From positions 14,542,912 to 14,606,911 of the forward strand of contig NC_092675.1 in assembly GCF_964355755.1 (NCBI RefSeq): a stretch of DNA of 64,000 nt. The letters are read 5' to 3'. This document shows positions 1 to 64,000 of this stretch, in pieces (the first letter of the stretch is position 1; each line of letters opens with the position of its first letter). Source of the DNA: Antedon mediterranea (lineage: Eukaryota; Animalia; Echinodermata). Under the pieces are notes generated by a model, which saw only the letters and a list, made by a program, of their open reading frames with translations, searched no databases and was not told where the DNA came from. The position numbers were made by a program, and so were the translations under genes.

Positions 1-175
1 AATACGCATTTTAAGTTGCTTTAAAACACGTACTTGCCCGCACTGGGCCGGGGCAAGTGGCACATTTCTGGAATGTCAGGACCATTCTACGTCAATCCAT
101 ACTATTGAGAACCCGGCCCGAGGCGTCGGGTGTGGTCATACTGCCACTTTAAAAGTGGTGCTATTAATACTTAGT
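1..175. repeat. One unit of a ~180-bp tandem repeat (same family as 6620-7900)
   Basis: aatacgcattttaa...acgtacttgcccgcactgggccggggcaagtggcacatttctggaatg... is near-identical to the units at 6620-7900; the array is split by the insertion at ~180-6615. Confidence 0.85.
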
Positions 176-737
176 AAAAACAAGGCCAACAGCCATAAAG
201 TCGCGTGCTACAATGCATAGTGATACCGGACCGACAGACAAACAGACCGACAGACAGACAGACAGACCGACAGACAGACGGACCGACCGACATAGTGAAC
301 TATACTGACCGAAATTACTGAACATGTTTAAAAATGTTGAAATGTTTAAAAACATTTATATTTTTTTAATTTACACGTGCGTAGCCTGTCACTTTTGACG
401 TGCTCGTATAACGTAATTTCGAGTTGAAAAGTAAGTCAAGAAAACAGAAATCGGGCAAAAAGAGTGCGCAATAACATTTAACGCGCAGTGCGCGCGCAAA
501 AATCTGCGCACTCATGGCAATTTTGTAAACGCTTAAAATTGCCTGAAACGTACTCTTATTTCATCGAAAATAAATTTTTTAAATTTTAAGCGCGCGTACG
601 CATGCGTTACATGCGCTACGCACGTAATTGTATTGCCATATGATGATTTATGCCCTGAAATTTATGAGTACCAAATTTTATTTAATTGTGATTCATGGTT
701 GTTAAAGTAGAAATGTCAACACCTATTTGAGTATTTG

Positions 738-2194
738 TACGAAAGCCCATTAATGCCATTTGAAGTATATGTTTTTCGAACGTAATCCGTTCTAACGAAT
801 TAGTAATTCGTTTGAACGGATTAATAATCTGTTCAAACGAATTAGTAATCCGTTCAAACGAATTGCAACATATACAACAAGTGCCATTTAAAGTATATGT
901 TGTAATTCGTTTAAACGGATTACTAATCCGTTCAAACGAATTGCTAATTTGTTTAAACGGATTACTAATTTGTTCAAACGAATTACTAATTCGTTCAAAC
1001 GAATTAATAATTTGTTTAAACGGATTACTAATTCGTTCAAACGAATTAGTAATCCGTTTAAACAAATTAGTAATTTGTTTAAACAAATTAATAATTTGTT
1101 TAAACAAATTAATAATTTGTTTAAACAAATTAATAATTTGTTTAAACGGATTACTAATCTGTTTGAACGAATTAGTAATTCGTTTGAACGAATTAGTAAT
1201 CCGTTTAAACAAATTAGTAATTTGTTTAAACAAATTAATAATTTGTTTAAACGGATTACTAATTCGTTTAAACGAATTAGTAATTCGTTTAAACAGATTA
1301 GTAATCCGTTTAAACAAATTACTAATCCGTTTGGACGGATTCCTAATTCGTTTGAACAGATTATTAATCTGTTTAAACAAATTAGTAATTCGTTTGAACG
1401 GATTAGTAATCTGTTCAAACGAATTAGTAATCCGTTCAAACCAATTGCAACATATACAACAAGTGCCATTTAAAGAATATGTTGTAATTCGTTTGAACGG
1501 ATTACTAATCTGTTCAAACGAATTACTAATTTGTTTAAACAGATTAATAATTTGTTAAAACGAATTAGGAATCCGTTCAAACGGATTAGTAATTTGTTTA
1601 AACGGATTACTAATTTGTTCAAACGAATTACTAATTCGTTCTAACGAATTAGTAATCCGTTTGAACAAATTATTAATTTGTTTAAACAAATTAATAATTT
1701 GTTTAAACGGATTACTAATTCGTTCAAACGAATTACTAATTTGTTCAAACAGATTAATAATCCGTTTAAACAAATTATTAATTTGTTTAAACAAATTACT
1801 AATTCGTTTAAACGGATTACTAATTCGTTTGAACGAATTAGTAATTCGTTTGAACGGATTACTAATCCGTTTAAACAAATTAGTAATTCGTTTGAACGAA
1901 TTAGTAATCCGTTTAAACAAATTAGTAATTCGTTTGAACGGATTAGTAATCCGTTTGAACAAATTAGTAATCCGTTTAAACAAATTAGTAATTTGTTTGA
2001 ACGGATTAGTAATCCGTTCAAACGAATTACAACATATACTTTAAATGGCACTTGTTGTATATGTTGCAATTCGTTTGAACGGATTACTAATTCGTTTGAA
2101 CAGATTATTAATCCGTTCAAACGAATTACTAATTCGTTATAACGGATTACGTTCGAAAAACATATACTTAAAATGGCATTAATGGGCTTTCGTA
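738..2194. mobile_element. Non-autonomous foldback element with TAC...GTA ends and 6-bp TSD (IS3EU-like), filled with 21-bp repeats
   Basis: TACGAAAGCCCATTAATGCCATTT ... AAATGGCATTAATGGGCTTTCGTA; TSD TATTTG at 732-737 and 2195-2200; the second Kolobok copy (~41470-41490, minus) shows the empty site with a single TATTTG. Confidence 0.85.
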
Positions 2195-2410
2195 TATTTG
2201 TGATGATTGTTTAGGTATAATAAAATATATATTAGGTTTTTTGAAATTTTTTATGCAATTTTTACCGCTAAAATCGACGTTTGAAAATACGATTTAGAGC
2301 GTTTAGAGCCAACTCATTAACTTTACAGTCGTGACGTCATATCGGGTTTCGCTATCTTCCCTGAAAACGATCACGCTGGATGAGTACATGAAAAAGCCAA
2401 TCCTCGCAAA

Positions 2411-3855
2411 ATGTATTCCGATTCCGAAGAAGAAACTTTTCCGTTAGAAATTCAGCCATACCAATATGAGCCTTTGAGAAAGGCTGGGGAATTTGAAAAT
2501 GACGATGAGGAAGAAGAAGACGATGTTGAGGCAGAAGGAAGGGAGGAAAGAGAAGGAAATTGAACATGGTATGTTTAAATAGGCTACTCGGGAGGAGCGG
2601 GCTCGGGAGGCTCTGTAGCCTATCAATTAGCTAGCATCGGCTCCGTCATAGGCGCGGCCTAGGCCTACGTTATATTTGTTAGTGTTTAAATACCGATCGT
2701 AAAACAGTCTTTAAATCTTCCTTATTTCTGTTTTTATAATAAAATCATTTTAATACTTTATTATTCGTTAGTTAGCTAAGTATGTTATGTGTAGCCTTTT
2801 CACAATTGTGATTCTACCCCGGCCCCGCCGACTGCATCATCGGACAACACAAAAAAAAAAACAAATCACGGCCATACATATGCGGCCAGCGAGGAAGGTG
2901 GTGGGAAAGACATTTTGTTTTGGATCAAATTTGTTGATTTTACTAGGCTTTTGAGTATATTTACTGTAATAAAATGTAATTATTTTTTCGTAATTATAGG
3001 CCTGCTACACTCTATAATACTAAGGCCAATACTAATAGGCTAGCCACAGTAATAGGCTTTATTCTATTTCTACTAGGCTAGCTACAGAAGCCTAGCTTTT
3101 GTTTGGGGCTTTTTTTGGTGGGATTGGGAGGACCTTGCTTATATTGATTTTCATCTATTAATTAGTATAGTAACAGCATATAGTATATATTTGAGTGCTG
3201 TAATGTTGATTCTATGCAGATGCAAGTGCTCACATTGTACAGCAACAACTGCTGTTGAGTCTGTATGTTGTTATGAGACAGAGGAGATGGTAGAGAAAAT
3301 GGGGGAGCGGTTGGATGCATAACACAGCATACTGGGTTAAAAAACAACTGTCTGGACCGCGATGTTCTTGAAGTGTCCTTCTGGCATTATGTTAAACAGG
3401 AAGGTCCATTTGACGATGATCATCCAGTGAATCAGTAAGTTTGATAAAATACTATATTTGAATTAACGCTCAAATTAATTACGAAACAGTTTGTAAGTAT
3501 AACAGTATTGTAGTGGAAATCAGATTTTTAATGACAAAACTGACAACATTAAATTAACAAATTCAATAAACCAACTACCGACCCAAAGGTCCGGCAAGTT
3601 TCCATAAAAACAATGCAACTTCTTGTCTTGTAATGAGACATTAAAGATGGTAAATTTATTTTGTTAAATAATCCCAATTTTCTTTATGTTTTCAGACTAT
3701 ATCGCCATGTTGCCTACCGGAGGTTTACAACTTGGGTATGGAAGCTACTTGGGAAGGGCAAAAGAAAAATACTTCCGTCTTGCGTAGTGTCAACTATTAG
3801 GAATGCATTTCCTGCGCAACAATATGTAGGCTTTAAATATCCCAAAATTCCATGA
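2411..3855 (+). pseudogene. KolX-like accessory gene (P2X7 C-terminal/ballast-like Cys-rich domain), 3 exons: 2411-2568, 3220-3434, 3696-3855
   Basis: Translations PYQYEP, CKCSHC...ESVCC, CITQHTG...CLDRDVL and YRHVAYRRFTTWVWKLLGKGKRKILPSCVVSTIRNAFP; GT-AG introns; in-frame TGA at 2561 and a frameshift in exon 2. Confidence 0.8.
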
Positions 3856-4129
3856 CTAATTAGCACATTGTACAGTCACATTGTACAGTTGCATAGATTG
3901 GAAATCGACCAGTTTCACCAAAGTTCAGTTCCTACAATTAAAACAATAAACAAAAGAGTTATTTAGTTAAGTTTATTCATGATTGAGGATAAAGAAAAAA
4001 AATTTTGAAAACTATTTTTATAAGTTTATACTGACAAGAACATGACAAGAACATATATAATTACTGTATGTTTCACCATGTGTATTGTAAGACATGCAAA
4101 TAAGGACTTTATTACCTTGATTATTAAAA

Positions 4130-4300
4130 TGTTATTTAGTTGGAAAACGAGTACATCTTTTCTTGACCAAGTCTGCTTTGTCATACGGTTGGTATGTGGC
4201 GTTAACGGCCGGTGGTGCTTTTGCATAATTCATAAGAGCATCTTGACTGACTTCGCTCGTCTTCTTTCAAACACTTCAGTTAGCAACTTTTCAATATATT
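4130..4300 (-). pseudogene. C-terminal exon remnant of the Kolobok transposase
   Basis: YIEKLLTEVFERR ... (frameshift) APPAVNATYQPYDKADLVKKRCTRF resembles Kolobok transposase C-termini; same strand as the THAP exon. Confidence 0.5.
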
Positions 4301-4767
4301 CTATTAAAAAAATATACAAGAAATGATTTACACTGGACATATTATTTTCAATAAACCACTTTAGTTCTGTAGAAGTAAAAGTAACTTGTATTACTATTAT
4401 TATGCAAATAATATCAAACATGAATAAATTAACTACTGAATGAACCGAATTAGCAATAAAAAAAAATAAACCTTCCTGAATTATTTTTTATTGTAAGTAC
4501 ATAAGCTATTTTATAAAACATATTGTTGTTTGACATATAATAAATAAAATAATAATATAGGCCTAGGCCTACTTAAAATTGTTGCATTATCTGATCAGCA
4601 CACACCATCCTCTCATTCACATCATTTATATTATAATCCAAACTGACAAGGCATTATTATTATTATTATCATTAAAATGAGAATTTGTGGAGGTTAGGCA
4701 TAGGGGGCCTGTCCTGTCGATCCAGGCAGGTAAATTCGGCGGTGGTGGTAAGCCTAGTTAGTGCAAT

Positions 4768-5617
4768 TGTTATGCGCGATTTGAACGATTTGCGCAATTT
4801 GAAATTGCGCAAAAAAATCCTTGCGCAATTTGAAATTGCGCAAAGAATTTTTTGCGCAATTTCAAATTGCGCAATCAACTTGCGCAATTTCAAATTGCGC
4901 AAGAAAATCTTTGCGCAATTTTAAATTGCGCTGCACAATTTGTAAATTGCGCAAGAAAGTTCTTGCGCAATATGACACCTTTGCGCAATTTGAAAACAAA
5001 CTGTAAATTTTCAAATTGCGCAACAAAATTCTACCAGACAATCGGTATTATAATAATTTATTGGAAACTAAATAACTCAAAATAAAACATAATAAATGCG
5101 AAGATAACATGTGTATAATAAATACATAACATTTATTATTACAATTAAATAATATTATCACTGTAACTTGAAATAAATCAAAATAAATGTAAAAATTAAG
5201 TTTTTAATATTAGTTTAAGCTAGGCCATGTAACCTAGTCAGTATCAGTAGTCCAGACCCTAGCTAGGCTAGAGTAGTATAGCCGGCCGCCCGCGCCGCGC
5301 CCGCCTGGTGGAACACCACCGCTTCGTTTTCCTTCGTCGGTTCTTCGACGGTATGCTAACTTATAACAATATTTGCACTACTAAAATAAGGAAATGCGAT
5401 ATTTATCTTTAATTTTGAATCATTCTTAGAAATTACTATAAAAATATGGGTGTGCATGATTTCACAATCTGTCGAAAAACCTTGCGCAATTTGCAGATTA
5501 CTTGCGCAATTTAATACGTTGCTTGCGCAATTTGAAACACATGTTTCAATTCAAATTGCGCAAGGATTTTTTTTGCGCAATTTCAAATTGCGCAAATCGT
5601 TCAAATCGCGCATAACA
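4768..5617. mobile_element. Non-autonomous TIR element with TGT...ACA ends and 4-bp TSD (Ginger-like)
   Basis: TGTTATGCGCGATTTGAACGATTTGCGCAATTTGAAA ... TTTCAAATTGCGCAAATCGTTCAAATCGCGCATAACA; TSD CAAT at 4764-4767 and 5618-5621; subterminal ttgcgcaa repeats. Confidence 0.75.
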
Positions 5618-5647
5618 CAATAATGAAAAAGTAAAAACAACACTTAC

Positions 5648-6022
5648 TTCTCTTCGCCTACGTTTTTGAAAGGCGCCTCTACTACGACTAGCAGCTGGGC
5701 CTGGGATCTTCTCGGTGGCGGTGCTTTCTGAAGGCAATGTAACCTTCGAAGGTATTGCCCCGTCTTTCAATTTCAAATTTACTTTTTCTTTGAATCCCAT
5801 TTCACGAAGATTAGGTGGGTATTTCGCAAAGTCTTCTTCCAAGAAGTGCTCCGAACATATCGTTGCGAATTTGCTAGGCTGGAAATGTTTTCGTCTGACG
5901 GCGTGGATCCATGCCTTTCTCAGACCCGAAGACTTTGGGAAGGAAAAAAATCCTATATTCCGGTCGCGATTTTATCCTCCACTTGTTGTATTGGTACAAT
6001 TAAATGCTGCACAATACGGCAT
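5648..6022 (-). pseudogene. THAP-domain first exon of the Kolobok transposase
   Basis: MPYCAAFNCTN...FFSFPK...RKAWIHAVRR...ICSEHF...LKDGAIPS is a C2CH THAP motif; one in-frame TAA; GT donor at 5647. Confidence 0.85.
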
Positions 6023-6619
6023 TGTGTTTTGATTTAACACCAACAAAAGTTAACTTTAACAAAAGTGCCTCAAGAGATTGATTACTTGAACAAAAGAATG
6101 CGAAATACAATAGAGAAATACAGTGTCCAACAACTCGTGTGTGTAACTAACCAAGCGAAGCACCCGAGATGACGTCACGGAAATATTTCTGCATACGAAC
6201 CGGAAGTAATTGAATTGCTCAAGTGGCTATTTTAAATTTGCTTTTTCGTGATAACGGCGAAATCTTAAAAGTAACGCTATGGATGAGCCGTTTTTATTAG
6301 TGTATTACTTTATATGGATTTTATTAATGTTTTAGTGACATTTCTGCTTTAAGATAATGATTACAAACGTGATTTCGTTAAATCGTGCGTAGACCGCGTA
6401 ATTTTTTATTGCGCACCGTGAAAACATAACCACATCGATTCCTGGCCATAAGGAATATTCTGTGAAAAATTGACATAGCTAGAGTAAACTGATATCAAGA
6501 TAAGGTCATAAAGCGATAAAACGCATAGTGATACCGGACCGACAGACAGACAGACCGACAGACAAACAGACCGACCGACATAGTGAACTATAGAGTCGCT
6601 TTCACGCGACTAAAAACAC

Positions 6620-7900
6620 TAAATATACGCATTTTAAATTGCTTTAAAACACGTACTTGCCTGCACTGGGCCGGGGCAAGTGGCACATTTCTGGAATGCC
6701 AGGACCATACTACGTCAATCTATAGTATTGTGAACCCGGCCCGAGGCGTCGGGGTGTGGTCATATTGCCACTTTAAAAGTGGTGCTATTAATACTTAGTA
6801 AAAAAACACTGAAAATACGCATTTTAAATTACTTTAAAACACGTACTTGCCCGCACTGGGCCGGGGAAAGTGACACATTTCTGGAATGCCAGGACCATAC
6901 TACGTCATTCTATACTATTATGAACCCGGCCCGAGGCGTCGGGTGTGGTCATATTGCCACTTTAAAAGTGGTGTTTACTAAAAAAACACTAAAAATACGC
7001 ATTTTAAATTGCTTTAAAACACGTACTTGCCCGCACTGGGCCGGGGCAAGTGATACATTTCTGGAATGCCAGGACCATACTACGTCAATCTATACTATTG
7101 TGAACCCGGCCCGATGCGCCGGGGTGTGCTCATATTGCCACTTTAAAAGTGGTGCTATTAATACTTAGTAAAAAAACACAAAAAATACGCATTTTAAATT
7201 GCTTTAAAACACGTACTTGCCCGCACTGGGCCGAGGCAAGTGGCACATTTCTGGAATGCCAGGACTATTCTACGTCAATTTATACTATCGTGAACCCGGC
7301 CCGAGGCGTCGGGGCGTGGTCATGGCCATTTTAAAAGTGGTGCTATTAATACTTAGTAAAATAACATTAAAAATACGCATTTTAAATTGCTTTAAAACAC
7401 TTACTTGCCCGGACTGGGCCGGGGCAAGTCGCACATTTCTGGAATGCCAGGACCATATACTACGTCAATCTGTATTATTGTGAATCCGGACCCGAGGCGT
7501 TGAGCGTAGTCATATTGATAATTTAAATGTGGTGTTTTTACTATATTAATGCTAAAAATACGCACTTAAAATTCATTTAAAATACGTACTTGCCCGCATT
7601 GGGCCGGGGCAAGTGGAACATTTCTGGAATGCCAGGACCATACTAGGTCAATCTGTACTATTTTGAACCCGGCCCGAGGCGTCGGGTGTGGTCATATTTC
7701 CAATTGAAAAGTGGTGTTTTTTTACTAAATTAATGCTAAAAATACGCACTTTAAATTTCTTTAAAATACGTACTTGCCCGCACTGGGCCGGGGCAAGTGG
7801 CACATTTCTGGAATGCCAGGACCATACTACGTCAATCTATACTATTGTGAACCCGGCCCGATGCGTTGGTATGGTCGTAATATCGGAACTAAAAAATGTA
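6620..7900. repeat. Tandem array of ~7 units of ~180 bp, each with an internal palindrome (acttgccc...gggcaagt)
   Basis: Repeated units are visible directly and produce the repetitive ORFs at 6583-7909. Confidence 0.9.
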
Positions 7901-8132
7901 AATCTGTGATAAAAGAGGTACATCTACACTAGATTGGTAGGTCTACTTTGGTACGAATTTGGGCCAGCCGGTCGCGATTTTTTTTTTCGTACATAAGTTG
8001 GGGACCCCATCATGAAACGTCACAAAATAAACATGAATAATTCATCAGTTAAATTTTCTTGTTCCGTGTGCACCCAAGCGTATAGCAACAAGAAGTGATT
8101 ACACAAGTGCGGTACGATTCTAGGCCTATCTC

Positions 8133-8765
8133 TACGGGGCGCCGTATGGGACATTGCTAATTTTGTCGAAATATTACAATTTTGTCTACACATAATTAAT
8201 TTTGTCAATACAAAATTTATTTTGTCAACACAAAATTAATTTTGTCAATACAAAATTAATTTTGTATTGACAAAATTCATTTTGTATTGACAAAATTTAT
8301 TCTGTGTGGACAAAATTCATTTTGTCTCGACAAAATTAATTCTGTGTAAACAAAATTCATTCTGTGTAGACAAAATTAATTCTGTGTTGACAAAATTAAT
8401 TCTGTGTAGACAAAATTCATTCTGTAACGACAAAATTCATTTTGTGGCGACAAAATTCATTCTGTAACGACAAAATTAATTTTGTATAGACAAAATTAAT
8501 TCTGTGTGGACAAAATTAATTCTGTGTAGACAAAATTCATTCTGTGTGGACAGAATTCATTTTGTGGCGACAAAATGTATTCTGTGTAGACAAAATTTAT
8601 TCTGTGTAGACAAAATTCATTCTGTGTAGACAAAATTCATTCTGTGTAGACAAAATTAATTTTGTGGCAACAAAATTCATTTTGTCGCGACAAAATAAAT
8701 TTTGTTAGCCGAGCCTACTCAAGCGTGGGACAAAACGTTTTAACATTTAAATTAGAAGGCGGGGT
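8133..8765 (+). repeat. Left TIR with an array of ~20-bp units (gacaaaattaattctgtgta-type)
   Basis: Reverse complement of ~27930-28581, including the unique inner segment gccgagcctactcaagcgtgggacaaaacgtttt...aaattagaaggcgg. Confidence 0.9.
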
Positions 8766-10520
8766 TGTTATTGGAAACTTGAAGATTGACAGTTATAGGC
8801 CTACGATCAAACAGCGCGCGAATATCATTTTACGACCTCCTCTACACCGGTGCCAACAAATTGTTAATAGGTAAGCAATTTAAATTAATTTATCCACCGT
8901 GAGTAAAAGCAAACTAATTAAGCAACAGTCTAATATGGAACTTGAATACTTTTGCGTCGAGTATAAGTACAGTTTATACTGACGTATAACAGTTGTATAC
9001 TTAAAATTAATTCCGATTCAGCAAAACGGAACACGTAGCCCTATATATGCCTACCAATTTTGGTAATAAATATTAAAGATGGTTGAAGATTTATATCGAT
9101 ACCGATAATATTGATTAAGAAAATGACAACACTATTTACGATAACATCTGATAAGTTGAGTAGTAATGAAATGATTTTAGTTAATACATTTATTTTAATA
9201 TAATAGTTAGTATAGGCCTATTTATTCTTATGAGAATGCGTCGTCTATATAGGCCTACCAAGTTTATTTGATAGGAATACTAAATTGCTAATAGGTCTAA
9301 TTCAAGGGAACAAAACTATGATATATCTCTTAAGACATATATTAATTGTCTCTAATTGGAATAATAGCGATATCTTTATTGAAAAGATATCTTGGTTAAA
9401 AATAGGGATATATCTATTGGAACCTAAGATCTATAGGCCTATTGTAAACTAATTACATCTATTAAAAACTAAGATATTTTAGTTGCCTAAATAAATGATT
9501 TGATACGCCATAGATTATGATATTGCAAATTGTCGTTAAAGAGTTAAATTTAATTTCAAATTTACGTTTAACTATAATTTTACTCTCGGTTGCATATTAT
9601 TACATATTTACACCCTCGAAAGATATAATTCAACTTTGACCGAATAGTTATATGGATGTTCACACAACTGACATATGGCGCCTCTCAAGTATCCATTCCC
9701 ATGGCAGTGTATATAACCCCTCCACCTTCTCCATCGTAAAATAAGTAGAAATGACAGTTTTTTCAACAACAGCGATCAAAGATAATTAATCACCTTAAAG
9801 GACCAGTTGCCTGGCTTACCACCCAACCATATTCTTTTTGTATATACCATATTACTTATACATCATTATTTTGGTGCAGTCTTTAATCCATTATTGTGAA
9901 ACCTACTTTCCTTCACATATCTGAATGAACTATATTCCTTCCATCAAAATGTTGTTACTGTATAAATAATTTAGACTGCACGTACCTACTTATACATTGT
10001 GACATGACACTACACTATGAATAGATTGTTGCATTTTTGGGGATGAGACAATTATTCTATAACCTAATAAATTCATGATATGTCATTTATTCCCTGTCTA
10101 TTTTATAAATTATTCGTTATATGTTGTTTTACTTGTGTTTATACTGTTTTAAAAGTGTGATAGTTGACAAAATTATTAACAGTTATTGTACAGATGACAT
10201 TCGTATTGAAAAAAAAAGTTTATCTAGCATCTAGGCATGTATATCGTCAGGGAAAATTTTCATTTAAAAATTTTGTTTAGCAATATTGCTAATCAAACTT
10301 ATTTTTAAGTCGAGAAACATAGTTTTGTATTGTATTTTTTGCTACACAATTTTCAAAATGAGTAGCAATAAGGTTGTTTTGTATAGCTTTTTGCTACGCT
10401 ACACTGGCGAAAATGTTCCCTGTATCGTACTGTACAAAGTTTCTAAAAGCAAAACATTTATTTTTATTTCAAGACAGAAATTTAATACTATAGGTTGTAT
10501 GATACTACAGTATTACAACA

Positions 10521-13500
10521 ATGGAAGACTCAGATGACACAATTCAGATTTCTTCAAAGGTAAAGGCATAGACAAAAACCTGCATGACAGGCTCGCATTC
10601 ATTTTTTTCCATTCCCAGTGTATTTGTTATTTTGAAAGAAGTACCTTTGTAAATTGAGTAACGATTTAAAGATGTATTTCAAAATAAATAAGATTATCAT
10701 TAGTTATCATGGATCTTTAAAATAAAAATACAAGAGAAATTGTACTGTATTCATATTTACACTCAATTTACAATTTATCAGCTTTTTAAGGAATTGCTTG
10801 AAAAGTGTTTCCAGCAGATTCCCACCCAGCCAGTGTCAGCGTCAATGCCTTTGCCAAGCAGACAGCAGACTCTCACCCAGCAGACGTCGCCATCGTCCAG
10901 GCCTTTGCCAAGCAGGCAGCAGGTTCCCATCCAGCAGACGTCAGCGTCCAGGCCTTTGCCGAGCACTGCAGCTGCTGGGTCCTCGACATCATTACAATCT
11001 TCAACATCAACGTTCGTTCCGAGAAGATTAAGGAGGCCCGCATCTTCTTTATCACGGCTTCCATCGCTGATGGAGAATAAAAATGATGAGGAAGACGACT
11101 CTGGAAATGACTTTTTACCATCGCGTCCCGGGAGTTGTAGGCAATTTGTAAGTTTTAAAAATAGTTCATAAAATCAAATTTTTCTTCATTTAATTGTTTA
11201 CCGATTTACAAACATACGCTCCACTTTCCCCATGAAACATTATTTGGAATAAAAAAGTCATTGTTGCTGTACTTATTTCTACTGTGGGCATTCCTTCTCA
11301 GCCCGGTGAAGGTTTTGTCAGCCCGGTAAAATCCGTCCCCCGCCCCGCGCCTCGCTACTGAAATCTACAGTAAGTTATTTGTTTATCCCGCTCCCACTTT
11401 TAACACAAAATGTATCTATATTTTCGTATAGCCTCCTCTTCGATTTGGATCATCCCGAAAAAGGGCACATACAGTGAAAAATGAAAGCAAAAAAAAAAAG
11501 AAGGTTTCAAAGGTTATAACTAAAGAAATAGTAATGCTACCAATGGATTCGCAAAAAGACCACAATGGAGACTACGAAGTTCCCAAACCAGAAAGAAGGT
11601 GTGATTTGATCCACCGTAAATTGGTAGCGAAAATTGCGCTCCGTCGGTCAGACTCTGCTGATGAAGTTAGGGAGCAAATGGAGTCGATATTTGGAAGTAT
11701 GGCATACACATTTCTGCAGGTAATGATAACACAAAAAAAACACAAAAAAGAAAAAAACAACAAAAAAACATGTAGGCCTATAACAAGTTACGGTACTTTC
11801 ATAATAACAATTGTGTTACAATGCGTTATATTTTGTGTTATTTTTTTAAGATACTACCTGGTAACAAAAAACTGTCAAAACCTCTATTTTCGAAAAATTG
11901 CCAGTTAAACGGCGAGACCGTTCTGTCTCTTTCACCACAAGGCAGGATCTATTCTCTGGCACTAGAAGAGGTAAGTTTCCTAATATTACTTAAACATGCG
12001 GAACGATTCAAATTAAATGAGAGGGTTTGATAGTGTTTAACAACCTCGTGGACTTACAAAATTAAATAAAAATTAAAAAAACATATTCAAATTGTAATTA
12101 CAGTACGCTTTACGTACTCGGTATAGCATTACTATTTTCTAAACAGATATACTCTGAAAAATATATAGTTGTTTATTATGTATTATGATTCTATAATTAA
12201 ACTATATTTCAGACTACAAATACTAACAAAGAAGTGTACATAACCGATGACGAACCACTAGAACCAGACAGGCTTACTGACCAACCATTGGCGTCTTCGC
12301 CTCTTGCTTCGCCATCTTCAGTTACGTTTCTGGTACGATTTTAAAGTTTACAACTGAATGTAATGTGTATTATTGTGTAGATGACTTCTAGAATAATACT
12401 GATAAGAATATAACATCATAATACAACTATTAATTCATACATTTTGAATTCATTATCTTTTATAAATTTTAGGAATCTATCAGTGAACCACCAGAACCAA
12501 GGTCACCACCACCAATAGTAAGTTCCTCTTTGTTGCGATTTTAAAGTTTACAACTGAATGTAATGTGTATTATTGTGTAGATGACTTCTAGAATAATACT
12601 GATAAGAATATAACATCATAATACAACTATTAATTCATACATTTTGAATTCATTATCTTTTATAAATTTTAGGAATCTATCAGTGAACCACCAGAACCAA
12701 GGTCACCACCACCAATAGTAAGTTCCTCTTTGTTGCGACTTTGTGTTAGAATAAATCTTTAGCCAAGTTGATTTATATTTCTATCTGAGTTATTCTGAGT
12801 TGTTTTCAATACATAAACTTCTTTTAAAGCACTTTTGCCTTTTTATGTTTTGATTTTCAAATTGTTCGATATGTTTTAATACTCTATATATAGTCAAGCT
12901 GATAAATTAGACATTGTACAACAGACTTACTAAATTTGTTTTTTATATTTCACTCGTTTTTTTAGACTTTAAGATTTTCTTAAAATGGTTTTATTACCGA
13001 GCATATGTAATTCTTATTTTTCCTTACTCTCTTATATTGATAATTTCTTTAATAGTTTAATTTTGTTTAAATCCAAATTAAGAAATATTTGTAGTTGGTT
13101 TAAGGTGCTTTGTTTTGTTGATGTTCCAGTTGACTCGTATTACTATGTATTTCGTTCTGTGAGTGACAGAATTAAAAAACGATAAAAGCTATTCATTTAG
13201 GCCTATTATCATTCCAGGAGAATGTTGAACTATCTTCGGAGCCAAGGTCACCATCTCCACCACCACCAGAACTGTCGTTTTATGTAGGTTGGGCTTATTC
13301 GACTATAAGTGATATTACTAGAGCATTATACCAATTACATTGCTAGAGTGCTTTGCTGTGTAACCAATCGATTTATATACCAGTTAATTTTTTAAATGTA
13401 CAATAAAGTTATGAAGTAATCAGTGTAGATAGTGATTATGAAAGTATAATAAAGTACAGTTTAGTATAAGGTTGGGGTAATTAATTGATCACATAGGCCT

Positions 13501-16500
13501 TATTATTAAAACATTTTACCGATTAATAACACTATATCATTTTTAAAACTATTTTAGAAAGTTTTGACAGAATATTGAATTAAAAATATACCATTACTAA
13601 ATTCCTGTTAAAGGAGACAGTTTTACGTAATAACACGTTTCTTCCTTACATCATTATTTTGTTCCTCCATGCTTACACAACGTTTTGTCATTATAGGGAA
13701 CAGAACCTTGTTCGAATTGTTGTACGACATATACAGATGAATTTGGAAACTGTCTACGTTGCAGTCAAAATGACGAATTTGCAAAATGTGCCATGGAAAA
13801 TAAGTTTAAGACTGCCTATGTTAATGCCCAGGTTAGGCGTAGATTTAACTTCTTTATATCAACTAATACGGCGTATTTAATAAAACTCAAAGTGTAACAA
13901 TAAACAATAATTGTGATTCAGTAGCATTGCATCGTAGCTTTAAACGATTTAAATAAAACCTAATAACCATCAAATTTATTAATATATTTAATTTAGTCTT
14001 GTATGTAGCAGTACTTACATTAATGCACTATTTTCCATCGCGCACGGTCTTTCAGTTCTTTTTGGTTGTTCTAACACATAAGAAAGCCAAACCCTATCTG
14101 ATATTATAATATTTTACTTTCTAACAACGGCAGAAAGAAAGAGACGATTCAATCATGAAACTGCAAGCGGAAGAAGAATCCACGAGACTGGAAGAAAGAG
14201 AATCAAGACGGAGAGAGGCCCGTCTTGCAGTCATGACAGATGAGTGTGGGAAGAATATAAAATTCAGATTTAAAAATGCACAGGCAACGCACACGTTTCC
14301 AGAAAATGCATTATACAAGGTAAAACAAAACGATAAAGTAAAACAGCCAGAAAAATTAGCAGAGCTTTCGGGCAATACTAGCCCTTCATCAGTGAGAGAC
14401 TATGATATATATGTATATATAAAAGCCGAGGTCAATACTTTATAAATTCCGTTGCAGGACTTATTCAATTACATAATGGCGCAGCCAGCATCTACAGAGT
14501 TATTCTCTGTTAGTGGACACAACTTTTTTACATCAAATAGGACTGACGTGTGTCTAGAAACACCACTTCCTTTATCGGTATTTGGGACAATTCTAAATGT
14601 GCAATGGCTTGGAGATAGGAACGACGACTCTGAAGGCCTGACCACGTAAGAAATACATTGACTCTTGTTAAAAATTGTAAATATAGAAACAGTTCACAAA
14701 ATGTTCATGTAAAACACGGCAATTCGTTTTTCGAGATAGAAAATAAAGCATACCACTAGCAAGCTAAGTAAAAAAAAAATCACTAAATTTTAAATCGTTT
14801 TCAGATATATGCAAAAGTGTGACAAACCTTATCAACATTTTTTAAAAGAAGATATGGACACATCAACTGAAAATTTCGCAGATATAGACATGTGAGTTTT
14901 TTTTATTAATGATGTACAGGCATAGATAAACACTAAACCGTCCTGAAATATGGAAAATTAGCAATAAAAAAAAACAGAATTGTACCTGAAACCTTTTGCA
15001 GTATTACTGTTATACATTAGTGTGATAATAAACTGCCAGATAATAAACACAATAAAAATAAACAAATGATACAATTTTAAATGAAAACCTAACACTATCT
15101 TTTTTTGTCATAGTGATACAAGAGATCGCCTGAGAGAGCTTTTAAAAGAACTGAAAACGAAGGCTCAGAAAGGTTATTCAAAACAACCAAATTTTGTGAT
15201 GTGCCGACGCCTTTTTGTAGTCGAAGATATTATGAGTCACTTCCAATTCCATTTACAAATTGATCCTAGTGGTAAATGGCTAGAACAGCCTTACAGAGTG
15301 AAATTTATTGGTGAGTTACAACACATTTTATGTGTGTTACACTTTCATCGACTTAAAAAAAATTGTGTGGTTGGCAAGTCGTTATTTGTATGCTTTTTTG
15401 ATTTGTTAAACTTATATACTGTACACAACTACTAATATTTAATTACATTTTAAACATTTGTTTTTCGTTGTTAAGCATGACCAGTGCATATATTTATTTT
15501 TATAAATCATATACTGTATCTTTTATTTTTTAGGCGAATCTGGAATTGATCTTACTGGTCTCGGAAGGGAGATGGCCACATTATTTTTAAATGGCCTTAC
15601 CAAATCCCACTACCTAAATTGCTCGACTCTACGAAAAAGCCAAGACATAATTGAAAAGAGGGGGTACATGGTGCTTGGCAATGTGATTGCAAACATTGCA
15701 ATTAACCATGGAATTTGCCCCGGGATCTTTGGTAAGCCAGTAGTAGCCCATCTCCTAGGTCTTCAATACCGATCTACCGACCCAAATGATGTACCGTGTA
15801 TGGAGTCGAGACAGCATCTGATTAAGGTACTGTAACTTATGGTGTGAACCAACATCTTATGTAAACATGGGCCCAAAAACAATCATTAAAATGTAATGTC
15901 GAACGTAATATGCAGATCTAAAACTGTGCATATGTTTCTTTCAAGCAGCTGTGAGTGCATTATAATCACAATTTTAAAATACTGCCTTCTATCAATAAGC
16001 TTGATAATTATTGTTTACATACATCAATTTCCAAATTCGGATGTTTATTAATCTTTTATCACGCTCTTAGATGTGTGCATCTAACACGGAGGATGAGTTT
16101 ATGCAACTGTCCAACAGTCTACCACTGGATGACTGGGGCATATGCACAAGTAAAAGAAGTGTCTGTATTGAGGACTTTCCAACTATCTTGCGACAATCTG
16201 TCGAGCAACTCGCTGTCTTAAATGTTCACACTGAACTAAGACAATTTGCAGAAGGTACAGTAATTTCTAATTAGTTCCATATTTTATTTATCAAATACTG
16301 TAAGCTCTATACTGTCACTGCGAGCTATATATAAATTGTTTCTTTTAAAATATTATTTTGTTTGTTAAATTGTTTTCACACACATAGGTAGAATTTTGTT
16401 TAACCTTGTATCTTCTTTGACATTAGCCACTAATACCCAAAACAATATTTTTCAGGTTTAAATGCATTTGGGCTATTAGACCATTTAATAAAGGATAAAC

Positions 16501-17295
16501 AGGTCGGTAGAGCATTTTTCAGCCGCCCACATGCATTGGACTCCGAGTGGTTTCTAGATGAAAACAATGTAGCATTTGAATACTCGGAAAATGGCAGTAA
16601 CCAACGAACGGAGGAGGAACAGGCACACATGGCATTTGTGCATCTGACTAAAAGTTTAGAACGTATGTAGGCCTAAATTATTAATGCAGTTTACAAAGCT
16701 TTGCTTTTCCAGTGCTGTTACTATTCAATGAATGGGGAATTATCGTCTTAGAAGGCTACTGTTGGTTAGTGACGATTGTTTGGGGAGGACGTAGGAATTT
16801 ATAGTAGGGGGATCAACAAAGACGTATTTAACATTAAGGTTTTGTACTTGATATACATTTTAAATATAACTTCCTGCATCAGATCCTCCCCACTCATAGA
16901 ATTCTTGATTGTCATGCCAAGTGTTAAATTAATGCAATGGCAGACCTACCCAGTAAGTAGGAAGTATGACATGTATCATGTAAGTTTGCTCTTATATTTT
17001 AAATGGAATGGTTAAGAAACGTGACGAGGGAAAAATAGACCTAAAAGACCTTCTACAGTTCTGGGTTGCGGTTGATGCCATCCCCCCTCAAGGACTGGGA
17101 ATGGTTTTAAAGGTCTGTTTTGTAGACGGCGTGCTACCCTCTTCCAACACATGTGCAGGGCTACTTCGTATTCCAAGACGAAGCAAAGTTGGGGAGTTGG
17201 AAGAAGCATTTAGAGAAGCTGTGATATGCAGTCCGTGCTTTGACGATGACGAAGTCGAGCCGGAAAATGACTTGTCAGCTGTCGGTCCACTTTAA
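10521..17295 (+). CDS. Multi-exon HECT-domain E3 ubiquitin ligase-like protein (~940 aa). Exons 10521-10559, 10782-11147, 11432-11719, 11851-11970, 12213-12332, 12473-12517, 12673-12717, 13218-13283, 13697-13831, 14134-14319, 14458-14645, 14805-14891, 15114-15310, 15534-15826, 16071-16254, 16456-16662, last exon ~17020/17040-17295
   Basis: Manual splicing gives GT-AG introns with consistent phase and no stops through 16 exons. HECT motifs: YRVKFIGESGIDLTGLGREM, QFAEGLNAFGLL, LLQFWVAVDAIPPQG and LPSSNTCAGLLRIP (catalytic Cys). The acceptor of the last exon is unresolved. Confidence 0.85.
12336..12738 (+). repeat. Apparently exact 200-bp tandem duplication containing a 45-nt exon
   Basis: 12336-12535 is repeated at 12536-12735; each copy holds ag|ESISEPPEPRSPPPI|gtaagt. 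Confidence 0.9.
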
Positions 17296-17633
17296 TTTTT
17301 TCTCTTAGTAAAACGAGTCTTCTGTTACACATACCGTATTAAAAAAGAGGATATGAAAGGGTTCCAAATTTACGTAGTACATACTGTTAAATATTCCTGA
17401 CTGAAATATTAAATTTCGTAGATGACGATAAAGCATAGTAAACAGCCCTAAGAAATGAAAAAAAAACCCGCTGGTGACGTCACTAGCGGAAACTTTTGTA
17501 CAGGGAACATAGGAATTTTTTGGTTAATCGTCCACTACGCCAAAACTATTTCGATATAAACTTATCCGCTTGGCAGTTTTATTCTTAAATGAATTATACA
17601 TCATAATTCGTTGAATTGAATTTCCTACCACTT

Positions 17634-17752
17634 TGTTTAGTCGCGTGGACGCGACTCTATAGTTCACTATGTCGGTCGGTCGGTCTGTCTGTCTGTCGGT
17701 CCGGTATCACTATGCATTTTAGCAGGCGACTTATGGCTGTTTGCCTTGTTTT
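17634..17752 (+). mobile_element. Short DINE-1/HINE-like repeat copy
   Basis: tttagtcgcgtggacgcgactctatagttcactatgtcggtcggtc...gcgacttatggctgtttgccttgttt; same family as 180-6615 and 59405-60165. Confidence 0.7.
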
Positions 17753-19938
17753 TTTATTGATTTAAAATAGATATACATTTAAGACGAGGATGAGACTAGT
17801 ATTCATATTGATGTTGTTGGTTTGGATATTCATAGCTAGGTGGAGGTAGTAAAGTAGTACTACTATGTAAATATTATTATGATGAATGATTGAAATATAC
17901 TGTGTCACACATTTTCGTCGTCGCATGTTGTGTGACACACAATGTCAAACACGATTCAATACGGCTGCCGTGGATATTACCGCGGGTATTTCAAATACAG
18001 TAACTGAGCGATCGGACGTACGTGTGTTTAGAACGTTCTTAAAAACCAATATGGCGTGCAAGTTGGTCGGCCATTTTTCGAAGATTTTTATTAAAAACTT
18101 TATTTATTTAAAGCTAATTTTTGTTGTGTTGCTTATTTACATTAGAAAGATTCATAATCAATTATTTATTCAATTTTTCAAAACCCTTTCATATCCTCTT
18201 TAACACTCAGTTCTACCAACTGTTCTTAATTTTATATGTACTAGCAGTTACCTGTGCTCCGCATGGTCTTTTCATTTCTATTTTCAATGGTTGCTATTTG
18301 ATTACACTAATCCGTATTTTTGTGGGAGCTGTGTGATTAATTATGTTCAGGAATTGTGACATGCAATTGCAATTTTTCTAAACGATAAAAACAAAATGTG
18401 TACATCAGAGGGAATGTTTCTAGATGCAAAACTGCCACCTAAATCATGCAAACGACCTCTTATTGGTCACACATTGTTTTCGTGTTTAACAAAATTTAAA
18501 ATTACTTGGATTTCGTTTCCTTTTTTTGTGTATGTTGTTGATTTTCCCAATTTATACATTTGTTTTAATGCTTTTGATATTTGCATTTTTCTAATTGGAC
18601 TCGTAATGTGTGCCTATGTATACCAATACCTAAATGTAGTTGCAATTACCAGACATTTCAGTTTGTAAGGAGTATATGCTGTACTATACTCTTATTTGTA
18701 TAACTATTGCAACTTTAACGTACTGATTTTGTTAAACTATATATATATTTTTTTCAACAAATTAACGTTTATTTCTTTTAAAATAACAATACAAAACTAG
18801 AATTTAATTCGTCACTTTGACAAATTATAGGTGATCATTTTTATAATTTTAATGACATTTAATTTTTAAAACGATGCACGTACGTTAAAATACGATCGTA
18901 AAATGTTGACGTAAGCCATCCTATGACCCGATTATGTATACTCTTACAGTTCTGAGTTGTGCCTATTATTGTATGTATGATTAGATAATGTAGCCTATAC
19001 AGTATACACTGTATATCTATATACAGTGTAGGATAGGTGAAATTAGGGGACCCACATTATGTTCTAATTTTTTTGGTATGATGACGTTATCAAAATAAAC
19101 TTGGACGTGACAAATTCTGAAGATTATGAATTGAGCAAAACGTTATAAGATTTAGAACAAAATTCAAATTACTGTTATTTTTTGCCTGGTTTTATATGAT
19201 AAATAAAAAAAATTACCAATACAACCTAATGACGTGTTTGAAACAATTAATTAGTAGTTGTGCTTTTTCACTAAATCTCTTTTACTTGATATACCCACAT
19301 TGGCAATTTTGATTTTGATAACTTTTCTAGTAAATTTAATTATTTTAAAACCGGTCTCTTTTTCAACAATAACTTGTACACAACAACTGCGGTATACAAA
19401 GACTGGTTTTCCAGTATTCATTACTTTAAAGCTATAAGCTACAAGCTACAGGCATTAATTTAAGATATCTTCATTTTAAACTCAAAATATTATTGTAATT
19501 TCAATTGTAACTCGCGACAAAATGGTTTGTTAACTGTTATTATAATGGAGGCGGGGCGTCTGAAATCATTTAGTTGTCATTGGCTATAGTTGTACTGTAG
19601 CAAGCGCCTTGACTGAAGAGTCGAAACCACAGCATACAGGAAGATTAAATATACTAAAAAGAGTGAGGAAATATTTCTTTAGAATAAGACAAACGGTAAG
19701 CTTTTTAAAATTTCTATAAATTTACAACCTGTTCGTTCTTAGGACTACGAACGTTAACAATATAATATATAACAATATATATATATTAACATATATTAAC
19801 AGTATAGGCCTATATATAATATTACCGCAGGCCTACATGTTCTTTAAAATTGAATTGTCTAAAAATAAATGCTCGATGTAGGCCCAATTTTAGATTGTTT
19901 AACCATCTCTAAAATTATTAATACGGTTTAATTTAGAT

Positions 19939-21198
19939 ATGGATCCGCCCGACATTAACGCCTTGCATGGTTTACTAGATGAAAACATTCCGATAACAAG
20001 AATCGCTGGAATACACAAGGTATGTATAAAATGAACGCTAAAAAAGAAAGAACACTTGCATTTGAAAAGCACTAATAAATCATAAACACTAAAAATGGTA
20101 TAGGCCTAAAGTACAATATATATATATTATGTTTCTTTTTCTGTTTAGGTGTGCAGAAAGACAATTTATAGGTGGTTGTTAAAATACGGTCTTAATTACG
20201 AGAGGTTTACAAATATATCTGATGATGAACTTGCCAACATCATTCGACATATAAAGAAGACACACCCGAACGATGGGGAAGTACTAATGGATGGCCATTT
20301 AAAAGCTAGAATTCCCCCAATTAAGATACGAAGACAAAGACTGAGAGCGGCAATACGTTTGGTTGACCCAGAGGGAGTTAAAAGGAGAAAAAGTGTTGCC
20401 ATCAGACGTCGGCAGTACTCCGTGCCTTGTCCACATTATATGTGGCATGTTGATGGAAACCATAAGCTGATAAAATACAAAATGGTCATACACGGAGGAA
20501 TAGATGGTTTTACAAGACTTGTTGTATTCATGAACATATCACCTAATAACCGAGCAACGACAGTCGAAGCCGGGTTTTTACAGGCAACTAACGAATTTGG
20601 TTGGCCCATTCGAGTACGCACTGACAAAGGCGGAGAAAACGCAATTGTATGGGACCATATGGTGTCTAAGAGAGGTGAATCTTCTGCTTTGCTTGGGAGT
20701 TCAGTCCACAACCAACCAATTGAACAGTTATGGGGGATTATAAATGACAGAGGTACTTCCCAATTCAAAGTATTGTTTAGAGACATGGAAGTTAATGGGG
20801 AGTTGGATGTTGAAAATGAAACGGACATTCTTTGTTTACACTGGGTTTTTTTACCATTAATACAAAACACATTAACTGAACTAGCGAAGTCATTAAATAA
20901 AAGAAAATTGTCAACTGAAAAACAGCGCACGCCTTTTCAGCTGGAGGCTGAATATATTCATCTGAAAAACCAATATGAGGTAAATCCAATTGCAACACAT
21001 GGTGGTGTGGACTTTCCGTACTTGGACCCAACATCACTAGAGAGGCCACTCCAGCAGGTAACGTGTGAGCAGTTTGAAGCTTTACCTGAAGAGGTCCTAG
21101 ACAACTTGCGTAATCTTGGAGAAGCCCAGACCCTCAGTCAAGGCAGAGCCATGTACAAGGGTGCTGTTCGAGTGGTCTCGAATTACATGCTTTCATAA
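19939..21198 (+). CDS. DDE transposase (integrase-core, IS3/IS481-related, IS3EU type), 2 coding exons 19939-20019 and 20149-21198, 376 aa
   Basis: The HTH IAGIHK|VCRKTIYRWL is rebuilt across a phase-0 GT-AG intron; catalytic motifs WHVDGNHKL, HGGIDGFTR, RVRTDKGGEN, GSSVHNQPIEQLW; no stops; lies inside the TIR/TSD-bounded element. Confidence 0.9.
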
Positions 21199-23124
21199 CT
21201 GCAAGATACACGCCAAATCGAGTATCCATGACGATTGCTTTCAATTTATAGACCTAACTTTGATAGCCCCTTGTTATTACTTGCAAGTATACCTGCCCAA
21301 GGACGGGTTTCAAATGTTATTTAAAACATTCCCAGTACAATTCTGATCACTTTGATACCGATCATTACCCACATAACTTTAGTATCTCCGTAATACTCAC
21401 CCACCCCTACACTTCCTAACACCAGGGAGTTGTAATTACAACTCCCTGCACTCGGGTGACTTTTTGAAGTACAGTATATTGTTTAAAACCTTCCCAGGGT
21501 TAGGTTTGTTGATACGTATTACACGTGCACCATTTGTGTGGACGCGTGTATTAGCATTATTTTGTAAAACCCAGCAAACGCAAACTTACTAATTCTGTCT
21601 CGATTTATTTACGTGGTCTGTATTAAATTTAAAATATGTTTTGTTACAAATATGTAAATTTTGTATCTGTATATGTTTATATGATTCTATATTTAAATTA
21701 ACTGTTTTTAGTTTTTCTATCTAGTTAGGTTTTATATTTACTTTTGTTTTTAGTCGCGTGAAAGCGATTCTATAATTCACTATGTCGGTCGGTCTGTCGG
21801 TCGGTCCGGTATCACTTTGCGTTTTATCGCGTTTTCTGTACTCTTTGAACTGCACGCGACTCATTACGCGGACCAGGCTACTTTAGCGTTACGTTTGGCA
21901 TCCACTGAATCAGTGGATGACCTATCCCCTCAACATGTCAATTGTGGTATAAGTTGACAGGAATAATACTCTGTGGTGTAATAAAAATGCCAGCGTGTTT
22001 ATTTAAGACTGCAAGTGTTAAGAATAACTTGCTGTCCATTTTCAACTTCCTCTTACCAATGACCAATAGCAAACAGGCACTGCTTGTCAATCAGGTCCTC
22101 ACTGACTGGGTATTAACCAATCAATTTACTATTAGATAGGTCACTGATTTTATACAATAGTTTGCGGGAAATTTTATTTCTGACCTTATACAGGAATAAA
22201 TACTTTAGTGGTTGTTTATAATCTAATCTAAATATTTCTCAATGCTGCTTTATGCAAAGCAAAGGAATTTAACTAGAACTACAGACACATTAAATAAATA
22301 CTTTTAAACATGAACAATAGTTTTGCTAGGGAATTGGGATGGCCGTGTGATATTCAATTTATTAAATTTAATGGGAAAGTACAGTATATATCTTTCACAA
22401 AATGACTTAAAATATCTTCGTATGTCATCAGGCAGCGTTTTAAAGGCCATGGAAGCCCTTTGGTCGATTTTGGGAACAAAATGGATTGATAGGCAATCAT
22501 GAGTACTTCCGAACAGTGCTATAAATGTATCACGAAAGCATATTAGTGTTTCATGTTTTATTCACCTGTTGTTGGGTGGTGGACATCTTGTAGACAATAT
22601 GTACAGCAGCAACAAACATACATAATGGATACAAATGAACACAATTTAAATTTGATAACTCTACGCGATTTTATACGAGATAAATGCGTAGACTCGGTCA
22701 TCAATGACCGTCTACTTGATAATATAAACGACGAGCCCGTGGTTGAAATTACCTGGAAGAAAATGTACAACAGAACTATTAGAAAGAATTAATCGCAAAA
22801 GGGTTAGGCCCGGTAAGCCAGATATACCATGGAGTTCAAATATCCCCCGCCATTCCTCTTGATGGATTGAGGCGGCAGGCCTCAAAGCGATTTTAAAATT
22901 GAATGGAAGCGCATCGAAAATCAATAAAAGATCTTTCTCGGAAGATTCATTGTGGAGGAAAATCTGACTTGCATGGTAGGTAGAAATCAACAGTGCCAAT
23001 AAAAATAAAATAATTAACAAATTCTTATCAGATAGATCTACGTAAATGTGTGAAGTAGGACTAAAGAGGTCTTATTTACAGTATATCAGTAGGCCTAATA
23101 TATATTCGTATAAAATATCCTAAT

Positions 23125-23615
23125 TTCCACAACTCAGGATTATGTCCATAATGATATCAATAGTAAGATTCTGTTATAGGCCTATGCGTAATTTTTTTTT
23201 ATTAAGCCACTAATTTTTCATTATCATACATTAAATTCAATTATACCATGATACATAATTCAGTGATTATTTTACAGTTATTTTCTCATTTTCCCAATTG
23301 TCTTTTCTCTTACAGGTAATAACGTGGTACGTGCTTCATGATTGATGGTAAAATTAATTTATACCTGTAACAATAGAGTATGGCAAGGCATTTCGGACCG
23401 GATGGAGTACTCCTTTAAAGTTGTCATCGGAGGAAAAGATTAGGTGGAAGAAATGCTTTCCATGGACTGCACCAGAAGTAATTTCTGGTGTCGAAGCACC
23501 ATCAGAGCACAGCGATATTTACGCGTTTGGATACATGTGCAGCCGCATATTTACCAAAACGAACAACATAAGAATTCGGGAAACTGCATGCGGCGGCCGT
23601 CACCTGCAGAGCTAG
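23125..23615 (+). pseudogene. Decayed protein kinase (catalytic loop to subdomain IX)
   Basis: FHNSG..VHNDI | intron | GNNV...IEYGKA...FPWTAPEVISGVEAPSEHSDIYAFG; frameshifts and stops are present. Confidence 0.7.
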
Positions 23616-24019
23616 CTTGGCCACCACCTTTTATGTAATAACGTTAGATCATGAATAATTAAAAGTCATACGTTTTTCAGAATAGATTTTTAAAAAAGGG
23701 GAGCAATAAATTGTAGCTTTGTTTTCTTTTATTTATTATTAGTTTATGTATACATATTTTTTTATTTTTCGTATTCGTATTTAATGTTATATTTCGGGGT
23801 GGGTAAAACTTACTGACTGGCTTATTATGACTCTCTCCCCACATGATTACTTCATTGCATTTATTATCCTGTATGTATGTTATTATATTGTGGAAATAAA
23901 ATAAAATAAATAAAATAAAATTGAAATTGAAATTATATTTATTTGCAATTATCACATATTTTGTTCTATTTTACATTGTATAAAATTGTTATAAAACGAT
24001 GACAACATACAATGACAGG

Positions 24020-25800
24020 AAAAACAGTAGCAGGATACAAAAACAGTTTCTGGGTACAAAACATTTGTAAAAAAAAATTGTTTTGTACAAAAACATTGAC
24101 TGGGTACAAAAACGGTGGTAGGGTATAAAAACAGTGGCAGGGTACAAAAACAGTGGCAGAGTACACAAACAGTGACAGGGTACAAACACGGTGGCAGGGT
24201 ACAAAGTCGATGGCAGCTGGGTAAAAAATCAGTAGCAGGGTACAAAAACAGTAGCAGGGTACAAAAACAGTGGCAGGGTACAAAAACGGTGACAGGGTAC
24301 AAAATAGATGGCAGCTGGGTACAAAAACAGTAGAAGGGTACAAAAACAGTGGCAGGGTACAAAAACGATGGCAGGGTACAAAAACGATGGCAGATGGGTA
24401 CAAAAACAGTGGCAGGGTACAAAAACGGTGGCAGGGTACAAAAACGGTGGCAGGGTACAAAAACGATGGCAGATGGGTACAAAATCAGTGGCAGGGTACA
24501 AAAATAGTGGCAGGGTACAAAAACGGTGGCAGGGTACAAAAACAATGGCAGTTGGGTACAAAAAAATGAGCAGGGCACAAAAACAGTGGAGGGTACAAAA
24601 ACGGTGGCAGGGTACAAAAACGATAGCAGCTGGGTACAAAAACAGTGGCAGGATACAAAAACAGTGGCAGGGTACAAAAACAGTGGCAGGATACAAAAAC
24701 GGTGGCAGGGTACAAAAACGATGACAGCTGGGTACAAAAACGGTGGCAGGGTACAAAAACGGTGGCAGGGTACAAAAACGGTAGCAGGGTGGTACAAAAA
24801 CAGTGTCACTGATTTTATACAATAGTTCGCGGGAAATCTGATTGCTGACCTTATACAGGAATAAATACTTAGTGGTTGTGATATTCCATTTATTAAATTT
24901 AATGGGAAAGTATATCTTTCACAAAATGATGTATGTATGTCAGGCAGTGTTTTAAAGGCTGGAAGCCCCTGGTGGAAGGGTACAAAAACGATGGCAGCTG
25001 GGTACAAAAACAGTGGCAGGGTACAAAAACGGTGGCAGGGTATATACAAAAACGATGGCAGGGTACAAAAACGATGGCAGTTGGGTACAAAAACAGTCGC
25101 AGGGTACATAAACAGTGGCAAGGTACACAACCAGTGGCAGGGTACAAAAACGGTGGTAGGGTACAAAAACAGTGGCAGGGTACAAAAACGGTGGCAGGGT
25201 ACAAAATCGATGGCAGCTGGGTACAAAAACAGTTGCAGGGTACAAAAACAGAGACAGGGTATGACAAGCAGTGGTCTAGGGTACAAAAACTTTTGTTGTA
25301 TACAAAGTGTCTGGGAAAAAAGACGATGACAGCTAGTGGTACAAAAACGGTGGCAGGGAAACAAAAACGGTGGCAGAGTACAAAAACGGTTGCAGGCTAT
25401 AAAAACAGTCGCAGGGTACAAAACAGTGGCAGGGTACAAAAATGGTGGCAGGGTATAAAAACAGTGGCAGGGTATAAAAACAGTGGCAGTGTACAAAAAC
25501 AGTGGCAGGGTACAAACACGATGGCAGCTGGGTACAAAAACTGGGGCATGGTACAAAAACAGTAGCAGGGTACAAAAATGGTGGCAGGGTACAAGAACAG
25601 TGGCAGGGAACAAAACAGTGTCAGGTACAAAAACAGAGACGGTACGACCAAGCAGTGGTCTAGGATACAAAAACTTGTGTTGTATCCAAAGTTTCTGGGA
25701 AAAAAAGAAGATTGCAGGGATACAAAAACGGTGGCAGGGATACAAAACAGTGGCAGAGTACACAAAATTGTGTTGTACTAAAACAGTGGCAGGGTAAAAA
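24020..25800. repeat. Minisatellite, ~19-23-bp unit gggtacaaaaac(a/g)gtggca
   Basis: Visible directly; interrupted at ~24805-24970 by a copy of 22140-22460. Confidence 0.95.
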
Positions 25801-27929
25801 ACATACACACTTATTTGTAGCATTTTACAAAAAAAGTATCGGTCCGGAGTATTCATCAACAGAGCTAAACAAATGAAGGAAAGGGTCAGAACATGTGACT
25901 CTGGCAGATAACAGATAACATTACTTTTCAAGAGTAATAAGAAAAAAGGAATTAACATATTACAGTATATTCAATTTGTTAACCTAAATATATCTTTCAT
26001 TTTTAATTTAAGATAATTATTTACATGATGATAACACTTTTTAATGTGTATTAATTTAAATTGGTTATTTAAATTAATAACATATTCATTCATATTCATA
26101 ATTGTCAATCATTTTTTTCCATTAAAACTTAAAAATTGGCTATTTGTAGTTTATTGTATTAATCTTTATGGTTTATTTTACATCATTTATATCTCAATGT
26201 ATATTGCATTATTGTTATTATCTTTGATTAAATATTAATATTATGTACTGTAGTACGTCCTATACACATTTTTAAAAATGCTCAACAAAGTCTCAAACCA
26301 CATAAAATCTAAAAGTTGAAACTGAATATTTAATGGCCCTTGAGAATTCTAGGTAGCCTGCGAAAAGGTCATCAAGGCCAAATTTAAGAGGATGACTCAA
26401 GCTCTTCCATGCGAATCATCTCAGGTTAGACCAACCTCCAGCAGTGGGCAGGACTTGTAGTTAGAACTTGTGTCTCAAATGACACTCCAGGGCAATAAAA
26501 TCACAATAACTTACAAAGCACTGACAGTAATTGCTTGTCAAAACCAAATTGCCTAACCGTAACGCTAACGTAGCCTGGTCCGCGTAATGTTACAGTGGCT
26601 GTTGGCCTTGTTTGCTAAATGCTTTTGAAAGAAAAATGGTAAAGCACTTTCTTTACCTCGACTCACGAATCAAATGATTTAAATTGAAAACAGAGTCCGA
26701 TGCTGTTGTTTGAATATAATAATGTTAAAAATGCTAGATATAAATGTTATGTTTCTATGCTTATTTTACAACTTCATGGTTGATTTTATTTATTATACAT
26801 TGCTAATTGCAAATAATTGTTTATAGGTTTACATTGTTCGTTGTACTTTTGATGTACGTATTCAGTCTTTGTTGGCTGGCTTGATAAGATTGATGTTAAA
26901 TAAAAATGCATTTTCCACTAATAAAATATGGAGTTGTATCGAGAGAGTATCGTAATTTCGGGCAGAATGGTTTTCGGTCTGGAAAGGTCATTATTACACT
27001 GTCTGGGGTGTTGATATTTATACATCGAATGTTTTATGGGCAATCAGTCCTGAACCTAGCCAACGTAGGCTACCTGGCCTACTTACTACTGTAGGTTAGA
27101 GGTTATTAGGTTTCGCAGGGTGGATGACTGTTATAATAAAACTAACGTGAACAATTTTTTGTAGTCAGTTCTTTAAATGTTTTTTTTTCTTCCAATAACG
27201 GACAGCTTTCAGCATCATTATTTCTGCAATGATTATTATTATCTTAAAGATATATTGTCCCCTGAAAAAATGTTTTTTTAAATCTTTTTGTTGAATAGGC
27301 CTATGTTATTTTAATGTCACATAATAGTTATTCACTTTCACAAAAAATTGGGTCTCCAAAAAAAATTATTTACCTGAAAAAAACTGTAATTTAAAGCAAA
27401 AAATGGTCAAATTGTCTGGAAGCCAATGAGTTTTTGGGTAATTTAACTGTTTATTTTGTCTTGAAATAATTTTTTTCCCCGTTCTATTTTCTTATGGAAG
27501 TGAACAACTTCATTAAAACTGCATAATGGCCTATTCTTTATTTTTCATGATTTTGGGAGACAATACATCTTTAATTTTAAAATAAAGTAGATACATTTTA
27601 TAAGATTAATAAATAATATTTTAAACGACAAAATATTAAATAGCCCCATTACTACAATTTTACTTAAGTAATAAGCAGGGCTCTAATGAAAACCATTTTC
27701 CGATTTTTTTAATATAGAATACATTATAATAATAATTATTACTGACGACGTAGATATTAAATTGTCAAAGTATGAATACTGATCATATCTGGTATTTTCA
27801 GGGGTTCCCTGATATTATAAAATAGATTAATATGATAGCAATAGAGACGGAGGCATGCTCAGCCATAATAACTTAACCAATAACAAATGTCAAAGATAGC
27901 TTCACCCTGTCTTGCCCTTTTCACGTTTA

Positions 27930-28581
27930 AACTCCGCCTTCTAATTTAAATATTAAAACGGAGCCTACTCAAGCGTGGGACAAAATGTTTTAAAAAACGT
28001 TTTGTCCCACGCTTGAGTAGGCTCGGCTAACAAAATTTATTTTGTCGCGACAAAATTTATTTTGTCTCGACAAAATGAATTTTGTCTCGACAAAATGAAT
28101 TTTGTCTCGACAAAATGAATTTTGTTGCAACAAAATTCATTTTGTCTACACAGAATGAATTTTGTCTACACAGAATTAATTTTGTCCACACAGAATGAAT
28201 TTTGTCCACACAGAATGAATTTTGTCGTTACAGAATGAATTTTGTCTACACAGAATTAATTTTGTCCACACAGAATTAATTTTGTCTACACAAAATGAAT
28301 TTTGTCGTTACAGAATGAATTTTGTCTACACAGAATTAATTTTGTCAACACAGAATTAATTTTGTCTACACAGAATGAATTTTGTTTACACAGAATTAAT
28401 TTTGTCGAGACAAATGAATTTTGTCCACACAGAATAAATTTTGTCAACAAAAAATGATTTTTGTCAATACAAAATGAATTTTGTGTTGACAAAATGAATT
28501 TTGTATTGACAAAATTAATTATGTGTAGACAAAATTGTAATATTTCGACAAAATTAGCAATGTCACAAACGGCGCCCCGTA
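27930..28581 (-). repeat. Right TIR of the 20.4-kb element
   Basis: 20-bp array ttttgtctacacagaatgaa in reverse orientation, plus the terminal ACGGCGCCCCGTA. Confidence 0.9.
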
Positions 28582-29374
28582 TATCTCCGCTGATTTCATA
28601 ATAGAATAGCGGAGTTTTGTGTGGATTGTCGAAATAATCAGCCTTTAGTTTATGGTGTTTTTAATATAGTTTATTACTAAAGAATTACGTGTTAAAATTA
28701 TAGTTTCTATTGATACTATTAGGCCTAATTACTAGTCTCTAAACCCCTGTATATTCTAGTAGTAGTAGCTGTGTGGGTGTGTGTGACTTGTGTCTTTGGG
28801 CTATGTCCAATTACTACTTATAGTCAATGGGATTTAGGCTTTTAACTCACACAAATTGCAAGAAAAGGTTTTTTGATGAAAAGTGTTCTTTAGACCCTAC
28901 TGAACACATTTATCAACGTTAGGACATTTTTCGACAACAGGAAGTAGCCTAATTTGCATAATTAAAGATGGCCGCCATTTTTAATAACGTACTCTGTATC
29001 TTGGAAACCGCTAGTCACAGATACTTAATTATGGTGTCAAAATCGTTAGAATATATGTTTTTATATTCACTTTAATGAAAAAGTTTGTCCAAAAATGAAT
29101 GGAAGTGCTATTTCTAACATTATTGACCTTTGACCTTGATTTATCATATCTCAGCAACCACTAATCGGAGATATACAAATTAGGGCTTAAATTTAAAAAT
29201 TGTTCAGAAACTACACATTTATATCTAGTCTAATGGCATGTTTTTGCAAAAAATGGCGGATTCTAACATTATTGACCTTTGACCTTGATTTATCATATCT
29301 TAGCAACCACTAATCTGAGAGACACACAATATGGCTCAAACTGTTAAAAAACTACATATTTATATTTAGTCTAA

Positions 29375-29880
29375 TGACGATTGGTGTGTACTGCATGACA
29401 ATTGGTGTGTACTGCATGACCATTGGTGTGTACTGCATGACTATTGGTGTGTACTGCATGACCATTGGTGTGTACTGCATGACCATTGGTGTGTACTGCA
29501 TGACGATTGGTGTGTACTGCATGACCATTGTGAACTGAAGGCAGAGGAGGCGTTCCATAGTGTACTGCATGACGATTGGTGTGTACTGCATGACGATTGG
29601 TGTGTACTGCATGGTAAATGTGAACGACGATTGGTGTGTACTGCATGACAATTGGTGTGTACTGCATGACCATTGGTGTGTACTGCATGACGATTGGTGT
29701 GTACTGCATGACGATTGGTGTGTACTGCATGACGATTGGTGTGTACTGCATGATGTTTGGTATGTACTGCATGACGATTGGTGTGTACTGCATGACGATT
29801 GGTGTGTACTGCATGACCATTGGTGTGTACTGCATGACGATTGGTGTGTACTGCATGAAGATTGGTGTGTACTGCATGAT
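29375..29880. repeat. 21-bp minisatellite attggtgtgtactgcatgacg
   Basis: Visible directly, ~20 units. Confidence 0.95.
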
Positions 29881-29954
29881 AAATGTGAACTGAAGGCAGA
29901 GGAGGCGTTCCATAATAGCCAGGATCGGTATATGAGTTTGTTTGCCAGGCTGGA

Positions 29955-30875
29955 GCGGGCCGCGATTTTTTTTTTCGTACATAAGTTGGGGACCCCTCAT
30001 GAAACGTCACAAAATAAACATGAATAATTCATCAGTTAAATTATCTTGTTCCGTGTGCACCCAAGCGTATAGCAACAAGAAGTGATTACACAACTGCGAT
30101 ACGATTATTTCTACAGTAGGCCTAGGATTCTAAGTCAATTCACGTGATTGCCTTCGCGCACTCTTCTTCACACACATACCACTATGCAAAATGTATCGAG
30201 TCGAGGCTAATCCGACAGCTAGGCAAGACATTACACTAAGTAGTAATTCATTGGACATAGCCCAAATAAACCTTAGACCCACAAGAATAAAGAATGTGTA
30301 TGATTTGTATACTTACTTTTTTTTAATTCTGCTATTTTATTATCAAACAATATGCATGTACTCAAAGGAACTTTAAAAATGCGCGTATATTTATATGAAC
30401 ACATGAGATGGGAAGATTAGACCCACGAGAATAAAAAATGTATTTTTGTGTAAGTTTATTGTTTAATTTTGCTGACTTATTACTCGGATTGTGTCATACC
30501 AACACACACACGTCACACATACCCACACAGCTACTACTAGAATAGACATGGGTTTAGAGACAAATAATTAGGCCTAATAGTATTAATAGAAACTATAATT
30601 TTAACACGTAATTCTTTAGTAATACATTATATTAAAAACACCATAAACTAAAGGCTGATTATTTCGACAATCCACACAAAACGCAGCTATTCTTCTATGA
30701 AATCGCACGCCGCAACAACAGCGGAGTCTGAGATAGGCCTAGAATCGTACCGCAATACGCTTGGGTGCACACGGAACAGGAAAATTTAACTGATGAATTA
30801 TTCATGTTTATTTTGTGACGTTTCATGAGGTGGTCCCCAACTTATGTACGAAAAAAAAATCGCGGGCGGGCGAGC
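29955..30875. repeat. Two oppositely oriented copies of the dispersed repeat that hosts the 20.4-kb element
   Basis: cgcgatttttttttcgtacataagttggggacc... at ~29960 (+), ~30865 (-) and ~7973 (+). Confidence 0.75.
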
Positions 30876-31329
30876 GAGCGAGCGAGCGAGCGAGCAAGCC
30901 AGCTTCATGTGTGCACTGATTTCTGTGACTAAGACCTGGGGCTAGATCATAGTATTTGAGGGCCCCTTATTGTCCGCATTTGCTTTTTGTTTATGGTCAC
31001 CATCTGTAAACAAAGTTTATTAAAAAATATAGGCTTAAATAGGCAATTTGGAATAAAAATAAAACCATCATAGAGTCATCATAGACATAGTAATAATACT
31101 AGGTCTAGCCTCGAGGCTGAGTCAAATAATCATAAGCGCACACATCCATGCAGCCTGGCGCCGCCGATAGGCATTCTCTCTACAGAAGCGATGTGAAAAA
31201 AATCCTTATCCTTATACGATGACGTCACAGCACCCCATTGGCTGATTATGACGTAATGCAATTTTACCGTATCTTTAGTAACCGGAAGTTAGGATACGGT
31301 ACCGTATCTTTAGCCACGGCGATAATAAT

Positions 31330-31897
31330 ATGTCATGGTTCGGTGATACTAGTACTACTAGTTCAATTTATAGTAGTACAATTGATGCTACTGATATCGA
31401 GGAAAACATCGAAGAGCCAAATTTTGCACTAGAATTTGACAAGGAACTGTTCTTGGAAGTGGTCAGAAAATATAGATGTCTCTGGGACACTCACTGTGAG
31501 GGCTATAAGAACAGGCCGATGAAACAAACTGCCTGGGTGAAAATAGGGCAAGTCTTTAACAAAGACGGTAAGTAGTACTAGGCCTAGCCTAGGCCTAGGT
31601 ATACTACTGTTCTATAATTTTAGTTTCGTAAATAAAAATATCAGTCTGTGATTAATATGAAAACGATGGTTAATCATCAGGGCCGTAGCGTGGTCAGGTT
31701 GCAAGCGCAGCGAGCACCATTGTTGGCTGGGGGCCAGGGGGCCGCCAAATCACCTAATCACCGCTAATGGCGCGAAAACTACCGAGCGAATCGAATCACG
31801 AATTGCTAGTGTAAAATAAAATATACAATCGCGCGAACTTTTTCGCGGCGAAATAATTCGCGTCGCGCGAATAAATTCGTCTAGTGTAAAATAGGCT
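31330..31897 (+). mobile_element. PIF/Harbinger remnant: MADF (Myb/SANT-like) exon 31330-31567 plus one TIR-like end
   Basis: FLEVVRKYRCLWDTHCEGYKNRPMKQTAWVKIG is a MADF domain with a GT donor; ctagtgtaaaataggct|TAA resembles a Harbinger terminus with a TWA target. Confidence 0.6.
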
Positions 31898-34303
31898 TAA
31901 GTAACCAACTTCACGGCGCTCTCGCTGGCCGCATATGTATGGCCGTGATTTGTTTTTTTTTTGGTGTTGTCCGATGCAGTCGGCGGGGGTAGAATCACAA
32001 TTGTGAAAAGGCTACACATAACAGTTAGTTACTTAGCTAACTAACGAATAATAAAGTATTAAAATGATTTTATTATAAAACAGAAATAAGGAAGATTTAA
32101 AGACTGTTTTACGATCGGTATTTAAACACTAACAAATATAACGTAGGCTTAGGCCGCGCCTATGACGGAGCGAGCCGATGCTAGCTAATTGATAGGCTAC
32201 AGTAGCCTCCCGAGCCCGCTCCTCCCGAGTAGCCTATTTAAACATACCATGTTCAATTTCCTTCTCTTTCCTCCCTTCCTTCCATCCAATTGCATGTTGC
32301 TGCAGACTGTCCGCCATGCGGTATGTCTACTAGAGGGAGTTTGTGTCCGCCAACCGGTACCTTGTCAAATTGCCCGACGATTCCATTTTACAGTGGGTAA
32401 TTACTGTAACTAGTACAATAGCCCGGCGATTCCATTTTACAGTGGGTAATTATTGTATCTACAGTGTGGTAGAGCGTCAATTACTCGTATTGGTATTACT
32501 TATACTGGTATTTGATATACTGTGTGTAGTTTTGTGTTCTTTTTAATTAATAAATGACCTTTTACAATTGTCTATTGTGATTTAGAAAATATTGGCAACA
32601 GAGGGCGCTATTTCTACATTTATAACAGAGCCATAATGAAAGAGTAAGTAATACGACCAAAGATTTTAAAATCTCTCTGGTAGTGGTACAGTTACACTGT
32701 TCTACAATTTTAGTATCCCGTAACAGAGTAAACCCCCTATTGAATTACAACAATAATACGTTGCATGCTCCTACGAAATGTACGCATGTTTTGGGAGATA
32801 CAGAATATTTTAGCTTAGTTAACATTTTAGATATCCCGACAGTTTTGTCTAAGTACTCTCACATGCATTGATGAAGGGCTATTCATAAACTCATACTCAT
32901 ATATAACTCATTATAAGCCTATGATTATTCATTATTATTATTAAATATTGTTATTATTATTATCTTGCACCCTATATAGCTCTCCGAATTTTATCTATAA
33001 TTATAATTATTGTTTAATCTTAAGTTGTTTTAGGCCCATGTGACATTATGTTTAATTGTTTATTATTATTTTTACAAAGGAAAACGGACTTGGATTGGGA
33101 GGGGGGGGGGGGAGTTCATGTTTGGTCGATAATATGTTAAACGGAGGGGGTAGGAGGGGGCATGGTGTCAATGGATATGCCTACATCGTGTGTAACTGTA
33201 ACAGTGTCCGCCAGAAAGAGCTTTTAAGGGCTTCTTTACATTAATTTACATTTACATTTATATGGATCAATTACAAATTATAACAGGCAACAGGTACGTT
33301 ATGATACATAAACATCAGATAAGCCGTTGATTTCATCGCCCAAAAACGTGCCAATATTTGTTATAACGTAAAAGATATCCCAACTATCCACTAAAGAGAG
33401 AGTTTATTAAATTACAATATTCTGTCACCGAAAAAAATATGATATACATTTAATTTTTTTAATGTAATAGGCCTACTTCCAGACGGTTAAAAATTATGAG
33501 TCTTGACTATACATCGTACCGTTTTTGAATGTCCGTTTAAAAATAGCAGAGAAATGCAGTTTGTTTTAATATAGGCCTAAAGATATAGGCCTAATATGCA
33601 GTTTGTCCACCAGAGAGAGTTTTTGGACGGGCCTAAGTTCTTTTTTAACCAAATAATTTGTCTGGTTGTGATCGTGTATTTGAGCTTGGATGGGGAGGGG
33701 GCGTTAGTTTATGTTTAGTCGATATGTTGAATGGAGGGTGCGGGGGGCGGGGGTATGGTGTGAAGGGATAAGCCTACACCGTGTGTAACTGAATTGTCCG
33801 CCAGAGAGATTTAAAGGGCATCTTTACATAAATTTGTATTTAGTACATTTATATGGATCAATTATAGCAACAGGTACGTTCTATATAAATATCAGATAAG
33901 CCATTGAATTCAACACATGCCAATATTTGTTATAACGAGATAGCCCAACTGTCCACTAGAGAGAGAGTTTATTGAATTACAATATTCTGTCGAAAAATAT
34001 ATGATATACATTTAATTTTGTTAATGTAATATTTCCAGACGGTGACAAATTTTGTCTTGACTATACATCGTACCGTTTTTGAATGTCCGTTTAAAAATAG
34101 CAGAGAAATACAGTTTGTTTTAATATAGATATAGGCCTAATATGCAGTTTGTCCACCAGAGGGAGTTTTTGGACCTAAGTTCTTTTTTAACTAAATAATT
34201 TGCCTGGGTGTGATCGTGTATTTGAGCAAAGGGGGAGGGAGTTCATGTTTGGTCAATATGTTGTTGGGGGGTGATGTATGGTGTGTAGGGATAGGCCTAC
34301 ACC

Positions 34304-37300
34304 AGGAGGAGTGTTGCAGCGCCCATATGGCGGCTCTATATTGCTCTGTGCATAACAACTTCGTATCTGTTTGCAGATGGTTTTTTTCATCAAATAAGTT
34401 TTACTGGATGCTGGAATAGCAAATTGAGCACCATATATTCACAAATTTCTTATGTGGAAATAATCGTATCTTGGAGTAAATCGCAGTTGTTTTTCTTGTT
34501 GTTTCCTGAAGTTCAGCTAGGCCCTGCTTGTGCCTTTATTGTTTTAATTCAAACTCATCACTGCCCAAGAACAATGGTCTGCTAGCATCAGTGGGAAGCT
34601 AGCCCTGTACTTTCAATCTGACTGTGCATATTGTTATGTAAATGACCTTGTACACCTCATGCTTGAAGATCTGCTGTTGTCATGCTAATTAGCTATAGCT
34701 CTGAGTTTCTTCATGGTTTACAGGGCTGTGTAACCAACAACAAAAACAGTTGTGAACTTCCTGTAGAATCTTGCTTAATTATACAATCTTTTAAGTTGAA
34801 CTCCAGTAGCTGTAGTATCCACCTATTACCAAGGAGGCCAAAAAGAAAAACCAGGCGTGGTACAAGAGCTGGGCGTGACAAACACACTAAAAACAATCTA
34901 TCATTTCCGGACTTATCATCAAACTCTCTCTTATCTAAAAACAATATTAAATTTTGCAGTATTAATACAAGATCCGTTCGGAACAAAACAACAGAATTTG
35001 TGGATTTCGTTATCGAACATAATCTGGATGTTGTTGCCCTTTCGGAAACGTGGCTTAAACCAGAAGACACATCAGTTATAGGAAATATTACACCCAACGG
35101 ATACTCTCTCAAACATGCTCCCCGTGCTGGTACTAAAAGAGGTGGTGGAGTTGCACTTCTTTACAAGGAAAGCATAGCGGTTAAATGTTATGACACGGGA
35201 TTATTACCAAAATCATTTGAACTGCTAAATGTGGAAATAGTCAGCAATGCATCCTCAGTTTTCCTCGTAGCAGTATATCGTCCTCAAAGCAAATCAACGG
35301 GTTGCAGTCTAAATGTTTTCACTGAAGAATTCTCAACTTTGGTTGATCACTATGTATTGAAGCCGGCTCCCATACTATTCGTTGGAGACTTTAACATCCA
35401 TGTGGATATGCCAAATGATGCAGATGCAATTCATTTTCGGAATCTACTTGTAGCAAGCAGTCTTCAACAGCATGTGTCTACACCTACACACCGACATGGT
35501 CATACATTAGACTTGCTGATCACTCGTTCATCTGATCCTCCTGTTTTCTCAAACCTTAATGTCATTGATGGTATATCAGATCACTATGCAATCACATGTA
35601 ATCTCCTTATCAAGAAGCCACCCGTAATTACTAAATCCATCGAAACTCGTCATTGGAATGCTATAAATTTTGAGACATTATGTAAAGATATCACACAGTC
35701 TGATCTCGGAACTTCGCTCTCAAATCTTGATTTATCAAGTAAAGTACGACTATATGTCACCACTTTGAGTGAACTTCTTGACAAACACGCACCACCGAAA
35801 AAGAGAACAGTAAAGGTCCGACCAAACACTAGTTGGTATAACAGTGACATCTATGCTGAGAAAAGAACAAAGCGTAAGCTTGAAAAGAAATGGAGAATCT
35901 CTCATCTGGAAATAGATCGTCAAGCTTACATTGCACAGAAGAGGAATGTAAATTCCATGGTAAGAAAGGCAAAGGCCAACTACTACATTGGCTTGTGTGA
36001 AGAACATGCAGCAGATCAGAAAGGACTTTTTAAAATTGTTAACCAACTCCTTCATCATCGCCAGGTATCACCTCTCCCAGATAGTCTTTCTGACTTAGAT
36101 CTTGCGAACAGGTTCTGTCAGTTTTTCACAGACAAGAGCAAGATCATCAGAGACGACTTCAAGATTGATGACATGTCATTTAATGAGCCTGTGACAGCTG
36201 TTCATCAGCATCTCACAACATTTACACCAGCATCTCAAGATGAGATCCGCAACATTCTGATGAAATCACCAACAAAATCATGCAGGTTAGATCCAGTTCC
36301 TACTTCTATACTGAAGAAGTGTATAGACGCAGTCGTTCCAATAATAACGGAAATCATTAACCATTCTCTTAATACCGGCATAGTGCCAGATGAACTGAAA
36401 ATTGCTCACGTTCGTCCTTTAATAAAAAAGCAAAACTTGGATCATAACACGCTGAAAAATTACCGCCCGGTGTCGAATCTTTCTTTTCTTGGAAAGACTC
36501 TGGAGCGTGTAGTGACATCACGCATTACTCCATATCTTCAAAAGCATAATTTAAATGAGAATTACCAGTCGGCATATCGTGCATGTCATAGCACGGAGAG
36601 TTCCCTTTTAAAGGTACAGAATGATTTGTTACAAGGAATGAATGATGGGAAAATAACGCTATTGGTGTTGTTGGATTTGTCAGCAGCGTTTGATACAGTT
36701 GATCACCAAAGACTGATAACCCGTCTGAGAAATCGCATTGGCATAAATGGTGTTGCTCTTAACTGGTTCCAGTCATATCTTACAGGAAGACGTCAGCTAG
36801 TCTGTATCAATGATGCATTCTCAGATGAAGCTTGCCTGGAATATGGTGTACCACAGGGGTCAGTAATTGGGCCTGGCCAGTTTTCCATTTATACACTTCC
36901 CCTTGGTGACATTATTCGCAAACACAGTCTACATTTCCATTTCTATGCAGATGATACACAGATTTATGTGTCAGTAAATCCAGTGCAAAGGGATGTTGCT
37001 GCAGCAATCAGTAAGATGGAAGCCTGTATAGAAGATGTTCGCAATTGGATGACAACAAATTACCTAAAGTTGAATGATGGAAAGACAGAGTTTATTATCG
37101 TCGGGTCTAAATGTAACATCTCCAAAATCAACATCACACATATCAGAATCGGAAACTCTAACATCGCTCCCTCATCGGTGGTCCGGAATCTGGGAATCAT
37201 GCTGGATAGTAATCTCACTATGGAAGCACAAATAACAACTGTATCCAAAGCAGCATGCATATCGATTAGGAACCTTGGTCGTATTCGCGGTAATCTTAAC

Positions 37301-37887
37301 AAGAAAACAGCTGAATTGATTGTACACTCATTTGTCACTTCTAAAATTGACATTGGTAATGCCTTGTTGTTTGGCATACCAAAATCTCAAATACAACGTT
37401 TGCAGCGCTTGCAAAATATGGCAGCTAGAATTGTAACTTATACAAAATCAAACGCTCACATAACTCCTGTCCTGATGGATTTGCATTGGTTGCCTGTTCA
37501 ACAACGTATTAAGTACAAACTTGCGTTGTTTGTATTCAAGATCCTAAATGACAGTGCTCCTGCTTATTTATCTGACCTTGTGGATCGTTACAAATCATCC
37601 CGCAGAGGCCTACGATCATTGTCACAAAACCTTCTTCAAGAGCGTAGAGCGAAAAATCAGTGGGGTCAGAGATCTTTTTACGTTGCGGCCGCAAGTGTAT
37701 GGAACAGCTTACCAGCAACAGTTAAATGCTCAACTAGTCTAAACAGTTTCAAGACCAACCTAAAGACGTCGCTATTCGCTGATGTTCTCGCACGTTGTTA
37801 ATGCACAAAGCGCCATGAGCGCCACATGGGTGGAGGATACCGGCGCTATATAAGTTTTCATTTATTATTATTATTATTATTATTATT
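34304..37887 (+). mobile_element. CR1/L2-group non-LTR retrotransposon, apparently complete, single ORF
   Basis: Inserted between cctacacc and gtgtgtaac of a tandem unit without a TSD; (TTA)n 3' tail. Confidence 0.9.
34682..37801 (+). CDS. APE endonuclease plus reverse transcriptase (1039 aa), CR1/L2 group
   Basis: LSETWL, GDFNIH, ISDH (APE); NYRPVSNL, LDLSAAFDTVDH, GVPQGSVIGP, FYADDTQIY (RT); LHWLPVQQRIKYK C-terminus; uninterrupted ORF. Confidence 0.97.
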   Translation: MLISYSSEFLHGLQGCVTNNKNSCELPVESCLIIQSFKLNSSSCSIHLLPRRPKRKTRRGTRAGRDKHTKNNLSFPDLSSNSLLSKNNIKFCSINTRSVRNKTTEFVDFVIEHNLDVVALSETWLKPEDTSVIGNITPNGYSLKHAPRAGTKRGGGVALLYKESIAVKCYDTGLLPKSFELLNVEIVSNASSVFLVAVYRPQSKSTGCSLNVFTEEFSTLVDHYVLKPAPILFVGDFNIHVDMPNDADAIHFRNLLVASSLQQHVSTPTHRHGHTLDLLITRSSDPPVFSNLNVIDGISDHYAITCNLLIKKPPVITKSIETRHWNAINFETLCKDITQSDLGTSLSNLDLSSKVRLYVTTLSELLDKHAPPKKRTVKVRPNTSWYNSDIYAEKRTKRKLEKKWRISHLEIDRQAYIAQKRNVNSMVRKAKANYYIGLCEEHAADQKGLFKIVNQLLHHRQVSPLPDSLSDLDLANRFCQFFTDKSKIIRDDFKIDDMSFNEPVTAVHQHLTTFTPASQDEIRNILMKSPTKSCRLDPVPTSILKKCIDAVVPIITEIINHSLNTGIVPDELKIAHVRPLIKKQNLDHNTLKNYRPVSNLSFLGKTLERVVTSRITPYLQKHNLNENYQSAYRACHSTESSLLKVQNDLLQGMNDGKITLLVLLDLSAAFDTVDHQRLITRLRNRIGINGVALNWFQSYLTGRRQLVCINDAFSDEACLEYGVPQGSVIGPGQFSIYTLPLGDIIRKHSLHFHFYADDTQIYVSVNPVQRDVAAAISKMEACIEDVRNWMTTNYLKLNDGKTEFIIVGSKCNISKINITHIRIGNSNIAPSSVVRNLGIMLDSNLTMEAQITTVSKAACISIRNLGRIRGNLNKKTAELIVHSFVTSKIDIGNALLFGIPKSQIQRLQRLQNMAARIVTYTKSNAHITPVLMDLHWLPVQQRIKYKLALFVFKILNDSAPAYLSDLVDRYKSSRRGLRSLSQNLLQERRAKNQWGQRSFYVAAASVWNSLPATVKCSTSLNSFKTNLKTSLFADVLARC

Positions 37888-40800
37888 GTGTGTAACCGAA
37901 TTGTCCGCCAGAGAGAGTTTAAGGGCATATTTACATAAATTTGTATTTTGTACATTATTATGAATCAATTACAAATTATAGCAACAGGTACGTTCTATAT
38001 AAACATCAGATAAGCCGTTGATTTCATCTCCCAACAACGTGCCATTATTTGGAATGGATGGGGTTGGGGGAGGTATAGTGTGAAGGGATAGGCCTACATT
38101 TGGCGATATTCTGTCACCGAAAAAAATATGATATAAATTTAATTTTTAAATGTGATACTTCTAGACTGAGACAAGTCTTGACTATACACATACACATCGT
38201 ACCGTATTTGAATGTCCGTTTAAAAATAGCAGAGAAATGCAGTTTGTTTTAATATAGATATAGGCCTATGCAGTTTGTCCACCAGAGGGAGTTTTTGGAC
38301 CACCTACGTTCTTTTTTAACTCAATAATTTGTCTAGGTGTGATCGTGTATTTGAGCTTGGATGGGGAGGGGGGGGGGTTCATGTTTGGTCGATAATATGT
38401 TGAACGGAGGGGGTGGGAGGGGGTATGGTGTGTAGAGATAGGCCTACACCGTGTGTAACTGAAGTCTCCGCCAGAGAGAGTTTAAGGGCATCTTTACATT
38501 AATTTGTATTTAGTACATTTATATGGATCAATTACAAATTATAGCAACAGGTACGTTCTATATAAGCATCAGATAAGCCGTTGATTTCATCGCCCAAAAA
38601 CGTTCCAATATTTGTTATAACGGTAAAGATAGCCAAACTGTCCACTAGAGAGACAGTTTATTGAATTACGATATTCTGTCACCGAAAAAAATTTGATTTA
38701 TAACATTTAATTTTTTAAATGTGATACTTCCAGACTGAGATAAATTATCAGTCTTGACTATACATCGTACCGTTTTTTTAATGTCCGTTTAAAAATAGCA
38801 GAGAAATACAGTTTGTTTTAATATAGATATAGGCCTAATATGCAGTTTGTCTACCAGAGTGAGTTTTTGGACCTACGTTCTTAATAATTTGTCTGGGTGT
38901 GATCGTGTATTTGAGCATGGATGGGGAGGGGGAGAGAGTTGGTCAATATGTTGAACGGAGGGGGAGTGGGATGGTGTGGACGTGAAGGGATAAGCCTACA
39001 CCTTGTGTAACCGAATTGTCCGCCAAAGAGTGTTTAAGGGCATCTTTACATAAATTTTTATTTTGTACATTTATATGAATCAATTACAAATTATAGCAAC
39101 AGGTACGTTCTATATAAACATCAGATAAGCCGTTGATGTCATCGCCCAACCGTTTACGTTTATTTATCAATTTAATTTAACGTTGAAATCCAGTCGAATT
39201 TGGTTAAAAGGATATGTTTTCAATGTTGAAAAAAGATTGAAAGAGGTAGTTATAAATTATGCTTTCATGTTTTAACCCCTTTACAGTATTACGTTTCTTT
39301 AGCAATCTCTTTTCAACGTTAATTTAACGTTAAAATCGAGTTGGCATTTTTGGTTAAAATGACAACATGTTTTCATCATTGAATAAAAGTTGAAATTATG
39401 TTTTCATGTTTTAACTCCATTACAGTATTACGTTTCTATATCAATCTCATTTCAACGATAATTTAACGTTATAATCGAGCTGGCTTTTGGTTAAAATGGC
39501 AACATGATTTGAATTGAACATTGTGTTACGTTTATAACACAATATAATGTTAACGTTAATTCAACGTTAAAATGCATTTGGCATTTTTGGTTAAAATGAC
39601 AACATTTTTTCAACATTGAATAAAGGTTGAAATTACATTGTGTTAACGCCATTATTACGTTTGTTTTTCAATATTATTTCAACGTTAAGATGTATTGTCC
39701 CTTTGACTAATTCAACAAAATAAATTTATTTAAAAAAATTAATATTTCGAAAAAAAGTTGGTCATTTTGAAGTATCATAATAGTTATTAACTTTCACCAA
39801 AAATTAGTCGAAAAAAGTTGATTTAAAATTAAAACAAAACAGTAGACACAAGTATGAATATTTTCATAACCCAATTTATCCATTTTTAAACTTAACCTTA
39901 TTTTTGCATGCAGATGTCATTTGTCCATTCGTCTACAAGCCTTACGTTTTACTATTACAAATGTCTTAATTAAATGCACTGTGTTGAAGGGTACAGTATG
40001 TTTGAATTTACAGTTTGTCTGTAATATTTCTGCTACAGTATTCTGTAGTATTTTGAAAGATATGCTACTTAAATTAGGGTGTATTTAAAACAATAATCAT
40101 AATGAAGGTTACATTGGTTAAACATTAAATTATTACCCGAACCTTACTTTCTTTAAAAAAAATACAAATAATAAGTCAATCTATCAATATTCATGATAGT
40201 TTGCTCCTATGGAATTTATAAATTATATCTTATGTTTAGGAAGTCTTTTTTATGTTTTACATTGTAATGTTTAATGTCTTTTGGAAACTCAGACCAAAAA
40301 TCCTTTTTTTTTAGATTCCACATATCATTTTTAACAAGGCTTTTTCTTGTAATTTGTTTTATAAAATTGTATGTACTGTGAAACAATAAAAATGATATGA
40401 AAAATTAATATGATTTTGAAATTATGAAGAATCAGATATACAGTAATTCGGTAAATAATGGCCAATGTAGTACACAGTAGTATAACAATAACAGTATAAT
40501 AATGCTGCGCAGGATATAGCTATGCTAGTTAATGATACTATAGTATTATATGCAAAGGATGGCCACCGGCGACGGTTTTCAGTCGTTCCTCTACAATACG
40601 GACAATGCAGTTATTTTTTAGGCCTACGTTGTGTGATGTCTAGCATTAATTTGTTTGTTTTAAGGTTGTTATAGTTTTGATGTTATTTTTTAATGTATTC
40701 ATCATGTGGAGATCTAAGATGGGATAAACCACCTGCAAGAAACAGGTTAGATTCACAGAATATTCTACTGATAAAAATATTGTATATAAAAACCGAACAG

Positions 40801-41520
40801 AAAAAAATCGATATACAAAACACCTCGGATTATGGTCTATCAAACTGCCATTTGGATATGTCGACGCAACTCGAGGAAAAGTGACGCTTTAGTAACGCAA
40901 TTTACTTACAGAAACAAAGTACATATAATTTTTCCCTCTAAAAAAATGTTATCGTCAGGAATATGTTCCCCCTGGCAGACATACCACCTTGCAGACATTA
41001 CAGAAACAAAGTACAGATATTTTCCCTTTAAAAAAAATGGTATCGTCGAGAATATGTTCCCCTGGCGGACATACCGCCTGGCAGACATACCGCATGGCGG
41101 ACAGTCTGCAGCAGGATCTCTATCCTTCCTTCTGACTCAACATCGTCTTCTTCTTCCTCATCGTCATTTTCAAATTCCCCAGCCTTTCTCAAAGGCTCAT
41201 ATTGGTATGGCTGAATTTCTAACGGAAAAGTTTCTTCTTCGGAATCGGAATACATTTTGCGAGGATTGGCTTTTTCATGTACTCATCCAGCGTGATCGTT
41301 TTCAGGGAAGATAGCGAAACCCGATATGACGTCACGACTGTAAAGTTAATGAGTTGGCTCTAAACGCTGACTGGTCGGAAAAATCGTATTTTCAAACGTC
41401 GATTTTAGCGGTAAAAATTGCATAAAACATTTCAAAAAACCTAATATATATTTTATTATACCTAAACAATCATCACAAATACTCAAATAGGTGTTGACAT
41501 TTCTGCTTTAAAGAAAAATA

Positions 41521-41576
41521 GGTTTCGCCAGGGCTCGAACAACCGGGACCTTCTGCAACCACTACACTACGAAACC
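41521..41576 (-). pseudogene. tRNA-Val pseudogene with internal deletion
   Basis: GGTTTCGTAGTGTAGTGGTT-GCAGAAGGTCCCGGTTGTTCGAGCCCTGGCGAAACC; the anticodon arm is missing. Confidence 0.75.
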
Positions 41577-41797
41577 TCTTGCACTAAAAATGTGGGTTAC
41601 ACAAAGTTTTTTAATCCATTTACATTACAGAATAAATATGGTAATAAGCACAAAGCAAAAGAAACATGTGTAAAAGTGATAATTACCGATTACACAAAAT
41701 AGTTATTTAAAAAAATAATAAAAATAAGATATACCTGTACTGTGTATAATTATCATATTGCGTATACAGTACTTTTCACCATAAAATTTAAAAAAAA

Positions 41798-41869
41798 GGT
41801 TTCGCCCGGGCTCGAACCAGGTACCTTCTGCGTGTTAAGCAAACGTGATAACCACTACGCCAAGAAGCC
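41798..41869 (-). tRNA. tRNA-Val(AAC)-like, probably a pseudogene
   Basis: GGCTTCTTGGCGTAGTGGTTATCACGTTTGCTTAACACGCAGAAGGTACCTGGTTCGAGCCCGGGCGAAACC followed by a T-run; A and B boxes intact; two acceptor-stem mismatches. Confidence 0.7.
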
Positions 41870-42320
41870 GCATATAACTACCTTACGCTGTGTGGTGTGT
41901 CACACATTGTGGCTTCTTAATTAAACAAATTAATTAACAAACAAGCATGAAAGAAGCTGTAATGACGTCATAAGACCGGATGTAACGTCACATACACATC
42001 AATAACCGCGCTACCAAATACGGCTATACGGTACCATCTTCGAGACGTGATATGGCTGCATCCGGTTTGAAATTAAAAAATCCGGCTCTATATGCTTTGA
42101 GGACATGTCCCTGTAGTATATTCATGCTAAATCCGAGCTCAATACTACAACGAATAAGGGAGTAGTACTTTATAAATCGCACTTTTTGCTCAATAGTGTC
42201 TGGATGGTAGAAGAAGAGGAAAAGATGAGAGAGTCCTGGACTCAGGTACCCCGAGTAATAAAACGAGATATACTCTATATCATATTACGTATACAGTATA
42301 TTTCACCATAAAGCGAAATA

Positions 42321-42386
42321 GGTTTCGCCAGGGCTCGAACAACCGGGACCTTCTGCGTGTTGTTAAGCAGACTTGACTACGAAACC
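42321..42386 (-). pseudogene. tRNA-Val pseudogene
   Basis: Paralog of 41521-41576 with a different deletion. Confidence 0.7.
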
Positions 42387-42599
42387 TCTTGCACTAAAAA
42401 TGTGGGTTACACAAAGTTTTTTAATCCATTTACATTACAGAATAAATATGGTAATAAGCACAAAGCAAAAGAAACATGTGTAAAAGTGATAATTACCGAT
42501 TACACAAAATAGTTATTTAAAAAAATAAAAATAAGATATACTGTGTATAATTATCATATTGCGTATACAGTACTTTTCACCATAAAATAAAAAAAAAAA

Positions 42600-42673
42600 G
42601 GTTTCGCCCGGGCTCGAACCAGGTACCTTCTGCGTGTTAAGCAAACGTGATAACCACTATACGCCAAGAAGCC
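42600..42673 (-). pseudogene. tRNA-Val(AAC) pseudogene
   Basis: Copy of 41798-41869 with a 2-nt insertion in the D arm. Confidence 0.7.
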
Positions 42674-45277
42674 GCATATAACTACCTTACGCTGTGTGGT
42701 GTGTCACACATTGTGGCTTCTTAATTAAACAAATTAATTAACAAACAAGCACGAATGTGCAATACTCGGGGTACAGCGAAAGAAGCTGTAATGACGTCAT
42801 ATGACCGGATGTGACGTCATATACACGTCAATAACCTACCAAATACGGCTATATGGTACCATCTTCGAGACGTCATATGGCTGCATCCGGTTTGAAATTT
42901 AAAAATCCGGCTCTATAGATTTGAGGACATGTCCCTGTAGTATATTCATGCCAAATCCCAGCTCAATACTACAACTAATAAGGGAGTAGTACTTTAAAAA
43001 TCGCACTTTTTACTCAATAGTGTCCAGATGGAGGAAGAGGAGGAGAAAATGAGTAAGTCCTAGACTCGGGTACCCCGAGTAAAAAGTGGAACAATAGCGT
43101 CGATGTGAAAACTAATGTTATCAAATCTAAGTTTCGCGGTACATCTGAGATAGATAAGGTAGGTATCCATGGCGGAGATTTGTACCGAAGTTTTTGCATT
43201 GTGCTCGCCTATGTCAGAATTAACCATAATCAATTCAATTCAAATAAACATTTATTTCTTTCATTCATATTTGAGTAAAAAACATTATAATTTCTGATAT
43301 TTTATAAATAAATATTTATTTTTTTTTTTTTTTGAGATTTAATACAGTAAATCATAATGTATAAAAAGATAATTCAGTTATATACAAAATGAAAGAGGCA
43401 AAAAAACCCAAGAAAGTATCGATCAATTGGAAACAAAAATCCAATTGAAACTTGTATGTTGGGAAGCCATGTAAGAAGATTATATACTTATATATATAAA
43501 TGTAAACATATAACTACACATATACATAAAGATCAACACACACACACACACACACCAACAGAAAAGGAAGCAATTTCGAAAAAGTTTCTAAAGTTAAAAA
43601 AATAATTTATATATAGATGCATTAAAGGTAACTTTAGCATAGAAATGTAGCAGAGTACAGATTTAAATACAGTACGTTGAAATCACTGGTTTGTTTTTAG
43701 AGAAAATATAACTTTAGCAAAATAATTCAAATTTACTTATTTATAGATAGAAATTGTTGAATTTAGGTGACAATAATCATTAAAATGCTGGATAAGTACT
43801 GTATATGAGAAAAGCAAAGATTCAAGTACATGTATAGTATATAGCCTGTACAGTAGAATCAAGGATTATAAATTAATTCAAAATTCCTTGCTAAATAAGA
43901 TTTACTATCTGGGCCCACAATAAGTGAAAAGATGCAGTATATTCCACTGGAGTATGTTTAATTATATGCATAGGCCTACAGTAGACTTTATGGTGTAATC
44001 ACTCTTACTACAATGCTACAATATCCCCTTCCTGTGGCAAGATACTGGTTAATTAAATGCATGATGTATTATACTGTACTAAATTTTTCTCACTCTGTTC
44101 ATAACTGTATGTTTACCACAAAATATAATACTGTATATTCTGGGTATTTTTTTTTTATTAATAGTTCACTTGGTTATAATGTAAATCAATGGCAATCACA
44201 TGGATAAAAGTACAAAATAAACTGGTCACTCTTCTGCAAACAATAATAAATCAAAATTAATAATTATAGTCCCATTCTATACGTTTTTTATATTTAATTT
44301 AAGGTCACAAAGTAGATTTAATGTTTAATGTAAAACAAATACGATAAGGTCCTATTGTAATAACTTGTTTCGTCTGTAAATGGTAAAAAATTTAAGTCGA
44401 TTTTAATAATTTAAGCGGCACGCTATAAATCCCAACATGCATTGTGCACGGATTGATATTTTAAATTTTAAATGTTTCCCACTTTTTAAAAAAAATGGAA
44501 GAATCGTAACTTTTCAGTTAAAAAATTGGGTTTTCCCCAATTTGTATTGCGATCTGAGAAACAACGATATGCAATATCTATACAAAAATTCAAAATGTAA
44601 AAACAAAATAAGTGAGTTTGGTCAAGTTTTTTTTAATCTTCATTTAAATATAAGCCTATGAATGTTTTTTTATTAATTTGTTAAACATTAATAAGCCTTT
44701 TATTTCAATTAATTGTTAGTTCGCAACAAAAACAATTGTTACTATATACATATTATGCCTACTGCGAGAACATGAGTATTTACAATGGGCCTAATAAGAA
44801 TGAATGTTTACAATGTACTCATCTGGTGGACTCATCTCAGTGGCACTTCACGGAGTGAGTCTATAACCTATGCCTACCACCAGTGCCAATCTAGAACTGC
44901 AAACCTAACTAAAATTATGAAAAAGTTGAACATTCAATTAATGCTAGAGTGTATAATAAAACAATATTGTAAGTTATGAAAATAATTAACTTTCTTGCCA
45001 TTGTCATATCATGCTTTAAAAGGTGATTTGGTGATCATCCTATGTACAGAGTGCATATTACCTTGGTGGGTTGTATCATCTCGCCCTCGTTGCGCATATG
45101 CGGGCAGAAATGCTGATCAAATTTAATAATTAATTGTGTCGTCATCTACATCCAAAAAAACATCCACTGGACTTAAATATTCATATTCGTATCACATGCA
45201 AAAACAATTTGCAAAAACAATTTGGTTCTAACATCACAATCCAACCTTTATTTTGTTTATAGGTGGTAGGGTTGGTG

Positions 45278-45485
45278 CATTTTCCGACTCACAACTCGCA
45301 GTTTCCGACCAGCAACTTGCATTTTCCGACCCACAACTCGCATTTTGCGACTCACAACTCGCTTTTTTCGACTCACAACTTGCATATTCCGACCAGCAAC
45401 CAGAATTTTTCGACTTGCAACTCACATTTACTGACTCGCACCTCGCATTTTCCGACTTGAAACTCGCAGTTTCTGACTCGAAACT
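45278..45485. repeat. Degenerate 21-bp minisatellite gcattttccgactcacaactc
   Basis: ~10 visible units. Confidence 0.85.
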
Positions 45486-46195
45486 TCCATTGAATTAACA
45501 ATCTTGTTAGATTGCCTTGCTCCAAGCAAGCAGAATAAGGTACAAAGAAAAAGTGAGTCGATATTATCACTGAATAGCATTTTCAGAAACATATGGAGGT
45601 GAAAATGGAATATTTAATTGCGAAGCACCTCCTACGACCACACCAGGTAATGGGACCAGTAACAGTAAGTGGACATCCAAAACTAAAAATCACATACCAA
45701 TTAAAATTTTAATTTTTTATTTAAATATAAATAAATGATTACAATGCCTTGTTGACAAATAAGCTGCACTGAAGGTTGTTTATTTCAGTATTATTATAAT
45801 AGTATTATAATTAGGCTGTAATTGTATTCAATAAAGGATGCTATTACCTTTGGAATTAAATTATTATTGGAATGTGTATGAAATTTTTTTAACATAATAG
45901 AAGATGAATAAGAATAATGACAACCCTGTAACAAAATTGGTTTGGTACTTTTAAAGATGCGTGCAATTGCCGTAATTGTTACAATCAATTGCAATGCACT
46001 GTACGTCTGAATAAGGTATTGGAATTCACAAAGTATGTATATCAAATTAACTTGCTACCTATAATCACAGTAATCACCACCAATCTTTTGTCTCAAAAAA
46101 TGTACATGGCAAGTTGTTGTGCTACAGCTAATTAATATCTAATAGCTAAAATAAAATTGATTTAAATTATCATCAAGATGCGAGGAACATCAGAA

Positions 46196-46225
46196 TTATC
46201 CTTTCAGTGCATCCACATCTGGAAT
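46196..46225 (-). CDS. CTH: Probable last coding exon of cystathionine gamma-lyase (IPDVDALKG*)
   Basis: Strong acceptor ttttcatttttgtag, phase 0 matching the donor at 50839, short C-terminal peptide then an AT-rich UTR; vertebrate CTH also ends in a short last coding exon. Confidence 0.6.
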   Translation of the reverse strand: MPDVDALKG

Positions 46226-46850
46226 CTACAAAAATGAAAAAATAAATAAATTAAAATTACCTCTTATTGTAAAGTTTATTACATGCAAATAAAAAAACTA
46301 CTTGTAATTGTATACACTAGATGGTACGCTCGCTTGCTCACATACCATCTAGGTCGTTCCCACAGATGGTTCTCGAATACACTTTAAGTTCAGCGTAAAA
46401 AAATGTTTTTTTGTGTACGTACCGCAGGACTATAGGTCTAATACATTGTCGTTTACAGAAACGAATAAATAGACACAATGATTTATGTAGTCAACTAAAA
46501 TTAGCACCCTGGGAATTACAGAAACTTGTCACAAAATGAGTACAGATTTTTTATTTGGATTCATTTAAAGAAACCCAATTTGTGTTTTTTATATAACATT
46601 AGGGTTGAGGGATGGTGAGGAGGATGGGTACAAATTTTTAAATACAGTATATTCTTTATCCACTCATGTTTTTTAGGCCTATAAATAATATACCACTAAA
46701 TACAGTAAAACATTGTCATAGTCGATGAAATAGTAAAATACAAATAAACGACACACCACTACAACGTTTATATTTGTTGTAATTATTAATTAATACAAAC
46801 AATGAGAAGCAACTGTCAGTAATAAAGTTTATTTGTATATTATTATGTGC

Positions 46851-48552
46851 AATAATAATATACAAATTCCAGGCAAAACGCCTACTAAAGCTCATTTACG
46901 AGAACTGGTCATGTTGATTTTAACCAACAACAATTTTATTTTTGGAAATGACCATTACCTTCAAATTCATGGCACAGCGATGGGCACAAATATGGCGCCA
47001 TCTTTTGCAAATTTATTTATGGGACAATTTGAGGCCAATTTTCTGTCCCTCCAACCAAATAAACCACTTGTTTGGTTTAGATACATTGACGACATCTTCA
47101 TGATCTGGACCCATGGTGAAGATAATTTGGAATCTTTTCTTCTCAATATTAATTCAGCCCACCCAACTATCAAATTTACAGCTGCCAAATCCACTAGTAG
47201 CGTTGATTTTTTGGACACTATAGTGACCATAGAAAATGGTACACTCAAAACTGACTTATTCCGTAAACCCACGGATAAAAATATGTACCTGCTCCCTAGC
47301 AGTTGTCACCCCCGACACTGTACTAAGAACATACCGTACAGTCAAGCATTACGTATCAGACGTATCTGTTCTTCAGATTTAGATTTTCAGAATCGTACCG
47401 AAGAACTAACCGGACATCTCCGGAATAGAAATTACAAGAAGGAATACATCGAAACTGCTATAAAGAAAGCAAAAGATATTCCTCGACGTACAAACCACGT
47501 CAGCCAAAACAATCGACCAGAGTGCCATTGGTCACAACCTACCACCCTAGGTTGCCTCCATTACGGGCTATTATTGAGAAACATATGCCCATTCTACAGT
47601 CCACAGAACGTCTCAGGACTGTTTTTCCGGAACCACCCATTATTGCATTTCGTAGACCTCCCAACCTTCGTGATATATTAGTCAGATCCAAATTTAAGAG
47701 TGAAATTAACTCTCATGACAGCCAAAATTTGGGCAGTCACCTTTGCGGCAAATCTTGCAAAACTTGTTCATTGGTTGATTCTACTGAAAAATTTGAGAGT
47801 AACCAAACTGGCCGCATTTTTCGGATAAGACAATCAATTAATTGTCTAACCAAAAACGTCATTTATCTCATATACTGTAATATTTGTGGCAAACAGTACG
47901 TCGGAGAAACAAAAAACACTCTCCGTATGAGAATGACACAACATAGATCAGCTATCAAAACATTAAAGCTTGATCAACCTGTAGCCGAACATTTTAATTC
48001 AGCTGGTCACTCGATTGCAAATTTCAGAGTTATTGCAATAGACCACGATGTCAAATGGAGCGACAAAACTCGCAAAGACAAAGAAAACCACTGGGAATTA
48101 CTACTTAAAACCACAAAACCTTTTGGACTTAACATTAGGAACATACTCCCAGATCGGTAAAATTATTCCATTGACTACCAAAATTTAAGTTTCAATATTA
48201 ACCACCATTTAAGCTGTTTTTTTAGTCTCATTCCAAAATTGTTTATATCTCTACCAAGCTACCTTCTTTGTTTTCTACTCTTATTCAGACTCCACCCTGG
48301 CTCCCTTTGTTATATTTCTTTTATTCCTGTCCACCCAGGCAGCACTTGCCAGCTTTATACTATGACGTTATCCAAATTCCTTCACTTGCACTGATGAAGG
48401 GCTAGTGTTGCCCGAAAGCTCTGCTAACTTTTCTGGCTGTTTACTTTATCGTTTTGATTTAGCTTTTCGCTTTTTATTTTTGAATCTCCATTGAGATCCA
48501 GCCACTGATACCCACAGCATTGTCATTTTGTTCAGTAATTTGCCTTTGGATT
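46851..48552 (+). mobile_element. Penelope-like retroelement, 5'-truncated (RT plus GIY-YIG, one frameshift near 47490-47520)
   Basis: QIHGTAMGTNMAPSFANLFM, WFRYIDDIF, LFRKPTD (RT); NVIYLIYCNICGKQYVGET...R..QHRS (GIY-YIG); flanking 15-bp duplication tatattattatgtgc at 46836-46850 and 48553-48567. Confidence 0.92.
48386..48427 (+). ncRNA. Minimal hammerhead ribozyme in the Penelope 3' repeat
   Basis: ttgca CTGATGA a GGGC tagtgtt GCCC GAAA gcTC tgc: conserved core, stem II, palindromic AGCT stem III. Confidence 0.75.
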
Positions 48553-48946
48553 TATATTATTATGTGCTTATATATCTAACAGTACTCACACTCACAGTAA
48601 GTAAGACAATATTGTAAATACGTATTTAAACCATTTTTGGTCGCCATTTGAATCGAAATTGTCTTACTGTGAATGTGGTTACTGTTAGATATATAAACAC
48701 ATATACAAAGAACATTTATTACTGTGACTGTGGGTAGGCTCTACTGCTGGATATATAAACACATAATATACAAATAAAAACTTTATTACTGACAGTTGCT
48801 TCTCAACGTTTGTATTAATTAATAATTATAAAATATATAAACGTCGTAGTGGTGTATCGTTACATGTACTTTACTATTTCAATCGACTATAACACAGACA
48901 GTTTAAAAAAAGTATTAAATCGTAAATGTTTTACTGTGTTTAGTGG

Positions 48947-49685
48947 GCATACTGTATGACCGGTTGGGCCGCCGACAAGTTGAGCCGCCGGTAATTTCTA
49001 TGAAACGCCCAGCGCGTCTTTTACGACATTTCGCGTAGTGATTAGAGCGGTGTCCTAGTTCAAGTTCATGGTCTTTATGTGTATTGTGTCATGAAAATAA
49101 ATAATATATAATTACATACTACAATGTTGGTTTGAACCACCATAAACAACACAGCAAAGGAAAGTAATCTTTCAAGGTAAAAATGCCGTGCACTCTATAT
49201 TTGTCTCGCGTGGACGTGTAGGCCTACCCAAAAGACTAATAGAGTATTGATATTCTTAAAATGATGTTAAATAATTAATATCTTTTATTTACTATCTTTT
49301 AATATCATATTTTAGTGAATTTTACAATTTTAATACACAAAATATTTTCCTAAAAAACGGTGATTTTATGTAATTATTTAACCTGAGGGGGCAACATGTT
49401 TACGTCATTTTTGGCTAAAAACGATCATTTTCGGTGATGTTTTAGGTCTTTTATTTTGGAATCTACGAGTACAAGTCAGATTTTCGTATTATAGTTCTTT
49501 AAAGTGTAATATTTAATACTATACTAAAAAGTGTGATATATAAACTTCGTTATCCCTAATGCGAAAATAGAACTTCTATTAAATAAAAAACGAGCACCGG
49601 TGAAAGTTAGCATTTGGCGTTTCATAGAAAATAACGTTTTTCTGGCGGCGGCTCAACTTGTCGGCGGCTCAACTTGGCCTAATCC
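48947..49685. mobile_element. MULE-like MITE with 9-bp TSD
   Basis: TSD GTTTAGTGG at 48938-48946 and 49686-49694; imperfect TIR gccgccgacaagttgagccgcc / ggcggctcaacttgtcggcggc. Confidence 0.75.
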
Positions 49686-50839
49686 GTTTAGTGGTATATT
49701 ATTGATAGGCCTATAAAACATTTAAAACAATATTTTATTACTGAGTAGATAGAGAATATATTTAAAAATTGTTCTTCCCATCCCGCAACTCTAATGTTAT
49801 ATACAAAACACAAATTGAGTTTGTTTAAATGAGTTCAAACCAAAAATTTGGACTCATTTTTAAGATAAGTTTCTCCTTCAGAAGGCCTAATTCCCAGGGT
49901 GCTAATTTGACATAAATCATCGTGTCTATTTATTCGTTCCTGTAAACGACAATGTACTATAGTCCTGCGGTACGTACATTTGAAATCGCCAGGTTTTTTA
50001 CGCTGAAATTACTGTGTATTCGAGAACCATCTAGTTTGTATAAATTTATAATAAATCTATCAAAATACTATTTTTTAAAGAAAATACTGTAGGCCTGTCT
50101 TCAACATTAGGATGCTGTACTCTAGCTATTCAACCGTTTTTCAGCTATTAAAAACAATTATCGTAGAAGGAGATAGGTAAAGAAATTGCATTTTATTTGT
50201 CAGGCATTTGTATGATTTGTTTTTATTTTTTTGAATGCGCCTTGAGCACTCTTGAGTGATATGTGCGCTATAAAAATCCTGTTATTATTATTATTATTAA
50301 ATGCAAAGCATCCTCGTATTATTGTGTGTGGGTATATTTCAAAGATAGACATCTTTATCAGGTGGTTAAAATCAGTACCGAAAGTATGAACCAACTTTAT
50401 ATACCATCTAGTAAAAATTCTAGAAGTAAGGCGTGATTTACCGAATTTTCCCTTACGTAAATTTATACATTGATTACTAATATGGATATTGCATTTATCC
50501 AGGTATTAAGTTTTGAAAAATAAATCTAGTCAACTTTACGTGCTTGTATAGTAACAGTGACGTTTTACAACATATCCAGATCGTATCATCAGACCGAATG
50601 AGGGATTTGGTCTGCGACCCAGGGTCAAGGAGCTATCAACAAAACGTCTGGGGATTTTCTTGACTGCTGAATTGAATGTTCCAAATAAGTTGTGAAGTAC
50701 TGTAGTCAATTCCCCTGTGTCCAGGGAAGGTTCTAAGCATTTAATGCACACTGCCTCTTTCACTTTATTTAATTCCAAAAGTTACAGCTAAAAAATGATA
50801 TTGAATCTCCTTGAGAAAATGAAGACAATATAAACTTAC

Positions 50840-50978
50840 AGCAACTTTGAGAGCTTGATCAAGGTCTGCAATAAGGTCACCAGAATCTTCAAGACCAACA
50901 GACAGACGAATAAGTGTATCTGTAATTCCAAGCTTAAGACGTTCTTCAGCAGGTACAGATGCATGTGTCATTACACAA
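50840..50978 (-). CDS. CTH: Cystathionine gamma-lyase, penultimate coding exon (139 bp); upstream exons not found in the window
   Basis: [46 protein letters not shown] matches the Cys/Met PLP-lyase C-terminus; AG acceptor at 50979-50980 and GT donor at 50838-50839. Confidence 0.9.
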
Positions 50979-51745
50979 CTGAAGAAGAAAGAAAAGTTAG
51001 TAATAATAACAAGGGATGTATAGGGGGTAGTTGTTTGAATTGTTCACCAACAATTGAGACAGGCCTTTTAGGTATTTAATTTTTGTTTGAAATGTGTTTG
51101 TTCAAACGACAAAATTATATGACAGACAAATAGATTAATATTACATACAGTAGCCTATGTAAATATGTGACTACTGCTTCGAGGATCGTAAATCGAGTAC
51201 GATGATATTAAATGAGTAATTTTCGCGTGATTATCGTTTCCCTGATATTAAACATATAAAATCCAGCAACTTCTCGATGAGTTTGATATCGACTGTTTAA
51301 TTGCAAGTGAAAACTAGTGTTTGGCGATAAATAAATGTCATTATCCCGAGACAACGTTTTACACACTATGCCACGTAATTCGCTACGTAAACTAATCAAT
51401 TATTATTATTAAACTATGCATACATAGTGCCCGCATTTTGTTAGTCACCCTCTATAGACATGAAAAAAAGACCATTGTGATTGGTCAATGCTCACGGGAC
51501 AAACCTGGTACGCGCGGCAACATCCGGTGATTCGGCTCAGCTAGGACTAGTATTGATATTAATATTATTATTAGGGCAGGATTATGATTATTAGGGCAGG
51601 ATTATGATTATTAGTGCAGGATGATTATTATTAGTCTAGGATTATTGATGGAAATTCTTCTGTTAATTTACAAGGCCTAGGTGTCTATCTCTCTAACCAA
51701 TTCTCGAATCTCTCCTTCCACCATGTCAACATTATTGTTGTCAAT

Positions 51746-53091
51746 CTAGGTATTGTTCAAACAGTTAAATCCGCAACGGTTAAAGCATTTAATTATTGTA
51801 GTCTCTAATGTCTCTCTCCATGATGTTGCTGTCCAGTTTACTGCATCCAGAACGTTAGTTTGTTTTGTGATGTCGCTTGCTGATTGTGCATCGTCAACTT
51901 TCGCTAAAACACTCTGCAACAACATGAGAGGAGACGTTATCAAGAAATAATAAAATATTTCAACCCTGAAACCTCATTTGATTGTTTAAGTCCGTCAAAT
52001 AATCATCAAACAATGCACCAGTCATCCAGGCTTTTCTGTTAGCTTTCCACACTACGTGAAGTCGATCTTTCTTTATGGTTTTAAAGCATCTTGGGTTTTC
52101 AGCACGTCCGATAATCATTGGTTTAAGCTGAAAAAATAAATAACGAACATGATTAAAAAATACAGAAAAAAAAACAACATTTGAATTTGAAGAGGAAACG
52201 AGATCTTTTTATTGATGCTTTTTATTATATATATTTAAAAACGGATGGTGCTGCTGTTTTCAAAGGTTTCATGCTTAGGAACATATGGACATAAGACAGA
52301 CGAAAATAACAAAATCTAATGATGTACAAAAAATGTGACAAAATTTACATGAAAAACAATAAAGAAAAAAAAACAACGCATAAACGATGCGCACATGACT
52401 GATTGCATGATGTGATGCGGATAGACAAAATAAATGATTAAAAATAAAACGAAAAACGTACCTTTTCACCAGTCACACTGCATGTGAACATCACTGTTAG
52501 TCTTTCTTTAGAAGATTTCACTCCTTTAACGTCGTCATGCATTTCAGCTAGTGTCCTGTTCGGTAATGCGCGGAAAAACAGACCAGTTTCGTCACAGTTA
52601 AAAATGTCCTTTGGTTCATAACCAAAGCAAAGTTCGGCAATCTGTTCTTTCCACTGTGTTACAACTTCCTGATTGACATCCCCTCTTTCTCCGCAGATAA
52701 CCAATTGTTTTATGTCTCCTTTTCCATTTGGTTAACCATCCATCAGATGCTTTGAAGTCCACAAGGTTCAATTCCTCTGCGAATTGCTCTGCCTTTGCCT
52801 TTATTAAGGTTCCACTAATGGGGATATGTTTATTCCTATCAGTTCTAAACCAAACTAACATAGCTGGTCGATGTCCGAAAACTTAGTTTTGATCACTCTG
52901 AATTTTGTACCTGTGCTGACTTCCTTCTTGCTCCGATATTTATCCTTAATAGCTTTCATAATGTCATAGATCGTTGATTTTCCAAGCCCATACTTTTTCG
53001 TTGCTTCCATTACTTTCATTCCACCTTCTACATCTGCTATCATTCTAATTTTCATAGTTAAGTCAAGTTCATTCCGTTTACGTTTTGCCAT
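51746..53091 (-). pseudogene. pogo/Tigger transposase (CENP-B-type HTH plus DDE_1), frameshifted, with an apparent intron at 52128-52461
   Basis: MAKRKRNELDL...GLGKSTIYDI, PISGTLIKAKA...FKASDGWL..WKRRH, IFNCDETGLF, SKERLTVMF...GEK|LKPMIIGRAENPRCFK...KAWMT. Confidence 0.88.
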
Positions 53092-55769
53092 GATGATTTC
53101 ACATCCACGTCAAATAGTGATAATGGGAAATTAAGTGCTCCGAGAGCCTTTTTAATTTAAAAGTTAGCCAGAGCCTTTTTCGATAGGCTATACATAGAAA
53201 GTTACCGAACATTTCGAGCGACGCGGGTTCCGACTTCCGTATTTTATAGGCTGTCTAAATTTCCTTTTTAACTCGTTTATATTAATTATATTGCTGTTTA
53301 ATTGATTTCTGTGTATTAGTAACATTTATTTTAAACAAAAACCACAACAGTACCAATTTTTGTTGATTATGGATTCATTTATTCGAATTCTAAGATAAAC
53401 GTCTAAGCCAAGTGTAAGCGTAAACAAAGCGAGTCATACGACAAAAACAAGAAAGTGAAAACTAACTAGTTTGTTAAAATAGTTAACATTAACTTGGAAT
53501 TTTTAAATGAAATTCTGAAAACGGTATAATATAGTCTTATATGTATTTTCTAAGATTTCCAAAAATAAGCTTGGTGTTATTTTTCAAACAAATTCTATAA
53601 GGAGTTGAATATAGGTCTGTTTTAAGCGAAAGCACGGTGCGCGTAGGCCTAGGGAGACGCGGCAGGGCTGGAATAATCGTTTTCTTAGGCGAAGAGAATG
53701 AGGGAAGATGCGCTTCATCATTGGCCACTCGATTGTTATTCTTGTTAAGTGGCTGATTCATAATATGAGGACAAAGGGCAAATGTGTTCCATTTTGAAAT
53801 AAAGTGTTGAACTTTCATTTTTCTTAAAATTATTAAGAAGTGGGTGTGGGGACTGTCTGCAAGCTAGGCCTGGACTGTTTAAATTGGTAAAATACTATAA
53901 AATCAATACATTCTTGGGGCTAAATAATTAATGACATTTCACGATTCCCTTCTTTTTATTATAATAATGGAGCAATAAATGAAATACACACCATTTAACA
54001 TAAAACCTTTAATTTTATCACAAATTAGACAACACGTTTTGTACATCAAATTAACATCTTTTGTACTACTAGGCCTAGGCCTTTTTCTATATTTATAATG
54101 ATTATTTATTGCCGATTTGGAAATCACAACAACCAACCTCCGCTTGAACCTTTATCTATATATAAATTTACGTAAGGGCAAAATTCGGTAAATCGCGCCT
54201 TACTTCTAGAATTTTTACTCGATGGTATATAAAGTTGATTCGTACTTTCGGTACTGATTTTAACCACCTGATGTAACCCTGTTTACTAATTAAATTGAGT
54301 TAGATAATTAGTTATTGACGATTAAAACGAATTTAGGTTCAACGATTTGCCCCAAATAGGGGTGTTTTCCGATCGTGGTATACACTGTCTAATGGATGTC
54401 CAACTTGAAAAATACCCGCACACGATAATACGAGGACGCTTCGCATTTTCCTATCTCCTCCTACGATAATTGTTTTTAATAGCTGTAAACCGGTTGAACT
54501 GCTCGAGTACAGCATCATAATGTTGAAGACTTTTCTTTTAAAAATACTATTTTGATAGATTTAATTTACGTTTTTACAAATGTATTGATTTGCGATGAAT
54601 GGAACATTCCAATCTCTCAGTCTGCCAGTTTGGTTTAACACAAGTAGGTAAATTTATGAGCCCTTGGAGAATAAACTTGCAATACTTTGACAATACAGTA
54701 CTGCAAATACCTATTAACCATTTTTGGTCATCATTTGAATCGAACATTTCTTACTGTGAATACTGTTAGATGTATATATACAAACATTTCTTACTGTGAA
54801 TACTGTTAGATGTAAAAAAATATATACAAATAAACTTTATTACTGTGACTGTGGGTAGGCTCTACTGTTAGATATATAAACACGTAATATACAAATAAAC
54901 TTTATTACTGACAGTTGCTTCTCAACGTTTGCATTAATTAATAATTACAAAAAATATAAACGTTGTAGTGGTGTATCGTTACATGTACTTTACTATTTCA
55001 ATCGACTATGACAGTGACAGTTTTAACAAAGTATTAAATCGCAAATGTCTTACTATATTTAGTCACCGTTAGTGGTATATTATTTATAGGCCTATAAAAA
55101 ATGAAAACAATATTTCGTTACTGACGTGGATAAGAATATATTTAAAAATTGTTCCTCTTTGTACCTATCCTCTTTCCCATCCCTCAACCCTAATTGGGTT
55201 TCTTTAAATGAATAAACAATTTGGACTCATTTTGTGGTAAGTTTCTCTTTCGGAAGTAATTCCCCGGGTGATAATTTTGGTTGACTACATAAATCATTGT
55301 GTCTTCTTATTCGTTTTTGTAAACGACAATGTATTATAGTCCTGCGGTACGTGCATTTGAAATCGCCAGATATTTTACCCTGAAATTACTGTGTATTCGA
55401 GAACCATCTGTGGGCACGACCTAGATGGTACGCGAGCGAAGCGAGCGTACCATCTAGTATAAGTAATTTAGGAAAATATCAAGTTTTTAAAAATTAAATG
55501 TCCTTTGGCAATAAAAATCTGTAGATATCCATAAAATTACTGTATGTGTTGTTTCACATATGCCGGTCTGCGTAACAATGAACAAGCAAATAACAAATTG
55601 ACAAAAGCAGGTACAGTATTACATAATAATAACTCATGTCAATCAGATAGACAAGATAGAACTCAATTCCTAAATGATACATTAAGTCCATTGGGTTTGA
55701 GAGTTCCAAGTTGAAAAATGATACGTTCTTCTAGTCGTCTACGGTCATGTTAACACTGTTAGTGAAGGA

Positions 55770-56062
55770 TCAGGACCAACAGGTGGTAAACGGTCCAGTC
55801 CCAATTGCACAGTGGCTGTGTGTGACAATGGCTGTGTTTGTGTGGACTAGTACCCCGGGGTAGCCCCCTACTCATCTCGAAAGATGTACTAGGTTCTTTA
55901 AAGTGCACATGTGTACACTGGACCTCCGGTTTATAGTCCTTATCTGAGAAGACTCATTCTACCACCAGAACCATGGAGTGAGTGAGCCTCGAACCATTGA
56001 CGATGTTATGGCTACGTAATTACGGTTCCACTGTCTTAACCGCTGGGCCACTCACTCACTAC
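55770..56062 (-). mobile_element. tRNA-derived SINE with Deu/Nin-like central domain
   Basis: Minus strand has box A TGGCCCAGCGG and box B GGTTCGAGGC, then tcagataaggactataaaccggaggtcc...gcactttaaagaacc...gagtagggggctaccccgg. Confidence 0.6.
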
Positions 56063-56069
56063 ATAAGAT

Positions 56070-56522
56070 AGAATGTTACCTAAAAATCACAAAAGATGAG
56101 TGTAAGACGGCCTTAAGTACCATGGTAAACAATAAATCGCCAGGGTGTGATGGATTCACTGCTGAATTTGATAATTTTTTTTCAGACGTCCTATTTAGCC
56201 TCTTTACTTTCAATCAAAACAAACTATCTATTTCACAAAGGCGAGGAATTATTACACTTATACCTAAATAAGGAAAAAAACCATTGTACCTTGAGAACTG
56301 GAGACCACTAACTTTATTGAATGTTGATTACAAAATATTAGCAAAAACAATCGCAATGAGAATAAAATTGAAATTGCCAGAAATAATTCACTCCGATCAA
56401 ACTGTTTTTTTTTTAAATAGGTATATAGGTGAAAATATACGAACAATATTTGATATAATAGATCGAGCAGAGGAAAGGAATCTACAGAATCTTCTCCTTT
56501 TCATTGACTTTGAAAAGGCTTC
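56070..56522 (+). pseudogene. L1/Tx1-clade reverse transcriptase fragment
   Basis: NKSPGCDGFTAEF, GIITLIPK, NWRPLTLLNVDYKILAK, RYIGENIR, IDFEKA. Confidence 0.85.
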
Positions 56523-57094
56523 ATAGAATATTCACTCAAACTTTTTGGTTTTGCTAAAAACATAATTAAATTGACCAAAATCATGTGATTGCGCGGGTGC
56601 CCTCTCAATCATCTTTGATACCAAACTTGACATGTTTATATTTTTTAAATTTTTCAAAAAGTTATGTAATATATTTATATAATGGGTGTATAGTAGCTTA
56701 ATTAATGGCATCATTATATTGTTCAAATTATATTTTACATATTTCTGTGATGTTGTACATGTCAAAGCTTTAATTTTACCAAACTTGCCGTATTTCTTTA
56801 TTTTTTTTACAAAGTTACGTAATATAATGGGTGCGCCTTGATGACGTCATTATATTGTGATATTATATATCATGTTAGTGGTATTATGTCATAAGCTATA
56901 ATTTGATACCAAACTTTTCACATAGCTACATAATATATTTAAAAGGGGCGTGGTCAAAATGACGTCATTAAATTGTTCAAATTTTTGGGCTCCCCTTGTA
57001 GAATTGTCATTAAGGTTCTAAAGTAGGTTTCTGCCAAGTTTGGTGATTTTTTCTACCAAGAGAATTTGGATGTTTAAAAATTATTCTTGTTTTA

Positions 57095-57258
57095 ATATTC
57101 CTCCTGACGGAAACGCAGAAAGGGCAACTAATCACATTGCCGAACAGGAGCAAGTTTTATCAGCCCGTTCACCAGGTCCTACTTTCATACTTGGCGACTT
57201 TAATCATTGCCGCCTAAACAGAATATTACCAAACTACAAACAGTATGTTGTCTGTTCT
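57095..57258 (+). pseudogene. LINE APE endonuclease fragment (Rex1/Babar-like)
   Basis: IPPDGNA...FILGDFNHCRL...LPNYKQYV. Confidence 0.65.
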
Positions 57259-59404
57259 TCGATGTTTTTGTGTTATTTGATTTATATCGTTGATGGATTT
57301 GATATATTTTTTCATTTAAGTATAAGTATATATTTTTGTATAATTCAACCCAAAAGTTGCAATAAAAGTATTTTATCAGCACTACTAGTAGGTGTCCCAA
57401 TGAAAAAATTCAGATTAATTTGTTTACTTTTTCTTTCAGTTAACCATAAAGAACTTAATGTAATTAGCATTTTGCAATTTAAATGATTGAAATCCGATTA
57501 CCCGTTCTAAAGTTACGGTTATTTAAAGTGGTAAAAAATATCTGATTTTTTGCCTAAAAATTGTGTTTTTTGCAGTTAAAATTGGAAGCATTTTTAAAAG
57601 GTTATAACTTTTACAATAATTAGTTAAAAGTTTTGAATTTTGTTAGATATCACAGAGTTGTACAACTCTATTTTTTTTGGAGCCTCAACGAAACCTATTT
57701 TTAAAATTATTGGTCCGCAAAGTGGTAGTTAGGAAAGCATTTAGCGTCCATTTTCATTTGCTGGAATTCCCTAAAAAATGAAAAAACTGCAATTTTTCAA
57801 TGATCTGTAACTTTTGAACTACTGTACTAATTCATTTATTTTTTTTGTACTTGTTAGAATGTAGTGTATATTTCATTAATAAATATATTTTAGATGTGTA
57901 TATAAAAAAAAAATAAAAATTTAATGGTGAAATTTAAAATTATAAAAAAAAAATATGTAAAAGTATGTTAAAAACTGTGTGTACTGTTTCCTTTCTTTTA
58001 CACTAATTTTTGGTAAGTATGATTATTAGAATATTTTAATATACTTTATGACACCAAATCTAAGCCGGGCTAAGATATGCTCTTTTAAGGCAAACACACA
58101 ATGGGTCAAAATAAACTCATTTAAAATAATCAATGTTAATTAAAACAATTAATTGTTTACCTGAATAGTATATATAACATTATAAAAATTGTTTTCTTTT
58201 CGTATTTCTAACCGTAAGTACGTTATTAAATTGAAATACGGAGCTAAAGTTTAGGCCAAGTCACGGCTTACTCGCGATCAGCAGTCGCTCCCGTTAAAGT
58301 ATTTAGGTCGCAGTTAATGACTTTCGACCGCCGTATACAGAGTCAAATGTAACGTTGGTAAATTAGCTTAACCCTTTCACTGCGTATACCCGGTACTACC
58401 GGGTATAAACAAACGTCGTTGAAATACGTATACCCGGTAATACCAGGTAAAAAACGGCCCTCTATAGTTGTATTATCGTCTTGAAAATAATGCGCCCTCT
58501 ATAGTTAATTATATATAGTATAGTATATATAATAGTATTTCTATCTTGGAAAGTTGTTTTGAGTAGCGTAATGGCGGCCATTTTGAAAGTAACACAAATT
58601 TACCAGCCCCAATAGGGCAACATCGTGTTTATCACAACACACACAAAAAAAAAATTCTGAAACAATAGTTAGTTTTTGTACTATAGTGAATTATTGGAAA
58701 CTGTCATTATTTTCTCGATTTTGCCCCAAAACTTTGATTTGTGCATAATTTTTATAAAACAATAAAAATAATTTTTTTTTTTTATTTTTATTTGTTATAC
58801 ATATCTTCATCAATATCCAGTTGGAAAAACGTATTCCATATACTCTAGTAGCTAGATCAACTTTCGTATGCACTTTGAGGTCCACAGAATTTGACTTCAG
58901 AAATTGGTTTAGGATGGTCAAATTGGCTTGGTTACACATTTTGAAAATGTGGCAAAAGGTCAAAAGGTCAGGGTGAAAGGTTATAATATCAAACACCAAT
59001 AGGTCCTTAAATCTTGACAACCACTGGTCACAGCAAGGTAATTTTGGTCTCAAATTGATCAGAAGGTATACATTTATATTCAGTCTAATGGGACATTTTA
59101 CTCAAAAATGACCGGAAATGCCATTCCTGACCTTTGACCCACTACCCAGGGCATGTATGTATCTCCGTAACTACTGGTCGTAGACACTTAAATTAAGTCT
59201 TAAATTGTTCGCAATATGCATTTTGTTATTTGCTGCACATTTCGAAAAATGTTACAAAGGTCAAAGGGTCAGGGTCAAGGGTTATATGAACAAACACAAA
59301 CAGGTACTAATATCTCGGCAACCACTGGTGGCAGCAAGTCAATGTTGGTCTCAAAATGTTCAGAAGGCATGCATTCATATTCAGTCTAATGGGACATTTT
59401 AGTG

Positions 59405-60165
59405 AACAAGGCCAACAGCCATTAAGTCGCGTGCTACAATGCATAGTGATACCGGACCGACAGACAGACAGACAGAGAGACCGACCGACCGACCGACATA
59501 GTGAACTATACTGACCGAAATTACTGAACATGTTTAAAAATGTTGAAATGTTTAAAAACATTTTTTTTTTTTTTATTTACACGTGCGTAGCCTGTCACTT
59601 TCGACGTGCTCGTATAACGTAATTTCGAGTTGAAAATTAAGTCAAGAAAACAGAAATCGGGCAAAAAGAGTGCGCAATAACATTTAACGCGCAGTGCGCG
59701 CGCAAAAATATGCGCACTCATGGCAATTTTGTAAACGCTTAAAATTGCCTGAAATATACTCTTATTTCATCGAAAATAAATTTTGAAAATGTTAAGCGCG
59801 CGTACGCATGCGTTACATGCGCTATGCACGTAATTGTATTGCCATATGATGATTTATGCCCTGAAATTTATGAGTACCAAATTTTATTTAATTGTGATTC
59901 ATGGTTGTGAAGATATGATTACAAACGTGATTTCGTTAAATCGTGCGTAGACCGCGTAATTTTTTATTGCGCACCGTGAAAACATAACCACATTGATTCC
60001 TGGCCATAAGGAATATACTGTGAAAAATTGACCTAGCTAGATTAAACTGATATCAAGATAAGGTCAGAAAGCGATAAAACGCATAGTGATACCGGACCGA
60101 CAGACAGACCGACAGACCGACCGACCGACATAGTGAACTATAGAGTCGCTTCCACGCGACTAAAA
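59405..60165 (-). mobile_element. Uninterrupted DINE-1/HINE-like element
   Basis: Near-identical to 180-705 plus 6353-6615; absent from the opposite TIR arm at ~62400-62420. Confidence 0.75.
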
Positions 60166-61279
60166 ATGATCAGAAATGCCATTTCTGACCTTTGACCCAT
60201 ATACCAGGGCATCTTTATATCTATGCAAGTACTGGTCGTAGAAACTTAAATTGTTGGAAATATACATATTTACATTCATTCTAACAGAAAATTTGGTGAA
60301 AAGATGATCAGAAATACTATTATTTACTAATGTTTCAAACAAAAAACATCCTCTACACAACCTATTCTTATATAAATGTTATGCAATAAATGATGCTTTA
60401 AATGATTTCATTATAGGAATTACAACAAATCCTTTACTGTTCGTAATTGTACTTTTGCTTATAATAATGCTAGAAAATATTGTTGACCCCTGAGGACGAT
60501 CAAACATTGATAGAAACGTCAAACTCAACAGTTCTCTTCAGAATGCTAGAAGTAACTTACCGTATTTATCCGAATAAATGCAACGGACATTTATTGTTCA
60601 GAGGGGTGTTTAGGGGGAGGGGTGTTTATTTGGTGGAGGCGTTTATTATTTTTTTTGGGTGTAATATGGTAACATGTATAATCAAATAAATACACCCTAG
60701 ATATAAAAAATACAACACAATTAATATCGTAATAAGAATAACTGGATTAAACCTTCTTCATCCAGGTGCAAGTAGAATCATGATATTGAAAAGGTATCGG
60801 AGACAACTATATAGACCACCAATTCATGCTCATCATTCTGTATGACCATGACACAATATTTTTAAATGTCACCGACAAATTATACATATACACGTCTGTT
60901 CCCAGTGTACATAATAAAATAATATATATTTCTGGAGATTTATTATCAATATCACTAGAAACTTAGATTTTTTTACTTTTTAAGTACTAAGTGAATTGAA
61001 AAAAAAAGCATCAGAAGTGTATTTTAAAATGTTATAGATCATGATAAAATCATACTACAACACACTACAGTACACAAGGGTGTTTTCAGGAAAGCTGGAC
61101 ATGTTGTAGTACAATAGTATAAACTATGTATTGGCATGCAAAAGACAGTGTTGATTGTTGACAAATTGTCCTCACAAACAAACAGAAAATAGAATGAAGA
61201 TCCATAACAATTGTGTAATCGTGTCTTATATAGTGTCTCAGGATAATGATGTGTCATTGTTTTATATCATTGTACTGGC

Positions 61280-61520
61280 ACCGTAAAGAAAAGAAGGCTG
61301 ACATGGTATGGTCACCTGCTCCGTTTAAATGAAAACACACCAGCTAAGATCACACTCGGAGAAACTCAGAGAAAGACCAAAAGAAAGACCAAAAACAACA
61401 TGGATGGCAAAAATAAAAAAGGAAACAGAACTTTTCACATGCGGACCTATACACATGCTTGCTCAAAAACGTACTGAGCGGCGAACACAAGTGAGACGCG
61501 CAATGTCTAACGACGATTAG
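61280..61520 (+). pseudogene. 3' fragment of an RTE-like LINE
   Basis: RRLTWYGHLLRLNENTPAK...RPKTTW resembles RTE C-termini. Confidence 0.55.
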
Positions 61521-64000
61521 CGTTTAAAAAGATACTGGCACCTAGAGAGGATTCGTTAAATGGAGCCTGTGACAGTGTCACTTTATTCTAAAAGACAGAA
61601 ACATTTTGTTACAAAAGCATAAAGAGGAAAATACATCATGTAAAGTACATTTTATCAGTGAGAAACGAATTATATACCATTATTAAAATTAGAGTATTTA
61701 TTCAAATAAACACCCGTTTTGAATATAAGCCTCCTTCGAATAAACGCTCACCCCGGCCCTCCCTTCGATTTAAACGCACCGCCACATGCATATACACAAC
61801 AAGGCCATATATATGGCTGCAGTCGCGTGCTCAAATTTGAGTTAGTGTTTACCGACCAACCGACCGATATAGTGAGCTGTAGTGTTGCGTTGCACGCGAC
61901 TAATAATTGTATCACAACACATTTCAATGACTACCATAATCTAAAATTTAGCAAGCATTTTGTATCACTTTTTGATATTAATATCTGCTGTAGGTAGGTA
62001 CTTCTAGCATTCTGAAAAGAATTCTGTTGGGCTCGACGTTTCTATCAAAATGTTTAATCGTCCTCTGGGGTCAACAATACTTTCTAGCATTATAAGCAAA
62101 AATACAATTACAAACAGTGAAGTATTTGTTTTAAACCCAATAATGAAACAATTTAAAGCTATTGCATAACATTACTGTCCAAGGTTAAGTTGTGTAGAGA
62201 TATGTTTTTTGTTTGAAACAATAACATTAGTACTAATAATAGTATTTCTGATCATCTTTTAACCAAATTTTCTATTAGAATGAATGTAAATATGTATATT
62301 TCGAACAATTTGATACCAAATTTAAGTTTCTACGACCAGTACTTAAAGAGTTGAAGATGCCCTGGTATGTGGGTCAAAGGTCAGAAAGGGCATTTCTGAT
62401 AATTTTTTACTTAAATGCCCCATTAGACTAAATATGAATGCATGCCTTCTGAAGATTTTGAGACCAACATTGACTTCCTGTGACCAGTGGTTGCCAAGAT
62501 ACAAGTACCTACTGTATTTATATACATGTCCATATAACCCTTGACACTGACCCTTTGACCTTTTGTAACTTTTTTCAAAATGTGTAACAAATAACAAAAT
62601 GTATATTTCGAACAATTTAAGACCAAATTCAAGTGTCTACGACCAGTAGTTACGGAGATACATACATGCCTTGGGTTGTGGGTCAAAGGCCAGAAATTGC
62701 ATTTCCGGTCATTTTTACTAAAATGTCCCATTAGACTGAATATAAATGTATACCTTCTGATCAATTTGAGACCAAAATTACCTTTCTGTGACCAGTGGTT
62801 GTCGAGATTTAAGGACATGTTGGTGTTTTGTATTATAACCTTTCACCCTGACCTTTTGACCTTTCGCCACATTTTCAAAATGTGTAAGCCAAAATTGATT
62901 GTTTGATCATCCTAAACCAATTTCTGAAGTCAAATTCTCTGGACCTTAAAGTGCATACGAAAGTTGATCTAGCTACTAGAGTAATAAGAATTTCTTATAG
63001 AAAATATAGTTTTTATCATTGAATAGATAAAAAACTCGAAATCCAAAATACCTGTAATGACGTCATCAATATGCAAATTCCTTTTTTTTTTATACCTAAC
63101 TGTAAACTAACCCTTTGCCCATCACACACCACAAAAATAATTACACAATTATCTCAATTAGTATTTTTTTTAAATTTATTAAAATATGTTTTTCTTAAAT
63201 ATATATTGCGCACAGAGGTGGGAATAATGCGCCGCAGTGAAAGGGTTAATAAATTTCTTCGGTACATTTTAACCTAACGCATTTGCATTGTATACTTGCA
63301 TAATAAATCTTCCGCACATTACATCAATTTTAAGTTGTTAAATTAATGTGTAAAACCAGATATTCTACAACGGAATAGGACATGTCAATCTCCGACATCG
63401 CTGCTGTCACACATCTCGCGTCGAGCCGGCCGAAATCGAGCGAGGAAAACTAAACAATGTGTTCAAAATATGGAACGTACCATTCGCTGATAGGGTGCAT
63501 TGATGTATTAAACGGAAAATGTCACAACAAACTAGCGCGTACTTTACAGTACAATATTTTACTCACTACAATATTCACTGGATTATAATGGTTCAATCTT
63601 CGAAATTCTGAACGGGATTTACGCCTCATGCACCATTTTAAAATGTAGTTTGCACAATTACCATGCACAAAACGTTTGTAATCTATGTTTTATCGATTTC
63701 AATGTAGATTTAGCTATAATTTAATACCAAAATCCATAAAAATTTTCCATAAACAATGATTCAAAATTGGTTTTTTGTCACCAAAATTGATCTTTCGTTA
63801 CGAAAAACCTATAGAAGACGATTTTCACATCAAATTAAAGCTCATTTAAAGCCTGATAACAGAAATTTATTAACCCTTTCACTGCGGCGCATTATTCCCA
63901 CCTCTGTGCACAATATACACATTTAAAGCCTAAAGCCTTGACGCAACTAATTGGGAGGTTTTCACGGAATCGGCAAGTGATATTGATGAACTAACTGCGA

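Follow-up and report, generated by a model that had tools for sequence, protein, structure and literature searches.

A HECT ubiquitin ligase gene beside the transposase of an IS3EU-type transposon in Antedon mediterranea

IS3EU/GingerRoot elements are described as transposons with TA..TA termini, terminal inverted repeats (TIRs), a 6-bp target-site duplication (TSD) and a DDE transposase without the HHCC zinc finger (Kojima and Bao 2023, PMC10045372; Cerbin et al. 2019, PMC6839031). Their structure and function have been called largely unexplored (PMC11934779), and another paper states that IS3EU encodes a second protein (PMC10853768). In the rust-fungus families, the same TAYGG..CCRTA ends and 6-bp TSD occur with enzyme genes beside the transposase, namely a DNA dioxygenase (TET/JBP) and an alpha-kinase (Kojima 2025, PMC12730594, available text). 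The "two-gene superfamily" of the initial annotation is thus too tidy. On the ligase side, the closest described proteins are the G2E3/"GL-Metazoa" class IV HECT ligases, whose HECT domain is highly divergent; these families are treated as host genes, and "transpos" occurs 0 times in the paper (Grau-Bove et al. 2013, PMC3673628). The element described here shares its termini, TSD, TIRs and transposase type with IS3EU/GingerRoot, but it carries a full HECT ligase gene, in place of the dioxygenase and alpha-kinase of the rust fungi. The main text of PMC10045372 contains neither "HECT" nor "ubiquitin", and "ligase" occurs 0 times in the available text of PMC6839031. No report pairing IS3EU, or another DNA transposon, with a HECT ligase was found in the literature searched; Repbase/Dfam entries lay outside that search.

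The element spans 20.4 kb of the window, as we call the whole 64-kb stretch of DNA that was analysed (Table 1). Its termini, TACGG at 8133 and CCGTA at 28581, follow the TAYGG..CCRTA pattern of IS3EU/GingerRoot, and TATCTC flanks both ends as a 6-bp TSD; a six-base match at these fixed flank points has a chance probability of 3e-4. Within the 64-kb window, the terminal 12-mer is matched exactly only at the two element ends. With up to two mismatches there are three matches, the third of which overlaps the left end, and 0 of 100 shuffles reach three. The TIRs, of about 630 bp, agree at 102 of the first 105 bases and in 551 of 594 aligned columns (92.8%), and the right arm has an additional palindromic piece. 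Most of each arm consists of 20-bp arrays (26.4 and 25.4 copies), which are likely transposase binding sites. The GingerRoot TIRs are only 100–150 bp long, and GingerRoot elements measure 3.9–12.9 kb, as compared to 20.4 kb, or about 15.3 kb without some 5.2 kb of nested repeats, here (PMC6839031, available text).

Table 1. Features of the element and its surroundings (positions in the window)
Feature	Position	Strand	Remarks
Left TSD copy	8127..8132	none	TATCTC, 6 bp
Left TIR	8133..8762	+	begins TACGGGGCGCC; mostly 20-bp tandem array, 8178-8705
HECT E3 ligase gene	10521..17295	+	17 exons, 949 aa; predicted from splice signals
HECT exons 1-6	10521-10559, 10791-11147, 11432-11719, 11851-11970, 12213-12332, 12473-12517	+	
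HECT exons 7-12	12673-12717, 13218-13283, 13697-13831, 14134-14319, 14458-14645, 14805-14891	+	
HECT exons 13-17	15114-15310, 15534-15826, 16071-16254, 16456-16662, 17003-17295	+	
Ubiquitin-like candidate domain, exons 3-4	11504..11970	+	common to ligases of other IS3EU elements
200-bp tandem duplication	12336..12742	+	99% identical; an in-frame exon of 45 nt is thereby present twice, as exons 6 and 7
Four-cysteine motif, charged helix, UBX-like segment, exons 9-11	13697..14645	+	
HECT domain, exons 13-17	15114..17295	+	catalytic Cys903 in SNTC
Exon 17 acceptor	17001..17002	+	AA in the window; AG in 4/4 read sets
Short dispersed repeat	17636..17760	none	between HECT gene and transposase; presumably Helentron/HINE-like
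DDE transposase	19939..21198	+	2 exons (19939-20019, 20149-21198), 376 aa
HINE-like element	21754..26610	none	split by 4.7-kb insert, 21862-26589
Broken protein-kinase gene	22863..23612	+	in the 4.7-kb nested insert; stops and frameshifts
19-bp tandem array	24085..25767	none	in the 4.7-kb nested insert; ~78 copies
Right TIR	27934..28581	-	20-bp array, 28030-28535
Right TSD copy	28582..28587	none	TATCTC
Host-repeat paralogue	30506..30864	-	host repeat is the insertion target; both flanks present, element absent, site itself different

The transposase matches Pfam rva_4 with an E-value of 7e-57. Its catalytic triad, D-x56-D-x32-E, is intact, with D102, D159 and E192 (numbered in the exon-2 frame) in conserved columns, and no integrase zinc-finger family (HHCC) was found in the Pfam scan of the element's frames, as in IS3/IS481-like DDE transposases. 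The protein belongs to the NHKL subtype of IS3EU, and its core motifs match, by eye, the subgroup of IS3EU-1_CVi, -1_SK, -3_CGi, -3_DR, -4_DR, -6_CGi and AD_GR-001 (PMC10045372, supplement part 12). The sequence NQPIEQLW was considered as a defect and rejected, as the same sequence is found in the closest or near relatives P0001–P0004. No relatives were found in viral contigs.

The ends, TIRs and perfect TSD given by the initial annotation were all found, and termini, TSD and transposase motifs agree on its assignment to IS3EU. We regard it as practically certain that the 20.4-kb stretch is a complete cut-and-paste transposon of the IS3EU/GingerRoot type. One reading of the initial annotation stood only in part. 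The host-repeat paralogue, taken for an empty site, does join both flanks, but about 20 other bases directly follow TATCTC; thus, it is an approximate and not a clean empty site. Part of the block is nested repeats, and the broken kinase gene in one of them had been overlooked in the initial annotation. The 4.7-kb nested insert is bounded by inverted ends of 40 bp and lacks a clear TSD, and the kinase remnant in it matches Pfam PK_Tyr_Ser-Thr with an E-value of 3.5e-4, below the cut-off. It is a typical protein kinase, in contrast to the alpha-kinase cargo of the rust fungi. Because it sits in the nested insert, matched no related locus, and 0 of 56 flanking ORFs encode a kinase, it is probably not IS3EU cargo.

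The ligase gene lies upstream of the transposase on the same strand, and a gene of about 17 exons and an intact transposase were found as initially annotated. The exons join into one open frame, with GT at 16/16 donors and AG at 15/16 acceptors. The exception, AA before exon 17 where 4/4 read sets have AG, may mean that the window's copy is partly disabled; the comparison with the read sets covered 15520-17350. Contigs of read set X8, whose RNA nature is a guess, cross introns with no splice joints and thus give no information on ligase expression. Exon 17 exceeds the Pfam HECT cut-off (E 1.1e-6), exon 14 reaches E 0.05, and over residues 624-926 the protein aligns with six HECT proteins recognised by Pfam, at E-values of 5e-10 to 4e-7. 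The profile matches solved HECT domains, and the domain is C-terminal, as is the domain of ~350 residues typical of HECT ligases. In alignment A2 (7 proteins), exons 13–15 are misplaced. Cys903 aligns with the TC of relatives and of UBE3C; the catalytic cysteine of the C-lobe is kept, and the ligase, judged by its residues, is predicted to be catalytically intact. HECT E3 ligases have a phenylalanine close to the C-terminus, and a longer tail can impair them. In the window's ligase the last conserved phenylalanine is present and is followed by 19 residues, as compared to 2–3 in the relatives aligned. Queries with exon 17 yielded no close relatives among 259 candidates, and exon 14 gave two weak matches, one of them spurious.

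The N-terminal part is modular. The exon 3-4 domain recurs in the ligase genes of 10 loci, and the structure model of a homologue is a ubiquitin-like beta-grasp (Z 6.2, below the tool's mark of 8). This ubiquitin-like domain common to the ligases is new here. A KKKKK run N-terminal to it is a possible nuclear signal. An Atlas search with exon 3 returned unnamed cnidarian and chordate clusters at 0.92–0.93, and one with exon 10 only unrelated coiled-coil matches at 0.76. A pattern resembling the UBX domain of p97 adaptors, a beta-grasp that follows a coiled helix, is visible by eye in exons 10-11 and in the relative P0076, whose structure model is unfolded in that part and confident only in the HECT domain; Pfam gave no UBX match in exons 9-11. 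No PHD/RING family was found in the exon frames, which were scanned singly with short low-complexity exons excluded, and the 949-aa model has one four-cysteine motif only. G2E3, on the other hand, bears three RING/PHD-like fingers in its N-terminal part, and its HECT domain is non-functional, whereas the window's ligase has no such fingers, keeps its catalytic cysteine and lies inside a transposon.

HECT sequences adjoin the transposase in 37 of the 79 related metagenome loci, according to an iterated profile whose reversed-sequence control gave 0 matches. Nineteen of the 37 exceed Pfam's cut-off in a scan of 39 ORFs drawn from these loci; the profile-only upstream matches in L049, L076 and L048 had no Pfam confirmation. 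The pairing extends over 27 of 56 transposase families and, where at least 2 kb of downstream sequence exist, over 23 of 33 loci. A held-out set gave 6/19 loci, equal to 6/11 of the long ones, with four of the six above the Pfam cut-off. In L059, L061 and L083, both genes are enclosed by TAT...ATA elements that each have a TSD, and in L051, which meets a contig edge, by TIRs. In the reverse test, 9 of 15 Pfam HECT matches in five bins were within 10 kb of an rva_4 match; on four contigs of known length, 7 of 10 matches lay that close, where 2.8 would be expected (P 0.002). Among related families, dispersed copies are seen whose TSDs differ (L059/L061; L046/L060; L026/L028/L039). Nineteen "prokaryote" matches are probably contigs of the host that ended up in the bins of symbionts, judging from fragmented frames and TA microsatellites, and were treated as animal DNA and not as bacterial IS. 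The initial annotation had proposed HECT as an accessory gene of the element, a claim exposed to the possibility that relatives lack it; the HECT genes inside TIR- and TSD-bounded relatives support the claim. Since related transposons in many other genomes carry the ligase, it likely belongs to the transposon's own toolkit and is not a host gene.

It might still be a passive passenger, captured once and riding along without aiding transposition. GingerRoot elements often bear captured gene fragments (22/77), although these are partial and 79–98% identical to host genes (PMC6839031, available text). HECT is also missing from 10 of the 33 loci above and from long loci such as L033, L088, L091 and L095, so that elements may be able to do without the ligase or may lose it often. 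However, the layout is fixed, transposase and ligase being convergent in 33/37 loci, and HECT pairing occurs on both sides of the transposase tree (a quickly built tree with 49 sequences, each standing for one chosen family, from collection sequences only, near-copies excluded). The catalytic cysteine is kept in 19/20 ligase families, and the protein is conserved while synonymous sites are saturated. Ligase pN is lower than pS in 7 of 9 pairs, and dN/dS is 0.07–0.29 in the four unsaturated pairs; the ligase is under purifying selection. We therefore consider the passenger explanation largely refuted, and we are highly confident that the ligase is a long-standing partner of the transposon lineage. 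The related loci sampled are of the NHKL subtype only (65/79 NHK, 0 YDK), and other IS3EU may do without the ligase. The upstream, same-strand arrangement is a new layout seen only in the window's element, as the nearest transposases, P0001–P0004, come without genomic context.

Alternatively, the window may hold an old fixed insertion whose HECT gene was domesticated by the host, or a gene of the host that ended up flanked by the TIRs. Near-identical sequence, introns included, is present in read sets labelled as three organisms and could be one inherited locus; the TIRs are only 93% identical, and nested repeats have accumulated. Exon variants lean synonymous (6/12 vs 22% expected, P 0.03, among 40 of 84 rows listed), a pattern that young copies of a family under selection would yield as well. 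The perfect TSD, the intact transposase and the insertion inside a repeat speak against these readings, the N-terminal domain is common to other element-borne ligases, and read set X5 contains a second version of exons 14-15 that is far more diverged, with 54 differences over 374 bases of contig. We consider these readings unlikely.

As for what the partner does, transposase and ligase distances over 20 families are correlated (Spearman 0.38, Mantel P 2e-4). Such rough co-descent suggests a substrate encoded by the element more readily than a host substrate; physical linkage alone also produces co-descent, to which host taxa in common can contribute. We propose that the main substrate of the ligase is the element's own transposase, tagged for stripping from DNA by the host, which is the most likely reading at a probability of roughly 0.45. 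The transposase would bind the 20-bp TIR arrays, excise the element and insert it with a 6-bp stagger. The ligase, expressed and nuclear, would accept ubiquitin on Cys903 from an E2 of the host and hand it on to a target picked by its N-terminal modules (the ubiquitin-like domain, cysteine motif and UBX-like segment). That target would be the transposase, above all in the stable post-insertion complex, whose removal by p97/proteasome would allow the gaps to be repaired; the same tagging would cap transposase levels. A complex prediction for the L026 transposase with the L028 ubiquitin-like domain, in which alignments were not used, scored 0.00 twice and speaks neither for nor against an interaction.

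Counter-silencing is a less probable but serious possibility: the ligase would send a protein of the host for degradation, be it a repressor of chromatin, a piRNA factor or a restriction factor, or would mark chromatin, and the element would escape silencing. All linkage and selection evidence fits this equally well. The N-terminal parts vary greatly and ligases have been swapped between lineages, as expected in a conflict with the host; the L021 and L066 ligases are 74% identical while their transposases are distant, indicating that some ligases changed partner. The TET/JBP genes of fungal IS3EU have likewise been proposed to undo silencing (PMC12730594, available text). On the other hand, the pairing has lasted in hosts that are very distant from one another, its two trees matching roughly, and a target encoded by the element would explain this more easily; Pfam scans of the window's ligase found no chromatin-reader domain.

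Tagging of the transposase would have a counterpart in phage Mu, whose transposase is removed after insertion by ClpX. There, the remodeller is a host unfoldase, whereas the conjugating enzyme here is separate and element-encoded. Zisupton/KDZ and other DNA transposons carry ULP1 SUMO-protease cargo and thus also use the ubiquitin/SUMO system, but with a de-conjugating protease. Tentatively, a whole branch of IS3EU in aquatic animals may be a two-part machine: a transposase plus a modular HECT ligase, with a ubiquitin-like domain, a UBX-like segment as a hook for p97 and the HECT domain, that marks the finished transposition complex for removal, analogous to ClpX/MuA.

In itself, the element is an unexceptional representative of an established superfamily. 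Its conserved HECT ligase names the IS3EU second protein for one large animal branch, a value that falls if Repbase entries already annotate the ligase, and the pair offers a two-gene test of transposase removal from DNA or of the defeat of silencing. Where the genomes of marine animals show expansions of "G2E3-like" genes, these may be copies of transposons. If the two-part-machine reading is true, then in corals, molluscs, echinoderms and fish most "G2E3-like" genes with multiple copies would be transposon genes, and perhaps the GL-Metazoa HECT family too. Misannotation of this kind had been anticipated in the initial annotation, and NCBI does give the relative P0076 the name "G2 M phase-specific E3 ubiquitin-ligase-like".

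The block begins with TACGGGGCGCC and ends with the reverse complement of TACGGGGCGCC, and TATCTC immediately flanks both ends. Within the window, the terminal 12-mer finds exact matches at these two ends alone. The arms measure 630 and 648 bp with their inner tail and are composed mainly of a 20-bp array. Of their first 105 bases, 102 agree, and identity over 594 aligned columns is 92.8%. The matching termini, terminal inverted repeats (TIRs) of ~630 bp and perfect 6-bp target-site duplication (TSD) described in the initial annotation are thus present. An empty-site paralogue had also been claimed. A host-repeat copy does have both flanks without the element, but about 20 bases differ directly past TATCTC, so that it is evidence for insertion but falls short of a clean empty site.

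Coordinates of features in the Antedon mediterranea window
Feature	Position	Remark
Fold-back of 21-bp array	738-2194	1.4 kb; MITE-like
THAP domain frame	5549-5971	
IS3EU-type element	8133-28581	
HECT gene	10521-17295	17 exons; 949 aa
Transposase gene	19939-21198	two exons; 376 aa
Insert within the element	21862-26589	4.7 kb
Partial duplication within the insert	22140-22458 with 24805-24968	
Broken protein-kinase gene	near 22863-23612	
21-bp array	29374-29914	
Host-repeat paralogue	30864-30506	
LINE-type endonuclease/RT frame	34667-37798	1044 aa
Penelope-like RT + GIY-YIG pair	46806-48157	

In the accessible portions of PMC10045372, IS3EU is defined by TA..TA ends and 6-bp TSDs. The transposase, claimed to be an intact DDE enzyme of this type, matches Pfam rva_4 (E 7e-57), and its three catalytic residues (D, D, E) fall in conserved columns. 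Its closest relatives also have the unusual NQPIEQ motif. Compared by eye, its core agrees with the NHKL subgroup of the Repbase IS3EU cores printed in the accessible supplement of that paper. The element is a real IS3EU member. The transposase falls in a clade with support 99 (17 rows, 8 with a convergent ligase), and its nearest named relative is from Mytilus edulis (61%). The cluster of this relative (P0002) has near-identical copies across several Mytilus chromosomes, which suggests a young family. The Mytilus match, the spliceosomal introns and the neighbouring RT/endonuclease, GIY-YIG and THAP frames point to the window being animal DNA.

The exons of the HECT gene, predicted as ~17, join into a single open frame. 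All donors are GT, and the final acceptor is AA in the window. Base 17002 is G in four of four public runs aligned to 15520-17350 (three organism labels), which gives a canonical AG precisely at the position required by the gene model. The exon model is therefore right, and the AA reflects a mutation private to the window or an error in the assembly. Use of an in-frame AG lying 36 bases downstream could compensate at a cost of 12 residues. Exon 17 is HECT by Pfam, residues 624-926 align to six HECT proteins (one named G2E3-like), and Cys903 is located in the catalytic motif. The domain of exons 3-4 recurs in the ligase-side frames of 10 loci around related transposases. A structure model of its homologue from one of them, L028 (pLDDT 80.5), has beta-grasp domains as top matches in both structure searches, with moderate scores (Foldseek best E 0.03; against the TBK1 ubiquitin-like domain, VIA Z 6.2 and rmsd 2.4 over 76 residues). 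Exons 9-11 combine a four-cysteine motif and a charged helix with a putative UBX-like segment, recognised by eye, as in the G2E3-like HECT protein P0076.

We investigated 79 loci around related transposases, drawn from the top 80 among 534 confirmed stretches and representing the NHKL subtype only. Iterating a profile on these loci, with the HECT domain of the window as its seed, yielded HECT-like frames in 37 of them, 19 over the Pfam cut-off; the reversed-sequence control gave 0 matches. Many of the contigs are short. Where at least 2 kb is available downstream, a ligase is found in 23 of 33 loci (10 by Pfam). Counted per transposase family over all loci, the figure is 27 of 56 (15 by Pfam). 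A universal ligase is disfavoured, as about one third of well-covered loci show none and the sample covers a single subtype. In L033, whose IS3EU transposase has no HECT neighbour, a TRIM-like frame with RING and B-box (L033:14974-15966) lies 4 kb away on the downstream side; it could be an alternative E3 partner or a host gene present by chance. The ligase lies downstream and convergent in 33 of the 37 loci, and a ligase upstream on the transposase strand, as in the window, was seen in no other intact locus. In the L026/L028/L039 family, whose end TATGGGGCGCC resembles that of the element in the window, the ligase is also upstream, but on the opposite strand.

Among 28 loci of at least 5 kb, one 10-kb family is represented twice, by L059 (TSD ATTGAA) and L061 (TSD CGCGGA), each enclosing both genes. 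In L051, 340-bp TIRs flank the two genes, and L063 is a deleted element retaining a ligase tail. Six of 19 further loci outside the profile training have ligase matches, and one of this set (L083) is a complete 7.3-kb element with TSD CTACAC. Related elements thus carry HECT inside TIR- or TSD-bounded units, consistent with the accessory-gene role proposed in the initial annotation. In a reverse test on five of the bins from which these 19 loci derive, which were selected for holding transposases, the distance from a Pfam HECT match to an rva_4 match is at most 10 kb for 9 of 15 and at most 1 kb for 5 of 15; within-contig shuffling of the 10 matches on contigs of known length gave P 0.002 and 0.007, respectively. 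The transposase-HECT pairing is robust. The bacterial and archaeal GTDB bins that contain the 19 held-out loci (L080-L098), with IS3EU transposases and HECT genes, include several sponge symbionts; these loci are probably host contigs, some as long as 2.5 Mb, that were wrongly assigned to species representatives.

The pairing is apparently unpublished: we found no report of it in the open-access papers searched. HECT or ubiquitin is unmentioned in the accessible parts of PMC10045372 and its supplement. As far as their accessible text goes, PMC6839031 describes captured gene fragments in related elements and no ligase, PMC12730594 (supplement included) reports TET/JBP and alpha-kinase in fungal IS3EU and no HECT, and PMC12730594's fungal elements aside, PMC10853768 assigns IS3EU two proteins and PMC11934779 regards its function as largely unexplored. 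Divergent G2E3-like HECTs are classed as host genes, with transposons unmentioned, in the portions seen of PMC3673628 and PMC2837046.

Transposase and ligase distances correlate over 20 families (0.38, P 2e-4), and several clades agree between the two trees, with one pair clearly discordant. The ligases at L021:3942-4211 and L066:2525-2752 are 74% identical and their transposases distant; the ligase was likely exchanged between element lineages. The catalytic cysteine is kept in 19 of 20 families. Seven of nine pairs combine a conserved ligase protein with saturated silent sites; one near-identical pair leans the opposite way and one pair is identical. What is shown is a DDE cut-and-paste transposon whose ligase is conserved and catalytically intact. 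Since purifying selection has maintained the ligase within TIRs in distant lineages, we infer that it assists the element; a HECT gene carried as a passenger, with which its patchy occurrence would be compatible, is very improbable. The ligase may tag the transposase or the post-insertion complex (probability about 0.45), which p97/proteasome would then remove. MuA-ClpX is a remodelling precedent for the removal of a post-insertion transposase. The conserved ligase could also act on a host silencing factor, a reading we consider rather unlikely.

This copy has an intact TSD and transposase and a 200-bp duplication at 99% identity, yet its TIRs have diverged and it has acquired inserted repeats. 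The broken kinase gene, overlooked in the initial annotation, and a 19-bp array both lie inside the insert, which has 40-bp inverted ends (CATTACGCGG...), splits a short dispersed repeat and shows no clear TSD. Nested material amounts to ~5.2 kb, leaving an element core of ~15.3 kb. Near-identical sequence occurs in runs under the organism labels A, B and C, and one run also has a second, far more diverged copy; either a low-copy family or a single inherited locus would account for this. The element may plausibly have moved recently. That this copy is an old insertion serving the host, as the drifted TIRs might suggest, is improbable beside its intact TSD and transposase.

A further 21-bp array, 800 bp from the element, ends twice, at 29559 and 29914, in GCGTTCCATA. 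This is the reverse of TATGGAACGC, the terminal sequence of the IS3EU families in L059, L061 and L063. The array probably marks where another IS3EU family has its right end, with no left end in the window. The fold-back array has 718-nt arms that are 89% complementary.

Follow-up and report, generated by a model that had tools for sequence, protein, structure and literature searches.

The window, a 64,000-nucleotide (nt) stretch of contig NC_092675.1 from the Antedon mediterranea assembly, contains a complete 20,449-bp transposon of the IS3EU/GingerRoot type (positions 8133–28581), within which lies a spliced gene for a predicted HECT-type ubiquitin ligase. The transposon opens with a left terminal inverted repeat on the plus strand (8133–8748), which starts TACGGGG and is built mostly of 20-nt tandem units, and closes with a right repeat on the minus strand (27983–28581), which ends CCCCGTA. 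Self-alignment shows that the two repeats are 88.4% alike over 620 columns, with 58 of the 60 outermost nucleotides identical. The target-site duplication TATCTC stands on both sides (8127–8132 and 28582–28587), next to the ends TACGG..CCGTA. TA..TA termini and a 6-bp target duplication are described as IS3EU/GingerRoot hallmarks in part of PMC10045372, and the ends of fungal IS3EU elements as TAYGG..CCRTA in part of PMC12730594. The host repeat that flanks the element recurs at 30488–30864 (minus strand), where it crosses the insertion site without the element; in this empty-site copy 155 of 162 aligned letters are alike, with three indels, one of them beside the site. The earlier note on this DNA had called the ligase transposon cargo, and the position of the gene between matching inverted repeats bordered by a 6-bp duplication bears this out; we consider it very probable that the HECT gene is the element's own.

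Both ends (8150–8740 and 27990–28560) consist of 20-nt units, partly palindromic and arrayed in series, which are likely to be repeated, putative transposase binding sites. We also considered whether the arrays are two small elements that inserted independently, and discarded the idea, since a single 6-bp duplication flanks the pair and the terminal 13-mer is found nowhere else in the window.

The transposase is encoded in two plus-strand exons (19939–20019 and 20149–21198) as a 376-residue DDE protein with D129, D186 and E219, and matches Pfam rva_4 with an E value of 7.4e-57. Judged by eye, its motifs are like those of IS3EU-1_CVi and IS3EU-4_DR, and its core resembles the NHKL-type IS3EU sequences of the PMC10045372 supplement. 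A proline stands just before the catalytic Glu, where all 13 IS3EU cores compared have Arg or Lys; it may be a sign of decay and is possibly inactivating. The corresponding stretch (20707–20733) reads HNQPIEQLW, against NQ(R/K)IE in IS3EU cores. A metagenome scan with the transposase returned no loci.

Further along the element is a broken protein-kinase-like remnant (22547–23612, plus strand), interrupted by stops and frame changes, of which 23358–23612 matches Pfam PK_Tyr_Ser-Thr below the cut-off (E 3.5e-4). An array of 19- and 22-nt units with copies of 22140–22215 and 22346–22458 occupies 24020–25800. A short interspersed repeat is present at 17636–17753 and 21733–21838, with relatives near 176–260, 6510–6627, 59405–59510 and 60065–60166. 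The window also holds a LINE with a 1044-residue endonuclease and reverse transcriptase frame (34667–37801) and a Penelope-like pair of reverse transcriptase and GIY-YIG in two frames (46806–48160).

The ligase gene is predicted on the plus strand, with exons 1 to 8 at 10521–10559, 10791–11147, 11432–11719, 11851–11970, 12213–12332, 12473–12517, 12673–12717 and 13218–13283, and exons 9 to 16 at 13697–13831, 14134–14319, 14458–14645, 14805–14891, 15114–15310, 15534–15826, 16071–16254 and 16456–16662. Spliced from the sequence, these 16 exons join in phase from the ATG at 10521 to 16662 and encode 852 amino acids with no stop, and all 15 introns between them are GT–AG. No stop-free chain arose among 20,000 random choices of GT and AG sites, each within 30 nt of the modelled one, and in leave-one-out scoring the modelled site ranks first at 15 of 16 donors and 14 of 15 acceptors; the chain is therefore not a product of chance. 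GC content is 43% in the exons and 28.5% in the introns. The run of 16 in-phase exons reported earlier thus stands, and the peptides quoted with it are all found, in the same order. With the last exon read from 17003, the full product of the 17-exon gene is 949 residues long. Exons 6 and 7 are identical and derive from a 200-bp tandem duplication (12331–12730, 99% identical) that doubles a 45-nt phase-0 exon. The start of intron 10 (14317–14394) has an inverted match to 48465–48389, 93.6% identical over 78 nt.

The N-terminus of the protein is not simply low-complexity, as it had been described. Exons 1 and 2 (10521–11147; residues 1–132) are indeed rich in Ser, Pro, Gln and Thr (46% over residues 1–155), and exons 5 to 8 (12213–13283) form a Pro/Ser-rich linker, but between these stretches exons 3 and 4 (11432–11970) encode a Lys run (residues 152–157), a possible nuclear signal, and a globular domain (residues ~161–262, within ~156–268) that the earlier note had missed. 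A repeat profile from an unrelated protein, P0002, aligns across the exon 3/4 junction at 36.0 bits, compared with 6.5 for the best of 500 shuffles; P0002, 2095 residues long, consists of this domain repeated 12 times in tandem and has no Pfam family. Relatives of the domain amount to several hundred eukaryotic proteins (clusters of 179, 97 and 171 members), and it represents an unnamed family that is absent from Pfam. A weak homologue search with one P0002 repeat and a metagenome scan with P0004 found nothing, and P0001, one of four matches, was dropped as a tandem-repeat protein without credible likeness. From a low-confidence model of a homologue, it is likely a beta-grasp or ubiquitin-like domain; with that model as query, Foldseek returned nothing at E 0.001, and its first-ranked results were non-ubiquitin folds.

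Exon 9 (13697–13831) carries the cluster C365-x2-C368-x10-C379-x2-C382, presumably a zinc ribbon judging by its Cys spacing, and has no Pfam or relevant PDB match. Exons 10 and 11 (14134–14645) encode a charged stretch (55% Asp, Glu, Lys and Arg over residues 406–445) and then a hydrophobic segment of ~77 residues. The order of a charged helix, strands with alternating hydrophobic residues and another, short helix resembles that of coil-UBX proteins such as the p97 cofactors FAF1, p47 and UBXD7, in which a charged helix precedes a strand/helix pattern of ~80 residues. This likeness is one of pattern only. UBX domains bind p97 through an R...FPR signature (PMC5389986, in part), whereas in the ligase that motif is absent, residues 406–525 contain no [FYW]P[PR], and neither a YPP-type loop nor a VIM pattern is present in the segment; its single FP comes directly behind the second strand of the prediction, with Glu as the next residue. 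Scanned separately, exons 10 and 11, each half of the segment, match no UBX family or structure, and Atlas gave no usable match for exon 10. A single-sequence model of exon 11 (pLDDT 54) starts with a helix and two strands, ends in a helix rather than a fifth strand and matches no known structure, its quality being too poor to interpret. The UBX and p97-adaptor inference of the earlier note is thus not supported, with no family match for either exon and no FPR loop.

The C-terminal end of the protein is a HECT domain. Exon 17 (17003–17295) encodes a C-lobe with the catalytic Cys, a Phe, an acidic tail and a stop, and on its own reaches 28.9 bits with Pfam HECT (E 1.1e-6; curated cut-off 23.9). 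All ten PDB matches of this exon are HECT ligases (best E 0.0098). The Cys of LPSSNTC is residue 903 (codon at 17152) and aligns with the catalytic Cys motif of E6AP; Phe932 lies 29 residues further on and is followed by the 17-residue acidic tail. E6AP has the same spacing, with Phe849 29 residues past Cys820 (PMC6463701, in part). The HECT domain with its catalytic Cys claimed earlier is thus recovered, although it does not end at LPSSNTC, the Cys being residue 903 of 949. Upstream, exons 12 to 16 (14805–16662) would provide a linker, a pre-HECT stretch and a divergent HECT N-lobe: exon 14 matches profile positions 13–81 of Pfam HECT below the cut-off (E 0.039, 14 bits), exons 13, 15 and 16, each scanned singly, show no HECT match, and the region has none among PDB sequences. 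Weak homologue searches with exons 14 and 17 found nothing. Together, these data support the prediction of a HECT-type ubiquitin ligase with its catalytic Cys in register.

The junction from 16662 to this last exon, which the earlier note had singled out for confirmation, proves sound in other copies and is probably damaged here. Exon 16 ends in phase 1, and the only in-frame acceptor position for exon 17 with a typical context and pyrimidine tract (17001–17002) reads AA, so that the window copy has no well-formed AG acceptor. We compared contigs of four public runs over 16400–17400; the two that span 17002 (X1 and X3, from two samples and two studies) both have G there, which restores a canonical AG acceptor, in phase. 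Because X1 and X3 read AG, other copies or alleles have the normal 17-exon gene, and AA at 17001–17002 is probably a splice change in the window copy, the alternative being an assembly error. In the window copy, then, the last splice site is probably defective, and the catalytic exon is likely to be spliced poorly. Among in-frame AG acceptors, those for exon starts at 16985, 17039 and 17048 score −7.9, −19.3 and −10.4, compared with 1.2 for 17003; 16985 is thereby comparable to sites within the gene itself, which go down to −8.7, and may serve as a cryptic acceptor. Acceptors at 17017 and 17029 were rejected, as both shift the frame.

Several other features of the compared region vary between copies. 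Intron 16 in X1 and X3 contigs has extra insertions of 27 nt and 1–2 nt, and contigs of X1, a run guessed to be RNA, read through this intron, with no exon joints seen over 16400–17400. Between the window and X3, 3 of 466 exon positions and 8 of 340 intron positions differ (Fisher p 0.06), which lends weak support to selection on the ligase exons. The donor of intron 16 (16663) is A in one X1 contig of depth 4.4, which is either another damaged copy or an error. X3 has two forms of 16672–16731, one at depth 116 and one at 423, which hints weakly that one sample contains several copies. Just past the ligase stop, at 17333–17337, loose contig ends with inverted termini in X2, X3 and X5 indicate that other copies have another small element inserted there; X1 is short of 5 nt at the same place.

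We infer that the ligase acts as an E3 in the nucleus and is retained to the element's benefit. Our favoured proposal, which we put forward tentatively and at somewhat less than even odds, is that this second gene of a 20.4-kb IS3EU/GingerRoot element, with a predicted 949-residue nuclear product, most likely tags the transposase for removal by host machinery, in a window copy that likely splices the catalytic exon poorly. A host E2 would load ubiquitin onto Cys903, and the substrate would dock on the likely beta-grasp domain (residues ~161–262), the C4 motif and the exon 10–11 segment. Ubiquitin chains on the transposase would then lead to its clearance after strand transfer, or would cap its dose. 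That the substrate is the element's own transposase is a tentative choice made by reasoning, because the transposase accompanies the element to every new location, as no other partner does. Since the protein lacks the FPR loop, host p97 would arrive through ordinary chain-reading cofactors and not by UBX-type contact.

Almost as probable a target as the transposase is a host factor that acts in silencing. The same ligase could degrade a silencing or chromatin factor of the host so that the element stays expressed, an account that we regard as rather unlikely as a whole. A fast-diverging HECT domain and several modular docking domains would fit an arms race, and the 12-fold tandem repetition of the residue 161–262 domain in P0002, an unrelated protein, is typical of interaction modules. 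TET/JBP genes of fungal IS3EU elements have also been proposed to allow escape from silencing (PMC12730594, in part). However, the N-terminal exons contain no chromatin-reader or other Pfam domain, and no target is indicated.

It is doubtful that the gene is a captured host HECT gene drifting without benefit to the element, possibly catalytically dead. Fragments of genes are frequent in GingerRoot elements (PMC6839031, in part), mammalian G2E3 has a dead HECT domain (PMC3673628, in part), the same element contains a decayed kinase remnant, and the last acceptor is damaged in the window copy. Yet the whole 17-exon frame is open, Cys903 and Phe932 are in register, the last acceptor is preserved in other copies, and the weak searches with exons 14 and 17 found no close host-type relative. 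Least probable is the original model, in which a fused E3 and UBX adaptor contacts p97 itself for extraction of the transpososome, as ClpX acts on MuA: the order of charged helix, strands and short helix, the helix–strand–strand start of the exon 11 model and the ability of UBX-like domains such as that of NPL4 to bind p97 without an FPR loop (PMC5389986, in part) speak for it, but with the loop missing direct p97 docking becomes less likely.

Compared with described IS3EU and GingerRoot elements (PMC10045372, PMC6839031 and PMC12730594, each in part), the present one shares the TA..TA ends, the 6-bp duplication, the integrase-like DDE core and the H-x-D-x-NHKL motif, but it is 20.4 kb long, has repeat-built ends of ~620 bp instead of the 100–150 bp of GingerRoot, and has a HECT gene aboard. 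Cargo described for fungal IS3EU consists of TET/JBP and alpha-kinase genes (PMC12730594, in part). Searches of the full-text literature, which did not extend to Repbase, turned up no account of a HECT gene carried by IS3EU or any other DNA transposon; 'HECT' and 'ubiquitin' have no occurrence in the main texts of these three papers, nor has 'HECT' in the main text of a fourth IS3EU/GingerRoot paper or in the PMC10045372 supplement. The HECT cargo is a new variation on a known kind of transposon.

Among ligases, the closest parallel is with the class IV divergent HECT proteins G2E3 and GL-Metazoa (PMC3673628, in part), which likewise combine a highly divergent C-terminal HECT domain with unusual N-terminal modules in animals. 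Unlike G2E3, the transposon ligase retains the Cys and lacks the triplet of N-terminal RING/PHD-like zinc fingers; it has one C4 cluster only, with no such Pfam match in the scanned exons. The text of PMC3673628 contains neither 'transpos' nor 'UBX'. Other mobile elements encode ubiquitin-pathway proteins, namely the VTD/OTU deubiquitinases of Helitrons (PMC9741609, in part) and the F-box gene of Zisupton (PMC12062965, in part), and we count this precedent in favour of our proposal. Whereas VTD/OTU proteins remove ubiquitin and the F-box protein borrows a host cullin, the present ligase is predicted to be a self-contained catalytic E3, encoded by a separate spliced gene.

In its boldest form, which we think unlikely, the proposal would make animal IS3EU elements two-gene machines: a HECT ligase devoted to this task, and equipped with two ubiquitin-like domains for docking, would ubiquitinate the transposase, and host p97 and proteasome would dismantle the transpososome, as a self-encoded eukaryotic counterpart of ClpX acting on MuA and a source of divergent 'G2E3-like' animal HECT genes. 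The finding bears on two general problems: what takes eukaryotic transpososomes apart, and by what means DNA transposons counter the defences of the host. Given a transposon that encodes a predicted catalytic E3, a single Cys-to-Ala mutant would allow both to be tested and, if the proposal is true, some divergent animal HECT genes would be re-labelled as mobile cargo.
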